The translations under genes were made by a program, and so were the position numbers. Positions 1 to 64,000 of a DNA stretch of 64,000 nt are shown here, piece after piece. The notes beneath the pieces are model-generated. The model worked only from the letters and a program-made list of their open reading frames with translations, had not been told where the DNA came from and did not search any database. This stretch comes from Isurus oxyrinchus (lineage: Eukaryota). The stretch covers positions 105,090,001-105,154,000 of the forward strand of contig JANJGN010000011.1 of NCBI GenBank assembly GCA_026770705.1, given 5' to 3'. Numbering within the stretch: the stretch's first letter is position 1; the number at the start of each line of letters is the position of its first letter.

Positions 1-289
1 TAGTACTTTAAAATAAATCCAAATTTTCTGCATCTTCACCTGGCCACCACATATTGCTCCTTGCAAGCATTTTGAATTTGGAAATTCTAGGAAGCATGCT
101 ATGCAACACAGTTAAGAATGGTTCCCTTCCTTGTGAAGGAATGACGACTTGTGCACCCCATAATAGGATACCATCCTGACTACTCAATTCATTCCTTCAA
201 ATGAAGAATGGCTTCAATTCTTTCAGGGCTGGTTCCTGGGACCATCCTCTCAATACTTGGTCTCGTACTCTAGACAAGCCTGGATCATG

Positions 290-457
290 ATAAAAACAAA
301 AAAACTGCGGATGCTGGAAATCCAAAACAAAAACAGAATTACCTGGAAAAACTCAGCAGGTCTGGCAGCATCGGCGGAGAAGAAAAGAGTTGACGTTTCG
401 AGTCCTCATGACCCTTCGACAGAACTTGATTTCGAGTCCAAGAAAGAGTTGAAATAT
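290..457 (-). mobile_element. Short Penelope-like 3'-end insertion with hammerhead motif
   Basis: Same sequence as the termini of the Penelope copies at 25229 and 59822. 14-bp TSD AAGCCTGGATCATG at 276-289 and 458-471. Interrupts Gypsy pol. Confidence 0.9.
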
Positions 458-3246
458 AAGCCTGGATCATGGTTCATCCAGTTTCTTATTTATTTTATGC
501 AGACTGGCGAAGAATCCAGAAAATTCATCGCTAATATTATCTCTCGGGGAGTTGGAGCATGTTCAATGCTCTCCTGCAAAAGAAGGTGACTTAGGGCATC
601 TTCATAGGCTACATGCATCCCTGGTCTGTGCATAAAAGTATATTCATATGCTGATAAAATCAAAGCCCATCTTTGAATTCATGTGGAAGCTATGGGAGGG
701 ATAGCTTTCTCTTCGCTAAATTGACCCAAGAGCGGTTTGTCATCAGATACTTTGGTAAACTGTCAGCCATGTACATACCGATGGAATTTTCTAACTCCAA
801 ACTAATTGATTATCCTCCTTACCAATTTGTGAATAACCCTTCTCGGCATAGATAGAGTTCTGGATACATAGCCTATTGGCCTTTCTGAACCGTCGTCCAT
901 CTTGTGAGATAGTACTACTCCATGTGATAGAGGGTGGCATCACAAGTTAGCACCAATTCTTTTCTCAGGTTGTAGTGTACTAACAATTTCGAAGAGTGCA
1001 AGAGCTGTTTAAGTTTTGTGAAAGCTTCTTTTTGAGATGACTTCCAAGACCAACATTGTTTTCTCTTTAATAATGAGTGTAGAGGGGCTAGGGTCATTGA
1101 AAAGTTGAATAGGAATTGACCATAGTAATTTGCCATACCCAAGAATGACTTGAGCTCTGAGACATTTGTAAGCAAGGGTGCCTCCTTAATAGCTTTAACC
1201 GTTTCTTCTACTGGGTGTAACCCTTGGGCATCCACCCGGTGGCCCAAGTATAAGACTTCACTTGCCTGAAAGGTACACTTATCCTTTTTCAGGTGCACCC
1301 CTGCTTCCAAGAATCATTTTAAGACTTCCAAGCTAGCCAAGTGTTCCACTTCTGTTAACCCAGTTATTAGGACATCATCCAGGTAGACCATGACCTGAGG
1401 TAGTCCATGCAGGTACTCCATCATCCTCTGGAAAATCGTGCAGGCTGAAGAAACACCAAAAGGCAGGCACACGTATTGATACAACTCTTTGCGTGTATTT
1501 ATGGTTACAAATCCTTTAGATGTGTCAGCCAGTTCCAGCTGCTGATATGCATGACTCATATCCAATTTAGTGTAAGTTCACCCTCCTGCTAATTTGGCAT
1601 ACAGATTCTCGATCCTGGGGATAGAGTACTTGTCCAACTTGGCAACCTTGTTTACTGTTAACTTGTAATCCCCACAGATATGGATGGTCTGATCCAGTTT
1701 CAAGGTAGGGACTATGGGTACTGCCCATTCCGAAAATTGAACTGGCTGAATAATAACGAGCTTCTCTAAACGGTTTAATTCAGTGTCAACCTTCTCTCTC
1801 AAGGCATAAGGCACAGATCTGGCTTTAAAAAGTCAACCTGCTTCAAAGTCAACATAGATCTTAGCCTGCAGGTTCTTGATTTTCCCTAGCTCTTCTCAAA
1901 AGAGGAACTTGTCATATTTCTTTAGCAGCTTTGGCAATCCTCCAGCTCTCAGCTGGAAAATTTCAAACCAATTTAGTTGAATTTATTTTAGCCAACCATG
2001 AACTAGAAGGCTTGGTCCTTCACCTTCCCTACAATCACAGGGAGCTGTACTGTTTGGTGCTTGTTATAAACAGGCACAATGATAATACCTTTCACTTTTA
2101 TGGCTTCACCAATATACATTTTCAATTTAGCTGAAGTCTGCTCCATTTTTCAATTGTTGAGTACCCTTGTTTAAATATTTCAATGTGTGCTACCCCTCTA
2201 CAGTGGTTGATGCACCGATATCAACTTGCATAATCAAAAGTTTTCCATTGACCTGCAGTGTAACAGTGATTATCTCTGTTTTCCCTGCTTTCACATTAAA
2301 TAGAGAATAAACAACAGAGTTAGTGGTTTCTGGTTCTTCTACATTATGTACTTCAATCAGTTTAGCTTGCTGCCTGGGAGTCTGCCTCAATCTTGCTTTA
2401 CATTGCTTCAGTATGTGCCATCTTTTAGGATAGTAATGGCACTCCATCTCTTTAAAATGACAAGTTTCAGGGATATGGTTACTTCCACATTGGTAACAAT
2501 TCATTTTCAGATTTGCTGCTGAGTTGTTTCCTGTATTTTTTTTAATTGTCTCCTGCTTTGCGGCTGACTCCCTGGTTTTTGTGCCACGCCCGGCAGTCTG
2601 TTCCTGCCCCAACTTGAAAATGGTGACATTTCGTACACCCTGTAAGGACTGTGAATCCCACTTGGCACTTTCCATCACACGCGCTATTTCCAATGCTCTT
2701 TTAAAATCGATATTTACTTCAGCTAATAACCATCGTTGAATGGCATCATCGTGCACTCTGCAGACCAAATGATTCCTTAACATATTGTTTAGGATCTCCC
2801 TGAAGTCACAATGTTCAGTTATATGTTTCAATTTCAGTACATATGTTGCTATGGTCGCCCCTGGGGACTCCTACTCTCAAATTAAATTTGAACCTCTGCA
2901 TGATTACAGAGGGTTTGGGTTGAAAATGACCTTTTACGAGGTCTACTAGTTCACTGAAGATCTTTGAATCGGGAGTGTTCAGGGCCGTCAAGCTACGGAT
3001 TAAATTATAAGTTTTATTCCCACAGATACTTAGGAGAATTGCTTTCCTTTTTTCCTCCACTGTTATTTCGTTTGTTTGGAAAAAGATACCGAGGTGTTCT
3101 ATAGATTGACACCAATCCTCTGTGGATGAATCAAAGCAGTTAATCCTGCCAAAAGATGGCATACCTGGTGAGTATATTTTCCCTTTCTTCTGTTTAAAAC
3201 AAGATACTTACATTAACTGGGCAAGGGACAGCACCGGAACAAATTT

Positions 3247-3260
3247 ATCCTCGTCACCAA
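3247..3260 (-). other. Primer-binding site TGGTGACGAGGAT (tRNA-Ser-like)
   Basis: Lies just inside the LTR end ...TAACA. Matches the complement of the tRNA-Ser(GCT) 3' end (TGGCGACGAGGAT) with one CpG transition. Confidence 0.7.
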
Positions 3261-4189
3261 TTGTTATAGACTTGATTATCCAGACAGGTTTCTCATAAGT
3301 GAAGTTTATTTACAGGGCTTCAGCAGCAGTTACATGCTTCCATCAAGATCCACAACTAGTCACAAACTCCACCCTTAAGGTTCCCCGTGCTTCGGGCTAA
3401 TTCGTTCACACTGTCACTTGATACTACAGAGTATAATAAGTTTTAAAACCACAGTCACTACATACCTTATAGCTACAGTTACGATATTCCTTAAAGCTAC
3501 AGTCACACACTCCCTGTGTCTTCCCGCTCACTCTGACACAGCACTCACTTTCTTCACTCAAGGTTACTGTATCATTAGAAGTGAAGTTTCAGTTCCCTGG
3601 GAATGTCTTATTCTGCGGACATGGACAACAGCTGGGTCTGGCCTGCCATGAGGCTGAGTGAGATCTCCTCACACCTATTCTGGACACATTACTGACAGAG
3701 AGTCCCTCCTGTTCTTTCATTTTCTTTTCCTTCTCCTTGGCCTCCCGAAAGATGTTACCACAAATTGCTCAGTGCGGCTGAAGAATGTCTGCACGGTGAC
3801 CAATGGGAATGGCCAGAATAACTGCTTCAGTTCCTCCATTCACAGGTTCTCTCTCTCCCACCCTTGCTGCTCCTCCAATCATAGATTCTGTTTCTGGAGT
3901 GGCAGGAGCAGGGCAGAGAGAATCCATGGTTGTAGGAGCTACAGCAATGGCTAACTTGAGCACTGAATGCACAATTTTGGCTTGTCTCATTATTTCCCCA
4001 ATAGATTGCATTCAGTGAACCTTAACAACTTCAAGGGAAGATAACATGAGAGTTTCAAAAGCCCTCAGCACTACACTCACATTTGTTGATCTGTTCATGA
4101 ATTATAACTTGTTCATTTCTTTTTCAAGCTCCATTGCTCCGCAGGCCATACCATTAATTTAAATATTTAATTTTCTCACTAAAATGGCC

Positions 4190-4972
4190 AAATGTGTACC
4201 TATGCCTCCAGTACCCAGAAGAAAAGAGAATCTGACCAGGCTTCTTTCAAAAACTCAGATTGATTAATTTATTTTTGAAACAAAAATTATTTTAACAAGT
4301 TGCAAGTACTGGTTAACACACAATTGTAATCGGTAAGTATAACTATCTATCTCTTCCTAAAGAATTCCCCCAGCACACTCACAGACAAACAAAGGACAAA
4401 CAGATAGAGCCTCTCAGCAGAGATGTGGTTTGGATGATGGGCATTATAAAATAAAGGATAAAGTTTGCAGGGTCTTGACGCCATTGACCTGGAGTTCTCT
4501 GGTGTGAAGATGAGCCGCTGGTCTCGGTGGATGCTTGGAAGTTCTCACCACTGTCTCAGCTTGGCAGGTCCAAATGCTGACTGGTTACACTCAGATGAGG
4601 GTTCTCTGGTTACAGGTTGATAGCCACACACAATTTCAGGCAAGCTAATGATAGGGAGCCTTCCTTTCTCAGCTTGCTCCCCAATAAGACTACCTTCAAA
4701 CAAGCAGAATTTTTCCTCTCTCCCATGTGATTGCCTTTTTGTCTCCCAGTTTTGTTAATTAAAGTGCTTTGCAGTTCAATACAAACAAACAACTCCTTCT
4801 CGAGTACCATATATGTCAGGTGATTTCTTGGAACAAGTCTGCTTGTTTACAGCTCCAAGGTGAACTTATGACTTTTTAAAAAAAATCCCAGGTTAGCATC
4901 CAAATGGACAAGACATGCCAAATCCTTCCATTTTGTGAAAGAAAAGTTGCCTTGAGATATATGATTCTAACA
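4190..4972. mobile_element. Probable degraded solo-LTR-like repeat
   Basis: Composition and motifs loosely similar to the solo LTRs at 19260 and 58477. Ends not confirmed. Confidence 0.3.
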
Positions 4973-5354
4973 CAATTTATATTTATATTGGTTTGTGATA
5001 TCTTAATTGTCCAAATGTAATGTCAAGGTGTTTGTGGTTGATTGACACAGGGTGGCGCAGACTCAGGCCATTCAGCCCAACCAGTCCAGGCCGGTGTTTA
5101 GGCTTCACTCAGACCTTCTCCCACATTTTCTCATCTAAATATTTCCTTGTAATGCCTCATATTCCCTTCTCCATCATATGCTTGTCCACTTTCCCCTTAA
5201 ATTTGGCTTCAATCACTCCTTGAAGGAGCGATCTCAACATTCTCACCACCTTTTGGGCAAAGAAATTTGTTCTGAATTCCCTATTAGATTTCATGGTGAC
5301 TATTTTATATTGGTAGAATCTAGTTATGCTCTTCCCCAAAAGTGGAAATATTCT

Positions 5355-5469
5355 GTGTTCTGTTGAAGAGTCATAAGGACTTGAAACGTTGACTGTGTTC
5401 CTCTCCGCAGATGCTGTCAGACCTGCTGAGTTTTTCCAGGAATTTTTATTTTTATTTTTGTTTTTGTTT
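5355..5469 (+). mobile_element. Short Penelope-like 3'-end insertion with hammerhead motif
   Basis: CTGTTGA-AGAGTC...GACTT-GAAACGTT motif. 12-bp TSD TGGAAATATTCT at 5343-5354 and 5470-5481. Confidence 0.85.
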
Positions 5470-5696
5470 TGGAAATATTCTTTCTGTATCCATTTTATCA
5501 AAACCTTCTATAATTTCAAAGGCCTCAGTCAAGTCACCCCACAGCCAAAAGAAAAGAGGCCCAATCTGTCAATCCTTTCCGGATATGTATGCCTATGCAT
5601 TTCTGGTATCACCCGAGTAAATCCTCTTTGCACCCTCCCCAATGCTTTTATATCTATTTTATAATATGGCAACTATAACTGTACGCAGTACTCTGA

Positions 5697-6355
5697 GGGC
5701 TGGATTTAATGGCCATGGTGGAGACCCTGTCCACTGACTGGAAAGCCGATGACAAACTTGCAATGGCTATTCCGAGGAGCCCCAAAAATGTAAATAGCCA
5801 TCAAGCAGTCTGCAGCTGCCATTGGGGCTCCCGGGTTTTCAAAGGCAAAGTATCTGCCTCCAAGAGCTGCTGATCAACTGAAGGGCTGGCAACCCTTCAG
5901 TCCCAGCAGTGTCACTAGGAACAGCCTCTGATGGAATAGCAGTAAGCCTGAGACCAGAAGCATTGCTGGAGGTCCTAAAGAGAGGTGTGTCGGGTGGCCT
6001 CACCAGGGTCAGACAGACAGCCCTCAACGAGGGTGGTGGAGAGTATGGGGGGCTATTACAGTGGGGGAGACCTTTACCACTAGCAGGGCCCCCCACCAAG
6101 CCTGCAGGCTGGTCACCAAGGTATACCTGGCGGCCTACACAAATGGCATGCAGCCACCCTGCCACTGGTAGAATACCAGTGACAGTGGGAAGATGTCCTT
6201 AAGTGGTTCTTAATTGGCCACTTAAGTGGCTCAATTGGCCTGACCCCTAATACTACTGGGGGGATTGGGAAGGTGACAGACGTTGCACCCTGCACTTTCC
6301 CATCTGACTAAACCCCCTTAGCCTCCCAACCGGCTCCCTTCAGAGAGCAGTGTAA
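5697..6355. mobile_element. Harbinger-type MITE (probable)
   Basis: Begins GGGCTGGATTT like the other GGGC(A/T)G(G/A)ATTTT-terminated MITEs in the window, and interrupts CR1. Confidence 0.5.
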
Positions 6356-7364
6356 TGTTCAATATGGGTTTAGTATAACTGCCCTGCTTTTCAATTCTAT
6401 CACCCTATAAATGAAGCCCAGTGCTTCATTGTTTTTTTTAATGTCTTTGTTAGTGATTGATGCATCTTTTGGCATTTGGTGTATTTGTGCTTCCCTTTGT
6501 TCATCTACACCACCTACAATCATACCTTCCAAGTAACAAGTGACCTCTCTATTCTTCCTACCAAAATGTTCTACCTCACATTTTTCTGTGTTGAACTTAA
6601 TTTGCCAATTATTTGCCCATTCTGCAAGTTAATTTATGTCCTCTTGTATTTGTTGCAGTCCTCATCAGTACTGGCTATCCCCCATTCCCCACCACCCCCC
6701 CCCATCCCCCTCACCAAATTGGGTGTATTCCACAAATTTAGAAATTGTGCTTTTGATCCCAAAGTCCAATGTTAATGTAAATTGTGAACAACAGGGTCTC
6801 AGCATGGATCCTTGTGGAACACCACTTCCTGCTCCCTTGTCCTGTTGGAGGCCGAGATGCCTGTGGCTTCCGTTCTCATCTTGGAGGCACCTGTGGAGGC
6901 TCCTCCACAAGCTACTGTGCCTATGATATTGCAGGGGCTGCCCTTGTCACAGGACCATGTTACAGTGATTGTTCCTCAGTTGGAGGGGCCAAGGAAGCCA
7001 GGGATAAGGTAGGTGCCACAGCAAGGTGACATTCTCATCAGTCCCTTCGACTGCCTCAGCCCTTTCATAGTGCCAGTGCATGTTGGATGAGGCCACCGTC
7101 AGGGACACAGCTGGCATCCCTCCAAACACTCAATGACACTGAGAGGCCAAGATGACAGAGAGTGTTACTTATTCTGTGCATGTCAGTGCACTGTTCCCTC
7201 ATCTACTCAGTGATGCTCCCTAAAAGAGTGTTCACTTTCTCAATCAAGGAGCTCATGCTCTCAAAACCCAATGAAGCCTGATACCCAGACTTTGGTGGAA
7301 GACCGCAAAGTCCATCCCAGGCACCACAGCAATCATCAGGCTGGCATGGCAATGCTAATTTTAT

Positions 7365-9370
7365 TTATTTATTCATTTAAGAGATGTGGGTGTCGCTGGC
7401 TAGGCCAGCATTTATTGCCCATCCCTAATTGCCCTTGAGAAAGTGGCAGTGACATGCCTTCTTGAACTGTTGCAGCCCATGTGGTGTAGGTACAGCCACA
7501 ATGCTGTTAGGAAGGGAGTTCCTGGATTTTGGCCCAGCTACATTGAAGGAATGATGATGTGACTCCAACCAGTGGTGAGCTTTCCCTGCATCTTATTGAC
7601 TCATTTTGCTAGGACTCCTTGATGTTACACTCAGTCAAATGCTACCATCATGTCAGGGGCATTCACTCTCACCTCACCAAGGGAGTTCAGCTCTTTTGTC
7701 TGTGCTGTAATGGGGTCAGGAGCTGAGTAGCCCTGGCAGAACCCAAGCTGAACGTCAGTGAGCAGAATATTGCTAAGCAAGTGCCGCTTGATAACACTGT
7801 TCATGACTCCATCCATCACTTTACTGATGATTGAGAGTTGACTGATGGGGCGGTAATTGGCCGGGTTGGATTTGTCCAGCTTTTTGTGTACAGGACATAC
7901 ATGGGCAATTTTCCACATTGGCGGGTAGATGGCAGTATTGTAGCCGTACTGGATCAGCTTGGCTAGGGGCGCGGCAAGTTCTGGAGCACAAGTCTTCAGT
8001 ACTATTGCCGGACTACTGTCAGGGCACATAGCCTTTGCAGTATCCAGTGCCTTCAGCCATTTCTTGAAATCACATGGAGTGAATGGAATTGGCTGAAGAC
8101 AGGCATTTGTGATGCTGGGAACCTCCGGGGGAAGCTGAGATGGATCATCCCCTTGGCACTTCTGGCTGAAGATAGTTGCAAATGCTTCAACCTTATCTTT
8201 TGCACTGATAAGCTGGGCTCCCTCATTATTGAGGATGGAGATATTTGTGGAGCCTCCTCCTCCAGTCAGTTGTTTAATTGTCCAGCACCATTCACAGCTG
8301 GATGTGGCAGAACTACAGAGCTTAGATCCGATCTGTTGTTTGTGGAATTTCTTAGCTCTGTCTATCACATGCTGCTTATGCTGTTTGGCACACAAGTAGT
8401 CCTGTGTTGTAGCTTCGCCAGGTTGACTTCAATTTTAGGTATGCCTGATGCTGCTCCAGGCATGCCCTCCTGTACTCTTCATTGAACTAGGGTTGATCCC
8501 CTGGCTTGATGATAGTGGTAGAGTGGACGATATGCCGGGCCATGAGGTTACAGTTTGTGGGTGAGTACAATTCTGCTGCTGCTAATGGCCCACAGCGCCT
8601 TATGGATGCCCAGTCTTGAGTTGCTGGATCTGTTCGAAATCTATCTCATTGAGCACGGTGGCAGTACCACACAAAACGATGGAGGGTATCCTCAATGTGA
8701 ATGTGGGACTTTGTCTCCATAACAACTGAGCGGTCGTCACTCCTACCGATACTGTCATGGACAGAATGCATCTGCCGTAGGCAGGGTGGTGAGGAGGAGG
8801 TCATGTTTTTCCCTCTTGTTGGTTCCCTCACCACCTGCCACTGACCCAGTCTGGCAGCTATGTTCTTTAAGACTTGGCCAGCTCGGGCTGTACTGGTGCT
8901 ACCAAGCCACTCTTGGTGATGGACATTGAAGTCCCCCACCTAGAGTACAATCTGCACCCTTGCCAGCCTCAGTGCTTCCTCCAAGTGGTTTTCAACATGC
9001 AGGAGTAATGAGATGGTACGTGGTAATCAGCAGGAGGTCTCCTTGCCTATGTTTGACCCAATGCCCTGAGGCTTCATGGGGCCCAGAGTCGACATTGAGG
9101 ACTCCCAGGGCAATTCCCACTGTGCTGCCACTTCTGCTGGGTCTGTCCTGCTGGTGGGACAGAACATACCCAGGGATGATGGTGGTGGTGTCTGGGACAT
9201 TATCTGTAAGGTGAGAATCTGTGAGTATGACTAAGTCATGCTGCTGCTTGACTAGCCTGTGAGTCAATTTTGGCACAACCTCCGGATGTTAGTAAGGAAG
9301 ACTGCAGGAGTGACAAGGCCAAGTTTGCCATGCCGTTTCTGGTGCTTAGGGCGATGCTGTTTCACTTGAA
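7365..9370 (-). mobile_element. CR1/L2-group LINE, internally deleted ORF2
   Basis: AP endonuclease (GDFN, DLVILTDSHL) and RT N-term (ALDTAKAM.PD, NPANYRPIS, KVM). 3' tail shared with 16990-17495. Confidence 0.9.
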
Positions 9371-9439
9371 CGGCCCTCAACATTTTTTACAGATGCCTCT
9401 AACCCAACTTCCAGTAGAGGGAGAAATTATCCATCAGCC

Positions 9440-10585
9440 ACATACATCTGAATAATCCCATTACCATCTAACTATATTGAAATCAGGGTTTCCATCACCA
9501 ATAGTCTCACATTATACAGACCATGGCACGGCAGCAAACCCAATCCTCCTGCCCTTAACTACATCAAAGAATGGTAACACACATATCTGAAAGGAAGCAT
9601 AAGCAATTAGCATTGAAAGAAAAATTCATGACCATACAAATAGAGAAAACATCACCCAAGTGACCCATTTCTAAGGGGTGAAATCTCCCTGTGGCTGAGG
9701 CCTGGTGCAATAGCATCCTATCGATCTTCAGGGCTGCCTCCTCCATTGGGATCAGAGTGAGGGTTGCGGCACACCACCACCTGTCCAAGACATTGCCCTC
9801 AACTTATTCACTCTCTTAACCTGGAGAATGAAGAGAAACAGATTTATGAGATGGCTGCCCTCCCTCATCCATTCCAGCAGGACATTCACATTAGATGTTC
9901 TGCTCCTCAGTAATGCCCCCTGTCAACTGCATTCTATATATGAGTGTGGCTGACATCTCGGTGATTCAACTAGCCACTTGTTCTGACAATATTAGGGAGA
10001 ACTCAATCTTCTCAGCTCATGTGCATGCTGCTGCTTATAGATTTAGAGACCTGTTGCCTGGGTGTCACTTGCCATTCACCTTCCCAGGCCTTACTAGGTC
10101 ATTGCTTTCTACACTGGACCCAAATCCTTCTGGTGACTCATCTACTGCTTACCCCTGCTGCCACCTCCATCTATGACCTCTTTGTTTCTATAGATGGATT
10201 TCTTCTTCTGGAAGCCCAGAACAAAACATCTTTCCTGTCGGATGCTGCATGTTAAGGCCCCAGTGGTGGAGTCTGAAAACCGTGGTGCTGCCCAGGACAC
10301 CTGCCCTTGCCAAAGCTGTCCCTCTGGCATCCCAGCCATTACATTGCTTCAGTGAAAAACAAGCCCACTCATGCTGCCTTTCACCTTTTCAAAGGGCCCT
10401 CTGTTACTGGCTGCCACCTCCAAACTGCTCCTAGTACTACTAACTGGGCACTGAACTTGCTCCCCGCCAATTAGTCCCTTTGCATTTCAAAACTGCACTG
10501 TCACTGACGCTGGTACAGTGCAACGTCAGGGTCTAGAAATGAGCCAGGTGTTGGTTCCCGAGCCCATATTGAAAATCCATACCCA
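9440..10585 (-). mobile_element. Harbinger-derived remnant with Myb/SANT-like ORF fragment
   Basis: AAPRFSD motif (10142-10339) and terminal GAAAATCCATACCC resembling the TIRs of other copies. Confidence 0.5.
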
Positions 10586-12674
10586 GCTTTCAAGTCACAC
10601 TAATTCCTGTTCCTTCTCTTAGCCACTCCTTGTTTTGCAAAACACCATAACAGCATTTCTCCCCTCATGCACCACATCTCCCAAATTAAGTAGTCTGGAG
10701 AAGCAGCTGGACTTCATGCAAGATATGTCATGCATAAGTAAAAGCCTCCTGTGTTTATACTAGCAAGAATTCCAAAAACCTAATTCAGACCCTGCTGACC
10801 AGAAAACCAGTGCTAATAGACCACTTAATAACTGTGCAACTGCCCCTCGTAGGTAGCTTGTTTACCATTACCTAATACTGTGCATGAAACTACATGTTAA
10901 GGTTAAAGTTAAGTTAAATGCTAAATTCAAAATTTGACTTGATTTTAGAAAGGATGAACCTTTAAAATTTCCGCACTCACCAAATACTGCAAGTTAAATA
11001 CCCTGTAGAAGCAGTACTCCACCGAGCTGAGACTTTGTGCTAGTTACTTCCAAGTTATCCTGTTTTGTAGGATCTTTTATCACCAGCAATGGTAAGTCAC
11101 ATTTCTTTCCCAAATGTTTTGAATTTATTACCTGAGTCTTCGAAACAGAAGCTCTGTATCTAGTGGTTGTAACAGCTGTGGAATTGAAGATGTCTCAATG
11201 GGTTAAGTTCAAATACTGGTGCATCTTGCATTTTTTAAAACTAAGATAAAGTATTCAGTGGGAGCTAAATGTATCTTGACAGTGCTGTGTACATTGGTCT
11301 CCATGTGTTCATGAAGGCAGTTGGAGAGAAGTGCTGTGTTTCGTTTTTGTTGGATAATTTTGGTTTAGTTGTTCAGAAGCATGAGACATTCTCATCTGTC
11401 ACACAATTTAAATGTCCTACCCAATCCTACTCAGGCCCCCTCCCACAACTCTTTTTTCAGTACATCGATGACTGTTTCAGTGCTGCTTCATGCTCTCGCC
11501 TGGACATGGAAAAAATTATCAATTTTGCTTCCAATTTTCACCCCTCTATCGCCTTCACATGGTCCATCTCCGACACTTCCTTTTCCTTCCTTAGCCGCTC
11601 TGTCTCCATATCTGGTGACAGACTGTCCACCAATGTTCATTACAAGCCCACCAACTCCCACAGCTACCTCGACTACAGGTCTCACACCCTGCTTCCTGTA
11701 AGGACTCCATCCCATTCTCTCACTTCCTTCACCTCCACCGCATCTGTTCTGATGATGCCACTTTCCAAAATGGCGCTTCTGACATGTCTTCCTTCTTCCC
11801 TAATTGAGGTTTCCCCCCCCCCCCACTGTGGTTGACAGGGCCCAAGGCTGTGTCTGACCCATCTCCCGTGTGTCTGCCCTCACACCTTCTTCTCCTTCCC
11901 AGAACCTGTGCTCAATTTTCACCCCATCAGCCTCCGCACCTTCTGCCATTTTTGCCAACTCCAGCATGATACCCAACAAACACATCTTCCCCTCACCCCC
12001 GATCAGCATTCTGTAGAGACCGTTCCCTCCGGAACAGCATGGTCCACTCCTCCATCACCTCCAACACCTCAACCCCCTACCACGGCACCTTCTCATGCAA
12101 TCGTAGAAGGTGCAACACCTGCCCCTCTCCTTCCTCCTCATCATCCCAGGGCCCAAACACACCTTTCAAGTGAACCAATGCTTCAGTTGCACGCAATTCA
12201 GTTTGGTCTGCTGCATTCGTTGCTCCCAAAGCAGTATCCTCTACATTGGGGAGACCAAGCACAGTCTGGGTGACTGCTTTGTGGAACACCTTCGGTCTGT
12301 CTGCAAGCATGACCCAGACGTTCCTGGCGCTTGCCATTTCAACACACCACCCTGCTCTCATGCCCACGTCCTTGGCCTGCTGCAATGTTCCAGTGAAGCT
12401 CAACGCAAACCGGAGGAACAGCACCTCATCTTCCGACAAGGCACTTTACAGCCTTCCAGACTTAAAATTGAGCTCAACAACTTCAGACATGAACTCTCTC
12501 CTCTATCCTTACCCCTTTTTTAATCCCATTTTTCTACATTTATTTTAATCTTTTATCGACTTAATTTTATTTTCATTCCCTTTTTTATCCCCCTTCTATC
12601 CCATTTTATATGCTTTTTTCCGCTCCACTGCCCCCTCCCCCCTTCGCCAAAAGGACCAACTGTTTCTTTTACAT

Positions 12675-12912
12675 AAAAATAAAAAACAGCGGATGCTGGA
12701 AATCCAAAACAAAAACAGAATTACCTGGAAAAACTCAGCAGGTCTGGCAGCATCGGCGGAGAAGAAAAGAGTTGACGTTTTGAGTCCTCATGACCCTTCG
12801 ACAGAACTTGAAGTTCTGTCGAAGGGTCATGAGGACTCGAAACGTCAACTCTTTCTTCTCCGCCGATGCTGCCAGACCTGCTGAGTTTTTCCAGGTAATT
12901 CTGTTTTTGTTT
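12675..12912. mobile_element. Palindromic Penelope-end mini-element
   Basis: About 105-bp inverted arms centred on 12810. 14-bp TSD TGTTTCTTTTACAT at 12661-12674 and 12913-12926. Confidence 0.9.
12812..12851 (+). ncRNA. Minimal type I hammerhead ribozyme-like motif (variant core)
   Basis: AGUU-CUGUCGA-A-GGGUC(AUGAG)GACUC-GAAAC-GUC-AACU: helix I AGUU/AACU, helix II, palindromic ACGU helix III. Penelope-like elements are known to carry minimal hammerheads. Confidence 0.75.
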
Positions 12913-13151
12913 TGTTTCTTTTACATGTTGTTCTTTCACACAAATCTACCCTTGTTCTGCTATTATCACATTTTGCTTTCTTCCCTTTACGCCACTATCA
13001 GCACACTTACCACTATCATTAACACTCCCTTTGTCCTTTAGTTCATGACACCTTTGTCCCCATCTATCGTTGGCCTTCTATTCAGCTTCACCTGCTCCAC
13101 CCCCCCCCCCCCCCTTAAACAATAAACATTTCATCACATCTCCACTTCTCT

Positions 13152-13195
13152 TCATCTCTGAAGAAGAGTCATACGGATTCAAAACGTTAACTCTG
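13152..13195 (+). ncRNA. Degenerate hammerhead motif with canonical CUGAAGA box
   Basis: CTGAAGA-AGAGTC-ATACG-GATTC-AAAACGTTA-ACT in the Penelope 3' UTR. The GAAA box is mutated. Confidence 0.6.
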
Positions 13196-13639
13196 TTTCT
13201 CTCTCCATAGATGCTGCCAGTCTTGCTGAGTTTCTTCGGCATTTTCCGCTTTTGTTTCAGATTTCCAGCATCAGCAGTGTTTTGCTTTCATTTAATTTAA
13301 TTGTCATGTTTGGAGACATCATGCACTGGGTCTCATTTCTTGTCATTTTGAGAATGCAGTGTCCAGTGTGCTTATTTGTTCACTTTTCCTGTTTTGAGCA
13401 AACAATTACAAGAGCCCGAGATACTCTCTTCTATGGGTTTGCTTTAATGCTCAATTTTTAGGTAGTTTTGTTCCTTCTGTGCAACCTCATGATGTATTGA
13501 GTCTCATTCTACTGTTACTCCTGGACTTGAAATTACTTGGTAACATCATTGTGAAAGCATTGAACATCATTGTTTATTTTATTGTTTGAATAGGGGTGCA
13601 CATTCACTCTGCTGCTTTTATTTATTGTGTGATGTGGAT

Positions 13640-14170
13640 AGAAACATAGGATCATACAATACAGAAGAAAACCGTTTGATCCTTCATGCCTTTGAAAGAG
13701 CTATCCAATTAGCCCCACTCCCTGCACTTTCCCCATAGGCTTGTAATGTTTTCCCTTCAAGTATTTATTCGATTTCCTTTTGAAAGTTATTATTGTCTCT
13801 GCTCCCATCAGCCTTTCAAGCAACACATTTCATATCATAAAAACTTGTGTTAAAAATAATAATTCTCCTTCTGTCACCTCTGGTTCTTTCGCCGATCACC
13901 TTAAAGCTGTGTCATCCAGTTACTGCCCCTGCCAGTGGAAACAGCTTTTCTTATTTACTCCATCCAAACTGTTCATGATTTTGAATACCTTCATTGCATT
14001 TCCTTTTAAGCATCTCTGCTTTAATGAGAACAACCTTGCCTTCACCACATGAATGAAGTCGCTCCTTCCAGCTGCTATTCTGATAAATCTCCTTTGTATT
14101 GTCATCCTTCCTAAAAGTGCGATTCCCACAATTGAACTAAATACTTTGGCTGTGGCCTAACCAGTGTTTT
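13640..14170 (-). mobile_element. CR1 LINE 3' fragment
   Basis: IQRRFIR...LFSLKQRCLKGNAMKVFKIM remnant typical of the CR1 ORF2 C-terminus. Confidence 0.75.
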
Positions 14171-15049
14171 ATTGACATATGTTACATTTTGACACAATAT
14201 TTTGCATTGTAAGTGCAAGTACATATAGAAAGTGTAGCATGCTTGGGAGGATCAGATGACTTTGGGCCTAAGATTACCAAAGATCTCCATCACCGGTGTT
14301 TTCCTTGCATCATGCCTGGATCTATTGTTGACTAATTGACAGGGATTGATTTTTATGATTAGCTTAAAAATTCCATGATTATTGTATCACGTGACAGCCA
14401 GAATGGTAGAAGCTGGATGAGATAGACCTTTTCTCAATGAGCAATTTCTATTTTTCTGTCATAACCTCGTCACAAATATCATGTTTATATTGTGACAGGC
14501 AACAATAATTTCATTTTTAATGTAATTGATAGCAATTTGTGTTATTGCTTGAGGCTAACAAATCACAAAGAATGCTTTTGGTGCTCGTTCAAGTGGAGCA
14601 TAAAAAACTGACTATAAACCATTGGATTAATGGTCATGCGTATTGTCTGAAAAGTACTTCACCTCTGTTTCTCTCCATGGTCTTAAACGTTTTCTCTTAC
14701 TCTACTTAAAGTGTTATCTCATCTGAAGATCTGAAATATTTATTTTCACAACGAACTTTAACATTGAGCCGTAACTTCCGACTAGCATCAGAAAGTGCCG
14801 GCCTGCAGGAATTAGAAGAAATAACTGCACACTTACCTGGTCTTGAAAATTATGTTGACACTTGTGTTCACCAGAGCTACTTGGGGCCTGCATTGAAAGA
14901 CTCCTCACAAGCCCCAGCGAAGTCTAGCTCCAGCAGATTCGAGGAGGTCATGCCCCCTTTTTTACGACACGGTGCCATAAACCAGGTAAGTTTAAAGAGC
15001 CAGGAAAATTGACAGGCCAGGGGAAGGTAAGTGCCTAAGGTGAGTAGAT

Positions 15050-15795
15050 AGGATTTGGGGGTGTCAGGGGTCAGTCCGGGGATGGGTCGGATGTCCGACG
15101 GGGTGGGGCTGGGGATCAGTCTGAGGACCAGTAGGGGTTCGGAAATCTATGGGTGAGGGGGTTTTTCAAGGTGGGGGAGGGGATTGTGGATGTAGGGGTT
15201 TGGGGGGAGTCCAGGTTCCAGGCGAGTTGGGGTTCCAGGGGAGTTGGATGTCCAGAGGGGTCTGTTGGAGGAGTCCTGAGGTTGGGAGGGGGATGGATGG
15301 GAGTCAGAAGTCCAGGGGGCTGTGGGTTGAAGGTCCCATGGGTGGAAGGTCAGAAGTCTGTGGGGGAATGAGGGGTTGGTCCGAGGTAAGGAGCAGATGT
15401 CAATCAAAGGGCTGGGGTGGGGGGGGCTGCGGTGGCAGGAGTGATGGGTTGTCGAAAGTCCATGGGGAGGTCGTGGGTTGGGGGAGGTCAGAGGTCGTGG
15501 GTTGGGGGAGGTCGGAGGTCATGGGTTGGGGGACGTCAGAGGTCGTGGGTTGGGGAATGTCAGAGGTCATGGGTTGGGGGCGTTGGAAGTCATGGGTTGG
15601 GGGGCATAGGTGGTTGTGGATTGGGGGGCGTCGGTGGTTGTGGGCTGGGGGGTTGTCAGGGGTGAGGGTGTTGGAGGTCAGAGGTGGGGGGAACTTGGAT
15701 GTCGGGGATGGTGGGGGTGGGTCGTGGGGGGGGGTGAGCGGTTGGGGTTTGCGGTGAGTCCCGTGAGGGAGAGGTCGGGGGGCGTGGGGGGAGTC
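15050..15795 (+). repeat. G-rich degenerate minisatellite (about 24-bp unit GGGTTGGGGGAGGTCAGAGGTCRT)
   Basis: Repeating units visible at 15465-15610 with dense GGG runs on the + strand. Confidence 0.8.
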
Positions 15796-16989
15796 CTGTA
15801 AAGCCAGCCTGTGTCTTTACAATAGTTACTCAGAAATTAGAAGAGGTTTTAATTCTTCCAACTTTTTCTGAGTAACTATTTGTATAACCCTGGCAGAACC
15901 AACCAAAGTTATCGATATTAAATTGTATTTTCGGATGGTTCCCAGCGCAATGCAATTATCCAGAGGAAGTCTGCACTTCTGGGCAATTGCCATGCAAACT
16001 CTTACCTGGGAACTTCCCAGAGGGATTCCCCAGCACATCTTTGGAGTACCCCCCCAAATCCGATGCTGGGGAGCTTATAATTAACAATGTGTTAACCAGA
16101 ACCGTGAGAAAGTGTTTTCTTGAAACATACAGTTTCTGAAATGCAGACATGTTAGCTGATTGTTTAATTACAAAGAAGAACAGGTATTCCTTCTTTGTTC
16201 ATTATAAGAATAGTGTCAGCCCCTTGTTCTTTCTACACAAGCCTCTAGATCACTTTTGTAGTACAGAGTTTCATATTTGGTTTGTGCCCTCATTTTTCCT
16301 CTCTCAGTTCATACCTTCCAGCTTCATACTCAGCATCTCACCACGTATAGCTCTATCACCCTTGCAGTCATTGTTTTTCATTCACTCTAGCATTTATGCA
16401 TATTCTATGTGATGTACAGTTTATCTCATCAAATAAAATATCCCATGGAAGCTTCTCCCAAGATTCACTTTAATGTAAAAATCTAATCCCAGGTTGACAG
16501 CTTTGCCCTCTCCGGAGATCTCTATGAGCCTCACACTCTCTTTATAGAGCTACCTCAGCTTAACATGAGTCTCTTTTCATTTCTTTCCTTCCATTCCTCT
16601 TGGCATTACTCTTTGACTCATTCTTTTTCTTTCCAAGCTGAATTGCATTCCTAATTGGTGTATAAGTGTCCATACCAATGCAATATGACATGCGGTTCCT
16701 CAAGGCACCGGTTAAGTCATTTTTATCAAATATTGATTCATCTAATTAATTCGAGTTCTGCTGCGGTTCTGCATCAGGTCACTAAATTCATAGGGCCATG
16801 AGGATGGAGCCTTCAAAAATGGAGCAATACAATTTTAAAGTTTGTTTCCATTTTGGGATGAAAAAAAATAAAGGGAAACACTTAATAAATACCTAAGCCA
16901 TTCAGGACTATTCAACCCCATGCCAATCTAGCCAGAAGGATGTTTTTGTTTAGTGTTACTTTTCCTCATGTTTTCATGAAGATGACAGA

Positions 16990-17495
16990 TGTTGGGAACC
17001 GCCCATGCAACTTTCCTGGATGAGTGCAGCTCCTACAACACTCAAGAAGCTCAACACCATCCGGGACAAAGCAGTCCACTTGATTGGCACCCAATTCACC
17101 ACCTTAAGCATTCATTCCCTGTACCACTGGTGCACAGTGACAGCAGCGTGTGCCATCTGCAAGGTGCATTGCAGCAACTCGCCAAGGCTCCTTCGACAGC
17201 ACCATGACCTCTACCACCTAGAAGGACAAGGGCAGCAGGTGCATGTGAACCACCTGCAAATTCCCTCGAAGTTACACACAATCCTGACTTGGAAATATAT
17301 CAGCATTCCTTCACTGTCACTGGGTCAAAATCCTGGAACTCCTTCCCTAACAGCACTGTGGGTATACCTATACCACGTGGACTGCAATGGTTAAAGAAGG
17401 CAGCTCACCACCACTTCTCAAGGGCAATTAGGGATGGGCAACAAATCTAGCCTAGCCAGGGACGCTCACATCTTGTGAAAAGAATTATAAAAAAC
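16990..17495 (+). mobile_element. CR1/L2-group LINE 3' fragment
   Basis: WMSAAPTTLKKL...HSLYH remnant, ending CTCAAGGGCAATTAGGGATGGGCAA plus an A-rich tail. Confidence 0.85.
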
Positions 17496-19259
17496 GTTCC
17501 CATCATTACATCACCAACCCCACCACCACCTGCACAATCCAAACAACTCCCATTAATTAAACCTTCCTAGGTCAGCAATAACCCAATTGGATACCAGGTA
17601 AAGTCCCACTATGCTCTAACATGAATTTGCACCCATTATCCTTAGGCTTCCCTGAGGAAAATTGTTTACTTAATGCCCAATTTTGCTGAATTATGGGAGG
17701 CTTTGTGCATCAAGAACTATGGTCATTTAGAACACTTACAGCCAGAGCAGGTTTACATCCTATCAGTTTGCTGCTGCTTGTAACTACTCCTGCCAAGAAA
17801 TCTGCTGTCATGGCATTGCCACGTTCATTGTCTTGCACCATCCTCACACATCCATTGAAGTGTGTCTGCAACCACTCTGTGATGTCTGTCATCCAAGTAC
17901 GCCCAGGTTGACTTCCTTTCTGCTGCCCTCCAATTTGTCATCTGGGAGAGATCTCCATAGCTTTTCAGCTTTGATGAAATGACTGAACTACTGACATTTT
18001 TCTTTTCTGAATGTCACTTTATAGAGTTCTTTTTGTCCTTGCAACTTCAAGCATCTCTTCATTTGTCTTATGGGGGTCTGTATATGGAACTTTTAGCATA
18101 CATCTTGGCAGCCACATTTCAAAGGCCTCTATTTTCTTCCACAGATCTATATTTATTGTGCAGGTTTCAATACAGGAAAGTGGATAGAATGTAGCATCTT
18201 ATGAGTTTTTTCCTTGTTACAAGTTTGAGTTTTCTCGTTCCTGTCCTTTATCTTCACAAAATTACTTCTGGCTATCTCTATCCTTCTTCCAAACTCTGCA
18301 TCACATCTGTCATTTTTTTTATCGTTTGTCCTAAATATACAAACTTACCTTCTTGTTCCAGTGTGCTACCAGCCATTTCAATCTTCAACCTAGTTTCTCC
18401 TAATGTATTCCTTTTAACTACCATTACTTTTGTCTTTCTGGTGTTCATACTCAATCAATCCATATTCAAAACTTCTGGACTTAATTTGACCTACAACATA
18501 TTGCAGGACCTCTTCTGATTATGTAAGTGGCACTGTCATCAGCGAGTATATGTTCTTGCCTCCAATTTTTACCCCTGGAAATACATCTAATTCCCTGAAT
18601 ATTTGTTCTGTGTACAGATAAAATAATTTTGGCAACAGTACACAACCTTGTTTTACTCCTCTCTTCACTTGAAACGTGTCCATCTTCTAACCTGATGCTC
18701 GCTATTTGGTCTCAATATAGGCACTGGATAAACCTCACATCTTTACTGTCAATGTCACATTTTAACAACATGTTTATTAACATTTGGTGATAAACATGAT
18801 CGAATGCTTTTTCATGGTACACTGAAGAATATATAAATGTTCTTGTTTACTTCCATATATTTATCAAAGATTGTCTTAGGTTAAATATTCCCTCTCTAGT
18901 TCCTATTCCAGGTCTAAATCCAGAATGTGTTTCATCAATTTCTGCTTCAAACGTATTATTATTTTTCAACATCACTTTCATGAGATGAGTCATTAGGCTT
19001 ACTGTTCTAAAATGATTGTGCTCCATTGCTTTAGGTTCCTTATGTGCCTCAACCAATAGTGAATGCCTCAAGTCACTTGGAATGTATCCTTTGTTATACA
19101 TTTGATCACAAATTTCAGTGATCACTTCTAATTCTGTTTCTCCAAGGGCTTTTAAATGTTCTATTGTTACTTCATCTATGCCTAGAGCTTTTCCTGTATT
19201 GATCAATTTCAAAGCATTCTTTACCTCTGATAAGGTAATGTTTGGTCCTTCTTTTTTCT

Positions 19260-20427
19260 TATTACAACTGGCCCCCGGGCAAGATCCCCCAATTTGTTAT
19301 GATCCCAGATGAGATACCCCAATTTGTTAACTTCCTAAATAGGACCCCAATTTTATTATGTTTCCAGGTGAGGCGGAATGAGCTTGCTCCCCTTCTTTAT
19401 TCAACCCCCCAGCACCCCCTGGTTGGTTGCCATAAGGTTAATTTAAAAAGGATCCCTTCCCTTGTGGATATCTTTTCACAGTTCAAATGTATTTATGTTT
19501 TAGAAGGAGCCTATTTAATCAGGTTTTCTTGAGTCAAAGAAAGAGTAAGTTTATTAGTTACTAAAAACCTGAGGGAAAATTTTAAAAATGCAACACGCAT
19601 AAGTGCACATGCACACACAAACACACACACATACACCAGAAATGAGAAGTTGAATCCAAAAATAAAAGTTAAAAAAGATATACGAATCAGTGTTTGGTTT
19701 GTCCGTGAGGAGTACATGTTGAAACATTGCGGCCTTTAAGTTGGGTATTTCCAGTAGAGCTGACTTTGGCAGTTGAGTAATTGGTTTAGAGACACTTGGT
19801 TTTGCAGGTTAGATAAAGGATGTCCTACTTCCTTTTTGTCTGTGGCTTTGCTGACATGCCTCCAGCCGGAGAGAGAGCGAGCTTTTATCTGCAACCCGTA
19901 GGGATGCCTAGTTGTTGTTCTTGTGCTGTGAGCTTCATAACACTCAATCACACCCTTGATCTAGAGCACATTGATCAGGTTTGCAGCTGGATTTTTAACC
20001 CATTTCTAGTGTATTCCTGGAAGGGGAAAAACAAACATGTATTTTGCCCAGGATCTGTTTTCTTTCAACTTCAATCATATCCACATTCTGAGACATAACT
20101 CAACAGGAGATGGTTTCTGCTGAGATGTGGTAATCAGTTTCCATTGTCTCCACAACCACAAGAGATTAATGTTCAGTCTTTTGCATTGAATCTTTCATTT
20201 TTAAGTGTCTCTGTCTGAAGTGGGCCTTGACACCTTTTTAGGTGCAACATTCTGGGGCCTCTCTAGACTTATCAGTCAAATATAATCCACATAGGAATTT
20301 TCCAGAAAGTGGTTCCTTTACAGTCTCAGCCAGCTTTCACTTGTATGTCCTTTTTAAAAAAACACGTCTTCCTCAAAAAATTCAATATGCCCCTAAGTAA
20401 TTTGGGCTATGATCTGCTGTCATGACA
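19260..20427. mobile_element. Solo LTR inserted in RTE
   Basis: RTE coding sequence resumes on either side. Ends TATTAC.../...ATGACA. Imperfect 4-bp TSD TTCT/TCCT. Confidence 0.6.
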
Positions 20428-20750
20428 TCCTCCACATCTTGAGGACTCCCTAGATCATTGTATAATTCACTTATATATTCTGTTATTTCTTTTTACTACT
20501 GCATTCATTTCAAACCATATTTTACCATTTTGTCTTTTATACACCCACTATTTGTTGTTAAGATTTCACCTTCACAATTTTGTGATTTCTTTCCAGTTCC
20601 AATACTTCATCACACATCTCATTATACCATTTATCTTTAGCCTGTCTATATGCATTTTTATTTTATTTTCAATTTCACCATACTCAGGTGTACTTATTTT
20701 CTTTGCCCTTTCTATGATCATTGCTAATATATCATCCATCGTCGACTCCT

Positions 20751-21246
20751 TGGCAGAATTTTCCACTCATCGAGCAAGCGTCCTGACATCATCGCACATT
20801 CGCATGATATTTCTGTCAGCAGGCATACACAGGAATCAGCAGCATGCCCGCCGATAATTAAAAGGCCCATTAAGGCCATTAATAATCTAAATGAATTAAA
20901 GTTTTCGCTGCCCATCCCACCTTACGGTTGCCATAGTCACATGAGGGGACATGTGTTTTAACATCTTAAAATGCCTTATTTTTAATTTTTCACATCTTCA
21001 TCTCCCTGAGGCAGCTCTGTGCCTCAAGGAGCTTTTCTTGTGTACACGTGTACGTATGCATGAAGTTCCCCACTCACCTTCCTCCCCCCCAACACAGACA
21101 GGGCTTAGTGCTGCAGCACACATTTCACTCTGGGCGGGCCTTAATTGGCCCACCAGCATGAAATCACAGTGGCTGCCCAATCACGGCAGCAGTCAGCTTC
21201 CTGACCTCCCCCGCCGAGCCCGCCCAACAAGGGCAAAATTCTGCCC
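20751..21246. mobile_element. Harbinger-type MITE
   Basis: TIRs TGGCAGAATTTT / AAAATTCTGCCC. Body homologous to 32700-33374 and 36740-37362. Confidence 0.8.
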
Positions 21247-21542
21247 TTTGTCTTTTTTTCCTTTGCCATTTTGCTTACATATCCTTTGCAGCATTGTTGT
21301 ACGCTCTCTTTCATGTTTTTCCATTTGCGTCCTGTTTCTTGTTCTGAGACCTCTGCTTGTTCCGATTGCGCAATCTTGAGACATTCATGCTTGTGTTTTA
21401 CTTTAAGAGTGAATGTCTTCCTGATGTTCTCATTCTTCAGTATGTCAAGGTCTAAATGGTTACACATCTTTTACTTTCTTGTTGTTTTCAGCTTCAACTT
21501 AATTTTTGCCACAAGCAGACAACGATCTCAATTTATATCCAT

Positions 21543-21674
21543 GGTCAGGATTTTACGGTCCCGTCATGGCATGTTTGCCCCCGGCAGATGCAGCGAGCCA
21601 TTTAAATCTCCATTCAGTTCAGTGGGACTGTAATAACCTGCCAGGCCGTGGGGGTAGCCATAAAATCTTTGCCC
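21543..21674. mobile_element. Very short Harbinger-type MITE
   Basis: GGTCAGGATTTTACGG / CCATAAAATCTTTGCC ends with a 3-bp duplication (CAT or ATG). Confidence 0.65.
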
Positions 21675-21849
21675 ATGCTTGAATACATATGAACATTCTT
21701 TATACTGTTTCTAAAATGTTGTTTCCCTATCACACAATCTATTTGATTTCTATTCAGATTGTCTGGACTTCTAAAGTGTAGTCTCCTTTTTTCATTCAAA
21801 GAAGGTGTTTGCCACCATCATATCATTTTCTTGACAAAATTGTATCAGT

Positions 21850-24264
21850 GGGTAGAATCGTCCCAGATTTGCACCAAGTGCGGTAGCAGGCGGGGAAAAT
21901 AATGTTTTATCTGCCAGCCCCAATGGTAACTTCTCATCACTTTCAACTCTCACAGCCTCAAAGCTATCACACATTAACAGGGATCTCACACCTCAAGGGA
22001 CAACACCACTAACTCTCATACACACCCTCACATCCCCATCAGGCTGATACCCTCTCGAGCTCACGTCCTCATCCTGTCCGTGGCTCCGCTCACCTCACAA
22101 ACATTCCACACAGTGCCATGTGTCCTGCTCACATTCTCTGTTTCCACGCAGAAGAAACCTGCTCACACGAGCAGGAAGAAGTCCCAGACCGGGGTTGGAG
22201 TGGCCCACATTAGGCCCCTCACTCACTTTGAGGACCGTGACATTGCACAGACTGGTGAGGACATGGACCATGCCTGTGGCGATGATGAAGTCAGTGGCGA
22301 ACACCCATGTGATGATCCTGTACCGATGATCCCTCTCTCAACGCAACTGTGAGTGTTCTGTCTCCTGGTTTTGACTCTGCTGCCATGCACTAACTATCTC
22401 TACTTCGGTTCACAGGGAGCTCTGCCAAGCGACTGACATCCTCAGCCAGCCAGTCCCTCAGCTCATCCACGTGCTCACCTCCAGCCAAGAGGACTCCTCC
22501 TTCATTGAAGAGCTGGAAATAAGCAGCCTGGAAGATCTGTCACAGCGCTTACCCACACCCTGCACCAGTGCAGAGACACACAACTCAGTGAGACCTAGAT
22601 CTAGAGCAGGCTCAGGTTCAGAATCTGGTGGTCACCGCATGGACACATGTCCGCAGCAGGAGGAGGCAAGTTCAGCTGAGCTCCCCGGCCTTCAGAGGAT
22701 TGCCAATGAAGAGGCATTTGTGAAGTCCAAGTCAGATTACGAACATCTGGATTGGGCCTTCCGACTCATCATGGAGAGTTGGCAGAAGGTGTGGGAATAT
22801 CACACAAAGCTGTTAGTTGCCCTCAACAGAATGGCTTGTGAGGCCTCCATGGGGAGAATGGCAGATGCCTTGGAGGCCCTAGTCCAACCGAACGTGGAGA
22901 TGTGTGCAGATCTGCACTCCACCACGGGAGCCATGGGTGAGTTCCTGTAGTGGCAACATGAGAGGGAAACAGGGCACCTCAACATCCCTCCAGGTGCTCC
23001 ATCCCGTCAAGTAGTCAGGCTGGGGCCGCCGGGCACCCGAAAGGAGAAGGGGCAGCAGCTGGACACCCCTGGGTATCCACTCAGGAATCTCAGTGGCTGT
23101 CCTCTCCCTCCGAGGCCCCTTTGCCTGTGACTCCCTCAACTCATCCTCTGTCACTGCAGAAGGATCAGCCAGCCAAGGAGTGATTCTGGAGGGAGAAGTG
23201 GGTGCGTGAGGCCGGGCCATTAGGAGCCTTATGCAAGCAGTCTCCCACGCACATGGATCCTTCCCATATCACACTTGCCTCAATGTCCTGAATGTTTTGA
23301 ATGGTGTCTGCTGGGGTTCGCTTTCACTTGTCTATCTGAGCTGACCTGCATCTCCACCCACCCAATGATCACACTCCCATGCAGCACCTGATCTCGCCCA
23401 TCAAGACTCTCATTTCACTTTCAATTTAGACAGCATGGTGGTGATTCAGTTTTTCATTCACTCCCCAGTCCTTTCCCTTCCCCCAGTCATCCATTTCCTT
23501 TCCCCAATCACTGTTGACCCCCCACCTCGGTATCACCTTCCACCTCCCCTCTGTGACCTACCAGCCACAACCCTTTTCCTTCGAGAATGTCCAGGTGAAC
23601 ATGTGTGTTCCCTTCCTTCCCAAAAATCCTACCCCCATCCACATTAACCTCCTGGACCTCCTCCTTCTCAACCCCAGGGTCCATGTCTGCCTCCGAGTCC
23701 GCACAAACCACGCTCACTGCCCCTTCTACTGCTACTGTTGAACCTTCACCATCCCACCCTACTGCCTCACTCTGCCCTTAGTCATTCTTACCATTCCCTC
23801 ATACCACGCCTACCCTCAGTTCACTCCCTAGGAAGCAGTCATGGACTCATCAGAGCCCTCCCTTGCACGTTTACCATTCATCCCTCCCTTGGAATCCCTT
23901 GCACCCTTATAATCCCTCCCCACTTGGAATCCCTTCCTCTCCTCCGGACCTCCCCCTTCTTAGTCCTCCCCCACCATCTAGCACCTTGAGGAAAGAGCAA
24001 GAGGAGGACTCTGGCACATGCGGTCAGCAGCACCTAGAGCGGGCAATGACTCCGGCAGGCTGGCCTGATAATGATATGCAAATGTTTCACAATAAGGTCC
24101 CCAATGCCCTTCAGCGGAAAATGCGGCCTGCCATCAATGGGCTGAGCGGACTGATCACAAACTCAATTCACGATGTCGTGAAACTGATTTCTGATCTTCT
24201 CGCCATATTGTCTGCTCATGCCACCAAGCACGCCTGACGCCAGCAGGCATAGAAAATTCCACCC
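21850..24264. mobile_element. Non-autonomous Harbinger derivative
   Basis: TIRs GGGTAGAATCGTC / GAAAATTCCACCC and 3-bp TSD AGT. Internal pieces are homologous to exons 2-3 of the Myb-like gene at 52008-53160 (KKPAH, PCTSAETH). Confidence 0.8.
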
Positions 24265-24364
24265 AGTCTCTCTCCTCTTTCAATTCTCGATCCAAGCTTA
24301 TATTGACTGACATGTGTTCCAGATGTTCCTTCACCTATTTAGTGTTTAAGTCACCCATTACAAT

Positions 24365-24745
24365 TTTTTCTAATTTATTCTTTGATGGCATGTGGGTGTC
24401 ACTGGCAAGGCCAACATTTGTTGCTTATCCCTAATTGCTCTTAGACTTAATGGCTTCTTAAGCTATTTCAAGAGGGCAGTTAAGAGTCAACCAAATTGCT
24501 GTGGGTCTGGAATCACATGTAGGCCAAACCAGTTAAGGGTGGTGGATTTCTTTCTCTTCAGGGCATTAGTGAACCAGATAGTTTTTTATGATCGTCAATG
24601 CTAGTTTCATGGTTACCATTACTTTTAATTCCAGATTTTATTAGTTGAATTTAAATTCCACCAGCTGCCATAGCGGCATTTAAACCTGTGCCCCCACAGC
24701 ATTAGCCTGGGCTTCTAGATTTCTAATCCAGTGACATTACCTCAC
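24365..24745 (-). mobile_element. L2-tailed SINE/LINE fragment
   Basis: Reverse complement of the tail at 17400-17490. A similar copy lies at 46080-46395. Confidence 0.65.
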
Positions 24746-25228
24746 ATCAGTTGATTTCACTTGGTCATAAAACTTCAGGACGTCACCTTAAAATGCTTAC
24801 ATTTCCTGCTTATTGTGATCTTGTGTCAGGGCACAAACTTGTAAGACAACGAGATCAAGAGGTTATTCGATGATCTTAATCATGATCATTCTTTGTGAAT
24901 TTGGCCAATAATCTTGAAATGATATCTTGTATCTTATGGTTGGTTACTAGGATTCCTACTCCATTCCTATATTTCTCACCTCCCAAGAAATAAAGCACAC
25001 GATTCTTGTTCCCTTCTAATCAGATTCTCGCTAACTTATTTTTGCAAGTCCTAGTAAGTCAATACAGTGTCTATCCATTACATGTGTAAAGTTTACCAAG
25101 CTTTTCCGCCTGATATGAAGTCCTCATATTCCATGTTCCTATTCTCAAGAAGCTATCTCTTCCATTGAGTGTAATGGGCTGAGAAGCTGACCTCGCTATT
25201 GAGTTTAGGTCAACTTCACCATAAATTT

Positions 25229-26366
25229 AAAAACAAAAAACTGCGGATGCTAGAAATCCAAGACAAAAACGGAATTACCTGGGAAAACTCAGCAGGTCTG
25301 GCAGCATCGGCAGAGAAGAAAAGAGTTGACAGTTCGAGTCCTCATGACCCTTCAACAGAACTAGGTGAATCCAAGGAGAGGGGTGAAATATAAGATGGTT
25401 TAAGGTGGGGGTGGGGGGGGGAGGGGGGGTGGTGGGGTTCGGTGGGGGGAGAGAAGTGGGGGGGTGTGGTTGTAAGGACAAGTAAGCAGTGATAGGAGCA
25501 GATAATCAAAAGATGTCACAGACAAAAGAACAAAAGAACACAGAGATGTTGAAGTTGGTGATATTATCAAAACGAATTTGCTAATTAAGAATGGATGGTA
25601 GGGCACTCAAGATATAGCTCTAGTGGGGGTGGGGGGCATAAAAGATTTAAAAATAATGGAAATAGGTGAGAAAAGAAAAAGCTATATAAATTATTGGAAA
25701 AAACAAAAGGAAGGGGGAAGAAACAGAAAGGGTGTGGGGATGGAGGAGGGAGTTCAAGACCTAAAGTTGTTGAATTCAATATTCAGTCCAGAAGGCTGTA
25801 AAGTGCCTAGTCGGAAGATGAGGTGTTGTTCCTCCAGTTTGCGTTGGGCTTCACTGGAACAATGCAGCAAGCCAAGGACAGACATGTGGACAAGAGAGCA
25901 GGGTGGAGTGTTAAAATGGCAAGCAACAGGGAGGTTTGGGTCATTCTTGTGGACAGACCGCAGGTGTTCTGCAAAGCGGTCGCCCAGTTTACGTTTGGTC
26001 TCTCCAATGTAGAGACCGCTTTGGGAGCAACAAATACAGTAGACTAAGTTGGGGGAAATGCAAGTGAAATGCTGCTTCACTTGAAAGGAATGTTTGGGCC
26101 CTTGGATGGTGAGGAGAGAGGAAGTGAAGGGGCAGGTGTTACATCTTTTGTGTGGGCATGGGGAGGTGCCATAGGTGGGGGCTGAGGAATAGGGGGTGAT
26201 GGAGGAGTGGACCAGGGTGTCCCAGAGGGAACAATCCCTATGGAATGCCGACAGGGGGGGTGCAAACTGGAGGAACAGCACCTCATCTTCCGACTAGGCA
26301 CTTTGCAGCCTTCCAGACTGAATATTGAATTCAACAACTTTAGGTCTTGAACTCCCTCCTCCATCC
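25229..26366 (-). mobile_element. 5'-truncated Penelope-like element with short inverted segment
   Basis: GIY-YIG ORF (LYIGETKRKLGDRFAEHL). 26262-26366 is the reverse complement of about 25737-25842. 13-bp TSD TCACCATAAATTT at 25216-25228 and 26367-26379. Confidence 0.93.
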
Positions 26367-29316
26367 TCACCATAAATTTGTTGGTTACTTTGTTGAACAA
26401 GGGCTTCTCTTTCACTGTCACTATTTACAACAGAATCAGTTGCAGAGGGCCCAAAGTCTTCTGTATCTCCTATTCTTCGACGATGATTTTCTATGACTAA
26501 CTATGGGGCTTATATTGTGTGAGGTCCCAGAGTCTTCATGGGTGACTGGCCGCATTACCTTACTAAGCATTATGACCATGCCCTTGGGTGTGTCACACAC
26601 CCTGCTGGTTTCCACCTTCTAAGCCATTGTCCAACTAATTTGTTGGAACTAACTTTGACCTCTTTTGCTATTCCCAGACTTCCTGCATATTAGAAGGCAA
26701 TTATGCTTCCACAGCACACCAGCTGAAGCTGCTGGCCCCCCCATTTAGTTTTCCCAACTGCTTAGTCAAGAATCCTGGGAATGACAGCTGATGCGCACAA
26801 CCAGCTACTTGGAGTCATAAGTGAGAGTCTACGGTGGATGAAAAGCGAAGTGCGTTGTTTAATGTTAGTTTTTTCCTTAATATGCACATTGACTACTCAC
26901 GGAACACAGAACTGAAGGCGCATCATCTAACAATATGGTACCATTTTCAGTCTCAGCTTTGATGATAAAAGATTTTCACTGCCACTGAAAATTGTTGGTA
27001 AATTCTTTCACTATTGTCTGGATGCTGCCATCTTCTGTGGCGTTTATACTGTTCATATTACTGAGCATGCCTCTTGAGGGGGAAAAAAATGTAGAATTAT
27101 TAGAGAGACCTTAAAGAAGCACAGTATTTCATATTTGTAATGGCAGCTCTAGCATTCCCAGTTGTCTATATGACAACACCAAAACAGGAGCTGGCTATTT
27201 TAAGAAATAAGTCAGTCCGAGAACTCTTTAGCGCAGAGACTGCTCCATCTCGACACTGCCAAAAAAAACAAGCAACTGTATTGGTGGGTGGGGGAGGGAG
27301 GACAAAATAGGAGCTTAGACCTGCACTGCACCAAAATGTATTTGTGATTGTGAAATGAAGCACAAATTAAATTTTGCTTTGATGCAGATTGAATTTTTTT
27401 TCCCTATCCCCATCCATCTCAGACCACGGAAAAGTCATTACCAACCCCGTTCCACAAATCCGGTATAAAATGAATTTGAATTGAGGCCACCCACACATAT
27501 ATAAAAAACATAATTCCAAGAACCCTTTATCTTGAGTTATGATTTTTTTTGTTTGTTGCGTCTGTTTCATTGAATGTTTTAATTCTATTTATTTGCTGAC
27601 CCCCTTTTTCTGCCCCCCAGTGATACCCATTGAACTGATTTGTCAGACTCCACATAAGAAAAAGAACTTTAAAAATATTAGAAAACTAATAGCCACCTCC
27701 CACGCCATTTGAATATTAGGAATGAATAGCGGAAGCAAGCTGTAGCTTTTACTATGCATGAATCATCTACTTTCTTATTTACACACATGATTAAAATTTT
27801 ATTTTACTCTACAATGTCCAGTAACTTCCCCCTCAAATAATGTAATTTATTTAGACTCATTTAAACAGGGACAACATGAAGTACCAAATTCAACTCTGTA
27901 AGTAAACAGATAGAATACACATGCCAAGCTGAGAAACATTTAGTTTTTAACAGCTACTTTTCCAGTATGCTAACGATGCTGGGTCAGTTATTTGTATTAG
28001 TCTGCTGGACTCAGTGTGCAAGTCCTGTGTAGTCCTCTTTCCCATGTTCTTGTAGTTCAAAAATGTCATTGCTGCAGTTCTTGACTTTGTGTGATGTTGT
28101 AAAATGGGTGAAAGTGAATCCATAGTTCTTTTTCGAGTAGTTTTTAAAATTTATTCTTTCAGGGAATGTGGTTGTCATTGACAAAGCCAGTATTTCATAG
28201 GGGTGATTGAATCCCCCTGGACTGAAACTTGAGGAAGGGAAGAGTAGGAGTGGCTAGAATCTGTAATTATAAATAGGGAGTTACAGAAATGCAATACAAA
28301 TAGTTAATGTCAAAGTTTCATATTATTGTTAGAAAGTAGATAGCATACTTGACAGAGGTGTAGTGTAAGGGTTAACACTTAGGATATGCTCATGTATGAT
28401 GTAAATGATTGTAGTAATTGTGGTTTTATTTAGTGTGTAATGTACCTTTAAGAATAATACTTGTTAGGCAAGTTCACATGATCTGTAGTAACCAATAGGA
28501 GAGTACCGCGGGCTCCCTCAGCAGTCAGTGTAGCGATGGAGTTAGAGTTGAAAGCACACATGTAGTTGCTGCTGAGTATATTGTAACTAAACGTAATGTT
28601 TCCAACCAAGAAGTGTGTGCAGATCAACTCTGTTACTGATAGTACAACACGGCCACCTTACTACAAACTGGTGATGGGGATAAATCAGATCCAATACTGT
28701 ACCTCGCCCAGCTATTGTGAGTGTTTAAGATAATTAAAAATAAAGGAAGATATACTCACCAGGTATGCAGTCGCTTTGAGTTGGGGAAAGTACAGTCCGG
28801 ATGGCTGAGAGGTCTCCCGGAGCACTCCCGGCATTTGGAGGATGTGCCAAAGTTGCTAGGCTCCTGAGTGGCAATTCACAGGATAGGTGAGTAGGGTAGG
28901 AGGGGAGGGGAAGAATCTGCGCTTGCATTGTGGGGTAGATGGCAGCCCTGCAGACTCAGTGGGTTGGAGAGGCTGGCACAGTTATCAAGTTAAAGGAAGG
29001 AGGGCGGTCAGAGCAGAAAGCAATGCTGCAGTTTTAAATTTAAAAAAAAAGAGGCCATGAAGAATCACCCAGAGAGGGGAGAAGATTTCACTGCTGTGAT
29101 TTTTTTCTGAACAAGAATGAGGTTTTGCAAAGTTGAAAGCAAAGAAGGCCCGGAGGGATCCTGCCAAAACTCGAAAAGCATGGGAAACACAGCACAGAAA
29201 GCTGACAGCTGCAGAGACAGCCCAAGTTAAATAAAGGTGACTGCTCTAAAAGTGGCAATACATTTAAATTGGTAAATACAAGAAAAATGGCTATGGGCAG
29301 AAAATTAGAAGAAACC

Positions 29317-29937
29317 CCAGAGAGAGGGCAGCTCTGTGGAAGGCAACACGAGAACTCAGACAGCGGGCAACTCTGTGGAAGAAAGCAAGTGGGCCCAGAG
29401 AGAGGGCACTCTGCAGAAGGCAACCAGGGGCCCCCGATGGAGGGCAACTCTGTTGAAGGCAGTCAGGTTCTCCCAATGGAGAGCAACTCTGTAGAAGGCA
29501 ACTAGGGACCCCCGAGACAGGGCAACTCTGCAGAAAGCAACCAGGGACCCCCGAGACAGGGCAACTCTGCAGAAAGCAACCAGGGACCCCCGAGACAGGG
29601 CAACTCTACAGAAAGCAACCAGGGACCCCCGAGACAGGGCAACTCTGCAGAAAGCAACAAGGGACCCCCGAGGGAGGGCAACTCTGCAGAAGGCAACTAG
29701 GGACCCCCGAGACAGGGCAACTCTGCAGAAAGCAACCAGGGACCCCCGAGACAGGGCAACTCTGCAGAAAGCAACAAGGGACCTCCGAGACAGGGCAACT
29801 CTGCAGAAAGCAACAAGGGACCTCCGAGGGAGGGCAACTCTGCAGAAGGCAACTAGGGACTTCCGAGACAGGGCCACTCTGCGGAAAGCAACAAGGGGCC
29901 CCCGAGGGAGGGCAACTCTGCAGAAGGCAACCAGAGA
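29317..29937 (+). repeat. 39-bp tandem array, about 16 units
   Basis: Unit CCAGGGACCCCCGAGACAGGGCAACTCTGCAGAAAGCAA, read as QGPPRQGNSAESN on +. Confidence 0.95.
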
Positions 29938-29954
29938 CCGTCAAGGGAGGTAAA

Positions 29955-30400
29955 CAAGCAATTAAACAGTTTAAAGAACAGTTGATTGTCCTTCAAAATC
30001 ATATACAAAAGGAATGCATAACCACTCATCAGGCTGTCTCAAACAGTGGAATGGAAGCACAACAGAAGAAACATGAAGAGGGCTCAAGAGAAGCCCTGGG
30101 AGTTGAGTATAGCTGAATCCAGCCAGGAGACAGGCGTTTGGAAAAACTCCAGGGCAGTGCCAGCTCAGTGAAGCTAGCTGTCTACCAAAGAGCTGAAGAA
30201 CCCGCAAAATGAAACCAAAGAGGCTCTGGAAGCAAAAGTTTCAGAATTTCCCAAGAAGCAGCAGAAAATGAAATTTTGGGAGATTCAGCCACTGAGCTCA
30301 GACAATTTGAGCTTGCATAGAGAAGTCTGGCCAATAGTGAAGTCAGAAAGAAGGACGAGATTAAAGTCTGCACTAGAAAGAAGAAGGTATGTCGAATGAA
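29955..30400 (+). pseudogene. Coiled-coil cargo fragment homologous to 42850-43490
   Basis: Manual translations NHIQKECITTHQ..MEAQQKKHEE, KELKNPQNETKEALEAKV and VWPIVKSERRTRLKSALERRR align with the other copy. Confidence 0.7.
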
Positions 30401-32699
30401 GATACACAAATAGTAATAGGGCCTCCAACCGGTTATGGAGAAAGTAAGAGCCATAAGAGAGGCACCTGCGCCAAAGAATGCCTCAGAGCTCAATCTTTCC
30501 TAGGAATGATTAACTATTATGGGTGGTTCTTATCTAATTTGTCTACAGTGCTGGCCCCCCTGCATTCTTTACTCAACATTGGTCTGGGTAGCCGCCCCAG
30601 AAATAAGCTTTCATAAAAGTGAAACAATTGTTGCACTCATCCAATCTGTTAGTGCATTATGATCAGACGAAAGAATTGGTGCTGATGTAACACATCTCCC
30701 TACAGAGCGGGGGCAGTGCTCTCTCATAGGATGGATGACGGCATAGAACGGCCAATAGATTACTTATCACCACAGCGGTAAAGGGATACTCGCAAATAGA
30801 AAAAGAAGGCTTGTCTATCAACTTTGGTGTCAAGAAATTTCACCAGTACATGCCATTTTACCATCATTTCAGACCACAAACCATTGCTAGGATTGTTTAG
30901 TGAGGACAAGGCTATATACTCAGCCTTAGCAAGAATACAACGATGGGCCTTAGTTACACAAATACGCTTTCGTACATAGGCCTGGCAATCACATCGCAAA
31001 CAGCGATGCCCTTAGTCATTTACCTTTACAAGAAAATGATGAGCACCTCCTAGTTCCACAGGAACTTGTTTAACTGTCAAATTTCTTAGATTCCTCACCA
31101 GTATGTGCTCGACAGATCAGAGACTGGACAAGTCGGGACCCAGTCCTATCTCAAGTATGAGAACAAGGGCTACATGTTTGGTCACAGGAGCCCACACCTG
31201 ACTTAATGAAACCATACTTCAACAGAAGACATGAAATAATCAGCCAGGATAGCATCTTATTCTGGAGCGCATGAGTGATAGTTCCTCCAAAGGCAAGGGA
31301 GCCGCTTTTAATTGAACTACAAAGTGCGTATCCAGGAATTTCCTGAATGAAGACCATAGCACGCAGCTATCTGATGGCCTGGGATGGATGGCGAAATAAA
31401 GGGTTTAGTAAAGCACTGTGTGCAACTGCAAATGTTGCCACTGATGGCTCCATTACATCCATGGGAGTGGCCAGGTAGACCCTGGGTGCAGTTACACATT
31501 GACTACGTTCAACCTTTCCTGGGAACAATGTTTCTGCTCATTGTCAATGCCCATTCAAAATGGTTGGATTTATTTGAGGTGAAGTCACCAACGCCGGGCA
31601 CTACAATTGAGAAACTATGTAAGAGTTTTGCCATTCACGAACTTCCATAAGTAGTTGTTTCTGATAACGGCACGGCACTTACTAGTGCTCAGTTTCAATG
31701 GGTTATCAGCCCCAACAGTATCACTGATGTGAAAACTGCACCATACCTGAATACCTGACTTCCTCAAACAGACTGGCCAAAAGGGCAGTTCAAACATTCA
31801 AGGCAGGCATGAAAAAGCTAACTGGTGATTCCTTGGCAACCAAGCTAGCACGTTTTCTTTTTCATTACAGGACCACTCCTCATCACAACAACAGGTGGCA
31901 CACCTGCTGAGATATTGTTGAAATGCCATCTCAGGACAAGATTGAGCTTAATAATGCCAAATTTAGAGGGAAAGGTGGAAAGGAGACAGGGAAGCCAGAA
32001 AAACTAGACACGACTGGCATAGTTGCAAGACGAAATATACTGTGGAAGTGTCAGTATACATGAAGAACTGCAGGGAAGGATCAAAGTGGTTACTGGGTGA
32101 AATAAGTGGGGTGACTGGAACTCTATCTTACTATGTGGAGATGGAAGGCTGGATCATCCATAAACAGGTGGACCATTTAAGGAAGAGAGAGACAAGTCAT
32201 CAAGACTTGGTTGTACCAGTGATCACAACCGGGTCTGCGTTTCCTGTTGAGGATACTCAAACCAGAACTGTTTCTGTAAGAGTTGAGGATACCGAACTGC
32301 AATTGCCCACCAAAGCAATTGATGTTCAGGCAACTCCAGGAAAGGAGGTACCTGACAAAGAGTCTGAAGTTGTGGAGCTGTGATGTTCCACACATACCAG
32401 GAAACCACCTAAAAGACTGAACTTGTAAATTCATTACCCAGTGTAAATATTATGTTGTCTTGAAAAAATGTACTTGTAAATATAGTATGCATAGCTGAGC
32501 TAAAGGGGGAGGAATGTAGTAATTATGATTTTATTTAGTGAGTAATTTATCTTTAAGAATAATACTTGTTAAGAAAATCACATGATCTGTAGTAACCAAT
32601 AGGAGAGTAACACTGGCTACCTCAGCAGTCAGTGTAGAGATGAATTTGAAGATGAAAGCACACATGTAGTTGCTGCTGAGTATATTGTAAATAAACTTA

Positions 32700-33374
32700 G
32701 GGAAGGATTTTCCACTAAGCGTGCAGGCACGCACCGACACGCCCAAGTGTGAAACAACGTGCGATGACGTCAGGTGAGCGTCCCAACATCACTGCGAACT
32801 CGTGAGATATTTCGGTCAGCGAGCACTCATGAGAGTCGGCAGCGGGACTGCTGACAATTAAAATGCCTATTAAGGTCATTACTCAATTAATTCACCTGCA
32901 TTTTTCACAGCCTGTCCCAGGTGGGCGAATCAGCCATGTGGCCTTTGGATTTTGAGGATATCTCATCCATAGCGGGATGAGGTTTTTGTAATTACATTTT
33001 TTTTAAATGTTTAGGTAGAGTTTTTAAAATCTAAATGTTAAGGTGAGTGAGTCCGCTGTTTTTTTCCAGAATTTTAAAAACTTCATTGATTGGTTTAAAA
33101 TACTTCACTCCCTGAGGCAGCCCTCTGCCTTCAGGGAGCTTTCATTGCACGCTCTCCCGCACCTGTGCTGACTTCAGTGCTCGCCCTACCCCCACCACCC
33201 ACCTACCCCCCCCCCCCCCCCCCTCCCCCCACTATCCACCTTGGCAGCGCTGAGCCGTTAATTGACCAGCCAGCTTGAAATCACAGTCGGGAGCCAATCG
33301 TGGGCAGCAGATCATTTCCTGGCCATTCCCAGGCCCGCCCGCCATGCTCGCTCTACGACCTGAAAATCCTGCCC
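32700..33374. mobile_element. Harbinger-type MITE inside the Gypsy 3' LTR
   Basis: TIRs GGGAAGGATTTTC / GAAAATCCTGCCC and TSD TTA. The 5' LTR shows the empty site. Confidence 0.92.
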
Positions 33375-33591
33375 TTAATGTTTCCACCCAAGAAGTGTCT
33401 GTGGATCAACTCTATCATTTACAGTACAACTGGGCCACCTTACAACAGTGGTGTACCACTGGCATCAGTCAGTCATGCATTAGACTCTCGTCAGAGAGGT
33501 TGGGATCATTGCTGAAGTGCAATGTGCCTACTTTGTAAGCTGTTTAGATGCAGTGCTAATAAACAAGCATTAAGCAGATACAAAAATATGT

Positions 33592-33738
33592 ATGGATTCA
33601 CCTAGTTCTGTTGAAGGGTCATGAGGACTTGAAACGTCAACTCTTTTCTTCTCCGCCGATGCTGTCAGACCTGCTGAGTTTTTCCAGGTAATTCTGTTTT
33701 TGTTTTGGATTTCCAGCATCCGCAGTTTTTTTGTTTTT
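33592..33738 (+). mobile_element. Short Penelope-like 3'-end insertion with hammerhead motif
   Basis: 14-bp TSD ATACAAAAATATGT at 33578-33591 and 33739-33752. Carries CTGTTGA...GAAACGTC. Confidence 0.9.
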
Positions 33739-34939
33739 ATACAAAAATATGTCTACCGTCTGCCTAAGAACCAAACCCTACTCCTAGAGTCCATGATAGA
33801 AGAACACACCTCACAGCAATCTCTAAGTGTTAGTATTGCTCCCATTTGTTATATATTTATTTAGAATATGTACTAGTGGGTTAATAGATTGTATTTTGAA
33901 TTTTGTTTTTCTGATAAATAGAACATTGACGTATCACTGTTTGTATTATTTTTCCTTCTTTTGTCTTGCTCTGTGCTGAGGTGTTTGAGGCAGCCAACAA
34001 GCACAATAAAATGATCTGTCGTAACTGGTGAAAGCCTGCCCTCTACAGATCTCAATGCATTGAAAGTGTCCCTGATGGTTAATGTGGCTTAGATATTTTC
34101 TTTAGATGAAGGATATTCAAAGAGACAATTAAATGTGGAGACATACTATAGGCTCTCCCAGAAAGGTAATCATATAATCTGGATATCTTAATGTCAATTG
34201 GAAATTAGCATAAATCTACCTGATATCAAGGTTTCCTGGATTAGAATCACAGCAAAGAAATTGGACAGTGCCTGTAAGTGGGCATAGGCATCACAGTGCA
34301 GAATTGAACTGCACCCATTTCTTTTGACTTTTTTAGGCTGATTTACATGATAGTTGCGTGCAGCCAGCACAAAACATGCTGCTGAGTGGCTGCATGCCTC
34401 AGCCAGGGGCCCAGCAAGTTTGTGCAATAATAGCACCACTTAAAGTTAGCCTGTACCTCTTAAAGGGGAGGTGTTTCTTATAGGAGAAAATGATGGAACT
34501 GGTTTCAGAAGAGAGTGCAAGCAAGAAGAATTCTGAGTTGAGGTGCAACAGCGCTGAGAGCATGTTGCAAGGTTTTTAGACATTAGCGCTCGCTGCCTTG
34601 TGGAGGAGGTAGACAGCAGGAAGAGTGACTCTCTATGCACAGGTGACCAGGAGTTTAAAGTGAACAGAGTTTAATGTAGGCTTTCCAGCTGGCTGGAGAG
34701 CTGGCGAGAACCCCACGTCGCCTCTTTTCAGGAAGGCCTGCCAAATTAATTGCCTCTTCATTGCTCAGAGGGGCCACTGGGGAGGCAGTGGCTACTGCTG
34801 GTAATGCACCTGCTTGATGCCCAGGATTGCCAAGAGACCAGGGCCCACAGGTGAGTGATGGCAGGAGGGGAATCACAGGAAGGGGGTTGCGGGGAGGGGA
34901 ACGTGTGTCAGCATCGAGGGCAGGGAGATAGCTCTCAGC

Positions 34940-35135
34940 AGACACAGAAGGCTGTGGAGGCCAGGTCATTGAGTGTATTTAAGACCGATAGGTTCTTGAT
35001 TGGTAAGGGGATCAAAGGTTACGGGGAGAAGGCGGGAGAATGGGGTTGAGAAACTTATCAGCCATGATTGAATGGTGGAGCAGACTCGATGGGCCGAATG
35101 GCCTAATTTCTGCTCCTATGTCTTATGGTCTTATG
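34940..35135 (+). mobile_element. CR1 3' end
   Basis: QKAVEARSLSVFK..DRFL..KGIKGYG and tail TCTGCTCCTATGTCTTATGGTCTTATGG. Confidence 0.85.
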
Positions 35136-36392
35136 GCCCATCCCTTCATCCAAATGTCAGGACCCTTGATCAGACACTGTGCACCTTTGAATGAGAGTCA
35201 ACACCCACCCCCAACACAAAAGCACTGAAAGCCACAAGCAACTCTGACAGGGTTTTCCTTTTGAACTTCCCACATGGTGAATTGTCCTCCCTCCACTGGG
35301 TGAATATCAGCATGGGAAAGAGGAAGCCCTTAAATGGGTATTAATTTCTCATTTAAAGGCCTCATTTGGGGGGATAGGGAGGCCATCCACAAGTCTTCCC
35401 AACCTGGACTTAATGCCCCCTACCACCAAACTCACCACGAGGGAGTGCATTAAATCCCACCCATGTCTGAAGGCTGTTGGAGCAGATAGTTATTACGGTC
35501 AATATCAACAGTGCATCCCTGAATGCAATGCTGCAAGAAGTTCAATGACCATTCACAAATGGCCAAGTCATCAAATTCGCCTTCACGTGCTACATCTCAC
35601 AAACTGGACCATTAGCCTCACACACTGCTCAGTCAGCATACCTCCAAAATTCACCTACCAACTATCTCTACCAATCAGGACTCAGACCTAACCCCACACG
35701 CTGTTGCAAGCCTCACCCCCACATCCCACAGCTTGCACACAATGCCAGCTATTCAACCATGGCAACCACATCACCCATACACACTGCACCACTCTTGCAG
35801 GATAAGGAGGCACATAAACGGAGGCACAAGCATCGATCAGCTAAGTATGGCTGCATGTCTTTATCCCTCATGGAGAAGATGGTACTTGACGTCATTGGCG
35901 TGATCATGAATTAAGGTCGTGGCCAAAGGCTGGGCTGAAACCATTGAAGACAACTGTATGCTCATATCTAATCCTCCTACTCATATCCCACCTCATTTTA
36001 CAATCCCTCCAAATTTCCAAGCTGCAGATGGTGCAAGAATGCACCTTTTGCATTTCCCCACCAACTCCCTTCTTGTCACTGCACCTTTGTGACATTCTCT
36101 TTTAAGATATCCATGAACAGCCACCTACACAGGAGATATCATAGAGGAAGAGGTGAAACTGAAACAGCAAGAAGACAGTGATGAAGAAGAAACACTGTTA
36201 CCTGTTCAGATACTGACACCACGCATCCTTTATAGGATACTTTAGATGCAGGTTCTGCAGGTGGTGAGACAACGGGCAAGGGTGAGCTGCATGTGGGCAT
36301 GGCACAAGTGCAGCTCAGCTGCCACTTCACAGGAGGCTGAGGTCGCAGATGAGTTTCTGCTGCAGTGGACTCAGATGAGAACTCGGATGGTA

Positions 36393-36625
36393 TGTGTGGT
36401 AAAGTGGAGTATATGTACCTTTAAGAGAATGAAAATGGACTAACCATGTGACAGTACTGACTAACTACTGTACAGCGCAGGCTACTGGTTAACTGTAAGT
36501 CTACAGCTGGAGGTGGTTGTGGGAGCACTCAAGGATTTAGTGCTCTGTCTTCTGTTGCAATAAACAATCACAGTTTATTCTTATGTCAGTCTCTCTCCGT
36601 TATTGATAATGAGCACCAACTAACA
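36393..36625 (+). mobile_element. Small solo LTR (probable)
   Basis: TG...AACA ends, AATAAA, and GTACCTTTAAGA shared with the LTR at 28410. Confidence 0.5.
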
Positions 36626-36739
36626 AGTGAATATGAAGGCATGCAATTCGAGCTAACTTGACCAGTGAACTCAAAGGCTCAAGATATAAAAATATGGCCT
36701 GCAGAAAAAGGCTGATAGGCATGTACATAGAAATACTTG

Positions 36740-37362
36740 GGGCAGGATTTTACGGTCGTCAGGCGGACATGGCAGGCCGGCCAACCCAGGAGCGGCCAAG
36801 AAACTGTCCGCCACCCGCGATCGGCCCCCAACTGCGATTTCATGCTGGCTAGCCAATTAACAGCCAGCCCGTGTGAAAGACGCGCTGAACGGTTCAGCGC
36901 TGCCGGGGTTGGGGGCATGAGGAACATGAGCACAAAAGTCTGTGCATGCATGGGGGAGCGTGCACTGAAAGCTCCCCGAGGGAGCTGCCTCAGGGAGTTG
37001 AAGAATATTAAAAGCAAAAAGAAAGCTTTTAAAAATGTTAAAAACATGTCCCAACATAGAACTCTGTAACAATCGCAGAAACATTATAAAAATTATGGTT
37101 AAAAATGTTTATTTTTTAATTACTGTTGGAAATCTCATCCTGCCTGTGGATGAGGTTTCCAAAAAAATCCAAAGGCCATCTGGCCGATTTGTCCACCCAC
37201 CAACCATATGATTGGACAGACAGCAAACAATTGCTTTTAATTATTTGATTAAGGGCCTTAACAGGCCTCTTAATTGTCCGCCGGCATGCTGCCGACTCTC
37301 GCGTGCTTTTACGCCCGATCGGGCCAGGCACGCACCCACCTTCGGGACGTAAATTTCTGCCC
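36740..37362. mobile_element. Harbinger-type MITE
   Basis: TIRs GGGCAGGATTTTAC / GTAAATTTCTGCCC and TSD TTG. Confidence 0.9.
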
Positions 37363-38779
37363 TTGATGTATTAGTAGGCCGGTCAATGTCCAAGAGGATA
37401 AGGTGTGTGGGGATTTTCGATGATGGGGAATTGGATTGGTTGATTTTATTATAGTCAGCTTGTTCACCGTAGACAGCCCAGCCAGAAAGGGGATACGATT
37501 TTTGCCTCTTCCCTTTCTTTTCCTCCTTCTCCTCCTCATCAGCTAATTGCCTGGTAACCAGGGTTGTGCCTGCATTGTGGTAAGGTTGTGCACCACAATG
37601 AATCTTGACCACTCTCTGCCAAGTTGTGCTGGGCTCCCCCCAAGCGCCCCAGGCAAATGAAGCATTGTCTATGCACCTCAATTGTCTGCTCAATCACACA
37701 TTGTGTAGCAGCATAGATTTCAATACATGCATGCTGCCCATGTGTGCATTGATTGAGCAAGAGTCATGGGCTAGATGACCATGGCACCCTGCAACATGGG
37801 ATAGTCTGCAATCCTGCAGATTCATGCATTCATTCTCCAGCTTCCCTCTGGCAAGATGGAATGAAATCTATTTAGTTCTGCTGAATGTGGACCATCAGTG
37901 ACTTCCCTTATGCAACAGTGGATGGCAAACTGGGAGATGAAGCAAATATCACCTGGAATATCACCTCTAGCTTGGAAGGACCCACACGCATAAAAGTTCA
38001 TAGTCACAAACATTTTCCCAATCACAGGCAATACTGTTCTCGGCAGTTCTGTCTGTGAAGGTGGCAGATTTTATTGAGAACATCTTTGGCGAAGTGGGGA
38101 CATATGATATATTGTTCCTCACTGAGCCTCAGGTAGAATGTTCCTTGAACACTCTGGGTGGATATGGCTTTCTGCTGAGATCCCTTTACCCCCTCTCCCC
38201 CCTCCCTCTGCCAGCAGCTTGTCCTGTTATCGATCACCTCTGCTCATTCTTCTTGTCATGCTGCAGACCAAGGCAGATGTAAACAATTGCACCCATGCCC
38301 AGTAGCAAGTTGTTTGTACTGAACCCTTTAGCACATACTGCACTGTTCCCTGTTGATTTTAGCAACTTTAAACAACTCTAGAAACCACCAAATGCTTTTA
38401 CAATTACAGCAAGAGCCAGGAGAAATAAATCAGCAAGCAACCTTAAGTAGTTGATGATCCATTTAAATGGAGTTAGGGTGCCCTTTGTGCTGCTGAGCAC
38501 AGTTCAGTTGTGCAAGGGTAAGGATGAGCATTAGCTGGAGGGCTAAGCTCCTAAATGGCAGCACTGACGTCAAATCAACTTTTTGACATCACAATCCAAC
38601 TACGCTGCACTATTCTGGTGAACACTCCCTGCATGTGAACTAACAACCTTACAAAAATAGGGTTCTACCCAGCTGGTAACTGAAATATGTTCTCACAGGT
38701 CATGGATGCCATTTTGTAGGTAAAATGTCACTTACTGTGCTGAAAAACCTGCCCTAAGGAACCAAATTTCAGAGCAATA

Positions 38780-39160
38780 GAATCATATAGCACAGAAGGT
38801 AGCCATTCGACAGATCGTACTTATATTGGTTCATTGAAAGAGCTACTCAATTAGTGCCACTCCATCGTTATTTCCCCATGGTGCTACAATTTTCTCATTT
38901 TCAAATATATATCCAATTCCTTATCTGGAAGTTATTATTGAATCAGCTCCCACCACTCTTTCAGGCTCTGTGTTCTAGATCGTAACAATTTATTGCATAA
39001 AAACATCTTCCTCATTTTCTACCTCTTTTCCTAGTAATCTTAACTCTGGTTATTGACCCACCTGTCAGTCAAAAACGTTTCTTCCACCTACTCCATCACG
39101 ACCCTTCAAAATTTTGAACACCTCTCTTTTATCTGCCCTTCTCCTTCTCTGCTCTATAGT
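38780..39160 (-). mobile_element. CR1 3' fragment
   Basis: Homologous to 13640-14030. Confidence 0.7.
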
Positions 39161-39212
39161 ACTCAGTTGGCCTGTAGAATGCAAATTGGAAACCAGACAG
39201 TTTTCTAACAAG

Positions 39213-39442
39213 AACAAAAAGTGCTGGAAAAACTCAGCAGGTCTGACAGCATCTGGGGAGAGAAAGACAGAGTTACCATTTCGAGTCCATAAGGCTCTTC
39301 AGATTCTGAAGAAGAGTCATACGGACTCGGAACGTTAACTCTGTCTTTCTTTCCCCAGATGCTGTCAGAGCTGCTGTGTTTTTCCAGCACTTTTTGTTTT
39401 TGTTTCAGATTTCCAACTTCAGCAGTATTTTGCCTTTATCTT
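39213..39442. mobile_element. Palindromic Penelope-end mini-element (older subfamily)
   Basis: Inverted arms around about 39303, with CTGAAGAAGAGTCATACGGACTC. 14-bp TSD AGTTTTCTAACAAG at 39199-39212 and 39443-39456. Confidence 0.88.
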
Positions 39443-40579
39443 AGTTTTCTAACAAGTCTCAGAGCTCTAAGAATTAACTAATGTGACCTAAACATTGAAT
39501 GGAGTGTTTCCTTTCAGCTGCGTGCTTAGTATTGGGAAAATAAATGGCAGAGGGACCTAACTAAAGGTGATATGTATGAAGGTGACCTCCAAAATTATCA
39601 GGTTAAAAATATATAATGGCATCACAGTAACAACCCTCTCCCAAGCACCCAAAAAAATCACCAGGCACCAGGAAGGTGGATTGTCCTAATTTTAAATTTC
39701 CGAGATTCTGCCACTTTTAGAACAATATCATTCACTTTATTCAAGACGTGTGATATAAACGATCTTTGTTGGATTGTGTTCATTTTTATATAGTAGATCG
39801 CAAAACATCCATCATGGTATTCCTTGGATCACATAATAAGACTAATTTCACAATCTAACTCTCCCAATGGGGGAGCAGGGGGAGCAACGCTCTCAGAAAG
39901 TGCAAAGCAGCAAATTGCAGGAATCCGGCCTGCTGGTTTTAAAGATGAATGGGCGCAAAATCTATTGGCTGACCTGCCTGCCTTTTCCCCTGAACAAACT
40001 CCCTGTCAGTGCGAATCTCAACCGGAAGATGAAATCATGGCATCATCCCCAACATGAAAAAGAGGCCTCACCTGTATTTGAATGCAACATTATCCTTCTA
40101 TTAATCAGGTGCATAAGACATTGTAGGAGTCAACAAATACACAGAAGACCTTAATGGTTCCTCTGTTTCTGTTATGAGATGTTGAAAAACTGTTATAATG
40201 AGATACCCTCCTGAGCAAGAGTGGCAAGCTGAAAAATTACCTCAGAGATTATTGACTGATTCCCACAGTTTTGTCAGCAGGTGCTCCTGCTATAGAAGCT
40301 GAGCTCTTCCCTAGTGCCTGTCAGAATTCATAACATGCAAAGTCTCTTGATAAATCTTAAAAAGGTCATGCTTTGTAATTAAAATCATGGGACTTGCTTT
40401 TATGGGACACCAGCAGGCAGAAAAGCAGGCAGGTGGATCTGTAAAGCAGGATGCATGGCATCGATTATGTGCCCGCTGCTGGTCTGCCTGTTATGCCATG
40501 ATTTTACCAGCAAAGCATGAGGCATCAGATGGGTCGCCCACCCATGGCCCAATTGAGGCCCTAAAGTACAGAGTCAAGG

Positions 40580-40850
40580 ATTTTATACAATGTTGCAGCT
40601 GAAGCTGAACCAGTGACTTGTAAAGGTTTAGCATGATTTCCATGTTTTTGTATTCAATCCCCTTATTTACAAAGCCAGAGAATGCCTTATCAGCTTGCAT
40701 GACCACTTTCAAAGATTTATGTACTCCAGGTTTTGCATGCCCTTTAGAATAGTACCACTTAGATTATGCTGCGATTCTATGGTATTTCTCCCAGAGTGCA
40801 TGACTTTACACTTATCCATAATAAATTGCATCCTTCGTGTGTGTGCCCTT
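40580..40850 (-). mobile_element. CR1 fragment
   Basis: GFVNKGIEYKNMEIMLNLYKSLV remnant. Confidence 0.7.
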
Positions 40851-41649
40851 GGAAAAATTGGCAATTTTATTTTGTTGTAAGTTTTGCTGTTTGTGTTAAA
40901 TTCTATTTCCTTGCTGATTAAACTATTGTTGCCTCTTCATCCTACTGATGTCATTTATTATTTGCAATTGCTTCATTTTCTCACATTTCAAATATAACTT
41001 TAAAGCATACCAGAAAGTTGGCTGCCTCCAAATATCCCTTTTGAATGGGTTGAGCGAAAAGAAGCAAGCGTTACAGAGGCTTGGTATATACATATTTTGA
41101 TATCTATAACCCATCAAAGGAATGAATTTCCAAGCTCTTTGTCTTTCTAAACTTTTGTGTGCATACCATTGATCGTCAGTTAAGTCGAAAGATTAACCCA
41201 CTTTTCTCATAAATGTGTGTATATCCCAAGTTGTTGATGCCAACAGATCTTGATGTTCTGATTTGAAATTTAAATTCTGGACTTCGTAGAATCATTAAAT
41301 AACTTGGCTAATCTAGATATTGACCATATATTGAACGCTCACTAATTTTCCTCTCAGCAATAGTCATTTAGACAATGACAAAACAGTTCATCCAAATTAG
41401 ACCAGAGAGAAAGATTTTCTAGTTATTTGTTAACTCCAGCCAAAATCTCAAGTGATGAAAGATAATAAATATTATTGGAAAAAGTGCAGCCCATACAACA
41501 TATGTTAGAATTTCAAGCAGAAATTCATATAGTGAAGAATGCCAATTATGTGATTAATACATATTTTTAATTTTAGAAATCCCCTATGAAACTGGATGGC
41601 AAATAACATGCATTAATAGGAATTTAGGCATAGATGAAGCAATGGACAT

Positions 41650-41999
41650 ACAAACATACAATTTGGGAGCAGGAGTTGGCCATTCAGCCCCTCGAGACTG
41701 CTCCGCCATTCAGTAAGATCATGGCTGATCTGATTGTGGCCTCAACTCCACATTCTGCCATCTCCAGTAACCTTTGACTCCCTTGTTAGTTAAGAATCTA
41801 TTTACCTCGCCTTAAAAGTATTGATTGAACCTGCCTCCTTGTCTATTCTCTGGGGAAGAGAGTTTCAAATATTCACGACCCTCTGAGAGAAAATATTTCT
41901 TCTCATATCCTTCTTAAATGGGAGACCATTTATTTTTAAACTGCACCGCCCACCCCCTGGTTCTAATCTCTCCTACATAGGGAAACATCCTTTCGGCAT
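41650..41999 (-). mobile_element. CR1 3' end
   Basis: GGAGCAGGAGTTGGCCATTCAGCCCCTCGAG..., the reverse complement of a CR1 tail like 47780-48110. Confidence 0.8.
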
Positions 42000-44462
42000 T
42001 GTTATAAAGTTGATCTTCCAGGCAAGTTCTCTTAGTAGATACATTTAGCTTTATTTAGAATACAGCAGCAGCAACTATATGCGTGTATCAAACTCTATAA
42101 CTAAAGAAGTACTCTCCTTCTAGAGGTTTCCTGCACTGCTAACTCATTTGTTTACATAGATCAAGTGATCTTACAACAAAATATTATTCTTAAAGCTATG
42201 GTCCTACATTTATCTGAACTATAATTACTATATTCCTCCCCCTCTAATTTTCCTGGACGTTTTGTATTTACTAGGATATTTATCTCGTGACATTACAATA
42301 TTCAGACACAGGTCATGAAATTACAAGTTCAGCCTTTCAAGTGGTTTCCTGATCCGTGTGAAATGTCATAGTTCCACGACTTCCTATTCTTTGCAGGAAC
42401 CACATTCTCTGGAACCGTATTAACATCAGGCACCTCATTAGCCACAGGCTATTCAGTGTCTTCCACTCTGACAGAGACATAGGGTATGTCTATCCTTGAT
42501 TGAGCAACTTCAACAGCAACTACAGGTTCAGCAGTGGTTACAGGTGGAACATCATTTTGTCAGGGTATCTCCCTTCTCCTTAAATGATCCACATGCTTAC
42601 GGGTGATCCAGCCCTCCACTTCCATGTGGTACAACAATGGTCCGATCACAGAACTCAGCTTACCAGGTAACCACTTCGTCCTCCACTGAAATTCCTTACA
42701 TATGCTGCTTCTCCAACGGTAAATTGTCGCTCACGACTATGCAAATCATGAGTTGCTTTTTGTTCTCTTGACTTTTCTCCACGTTCCCCTCTAAATTGGG
42801 AAATATCAGGTTTAGTCTTGTTCGAAGGCAGTGCCTCATCAGTAATTTCTACCTGCCTTCTTCTTTCTACCACAGAATTTAGTCTTGGCCTTCTTTTTGA
42901 CTTCACTGTCGGCCAGACTGCGTTCAGGTCCAATCTCAACTTGTCTTAGTTCAGTAGAAAAGCTACCGATGACTTCATTACCTATTATCATCTTGAAAAG
43001 TTCTATGACTTTTGGCTTTCAAAGCTCATTAACTTCATTCAACTGATTCTTCAGCTCTTCTGTCTCCTTGTATCTGTTGGCTTCCTCCTAGAACTTTGAA
43101 CATTGCGGTGCCTTTTCTGCCAACTGGTTCTTCAGTTTGTTCAGAGTGACATCAAATTCTTCCTGTTTCTCTTTGTAATGTTCCAAAGGCACAAACTTTG
43201 ACCTGAGGGATACTCGTAGTATGTGAAGATTTTTCAACAGGTTTTCCTTTTCTTTGTGAAGCTCACTCGCTTTATCTTGAATTCTGTAATTCAGTGGAGT
43301 CTCCTTAAGTTTCTTCTGCTGTTTTTCCATGTCATTGCTTAAGACAGTCTTCATTTCTTCAGGTTGCTGAATGCTTACACACTCCTTTTTCATCCTGTTG
43401 CAGTCCTTGGACTCTCCAGGCTCTTTCTGAAACACATTGCCTTTTTCCCTTTTCCAACTCAAGAGCTCTTTCAGCTTCCTTTTGAAATCTCACTGGCCAA
43501 TCAAAATTAATTTCCCTCAACCAATTTCAACCTCGAAAGCTCAGTCCTCTACCTTCTAATACCATCACAGGTAGATGTGCAGTTTGGTGTTTGTAATGAA
43601 CTGTTACTGTGGTGATACTTTTTACCTGGATTTCCTCACCTGTGTACATTTTCAACTTGGCAGATGTTTGTTTCAAATTTAATTGTTGACCACCTTTATT
43701 TAAATATCTGAAAGTGTGTTCTCCTATTATAGTGGTAGAAGCACCCATGTCTACCTCAATTTTTAATGGTTTACCATTCACTTGCACTGTGACAATGATT
43801 GACTCTGCCTTCCCATCTTTCATGTTGAATAATGAATAAATGTCAGAATTGGTTGTTTCTGGATCTTCTACACTACACACTTCAATGGGCTTCGATTTTT
43901 GCCTGGAAGCCTGTTTAAATCTCACTTTGCAATGTTTCAATATGTGTCCACTTCTCTGACAAAAATAACACTCTACCTTTTTAAATTGCCAATCGTTAGG
44001 AGTATGATTGTTGCCACATCGATGAAAATTAGTTTTCGACTTTGCTGCTAAGGTGTTTCCTCTCAATTTTCGGTTAGCGGGGGCTGTTTCCCACTTTGCG
44101 GCGGAGTACTAGCTTTTCGTGCCACTTTCAGCTGACTGTTCCCACCCAACTAGAACAGCACCATTTTGCTCCCCTTGAATCGCTGATGAATCCCTTACAG
44201 CACTTTCCATCCCAAGCATTATTTCTAATGCTTTCTTAAAATCAAGATTCAGTTCAGCCAGCAATCTTCACTGAATAGCATCCTCCTGTACATCACATAC
44301 CAAATGATCCCTGAGCATGTCATTCAGGGTTTCATCGAAATCACAATATTCTGTTAGTTGTTTTACTTTTGCCACGTAGGTGGCAATGGTCTCTCCAGGG
44401 GCTCTATTCTGTGAATTGTACCTGAATCTGTGCATTGTGACTGAGGGCTTGGGTTGGAAATA
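42000..44462 (-). mobile_element. Defective Gypsy element: gag-PR-[coiled-coil cargo]-integrase C-term-PPT-3' LTR
   Basis: Gag (FQPKPSV, MLRDHLVC) and protease (VDMGAS) similar to the element at 1-3510. Integrase tail RHCLRTRLNL. PPT 42233-42247 and LTR 42000-42232. RT, RNase H and integrase core absent. Confidence 0.9.
42850..43490 (-). pseudogene. Coiled-coil cargo resembling UACA/RAI14/ANKRD24-family coiled coil
   Basis: ORF 43088-43462 has heptad character, with KECVSIQQPEEMK and KFVPLEHYKEKQEEFDVTLNKLKNQLAEK motifs. The family resemblance is from memory, not from a search. Confidence 0.55.
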
Positions 44463-45299
44463 GTGCCAGGAATAAACATCAGAAACATTCAAAGATGGAA
44501 ATGATTTATTTAGATTAGGTGGGTGTGCTTCTTGCAGCACTCATTCCTGATTTTTGAATGTCCTGCTTTTCACTCGCCACTTGTTGAACTCACAAAGCAC
44601 AGAATTATATTGTAATGCTGCCCTGTATTGCGATAGATGACCTAAGGGGAAAACAAGAGCAAAGGCTTAGAAGAATACTCTCAATCACAAATAATGATTA
44701 CACATACGGCCATAAATGAATGCCAACGAACAGTTTCCTTTCTCTAGCAGAGAAGCAGTGGATGTAAAGATTGAATCTAGCAAGGTAGGTCGTTGACTTG
44801 GACCACATCCTCAAGAACCCTGAATCTCGTGGTCAGTCTCCTTTCACCACTGGTCTTCCTGTGATAGTCAATATAGCATCAGCTCTCAGTTTCCATGTGC
44901 TACCGGTAGCTTTTGGGTCTCAGGAAAGAGATGCTTTGGAATAAGGTGCTATTTGATCCACACAGCCAATAAGTTGGTTCCCGACACTAAAATAATTTTT
45001 GCTAAGGGTTACATCTACATTTCCAAAGGCTAGAAGGTTTCTACAGATTTCCACAACCCCCACTATTCAGCAAATAATTGAATCTGCGTGTACTATTCTT
45101 TGGACCTTGGTCTGCCATACCATAGCATGCATAAATAAAAAAGACTTCTGCTCCTTTACATTTCAGATGACTCATTATCCCTATTTATTTGATTATAGAT
45201 GTTAATATCTTCTTCTCTGAAAGTACCTCCAGAGTCAATCTGATGTTAGTGAGTCTACCAAGGAAAGAGGCTTAATACTGGGAGGCCTGGACTATTCTT

Positions 45300-45570
45300 T
45301 ACTTCTTTGACACTTGACACCCTTGTACAACCTGCACCGTTGGCTGAACTGCCGTAAAATGAGGAGCATTTCTAAATGAAGGTCCTAGTGTAACAGACTT
45401 TTGGCATTGTCAAACAGTGTGTCAAAGCTTAGACAACCCTGGTAGTTGCCTCAAGCATACCTCTTGAAATGATGGCCAAAGTTATGACTGTGCACTGCAG
45501 ATTACACAGTGCTGATATTGATACTGATGATTAAAAGGCACAAGTGCAAGAGAAGAATGAAGAAGGGCAA
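45300..45570 (+). pseudogene. Highly decayed Harbinger transposase C-terminal fragment
   Basis: QTFGIVKQ ... AKVMTVHCRLH-like remnants matching the layout of 53857-54423. Confidence 0.5.
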
Positions 45571-46399
45571 TCATATCTACTTAGAGGAAGAAGGACTTTA
45601 GGCAATATGAGAACCACCATAGCAATTTGTTGATTGTTTCTTCCACTGAATTCATGTCTGTCCATTCGGCATTGTTAACACAAGCATATGCTGATAACTC
45701 CAGGAGTAATGATTTAATTAATGGCAACATCTGTTTAACTGGAATGTGCATGACTGTAGAGGTCTGCTTGTGTATCCCGAGTGTTTTTTGTAAGGTAAGT
45801 TTGGAAGGGAAGTCTTGCAATTGGTGAGGGTGGGGGTCCTGGATCATCAGTCGCCCAAATTATTTCTGCAGGAGTTGCATTCCTGCTCTTTATGGACCCG
45901 TAAAATTAAAATAGTCTGCCAAAACTCACTACCTGGTCTCACACTTAAATATCAGCCCTGGGTACAAGGTATTTAAGAGCAACTAGCATGTGTGGAATTG
46001 CACTGCATCAAGGAGTTAACACCTTCCTCAGAGCAGCGCGTAAAAACAACACCCTTTTTTTTACATGCTTTATATTGTATATTCGTTCATGGGTTTTATA
46101 TTCGTTCACAGGTGTCGCTGGCTCGACCAGCATTTATTGCCCATCCCTAATTGCCTTTGTCCAGAGGGCATTTAAGAGTCAACCACATGGCTGTAAGGAT
46201 GGCAGATTTCCTTCCCTAAAAGAAATTAGTGAATCAGATGGGTTTTTACGATAATCGGCAATGGTTTTATAATCTTCATCAAACTTTTAATTCCATTTTT
46301 ATTGAATTCAAATTTCACCATTTCCCGGGTCCCCAGAGCGTTACCCTGGGTCTCTGGAATACTGGTCCAGCGACAGTATCACTATGCCACCACCTCCCT

Positions 46400-46990
46400 C
46401 ATTTCTTTGCATTCTCCCTCCCTCCAATTTTCTTTTTATCTGTCCATTTTACCTATTTTATTGAAACCCCTTATGATTTCATTACATTCTCGGCATCTTT
46501 CCTTGCTGCGTTGTACAATATGCTATCTATCTGCTCACCTTGACCAATTATCATTACTTATTTCTATGCAAATGTTTTTGTAATCTTCACTCTATTCCCA
46601 GCCTTTTGATAGCTATTATGTGAGCACTTATCAATTATGCCCCTCTTTCTAGCTTAGTAATTCTATCTTTAAAATTGTATTGTGCACTCGTAGCTCCACC
46701 TCTATTTTCAGCTTGTAGCCATGCTTCTGGTGTTAATAATGTCAATATTTCAATGAGCTGTGTAAACATTGAAATCCAATAATTTATTTCAAATGTCCCT
46801 TGCATTAATATTGAAGTGCCTTCATCATCTTCTCCTTTTGAATCTTTTGTTACATTTACATACTTTTCTTTTACCTTCAACTTTATTATTGTGATCCCTT
46901 CAATAGTGGTGACCAATATGTTCATCAAACCCACCTCCCTTTCTGCAGAATTTAAGTCAGGTGAACATCAATTCTCACTTTTATGTTTTA
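46400..46990 (-). mobile_element. Ancient LINE (CR1-like) endonuclease/linker remnant
   Basis: ILM.G.F.IN.W / FTQLI-type remnant. Probably continues at about 48300-48750. Confidence 0.4.
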
Positions 46991-47199
46991 GGTGAACAAC
47001 TTATCTCCCAAAAAGTTTTGTAAAGGCCATTGTTCCTGAAAGAGAGAATTTTCTAGACCATCCCCAAATGAATGAGTCTGGAAGTCTCAATCCCTGATCT
47101 GCTGATCCATGGTGGGAATAGAGGCACTGCACTTGGATTTAGAATATCGGAGCTAGGAAGAAGAGACACATTGACCAGTGTTCCTTCCAAATTATTATC

Positions 47200-47670
47200 C
47201 AATTGAAATGTATACAATAACCTGCCTTTAATGCCTAAAACATCTGATGACACTTCACAAAGCATTATCAGACAAAATGTAACACCAAGTCAAAGAAACA
47301 AATATTAGGCCAGGTGGCCAAATAGGTCACCAAGAAAGTGAAGGACACCTAAGAGTTCAGAGTTGAAGTAATAAAGAGCTCTCAGGGGTGGACTGGGGGT
47401 GGCGGTGGGTGGGGAGAGGGGTGTTGTAAGGCTGGAGAAGATTACAGAGATTTGGAAGGAGGTGATCATGGGGGGGATTTGAACACATGGATGAGAATTT
47501 TAAAATTGAGGCATTGGTGGATGGAGTCAATTTTAGGTCAGTGAACAGCAGGATGATGGGTGAACTGGATGGTGTGAGTTAGAATATGGACAGCAGAAAT
47601 TTGAATGAGCTCAAGCCTACGCATGGAGAAAGATGGGAGGCCATCCAGAGGCACAGTTAATGAATAAGAA
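47200..47670 (-). mobile_element. L2 LINE 3' fragment
   Basis: GAGAATTTTAAAATTGAGGCATTG...AGGTCAG pattern typical of L2 3' regions. Confidence 0.55.
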
Positions 47671-47779
47671 TGGAGTTGGCCTCAGCTGTACAACTCCCAA
47701 CAGGCAAGCAATCAGCCAGTATTCATTGTCTATGTACACATATGAAGAGTATATAATGAGCAAGTAACAATGGAGCCAG

Positions 47780-48112
47780 GCACTTCCCTTGTAGAGGAGT
47801 CTAGGACCAGAGGGCATAATCTCAGAGTAAGGGGTCACCCATATAAAACAGAGATTAGGAAGAATTTCTTCTCTCAGAGGGTCATCAGTCTGTGGAATTC
47901 TTTACTGCAGAGGACTTTAGAGAGTGGGTCGTTATGTATATACAAGGCTAAGATAGACAGATTTTTAATCAGTAAGAGGATCAATGGTTATGGGGAAAAG
48001 GCAGGAAAGTAGAGGATTATCAGATCAGCCATGATATCATTGAATGGCGGAGCAGAGTTGATTGGCCGAACGGCCTACTTCTGCTCCTATGTGTTATGGT
48101 CTATGGTCTTAT
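47780..48112 (+). mobile_element. CR1 3' end
   Basis: SRTRGHNL...RKNFFSQRVISLWNSL and the CR1 tail. Confidence 0.9.
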
Positions 48113-48989
48113 AGCAGATGGTAAGAGCAGGAGAGTTTTTTGGTCAGCCATGAGATGGAAAGAAAGTTGGAGACTCTATCATCAGTATCTAAAGTTCCAG
48201 ACCACAGCATGCATGTAAAAATGCATGTTACCACATCAACTTGGACTCCCTAAGTTATCTACAATACACCACCACTTTAAGGCACTCCAATTATCTAGAA
48301 AGATAATTTTCTCTTACCACCCAATGAGCTAGTCAATAAACTCTATTCCCTGGTTAGCACTGGTGCACTTTATATTCTTTCTTTAGTTCTTTAGGTTGTT
48401 TATAATTACATTTGGCTCCATGTGTTTTAAGGAGAAGTCAATCTCACTTACCATCTCATCCAGAACTTTTCTCTGGATCTGCTCTGACCCTGCTTTCCTA
48501 TTAATATCCTTTCTCTACCTTAGCCATATCCGCTTACTCTTGGCTGAATCATGAATTTGTCTAATTCCAGTACATATGTTAACAGGTGGAGTATTTATTA
48601 CAGCAGATGATGTTTTATTCCGTAGTTGAAAATTCTTATGTTGAAATTATTCCTTATGTATGTTGGATATACTTTGGCTTCTTCAGACAATATCCATAAC
48701 ATCTGGTTGTGCCTTGATCGCACAAGCTACTATGTTCACCTTATTGATTTCCTAATTTAAAAAATCAGATCACACTTTTAAAACTTATTTTATTTATAAA
48801 GTTTTATTTATTGAACATTGATTTAGTTTCTTTAGCCTCTCTTCAAAAGGCAAAGGGAGTAGTAAGGGTGGTAGTAAAGAAACAAAGAATTGGTCCAGAG
48901 TAGGTGTTAATAGCAGAATAAAGGTCAACTCTGTCTGAAAGCAAAAACATGAAACAAGTTATAAACTGGCACTTGGGGAAATAAAAAAT

Positions 48990-49200
48990 CAAAACGGAGG
49001 ACAGAGATCCTGGTCTAAAATTGTTGAACTCAATGTTGAGTTCAGAAGAAGGTAAAGTATCAAATCAGAAGATGAGATATTGTTCCTCCAACTTTTTTCG
49101 GTTTCACTGGAACATTGAACAATGTCAAGGACAGAAATGTGAGCATGAGGAAAAGATGGTGAGTTAAAATGGCAAGAGTCCGGAAGGTCAGGGTCATGCT
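48990..49200 (-). mobile_element. Old Penelope GIY-YIG fragment
   Basis: Diverged match to 25760-25950. Confidence 0.75.
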
Positions 49201-49209
49201 ACAGAAAAC

Positions 49210-49445
49210 CTCCGCTCAGGAATAATCTCCCTGCTTTTCTTCAAAATAATGCTATGGGGTCTTTTACATTCAACTGAGCAGGCAGACAGGGTCTCAGTTT
49301 AACGTCTCACCCAAAAGGTAGCACTTCTGACAGTGTAGTGCTCCCTTAGTACTGCATTGGAGTGCCATCTTTGATTTTTGTGCTCAAGTCCTGATGTGGA
49401 ATATAAAACCCAGCACCTTGTGATTCCAAGGCAAGTGTGCCACAA
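49210..49445 (-). mobile_element. SINE-like fragment
   Basis: CTCCCTTAGTACTGCATTGGAGTG...GTGCTCAAGTC pattern resembling vertebrate tRNA-headed SINEs. Confidence 0.5.
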
Positions 49446-49454
49446 TCTGGTTGC

Positions 49455-49990
49455 AGGAGGGGTGGGAGATGAGGGGGATGTGGGAAGTTGTATGGAGAGA
49501 TGTGTGTTAGGAAATGGGAGAGGGAGAAGGAGTGGAGGGGAGAGGATGTAGGAAGGAGAGAGTGAAGGAAAGGGTTGTGAGCAATGTGGGAGAAGAAAGG
49601 GAAGTGGTGAGGGAAAAGGGACAAAGGGAAAGAAAAGAGGTGAGAAAGGAAAAGAGAAGAAGAAAGGAAAAGTGAAGAAGAAGAGAGATGTGAAAGAGCA
49701 AAGGAAAGGGAGGAAAAGAGGCAAGTTGGGCCAAGTAGAGAGGGAAGAAAGAAAGAGGAGGGGAAGAGGCATGTAAAAGAGGACCAGAGTTGAGGGGAGA
49801 TGGGAGGGGAGGACTGTGAATACTAGAAAGGAGGGTACGGTCTTGGGGGAAAGGAGAACAGGAATGGAGGGGAAGAGGAAAGGAAGTAACTAGGAGGATG
49901 GAGGAAGGTATATGGGAAAGGAGGACAAGAAGGCGAGGGGCAGGGTGAAGGGAAATAGGGAGAGCAGAAGGAAATTGTAAGGAAAGATTT
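49455..49990 (+). repeat. Polypurine (GA-rich) low-complexity tract
   Basis: Almost exclusively G/A on the + strand. Confidence 0.9.
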
Positions 49991-51459
49991 TTTTGTAACC
50001 CTCCTGGGGGTTTGTAGGGAGGTAGCCGTTCTCACCCAGGCCTTGATTATCCTGACAGGGTGAGGGTAGGAAAATGCTGACTCCTATTACCCAAGCCCTG
50101 ACTTGATGTTTGAGAAGGAGTGAGAGCAATTTTTCACCTCTGTGTATTTAATGGACAATGAAAGTGGGGTGGAAAAGCTTTTCCTCTATCCAAGTGAGAG
50201 CTGGAGGTTGTAGTATAAGTTCTTCACCAACTTTCACCATGATTAAATGGACAGCCAGGGACTTTATGGAGTTCTCACAATTTAGTTTGTTTTCAAGTTG
50301 CTAAACAGTAGCAGCGAATGCAGTATATTTAGTGGTATGGCTGTTGGCAGCAATGGGGACCCACATATCTGCATTAAAAGTTCTTCAGACTGGTGGCTAA
50401 ATAGTACTGTGGAAACAACAGGCAGAATCTTTGCTGCCCAGTAGAGGTAGCTTGGATGGCAGGGGGTGGCACTGGGAAAATCAGACACAGACACGGTCCC
50501 CTCCCCAATGTGTTCTCACCTCCAGGAGATTTTCACAGAGACAGGCTCCCTACTGCAGCATCTGCCCAGCTCTCCAAGACAAGTGTTCAGTCAAGGTATC
50601 TTAAAGTGCAGTTAACTGTTTGCAGGAATGCAATCTGTGTCAGTTCCCTGGTAATGCTTCAGAGACAGCCTCACAATGGGAGGTCAAGAGCGACATCAGA
50701 GGTGGCTGTCCTTGCTATCACAGAGTCACAAGGCTGAAATGGGAAGAGTCATGACCAAAGTAATTCTTGTGGACAAGATCCTCCTCTTCACTGATAGTCC
50801 TAACAGCTTTGGGCCTTCATTTTTATTAAGCCCTCTGAAACCTTTCAATAGTGCCTTCATTTTGAGGCACCCTCATGCTTTCCATCTGCTTCAGCAGCAC
50901 CACCTCTCCCAGATCTGCAGGACCTCCCATTGGGCCTCCCATGTCTGTGTCCCACCCATCCCCATTCTTAATTGGACAGTGAATGTGGAGGTGGCTTGTT
51001 AATTGGCCTCTTATTATAAAATTGCTCTGCAGGACACACCTCCAGCACAAGTGAGTTCAGGATCCGCAAATGGTCCTGACGCTTGAAATTTTTTAAAGTG
51101 GGGAAAATTTCAACCCAATATTTCAGTGTACAAGTGTTTGATCCATAACTAGTCTTCCTAGAGAGACTATAGAAGCAGTTCGTATTGAATCATTCAAATG
51201 CAAATTAAATAGATTTCTTTCAAAAAATAACATTTTAAGTTATAGTGGGCGGCATTTTCCATAAATGAGACTAAGTGCTGTGGCGCCCGATTCTGCGCTT
51301 GGAAGGTCATTAATTATGCAAAGACATGTATCAGTGAATCACCTGGCGGGTTGGGAGCTGATTCATCCATCCGCCATCATCTGGCAGGTTCGGAAGTCCA
51401 GGCACCAAATTTAAACGCCAGTCCAACAGACAATCTCACTCTCTCCAGCCCAGCAGAGG

Positions 51460-53166
51460 TGTCTGGCAGCCAAAAGAGGAAGGCTGAGAGCCGGAAGAAG
51501 AAGGCAGCATCCCGCCTCACCCACCAGGCCCTCCAGGCATTGATCAGAGGGGTACAGGCACAAAGGCCTGTGCTCTATCCCAGGGATGGCTACAGGAAGC
51601 ACAGCAGCCTCACCTCTCCGCCCTGGGAGGCTGTTGCAGAGCAGGTCAGTGCAGCTGACACCTGTGCCCAAAATGCCACCCAGTGCAGGAAGAGGATGAC
51701 TGGTCTCATCCATCCTACCAGAGTAAGTCATCCTTCAACCCCCTCCAATATCAAACTCTCATCACGGGATCATGCTCTCAAGTGGCTACTTTCTTCCAGG
51801 ATCTCACACAACCATTAGCAGAGGATACATGTCACCAGTCATTCTCTCACGAGACTCACATCATCACCATCCCATCTATCATGTTGCACACGTGTACACT
51901 CCATCCTCTGGCCGTTCTAGGGAGGGCTCACCACACACAGGGAACATGCATCTCACCCAAACTCTGCTCCATCCCTTCTCATCACATGCCTTTTTTTCTT
52001 CATACAGGCCAAGTTGGCGCACAACAGGCGAGAGATCACAGACCAGAGAGGGATGGACAATATCATCATTGCCATCATTGAGTTTGAGGAGGCTGCAGCC
52101 AAGGTGGCTGGAGAGGATAGGGATTGCTCCTGTGGGGAAGGAGAGACCAGCCTCTCCCACCAACCTAGTACAGATCACAGCTCCATTACTTCTTCAAATC
52201 CTAACATTCACTGTGAGTCACATGCAATCTTACCTAGCTCATGCTCATTAGCTGAAGCTCGATTTTCTAAGCACCAGCAGGTTGAGGCCCTGAAGCCAGT
52301 CCAGCATTAGTACAAGCCCAAAGACTTTCTCCGAAGAGGAAGCTCACACGCAACTTCCACCAGCTCAGAGGCACACACGTCTGTGGGGCACAGCTGTAAA
52401 TACAGCTCGGGCTCATTTCCTGGGGAACGCCTCACTGACACATCCCCAGAGCCATCGGAGGCAGGGACTGCCCAGGTCTCCAGCGCTCGGAGAGCTTCTG
52501 GAGACCAGCCACCCGCTCAGTACAAGTCAGGTGATGAGCTCCTGGAAACGGCCACCAAATCAATGCTGGATATGCAATAACAGGCAGCAGAACATCAGGC
52601 AGACATTCAATAGTCAGTCAACAGACTAGAGTGAACAATTGAGGAGTCCTCCACATTCTGATGTCATGGCTCCGACATGCGAGCGCCTCGAGGTCACAAT
52701 GGGGAAGGTTGGCAACCACCACGCAGACCTTCGTCCAGCAGGAGTTGTCGGATTTGCACTCGGCCCTGCACTCCATGGCCACACACTCTGGTGAGCACCA
52801 TCAAGATGTAGGCGACATGGGGACGATGCACCTTGACATCCCTCCAGATGCACCATCTCCTGCAAGAGTCAGGGCAGGGTCCTCGGGCACCCACAGGGAG
52901 GATGAGCATCAGTCAGACACCCCAGGGGTCCTCCCCTCAGGACACTGGAAGGGTGTGCAGCCACTCACAGCCCCCTCTGCCTGTGATCCCATCCGCTCCA
53001 GCTGCTCTGGCTACCAAGGGCACTTCTGCCCCTGAGCAGTTGACCCTTATCATGCCGGGGCCCTCCAGGTCTTGGGCCACCAGAGGACATCCACAGACAT
53101 CAGGACATAGCAGTCAGCAGGCTGCCTTCCACCTCTGCTGCGGGTGTTGGGTCTGCACCCAGGTGT
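51460..53166 (+). pseudogene. Harbinger Myb/SANT-like DNA-binding protein, spliced
   Basis: ALQALIRGV..QRPVLYP...WEAVAEQV...RNATQCRKR-like motif. Donor GTAAGT at about 51723 and acceptor TTTCTTCATACAG at 52007, followed by AKLAHNRR. Confidence 0.75.
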
Positions 53167-53856
53167 AGCAATAGAGTTAGAAAAGTAAAGAAAAATTGAT
53201 GTCAGTTTTGGGTCATGTAAATAAATTGCATTTTTGCTAATACATTTGATGGTTATGTGAATGTTCCTGTCAACTGAAGGTGTTGTGATTTTGTACTTTG
53301 GAATCTTCCTCCCACTCAGTGATAGTGTCCCACTGTGAGGTGAACATTCATGTGATGTCAACCTCAGCTAAGCTAATCTGCAGACTCTTGTGTGATGTTA
53401 GGAAGACATGTTAAAATCTTTATTGGAAATGTGTGATGAAAGCATTTCTAACCCTTCATCCTCAAGGAACACCAATGAGTGAGGGCAGCTTATCAGCATT
53501 GATAATCTAGCGGCATTTGTGTCTCCTCAGTGGTAGTGGCAGAAGAATAGACATGCACAGAAGGAGCAGATCCCTAGGCATGTCCTCATCCCAATCGCAG
53601 CAGTGTTGGCATCATTAGGTGGCGGCGAAGTCTTCAAGTCTTCTCTCGCATAGCTCTTGTTCCTAAGTGGACTCTCAGGTACCAGAGTGACCACACTCAC
53701 AGGGCACTACAGACCAGAGCAAAGGTCATGGGCTGGCGATTCATGAGGTCAGAACTTGCAAATGTGAATGCAGGACTAGTTCTCACTGCAAGTGGGTGTA
53801 CATCCCCTGAGTTAACAGAAAATGGCATTGAGGGTGAGGAGAGATGTGGCTTAACT

Positions 53857-54960
53857 TTATTCTTCCTGGAACCTGTCAGCAATTAATGTATCAGGGGCAC
53901 GTCTCCCATGTCTTCCTTCCTCCATGGCACGATTGCACTCATACTGACCCTTACCAGCCTCCTGAGGTTCCTGGGCCTCCGGATCTTCATCCTCCGAAGA
54001 GCTCTCATCCTCCTTCAGTTCATCCTCTGGCAGGGATTCACCTCTTTGCATTGCCAGACTGTGAAGGGTGCAACACACTGCAATGATGCGGGAAACCCTG
54101 TTGGGACTGTATTGGAGTGAGCCACCTGACCGGTCGAAGCAGCTGAAGCACATCTTCAGAAGCCCTGTGGTCTGCTCTATAAGGGAGCACGTGGAGCTGT
54201 GAGCAGCGTTGTACTTCTCCTCGGAACGACTCTGAGAGTGATTCACTGGTGTCATCAGCCAGCATTTTAGTGGGTACTCCTTATCCCCAAGTGGCCATCC
54301 CTGCAGGTGTAATGGTGCCTTGAAAATCTCAGGCACCTGGGAGCGACTCAGGATGTTAGAGTAAAGGCAACTCTCAAGGTACTGTGCACAACCGTGCAGT
54401 ATGTGCTTCTGATGATCACACACCAGTTGTACATTGATGGAATGATAGCCCTTGCAGTTTGCAAACTGGCCTGCTGCCTTGGAGCCTATATAACCACATG
54501 GGTGAAGTTTATCACACTCCGCACTCTTGGGAAGCCTGAGATAGCAGTGAAGCCAGTGAATTTCGCAGCCTGGCTATCTTCGTCCAAAGCAAACTTGAGA
54601 TTATGATGGACGTTCCTGTAAAGGGCATCTGTGACCTCCTTTATGCATCAATGTGCTGCGGACTGAAAGATACCGCACAGGTCCTTTGTTGATCATTGGA
54701 AAGAACCAGAAGCCAAGAAATTGAGCACTGTGGTCACCTTCAAAGCTACTGGCAGGGGATACCCTCCAACTCCACATGGCGTCAGGTCTTCACAAAGAAT
54801 GTGGCATTTGTGATGTACCAGAGCACAAGACAAGCATAGACATGCACAGAATTGCCTGTCACTTATTTGGAAATAGGAGACTCTTCTATGATAAACCCTA
54901 GGCATGGCAAGGCACACCGGTCGTCTGGGTCTCTCCTCCTGACCCTACTATTCATGCTCT
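53857..54960 (-). pseudogene. Harbinger (HARBI1-like) DDE transposase
   Basis: ALKVTTVLNFLASGSFQ, GYHSINVQLVCDH, LGDKEYPL, IEQTTGLLKM, CCTLH. Frameshifted. Confidence 0.92.
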
Positions 54961-55619
54961 GGCTCCGCTCGACCATGTCCCTTCTGCTGGGTCTGTGTGG
55001 AGAGTCGCCTCTCCCTCCCTTGCCTCCTCCATTGCATTAGGACCCTGATAAATACAGCATTGAGCCTTGGATCTATATCTGCTTTTGCCTTCTTTCTGAA
55101 AGGAAACTTTGAAGACACTAATGATTCAAGAGGCAAGAGAGTGGAGCTCTTGGAAACTGTCATGGTCCATAGTTTCTCCTGCCTACTGGCATGGTGGCTG
55201 ATTCCATCTTGTCCCTGAGACACTAACACTCACATCAAGGTGACCAAGATGGCATCGCAGATATGTAACATCTTGAGCCCTGAGTGAGATACTAAAGTTT
55301 CAATGAGATGAGTGACTCAACCTAGCTCTGTGCTCTAATCTCTGATGTGGCATATTAATGGCCAATCAGTTGCTCATGGTCAATGAGTGGATGCTTTTTG
55401 GCACATTAAGAGTGTCAATTCTGGCAAGCACGTGAAAGGCCTTCATTGATGGAATATATGATACAGCTGTGCCTCCTTCACTATTGTCTGCATTCTCAAA
55501 TTCTACATTCCCATCTGTTACTCTTGAGATGCAGCGACTGTGATATGAAGCCACTGAGTTCTGAGTAGCCCTTTAACAGTGTTAATGAAGCCATTGGCTT
55601 TCGGTGGCTTTCATCACAA

Positions 55620-58290
55620 GGAGGTCGTTGTCCTTTCTTTCTAAGCAGACACCTGCTCACTACTGCGGCAACAAGGGGTTAGAGGACAACCCCAGAAACA
55701 CCCGCCTTGTGTTCGCCCTTCCCCCTCACTGTCATTCCACAGCTTTCCCTCCCTGTTGCCCTGTTATTGTATTTAACTTCCTTGAGCAAAACACTTCAGC
55801 TTCATTCCTCCATTCTCTCTCCCTGGACAATCTTATCAAAGGTAATATCAGCTAATTGAATTTCAATACCTTTCCCCTGCCTTTTAACTTCCTCCTCTTC
55901 CTGTTTCAACCTATGAGTTTGTGATCTCATTATTACACAATCTGGAAATAATCCAGTTTGCTCAATCTGCAGCATCTCTGTTGAATGCACCTCCACAGGC
56001 TACTCGACTATCATAGGCATCACCCATATCTGTGACCCAGCTGTTTAAATACCTAAAATAAATTGAACCCCTGCAATGGTCAATTTTCCCACTATTCCAA
56101 CAATCACCTCACCTGTTTTCCACTCACACTTTAAATTTACCTTCCACAATGGAATAGGTTTAGCATCTCCATGAACCTGACTTATTGTCACTTTTTCCTG
56201 CAATACTCCCTCTGAACAACAAATATCACTATTGCATAATATTAAGGATTGACTAGCCCCTGTGCCTCTTAAAAATTTAATATCTTTACCTGCTCCACCC
56301 TGTACGCATGCAAATACTTCCCCTTCACATTCAAAATCTTTAAACATTTCTGCAACCTGCCCTTCAGAGCTCCCTTGAGTAAATTGTGAACACATTCCCA
56401 CTTCTTTACCTATCACTGATTCTTCCTGCTCCACCTGTATACAAACCATTGGTTTTTCCTTTGACTGGATCTCAGAACTCACCTACTCTTACTTCCAGAA
56501 CTTTTCTGTGTTCCAATTACTGCAACAGATTGTCTCTGTAATTTCCAACACATTGACTTTGTGTGCTCAATCTTATTACAATGAAAACACCTCAATTTTC
56601 AAGTGTCACTTCTACCTTCAGCACCTTCCTTTTCAGTTGAGAAAAAACTTCCTGAGAATTTCCACCTACTCCTTCTCTTCCCTGACTACCGACCTTCCTT
56701 TTACCTTCCCACTTTCTATCCTTCTCTGATTTAAAAGGGTGATGAAAAAGAGGTTTAGATCTATGAACTAGCTCATAGTCATTAGCTATGTCTGCTACTT
56801 GCCTTTCCACTTTAACCCTTTGTTCCTCCACATGAGTTCTCACGACAAAAGGAATTGAATCTTTAAATTCTTCCAAGAATTACTTCTCTAAGAGCTGCAT
56901 ATGTTGACTCCACCTTTAATGCCTGTATCCACCGGTCAAAATTACTTTGTTTTACTCACTCAAATACAATATAGGTTTGCCCAAGCTGTTTCATTATATT
57001 CCTAAATTTCTACCTGTACACCTCAGGAACCAACTCAAAATAGCCATTTTTTACTGATAATCCACTGATTCTTCTTCTGACAGTGAAGCATAAACCTCAT
57101 GAGCTCCACCTACTAACCTAGTCTATAAAAGTAACGTCCAGATTTCTTGTGGCCATTTCATCTGCTTAGCTATCTTCACAAATGAGATAAAGTATGTGTC
57201 TACATCCCTTTCTTCAAACTTTGGAAAAGCTTGCACAAATTTAAATATCTCCCCGCTGGGCTTTAGACTGGAAGTGGCCATTTCCACATTAGAACTTTCC
57301 TAAGCATCTGCGATCTCTTTCTAAACTCCCAGCTTTCTAAGCTGATATTCTCTCTCTCTCTGCCTCTCTTTCCTCCCTTGCTAATTTCTCCAATTCCAAT
57401 TCCATTTCCTGAGTTCTTTCTCTCTCCTTTTCTGCTTGCTCCCTTTGAAAAGCCTTTTCACTTTCCTTTCCCTCTGCCTCCAATTCCAGTTTTTGTCATT
57501 TCCATTGCTTGTTCAAGTTCAAGCTTCTTCATTTGTAACTGATGTCTCACTACCTCCAGCTGTGACTCACTAGTGTCAGGTATCCTTTCCAACTTGAAAT
57601 GATGTGCTTTCACTTCAACTATGTCTGCTTTCTTTGCCTCTATAGTTAACCTCAGCTGCAACCTATCCACCAATTCTGTTAACTTACACTTAGATACTTT
57701 TTGTAACCCAATCAGGGTTATATCTTCTACTCCAAAAATTGTTTTAGCCATGGATACAGCCATTTTTGCAGTCTAACCTATTTAAAATCCTTCACACCAA
57801 TTCCTGCGTTCAATGTGCTTCTTGTACTCATTGCCTTACAATTCGCAAACTCCAAACCAATCAAGGAATTTCAAAAACCCGCAAAGAGCCCTCAATTCTG
57901 TTATAATATGGCAAATGATGTGTGCCAGGTGGATCAAGTTCACCAAGGGAAACTTGGCCACACTATCATAACAGTTTTGCCATTTGTACTTAATATGAGA
58001 AGATGTGTGCGCTGAATTCAGAAGGAATGAGTCCACAAAGGTCTTTAGAGATTTTTAACAATAAATTAAAATATTTATTAACAAAAAAAAGATTTCAAGC
58101 ACATTCACAAGGCTACAATTACTTAATACTCTAACAAATTCTAAAATTCGTAATTAACCTGACTTCTAATTACACACCGCCTTTAAAGCAACAGTCCAGA
58201 ATAGATTTTAGATTTTTAAAAAACAACAAGTTAACACTGTACCCACTTGACAGTGGAAATCCAAATGGCTTTCTCCAAATTTAGTTACAT
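55620..58290 (-). mobile_element. Gypsy element with SCAN-like gag (Gmr1-like), gag-protease remnant plus partial 5' LTR
   Basis: LVPEVYR..F, FDRW, EEFKDSIP..VRTHVEE..A..YELVH and LRGTGASQS protease motif. PBS-like TGAGGGCTC (tRNA-Pro-like) next to the LTR end at about 57899. Confidence 0.75.
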
Positions 58291-59680
58291 ACTCCCTCCA
58301 TCACTGACACACATTGGCAGCAGTTTGTACCATCTACAAGATGCACTGCAGGAACTCATCAAGCTTCCTTAGACAACACCTTCCATTCCAGGACCACTAC
58401 CACCTAGAAGGACAAGGGCAGCAGATACATGGAAACACCACCACCTGGAAGTTCCCCTCCAAGACACTCACCATCCTATTATGATGTGGCAGGCAAACCA
58501 AATCCAAAAATGAACCTTGGCCACACTATCACAATGGTTTTGGAATTTGTATTTATTATGAGAAGATTTGTGTACTGAATTCAGAATTAGTGAGTCCACT
58601 GACAACTTTAGAGATTTTAAAATTAAAATAAATTAAAAACATTTATATACAAAAGAAAATAATTCAGAGACATATGATTACAGTTACTTGATATTATAAC
58701 AAATCCCAAAACTCCTAATTAACCTGACTCCCAACTGCAACCTCCTTTAAGGCAACAGTCCAAAATAGATTTTAAGTTTAAATAAGCAATCTAGCAAGGT
58801 TACCAGATGCACCCAACTCAACAGTAGAATTCCAGAGGCTTTTTACCACAACTTTACTTACTAGGCACAACAGACTTCTGCAAAAGTGGTTAGAGGCTTT
58901 TCCCCAAGGCTGCTTTACATGTGTACTTTTCAAGGTGGTAGATAGCCACACCCACGTAGCCTTCCATCCTTCTTTATATACATTTCTCTCCCTTTAATAT
59001 GTAAAATTCCATCATTCTGCATGTCTTTGGAAATTTAATTTTCCCATAATCTAAAGAGTTTCATGTTGTCAATGTAGCTTTTTCCCTTTTGGAAAAATAA
59101 ACGTAATAAACTTGTCCTATTCATCTTAGAACCTTAGAACCATAGAAAAGCTATGGCACAGAAGGAGGCCATTAAGCCCATCATGTCTGTGCTAGCCAGA
59201 TCCTGTTAGTTGTAAACATGCTACCACCCCTTTGAAAAACAAACAACCCCTTCACTTATCTAAAAAACCAAATTTCCTTCACGCCTTATCTACTGATTCT
59301 TATACTCTAGCTCACTCATTAGCATTTCAAATACCCTTTTGATGATTTCCACTTTGCAGTCTATCTGACTCTAAGTCAATTAAATCAGTCACACAGACAG
59401 AACCATTCACACTCACACCCATAAGCCGACAGTAATATTGTGAAAAATATGATAGTTTTGTGACAATCCTGACTTGGAACTATGTTACCATTCCTTCACT
59501 ATCACTGAGTCAAAATCCTAGAATTCCCTCCCTAACAGCACTGTGAGTGTACCCATAACACATGGACTGCAGTAGTTCAAGAAGGCAGCTCACCACACCA
59601 ATCTCAAGGGCAATTAGGAATGGGCAATGAATGGTGGCTTAGGCAGTGACACCCACATCCCATGAACTAATAAAAAAATT
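58290..59680 (+). mobile_element. CR1/L2-group 3' fragment split by a solo LTR
   Basis: 58290-58476 plus 59470-59680 join to match 17110-17495. Confidence 0.85.
58477..59465 (-). mobile_element. Solo LTR
   Basis: 4-bp TSD ATCC (58473-58476, 59466-59469) and ends TATTATGA/TTGTGACA. Homologous to the LTR at 57899-58290. Confidence 0.85.
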
Positions 59681-59819
59681 CCATGATCAGTGCATCACAC
59701 AAATACCAGGATAGTACAATAGACAGATCTATTTTTGTCTAGCAATTTCTATGTTCCTGTGGTTCAATGTTAAGCCTTAGGGGAGGAGCTTGGGAAGTCA
59801 GTGCCAGCAACACTTTGAT

Positions 59820-62800
59820 AAAAGCAATAAACTGCGGATGCTGGAAATCCAAAACAAGAACAGAATTACCTGGAAAAACTCAGCAGGTCTGGCAGCATCG
59901 GCGGAGAAGAAAAGAGTTGATGTTTCGAGTCCACATGATCCTTCAACAGAACTGAGTGAATATTAGGAGAGGGGTGAAATATAAGCTGGTTTAAGGTGGG
60001 GGGGGAGAGAAGAGGGGGGGTGGGGTGGTGTGGTTGTAGGGACAAGCAAGCAGTGATAGGAGCAGATAATCAAAAAATGCCACTAACAAAAGAACAAAAG
60101 AACACAGAGGTGTTGAAGGCAATGATATTATCTAAACGAATGTGCTAATTAAGAATGGATGGTAGAGCACTCAAGGTATAGCTCTAGTGGGGGTGGAGTG
60201 GAAAGACTAGCAGGGCATAAAAGATTTAAAAATAATGGAAATAGGTGGGGAAAGAAAAATCTATATAAATTATTGGATAAAACAAAAGGAAGGGGGTGGG
60301 GATGGAGGAGGGAGCTCAAGATCTAAAGTTGTTGGATTCAATATTCAGTCCGGAAGGCCGTAAAGTGCCTAGTCGGAAGATGAGGTGCTGTTCCTCCAGT
60401 TTGCATTGGGCTTCACTGGAACAATGCAACAAGCCAAGGACAGACATATGGTCAAGAGAGCAGGATGGAGTGTTAAAATGGCAAGCGACAGGGAGGTTTG
60501 GGTCATTCTTGCGGACAGACCGCAGGTGTTCTGCAAAGCAGTCGCCCAGTTTACGTTTGGTCTCTCCAATGTAGAGGAGACCGCATTGGGAGCAACGAAT
60601 GCAGTAGACTAATTTGGGGGAAAGGCAAGTGAAATGCTGCTTCACTTGAAAGGAGTGTTTGGGCCCTTGGACAGTGAGGACAGAGGAAGTGAAGGGGCAG
60701 GTGTTGCATCTTTTGCGTGGGCATGGGGAGGTGCCATAGGAGGGGGTTGAGGAGTAGGGGGTGATGCAAGAGTGGACCAGAGTGTCCCAGAGGGAATGAT
60801 CCCTACGGTATGCCGCTGGGGGTGGGGGGCGGAGTGAAGGGAAGATGTGTTTGGTGGTGGCATCATGCTGGAGTTGGCGGAAATGGTGGAGGATGATCCT
60901 TTGAATGTGGAGGCTGGTGGGGTGATAAGTGAGGACAAGGGGGATCCTATCATGTTTCTGGGAGGGAGGAGAAGGCGTGAGGGCGGATGCGTAGGAGATG
61001 GGCCGGACAGGGTTGAGAGACCTGTCAACGACCGTGGGTGGAAAACCTCGGTTAAGGAAGAAGGAAGACATGTCAGAGGAACTGTTTTTGAAAGTAGCAT
61101 CATCAGAACAGATGCGAAGGAGGTGAAGGAACTGAGAGAATGGGATGGAGTCCTTACAGGAAGCGGGGTGTGAGGAACTGTAGTCGAGGTAGCTGTGGGA
61201 GTCGGTAGGCTTATAATAGATATTGGTGGACAGACTATCACCAGAGATTGAGACAGAGAGGTCAAGCAAAGGAAGGGAAGTGTCAGAGATGGACCACATG
61301 AAGATGATGGAGGGGTGGAGATTGGAAGCAAAATTAATAAATTTTTCCAAGTCCCGACGAAAGCATGAAGCAGCACCGAAGTAATCATTGATGTACCGTC
61401 GAAAGAGTTATGGAAGGGGGCCGGAGTAGGACTGGAACAAGGAATGTTCCACATACCCCGTAAAGAGACAGGCATAGCTGGGGCCCATGTGTGTACCCAT
61501 AGCCACACCTTTTATTTGGAGGAAGTGAGAGGAGTTAAAGGAGAAATTGTTCAGTGTGAGAACAAGTTCAGCCAGACGGAGGAGATTAGTGTTGGATGGG
61601 GATTGTTTGAGCCTCTGTTTGAGGAAGAAGCTAAGGGCCCTCAGACCATCCTGGTGGGGGATGGAGGTGTAGAGGGATTGACATCCATGGTGAAGAGGAA
61701 GCAGTTGGGGCTAGGGAACTGGAAACTGTTGATGTGACGTAAGGTGTCAGAGAAATCACGGATGCAGGTGGGAAGGGACTGGACAAGGGGAGAGAGAAGG
61801 GAGTCAAGATAACAAGAATTGAGTTCCTTGGGGCAGGAACAGGCTGACATGATCGGTCGACCGGGACAGTTCTGTTTGTGGATTTTGGGTAAGAGGTAGA
61901 AGCGGACCGTCTGAGGTTGGGCGACAATCAGGTTGGAAGCTGTGGGAGGAAGAACTCCAGAGGAGATGAGGTCAGTGACAGTCCTGGAAACAATGGCTTG
62001 ATGTTTAGTGGAGGGGTCATGGTCCAGGGAGAGGTAGGAGGAAGTGTCTGCGAGTTGATTCTCAACCTCCGCGAGGTAGAGGTCAGTGCGCCAGACAACA
62101 ACAGCACCACCCTTGTCAGCGGGTTTGATGACAATGTCAGGGTTGGACCTGAGAGAACGGAATGCAGTAAGTTCAGAGAGAGACAGTTCAGAATGGGTGA
62201 GAGGAGCAGAGAAATTGAGACGACTAATGTCGCGCCGACAGTTCTCAATGAAAAGATCAAGAGAAGGTAAGAATCCAGAGGGAGGGGTCCAGGTGGAGGG
62301 AGAATATTGGAGGTGGGTAAAAGGATCCGTTTAACGGGGAGAGGACTCCTGCCCAAAGAAGTGAGCACGGAGACGAAGATGGCGAAAGAAGAGTTCAGCA
62401 TCGTGCTGAGCCCGAAATTCATTGAGAAGAGGGCGTAAGGGTATGAAACTAAGTCCTTTGCTGAGCACTGAACGTTCAGCCTTGGAGAGGGGAAGGTCAG
62501 GGGTATAGTGAATACATGGCTGGGGCTGGGATTGAAAGATGGGGTATGGACGGAGGGCCTGGCAGGCGTGGTGGGTTCTAGATGGGTGTTGGTGTTGATG
62601 AGTTGTTGGAGCTTGCGTTCCTTAGCACTTGAGAGAAAGAGAAGTTTCTTGCTGAGGCGTCAGATGAGACGAAGAATAAAATAAAACTGGGGCACACGCA
62701 GCTTTGAAAAAGGGTGCAGAGGTGCTGCTGGTGGGAGAGGTCGAGTGTGTTCATATAGCAGCGCGTGGCACTGAATGTGGATCTCAGAATGTGATGGGAA

Positions 62801-62897
62801 CAGCAGTCCAAGAAACGTTTTATGTCCGGGAGATACCTGTAATCCTGGATGGTTCGAAACAAGAGGAATTTCAGTTGAAATCCACGTGGGGTAAGTC
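59820..62897 (-). mobile_element. Long Penelope-like element (RT + GIY-YIG)
   Basis: 344-aa ORF 60316-61350, upstream frameshifted RT (VIKPADKGG, YLLPKIHK, FTMDV, GVAMGT) and a 3' hammerhead motif at about 59913-59953. Confidence 0.95.
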
Positions 62898-64000
62898 GGA
62901 CTTAGTTTCATACCCTTACGCCCTCTTCTCAATGAATTTCGAGCTCAGCACGATGCTGAACTCTTCTTCCGCCGTCTTCGTCTCCGGGCTCACTTCTTTG
63001 GGCAGAAGTCCTCTCCCCGTTCAATGGATCCTTTTACCCACCTCCAATATTCTCCCTCCACCTGGACCCCTCCCTCTGGATTCTTACCTTCTCTTGATCT
63101 TTTCATTGAGAACTGTCGGTGTGACATTAGTCATCTCAATTTCTCTGCTCCTCTCACCCATTCTAATCTCTCTCTCTCTGAACTTGCTGCACTCCGTTCT
63201 CTCAGGTCCAACCCCAACATTGTCATCAAACCCGCTGACAAGGGTGGTGCTGTTGTTGTCTGGCGCACTGACCTCTACCTCACGGAGGCTGAGCATCAAC
63301 TCGCAGATACTTCCTCCTACCTCTCCCTGGACCATTACCCCATCACTAAACATCAAGCCATTGTTTCCAGGACTGTCACTGACCTCATCTCCTCTGGAGA
63401 TCTTCCTCCTACAGCTTCCAATCTGATTGTCGCCCAACCTCGGACGGCCCGCTTCTACCTCCTACCCAAAATCCACAAACAGAACTGTCCCGGTAGACCG
63501 ATCGTGTCAGCCTGCTCCTGCCCCACGGAACTCATTTCTTGTTATCTTGACTCCCTTCTCTATCCTTTTCTCCAGTCCCTTCCCACCTACATCCGTGATT
63601 CCTCTGACACCTTAGGTCACATCAAAAAATTCCAGTTCCCTGGCCCAAACCGCTTCCTCTTCACCATGGACGTCCAATCCCTCTACACCTCCATCCCCCA
63701 CCAGGATGGTCTGAGGGCCCTTAGATTCTTCCTCAAACAGAGGCCCGAACAATCCCCATCCAACACTAATCTCGTCCGTCTGGCTGAACTTGTTCTCACA
63801 CTGAACAATTTCTCCTTTAACTCCTCTCACTTCCTCCAAATAAAAGGTGTGGCTATGGGTACCCACATGGGCCCCAGCTATGCCTATCTCTTTATGGGGT
63901 ACGTGGAACATTCCTTGTTCCAGTCCTACTCCGGCCCCCTTCCACAACTCTTTCGACGGTACATCAATGATTACTTCGGTGCTGCTTCATGCTCTTCTCG
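62898..64000 (+). mobile_element. Inverted second Penelope copy (runs off right edge)
   Basis: Reverse complement of 61355-62456 with scattered substitutions. Confidence 0.95.

Follow-up and report, generated by a model that had tools for sequence, protein, structure and literature searches.

The window, a 64,000-nucleotide stretch of the Isurus oxyrinchus genome, holds two defective LTR elements, A and B, which share a module of host-derived cargo, and a cargo-free relative, C. Their features are as follows.

1..3510 (−), element C, cargo-free relative, gag-PR-RT-RH-IN order; runs 1.4 kb further left of the window
28410..28665 (+), A 5′ LTR (TGT...ACA), matching the two 3′ LTR halves at 88% and 83%
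28666..28768 (+), A primer-binding region with a remnant of the gag start (about 100 nt), 74% to C 3262-3159
29297..29950 (+), A 39-nt tandem array that continues into the UACA piece, from self-matches and natural ORFs of copies
29947..30080 (+), A UACA piece 1 (host L073:4639 to about 4787), 78% to the host exon
30081..30187 (+), A insert in place of the central UACA part; piece 2 out of frame, frame +1 across the insert in 9/12 copies
30188..30396 (+), A UACA piece 2 (host from 5489) and start of the D-family linker, matching the host exon, B and the D linker
30440..32430 (+), A end of RT, RNase H and integrase (decayed), 64-67% to C
32515..33447 (+), A 3′ LTR, preceded by a polypurine tract and interrupted at 32700-33373 by a later insertion
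42000..42232 (−), B 3′ LTR, with matches to the two LTRs of sister copies
42233..42846 (−), B integrase tail and polypurine tract, 74% to the C integrase tail
42847..43055 (−), B UACA piece 2 (host 5489-5582), across a 442-nt deletion, and start of the D-family linker, from host and D matches
43047..43393 (−), B UACA piece 1 (host L073:4695-5047), 76% over 353 nt, E 3e-67
43394..43499 (−), B linker joining protease to UACA in frame, from natural read-through ORFs in copies
43500..44461 (−), B gag, zinc knuckle and aspartic protease (Asp_protease_2 over cut-off), 70% to C

Element A thus runs from a 5′ LTR through the gag start, unassigned DNA, the 39-nt array (its copy number differs among copies), the module, the RT end, RNase H and integrase to the split 3′ LTR. 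The window copy of B is without the 5′ end of gag and the 5′ LTR, the family match stopping at 44461. The full extent of C is 4.9 kb, with an LTR pair 84.5% alike; its domain order was read from DNA matches to parts of A and B.

All DNA words and peptides quoted in the original prediction were found in the window. The homology it described between 29955-30400 (+) and 42850-43490 (−) is real, albeit confined to two blocks rather than covering the whole interval. The first pairs 30188-30396 (+) with 43059-42847 (−) at 72% over 215 nt (score 164; shuffle maximum 42-56), and the second, of about 80 nt, pairs 30007-30080 with 43389-43301 (score 56; shuffle maximum 37; 200 shuffles each). Between them, B holds about 240 nt of extra UACA sequence and A an unrelated insert, and the first ~55 nt of UACA piece 1 in A are missing from B. 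As proposed, the module lies in sense orientation in both elements and in differing architectures, preceding the end of RT-RNase H-integrase in A and sitting between protease and integrase tail in B. Its absence from the element at 1-3510 was likewise borne out, and extends to the continuation of C left of the window.

Host genes as the source of the cargo

What A and B share is a fragment of host UACA, taken from its large coiled-coil exon, so that the host-gene capture postulated earlier now has a named source. This exon is intact elsewhere in the shark genome (C25, 911-aa open frame), the cargo ORF matches UACA of six sharks at 46-58%, and the mapped UACA pieces all fall within L073:4050-5600. 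The ORF of the window copy of B alone found no homologue in 400 candidates; the match to UACA came with a longer natural copy. The module is, in turn, a sub-piece of a three-gene cargo carried by a third family, D, which is longer and consists of UACA, a linker, ninein and spliced TPR. The three host pieces have common outer edges. The ninein source exon was located at C19, and the TPR identity follows from Pfam PF25481 over cut-off together with host exons at C16 that are joined in the copies. Five TPR introns are removed, with 10-25 copies per junction, and the TPR cargo was therefore captured as mRNA. The UACA and ninein pieces each lie inside one exon, without a splice junction; capture from RNA is established for TPR only.

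No host source was found for the D linker, the D segment preceding UACA, the B linker, the A insert or the ~290-codon tail of a fourth family, G. Atlas searches returned generic coiled-coil matches only, a PDB search nothing below E 0.03, and Rfam 0 matches.

Carrier families and probable movement of the cargo

At least four defective LTR retrotransposon families (A, B, D and G) carry host cargo in many copies. A and B are abundant, and both window elements are typical copies; G has a SCAN-type backbone with the same TPR start as D. All 150 scored candidates (150/150) match, and in the genome at least 150 matches exceed the Pfam TPR cut-off. In a search with D gag alone, 9/10 top loci carry cargo, compared with 0/10 loci with distant gag. 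The cargo is flanked on both sides by LTR-element sequence. For B, 29/29 other loci hold the module in the same LTR backbone, and the family A loci among those listed hold it within the backbone of the window copy, which contradicts an independent repeat. LTR pairs of A and B are 78-88% alike in most loci, with TG...CA ends and a polypurine tract, and among 15 A/B loci a perfect 5-bp target-site duplication was seen in 4, with 4/5 positions in 3 more. An orthologous B insertion in organism B found no support, the contig there spanning only 29 letters of the element side.

With these LTR features and the parental gag-PR-RT-RH-IN order seen through C, A and B are assigned as Ty3/Gypsy derivatives. 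Protease and, in sister copies of A, RT_RNaseH were assigned by Pfam over cut-off; integrase gave no Pfam match, and we take the segments so labelled in A, B and C to be integrase from familiar motifs. D gag relatives match B gag by tblastx, D gag and the C gag start gave no BLASTP match, and G gag is SCAN-like, just under cut-off. The labels Gmr1 and Mag are assumed here for the classification of D and G. Probing with the RT of C revealed no RT core in 38 B, 27 D and 10 G loci; matches in 3/30 A loci are read as flanking elements or the RT end. All four families are thus non-autonomous, yet present as dispersed copies; those studied are old and have decayed. The searches revealed no RT-bearing partner for D or G.

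Several features link the cargo of different backbones. The 442-nt UACA deletion (5047-5489), located at a perfect 9-nt host repeat, is present in 37 B and 7 D copies, and A shares its right edge. A and B both hold the start of the D linker, their tail being shifted relative to it. In a tree of 51 rows and about 196 columns, A and B separate from D and host (100/100), with 12 derived sites common to A and B and 1 shared by A and D; the 7 deletion-bearing D copies form no clade. On this sequence comparison the module most likely passed from D to an ancestor of A and B; the reshuffling among backbones suggested at the outset gains support from the common breakpoints and the tree.

An origin at the DNA level, through insertion into the UACA and ninein genes followed by read-through or recombination, or through independent captures of UACA by A, B and D, would agree with the lack of splice junctions in the UACA and ninein pieces. 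Conversely, the mapped copies come without accompanying intron sequence, the adjoining TPR piece is spliced, and the common deletion, linker and derived sites exclude independent captures. We regard such an origin as very improbable.

Passage of the cargo among families by template switching is likely; the switching itself is suggested by the spliced TPR and by microhomology where cargo pieces join one another (9 nt at 5047/5489, overlaps of 7-20 nt), the backbone-cargo joints passing through linkers without a traced source. We hold it highly probable that UACA was captured from mRNA into the non-autonomous, putatively Gypsy-type family D and later reached the common ancestor of A and B, with mobilisation in trans. 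An mRNA of the UACA coiled-coil exon would have entered D by a template switch, D would also have gained ninein and spliced TPR, and further switches likely passed the module on. RT-bearing relatives would have mobilised the cargo elements. Once a coiled-coil piece was aboard, more coiled-coil mRNAs may have been captured preferentially and in frame, because purine-rich coiled-coil codons give abundant in-phase microhomology.

Reading frame and selection

A single frame from gag to cargo is kept at the column level in B, D and G, and broken in A. For the ORF and dN/dS check proposed earlier, this gives a single open frame in these three families and a broken one in A, with amino-acid constraint not significant. 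On balance, we favour the view that replication was better in lineages in which a single frame stayed open from gag almost to the 3′ end, with little amino-acid constraint; such an advantage could arise through RNA stability or translation-coupled packaging. A sequencing run guessed to be RNA gave only short, low-depth pieces.

A neutral role, in which the cargo fills length between cis-signals and open frames result incidentally from in-phase microhomology and from the short time spent on replicating lineages, departs from our preferred account solely in the open-frame filter. In-frame joins were found in 13/18 recurrent non-splice classes, compared with 59-78% under the microhomology null; an excess of in-frame junctions was accordingly dropped as evidence for selection, not being above this control. 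The captured host segments contain 335 8-mer repeat pairs, of which 71% are in phase. A amplified though its module is out of frame, and amino-acid constraint is weak. Still, the 63 lineage substitutions include no stop, where 3.2 would be expected (P about 0.04), and in host-aligned blocks the sole small indel common to copies measures 3 nt, against 283 frameshifting indels among copies. Long single frames in three backbones likewise speak against pure filler, which we consider plausible at somewhat less than even likelihood. Within the cargo, the majority stop traces to independent decay of a CpG arginine codon. A second stop column lies in B gag at −882.

TPR belongs to the nuclear basket and ninein is centrosomal. 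A functional gag-coiled-coil fusion protein, in which the TPR, ninein and UACA coils would aid co-assembly with helper particles or nuclear access under protein-level selection, would account for why three independent captures all brought in long coiled coils, which in B, D and G lie in sense and share the frame of gag. The N/S of family versus host, 0.25-0.47 of the private-mutation ratio, points in this direction, but includes constraint on the host lineage, where 35/60 amino-acid differences fall. Similarly, variants common to 3-4 copies show an N/S of 1.74 vs 3.18 (p 0.002), but these low-frequency variants have stops at the private rate and are largely recurrent mutation, and frequency-class N/S was dropped as evidence for selection. 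When polarised on the lineage, N/S does not fall significantly below neutral, either for transitions (1.26 vs 1.61, p 0.20) or for transversions (4.2 vs 10.8, p 0.07). Moreover, the cargo is freely deleted and permuted among subfamilies, and A thrived with broken cargo. A protein-level function is therefore unlikely. Similarly doubtful is a long-lived relay, in which gag-fused host coiled-coil mRNAs, encoding nuclear-pore and centrosome scaffolds, were kept translatable by selection and swapped between distant Gypsy lineages for better packaging or nuclear access; if true, coiled coils of host origin would serve a function in a parasite-of-parasites of very high abundance. The evidence for selection is modest overall.

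Relation to known systems

Acutely transforming retroviruses combine a defective genome, a host mRNA piece in frame with gag (gag-onc) and helper-dependent spread. The shark elements differ in that no env or infectivity was seen, the cargo has no shown activity, and the copies are decayed genomic fossils. Maize Bs1 is reportedly a non-autonomous LTR element in which several cellular gene pieces replace pol; unlike the shark families, it resides in a plant, is said to have a low copy number, and involves one backbone and no coiled-coil theme.

LTR-mediated retroposition in animals, with partial host mRNAs inside discontinuous LTR elements, has been described by Tan et al. 2016 (PMC5131818). The cases in the excerpted text of that paper share with those in the shark sense orientation, frequent in-frame fusion, further copying rounds and, at some loci, several parental genes, and the TPR intron loss and LTR flanks match the retrocopies it describes. 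Microsimilarity at joints is a feature of those cases, and in the shark it is seen between cargo pieces. In the same excerpts the cases are single loci or few insertion sites (5 zebrafish, 4 chicken, 8 mouse), whereas the shark chimeras form abundant families, with the same cargo across backbones of unrelated gag. The paper also cites maize Bs1 (Elrouby and Bureau 2010). According to the excerpted account of bdelloid rotifer LTR retrotransposons (PMC5408684), extra ORFs are common to different retroelement types; there the captured ORF is added to ORF1/ORF2, while in the shark host fragments are joined to gag and stand in place of pol.

A literature search, with subscription journals largely outside its scope, found no shark cargo LTR family, no relevant report linking UACA to a retrotransposon, no paper on UACA in sharks, and nothing relevant on ninein or Gypsy elements in shark genomes. 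The mechanism is published (Tan 2016); population scale, serial capture and backbone transfer, as read from these sequences, were not found in print. The scale of this copying route in the shark is unusually large. It turns a single-locus mechanism into a population-scale record, in which dated copies with nested deletions order captures and transfers, and the cargo families allow a test for selection that keeps defective LTR RNAs open-framed. For shark annotation it matters that cargo copies over the Pfam TPR cut-off can mimic gene-family expansion. Decayed copies of the UACA, ninein and TPR pieces already appear as “uncharacterized” RefSeq proteins in basking shark (P0008, P0009) and in a white-shark model (P0007).

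A UACA-derived module in two window elements

Two cargo-bearing LTR elements and one cargo-free relative were compared:

28410-33447 (+): element A, cargo-bearing, retaining both LTRs, ~100 nt of the gag start, the RT end, RNase H and integrase
42000-44461 (-): element B, cargo-bearing, retaining gag, protease and an integrase tail; 5' LTR lost in the window copy
1-3510 (-): element C, with all domains and no cargo; 4.9 kb including the part left of the window

The original prediction of differing A and B architectures and of a module missing from C agrees with this layout, C being cargo-free also in the part left of the window. The DNA words and peptides cited in that prediction are present in the sequence. 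The proposed homology between A and B is real and exceeds shuffled sequence, but is confined to two blocks rather than the whole interval. In the first, 30188-30396 aligns with 43059-42847 at 72% identity across 215 nt and scores 164, where shuffled sequence reached at most 42-56; in the second, 30007-30080 aligns with 43389-43301 and scores 56, against a shuffle maximum of 37. Separately, an insertion at 32700-33373, related to 36740-37300 and 20777-21224, interrupts the 3' LTR of A.

The proposed host-gene capture can be given a name, as the source gene is UACA. The natural 233-aa ORF of a B copy matches UACA from six sharks (46-58%) and covers UACA residues ~901-1022 fused to ~1165-1212. 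The host exon is intact on contig C25, with a 911-aa open frame, adjoining exons present and 98.8% identity to the white-shark protein. This cargo also makes up two basking-shark proteins annotated as "uncharacterized", one of which includes the tail of B. Elements carrying host-gene pieces in this way resemble Bs1 and gag-onc fusions.

Genome-wide families and longer cargo

Searches of the 4.98 Gb genome returned 4763 (B module DNA), 3886 (A module DNA) and 11801 (protein) first-look candidates, which are not copy numbers; those scored (40, 40 and 150, respectively) matched. The anticipated LTR context was found at the loci fetched: the B backbone flanks the module on at least one side in 29/29 other B loci fetched, most with the complete LTR-gag-PR-module-IN tail-LTR layout, and the A layout is present at those A loci listed. 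LTR pairs mostly show 74-88% identity, and a perfect 5-bp target duplication was seen at 5/27 loci. In host-aligned codons, the median difference between a copy and the column majority is 6-9%, a divergence indicating that these bursts are old.

With UACA sequence absent from A and B as query, 146/150 scored candidates matched. Of the non-host loci, 17 were retrieved as 10-kb stretches; most carry another LTR backbone, D, which showed no similarity to the Gypsy parts in the window. The D cargo comprises UACA 4050-5600 (coordinates of the host exon locus) with variable deletions, a 91-nt linker for which no source was found, ~270 nt of the large ninein exon (host contig C19, 82% to Mustelus ninein) and TPR (Pfam PF25481, above cut-off). 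In the host (contig C16), introns of 1.2, 8.5, 0.75, 0.87 and 1.8 kb lie between the TPR exons; because the copies join these exons directly (10-25 copies per junction), TPR was captured from spliced mRNA. When 20 of 150 matches to D gag only were sampled, cargo was present in 9/10 closer and 0/10 more distant loci. In a D subfamily (L083, L091, L092) the cargo is permuted, with a UACA 5522-5600 piece and linker upstream of UACA 4115.

A fourth backbone, G, has a SCAN-like gag and carries the first three of D's TPR exons with an identical 5' edge (10/10 loci). Mag and Gmr1 are putative clade names for the backbones. After TPR, G continues in frame for ~290 codons (L120-L129, e.g. L125:3841-4500(-)). 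This tail matched 150/150 scored candidates when used as query; neither a Pfam match nor a host source was found for it, and it may represent a further captured gene. A fetched TPR region holds an antisense piece resembling A's insert (L118:1840-1942(-), 74%). In the white-shark MHC-class-I-like gene model P0007, a gag-like stretch runs straight into UACA cargo, a junction not found among the loci fetched here; it is probably a mis-annotated exon, and possibly exonisation.

The shark cargo families are real, and their large scale appears to be new. Tan et al. 2016 (PMC5131818) describe this capture route in animals, multi-gene chimeras included; the route is alike, whereas their cases are single or few loci and the shark cargo is large-scale. 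No report of these families was found in the mainly open-access papers searched.

Descent, reading frame and mechanism

Copies of B (37) and D (7) join UACA 5047 to 5489 at a perfect 9-nt host repeat; A enters UACA at the same 5489 edge, and the tail common to A and B aligns with the start of D's linker. Across 131 sites, derived letters are common to A+B at 12, A+D at 1 and B+D at 0, with 1 in D only. In a tree built from the host plus 14 A, 14 B and 22 D copies (~196 columns, remaining A/B copies left out), A+B and D+host fall on opposite sides of a split with support 100/100. The shared edge, linker start, derived sites and tree support the predicted reshuffling among elements. D is also nearest to the host in silent divergence (0.12 versus 0.22-0.24). 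The module likely passed from the host into D and on to an A/B ancestor. Separate losses would have followed, in which 55 nt at the front disappeared from B and the centre was replaced in A. Against this simple picture, the 7 deletion-bearing D copies do not cluster together.

To assess frames, a column was scored as a stop column when a stop was its most frequent triplet. Across 22 B copies, a single frame of ~620 codons runs from gag through zinc knuckle and protease into cargo; it has two stop columns, and one of these is a CpG arginine codon in decay. Across 10 G copies, the frame stays open for ~700 codons, starting at the zinc knuckle and extending through TPR. For D, 15 copies place gag and UACA in one frame, and 20 copies show it continuing through ninein and TPR. 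In A (18 copies) the frame is broken. The in-frame joins (13/18 recurrent non-splice classes) carry no evidential weight, as they fall within the null of 59-78%. On polarised lineages, 63 substitutions produced 0 stops (3.2 expected, P ~0.04), and the only small indel common to copies is 3 nt, against 283 frameshifting indels among copies. Lineage N/S is below neutral, not significantly (p 0.20 and 0.07). On balance, it is slightly more probable than not that an open-frame filter acted on the cargo elements; these results do not establish a selected protein function.

Most likely, the RT of a helper element would have switched between co-packaged RNAs, with the cargo elements presumably mobilised in trans. 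All three identified passengers (UACA, ninein, TPR) are coiled coils, and 71% of 335 8-mer pairs within captured segments are in phase. Purine-rich coiled-coil codons offer many short in-phase words common to passengers, which would explain both their coiled-coil nature and their in-frame landing with no function needed.

Other window elements

At 56045-57772(-) lies a remnant of another Gypsy-like gag-protease element, in which no cargo match was found. At 60316-63995, 11269-12550 and 25228-26400 lie non-LTR RT elements whose C-terminal region is endonuclease-like; we take them to be Penelope-like. Their ~140-nt ends are scattered and form palindromes at 12705-12914 and 39207-39404; an Rfam search found nothing. 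An inverted pair (61362-63993, 94.6%) lies among these elements. The segment 51246-54573 encodes a DDE_Tnp_4 transposase (E 1e-23) with a short ORF opposite, an arrangement that is presumably Harbinger-like.
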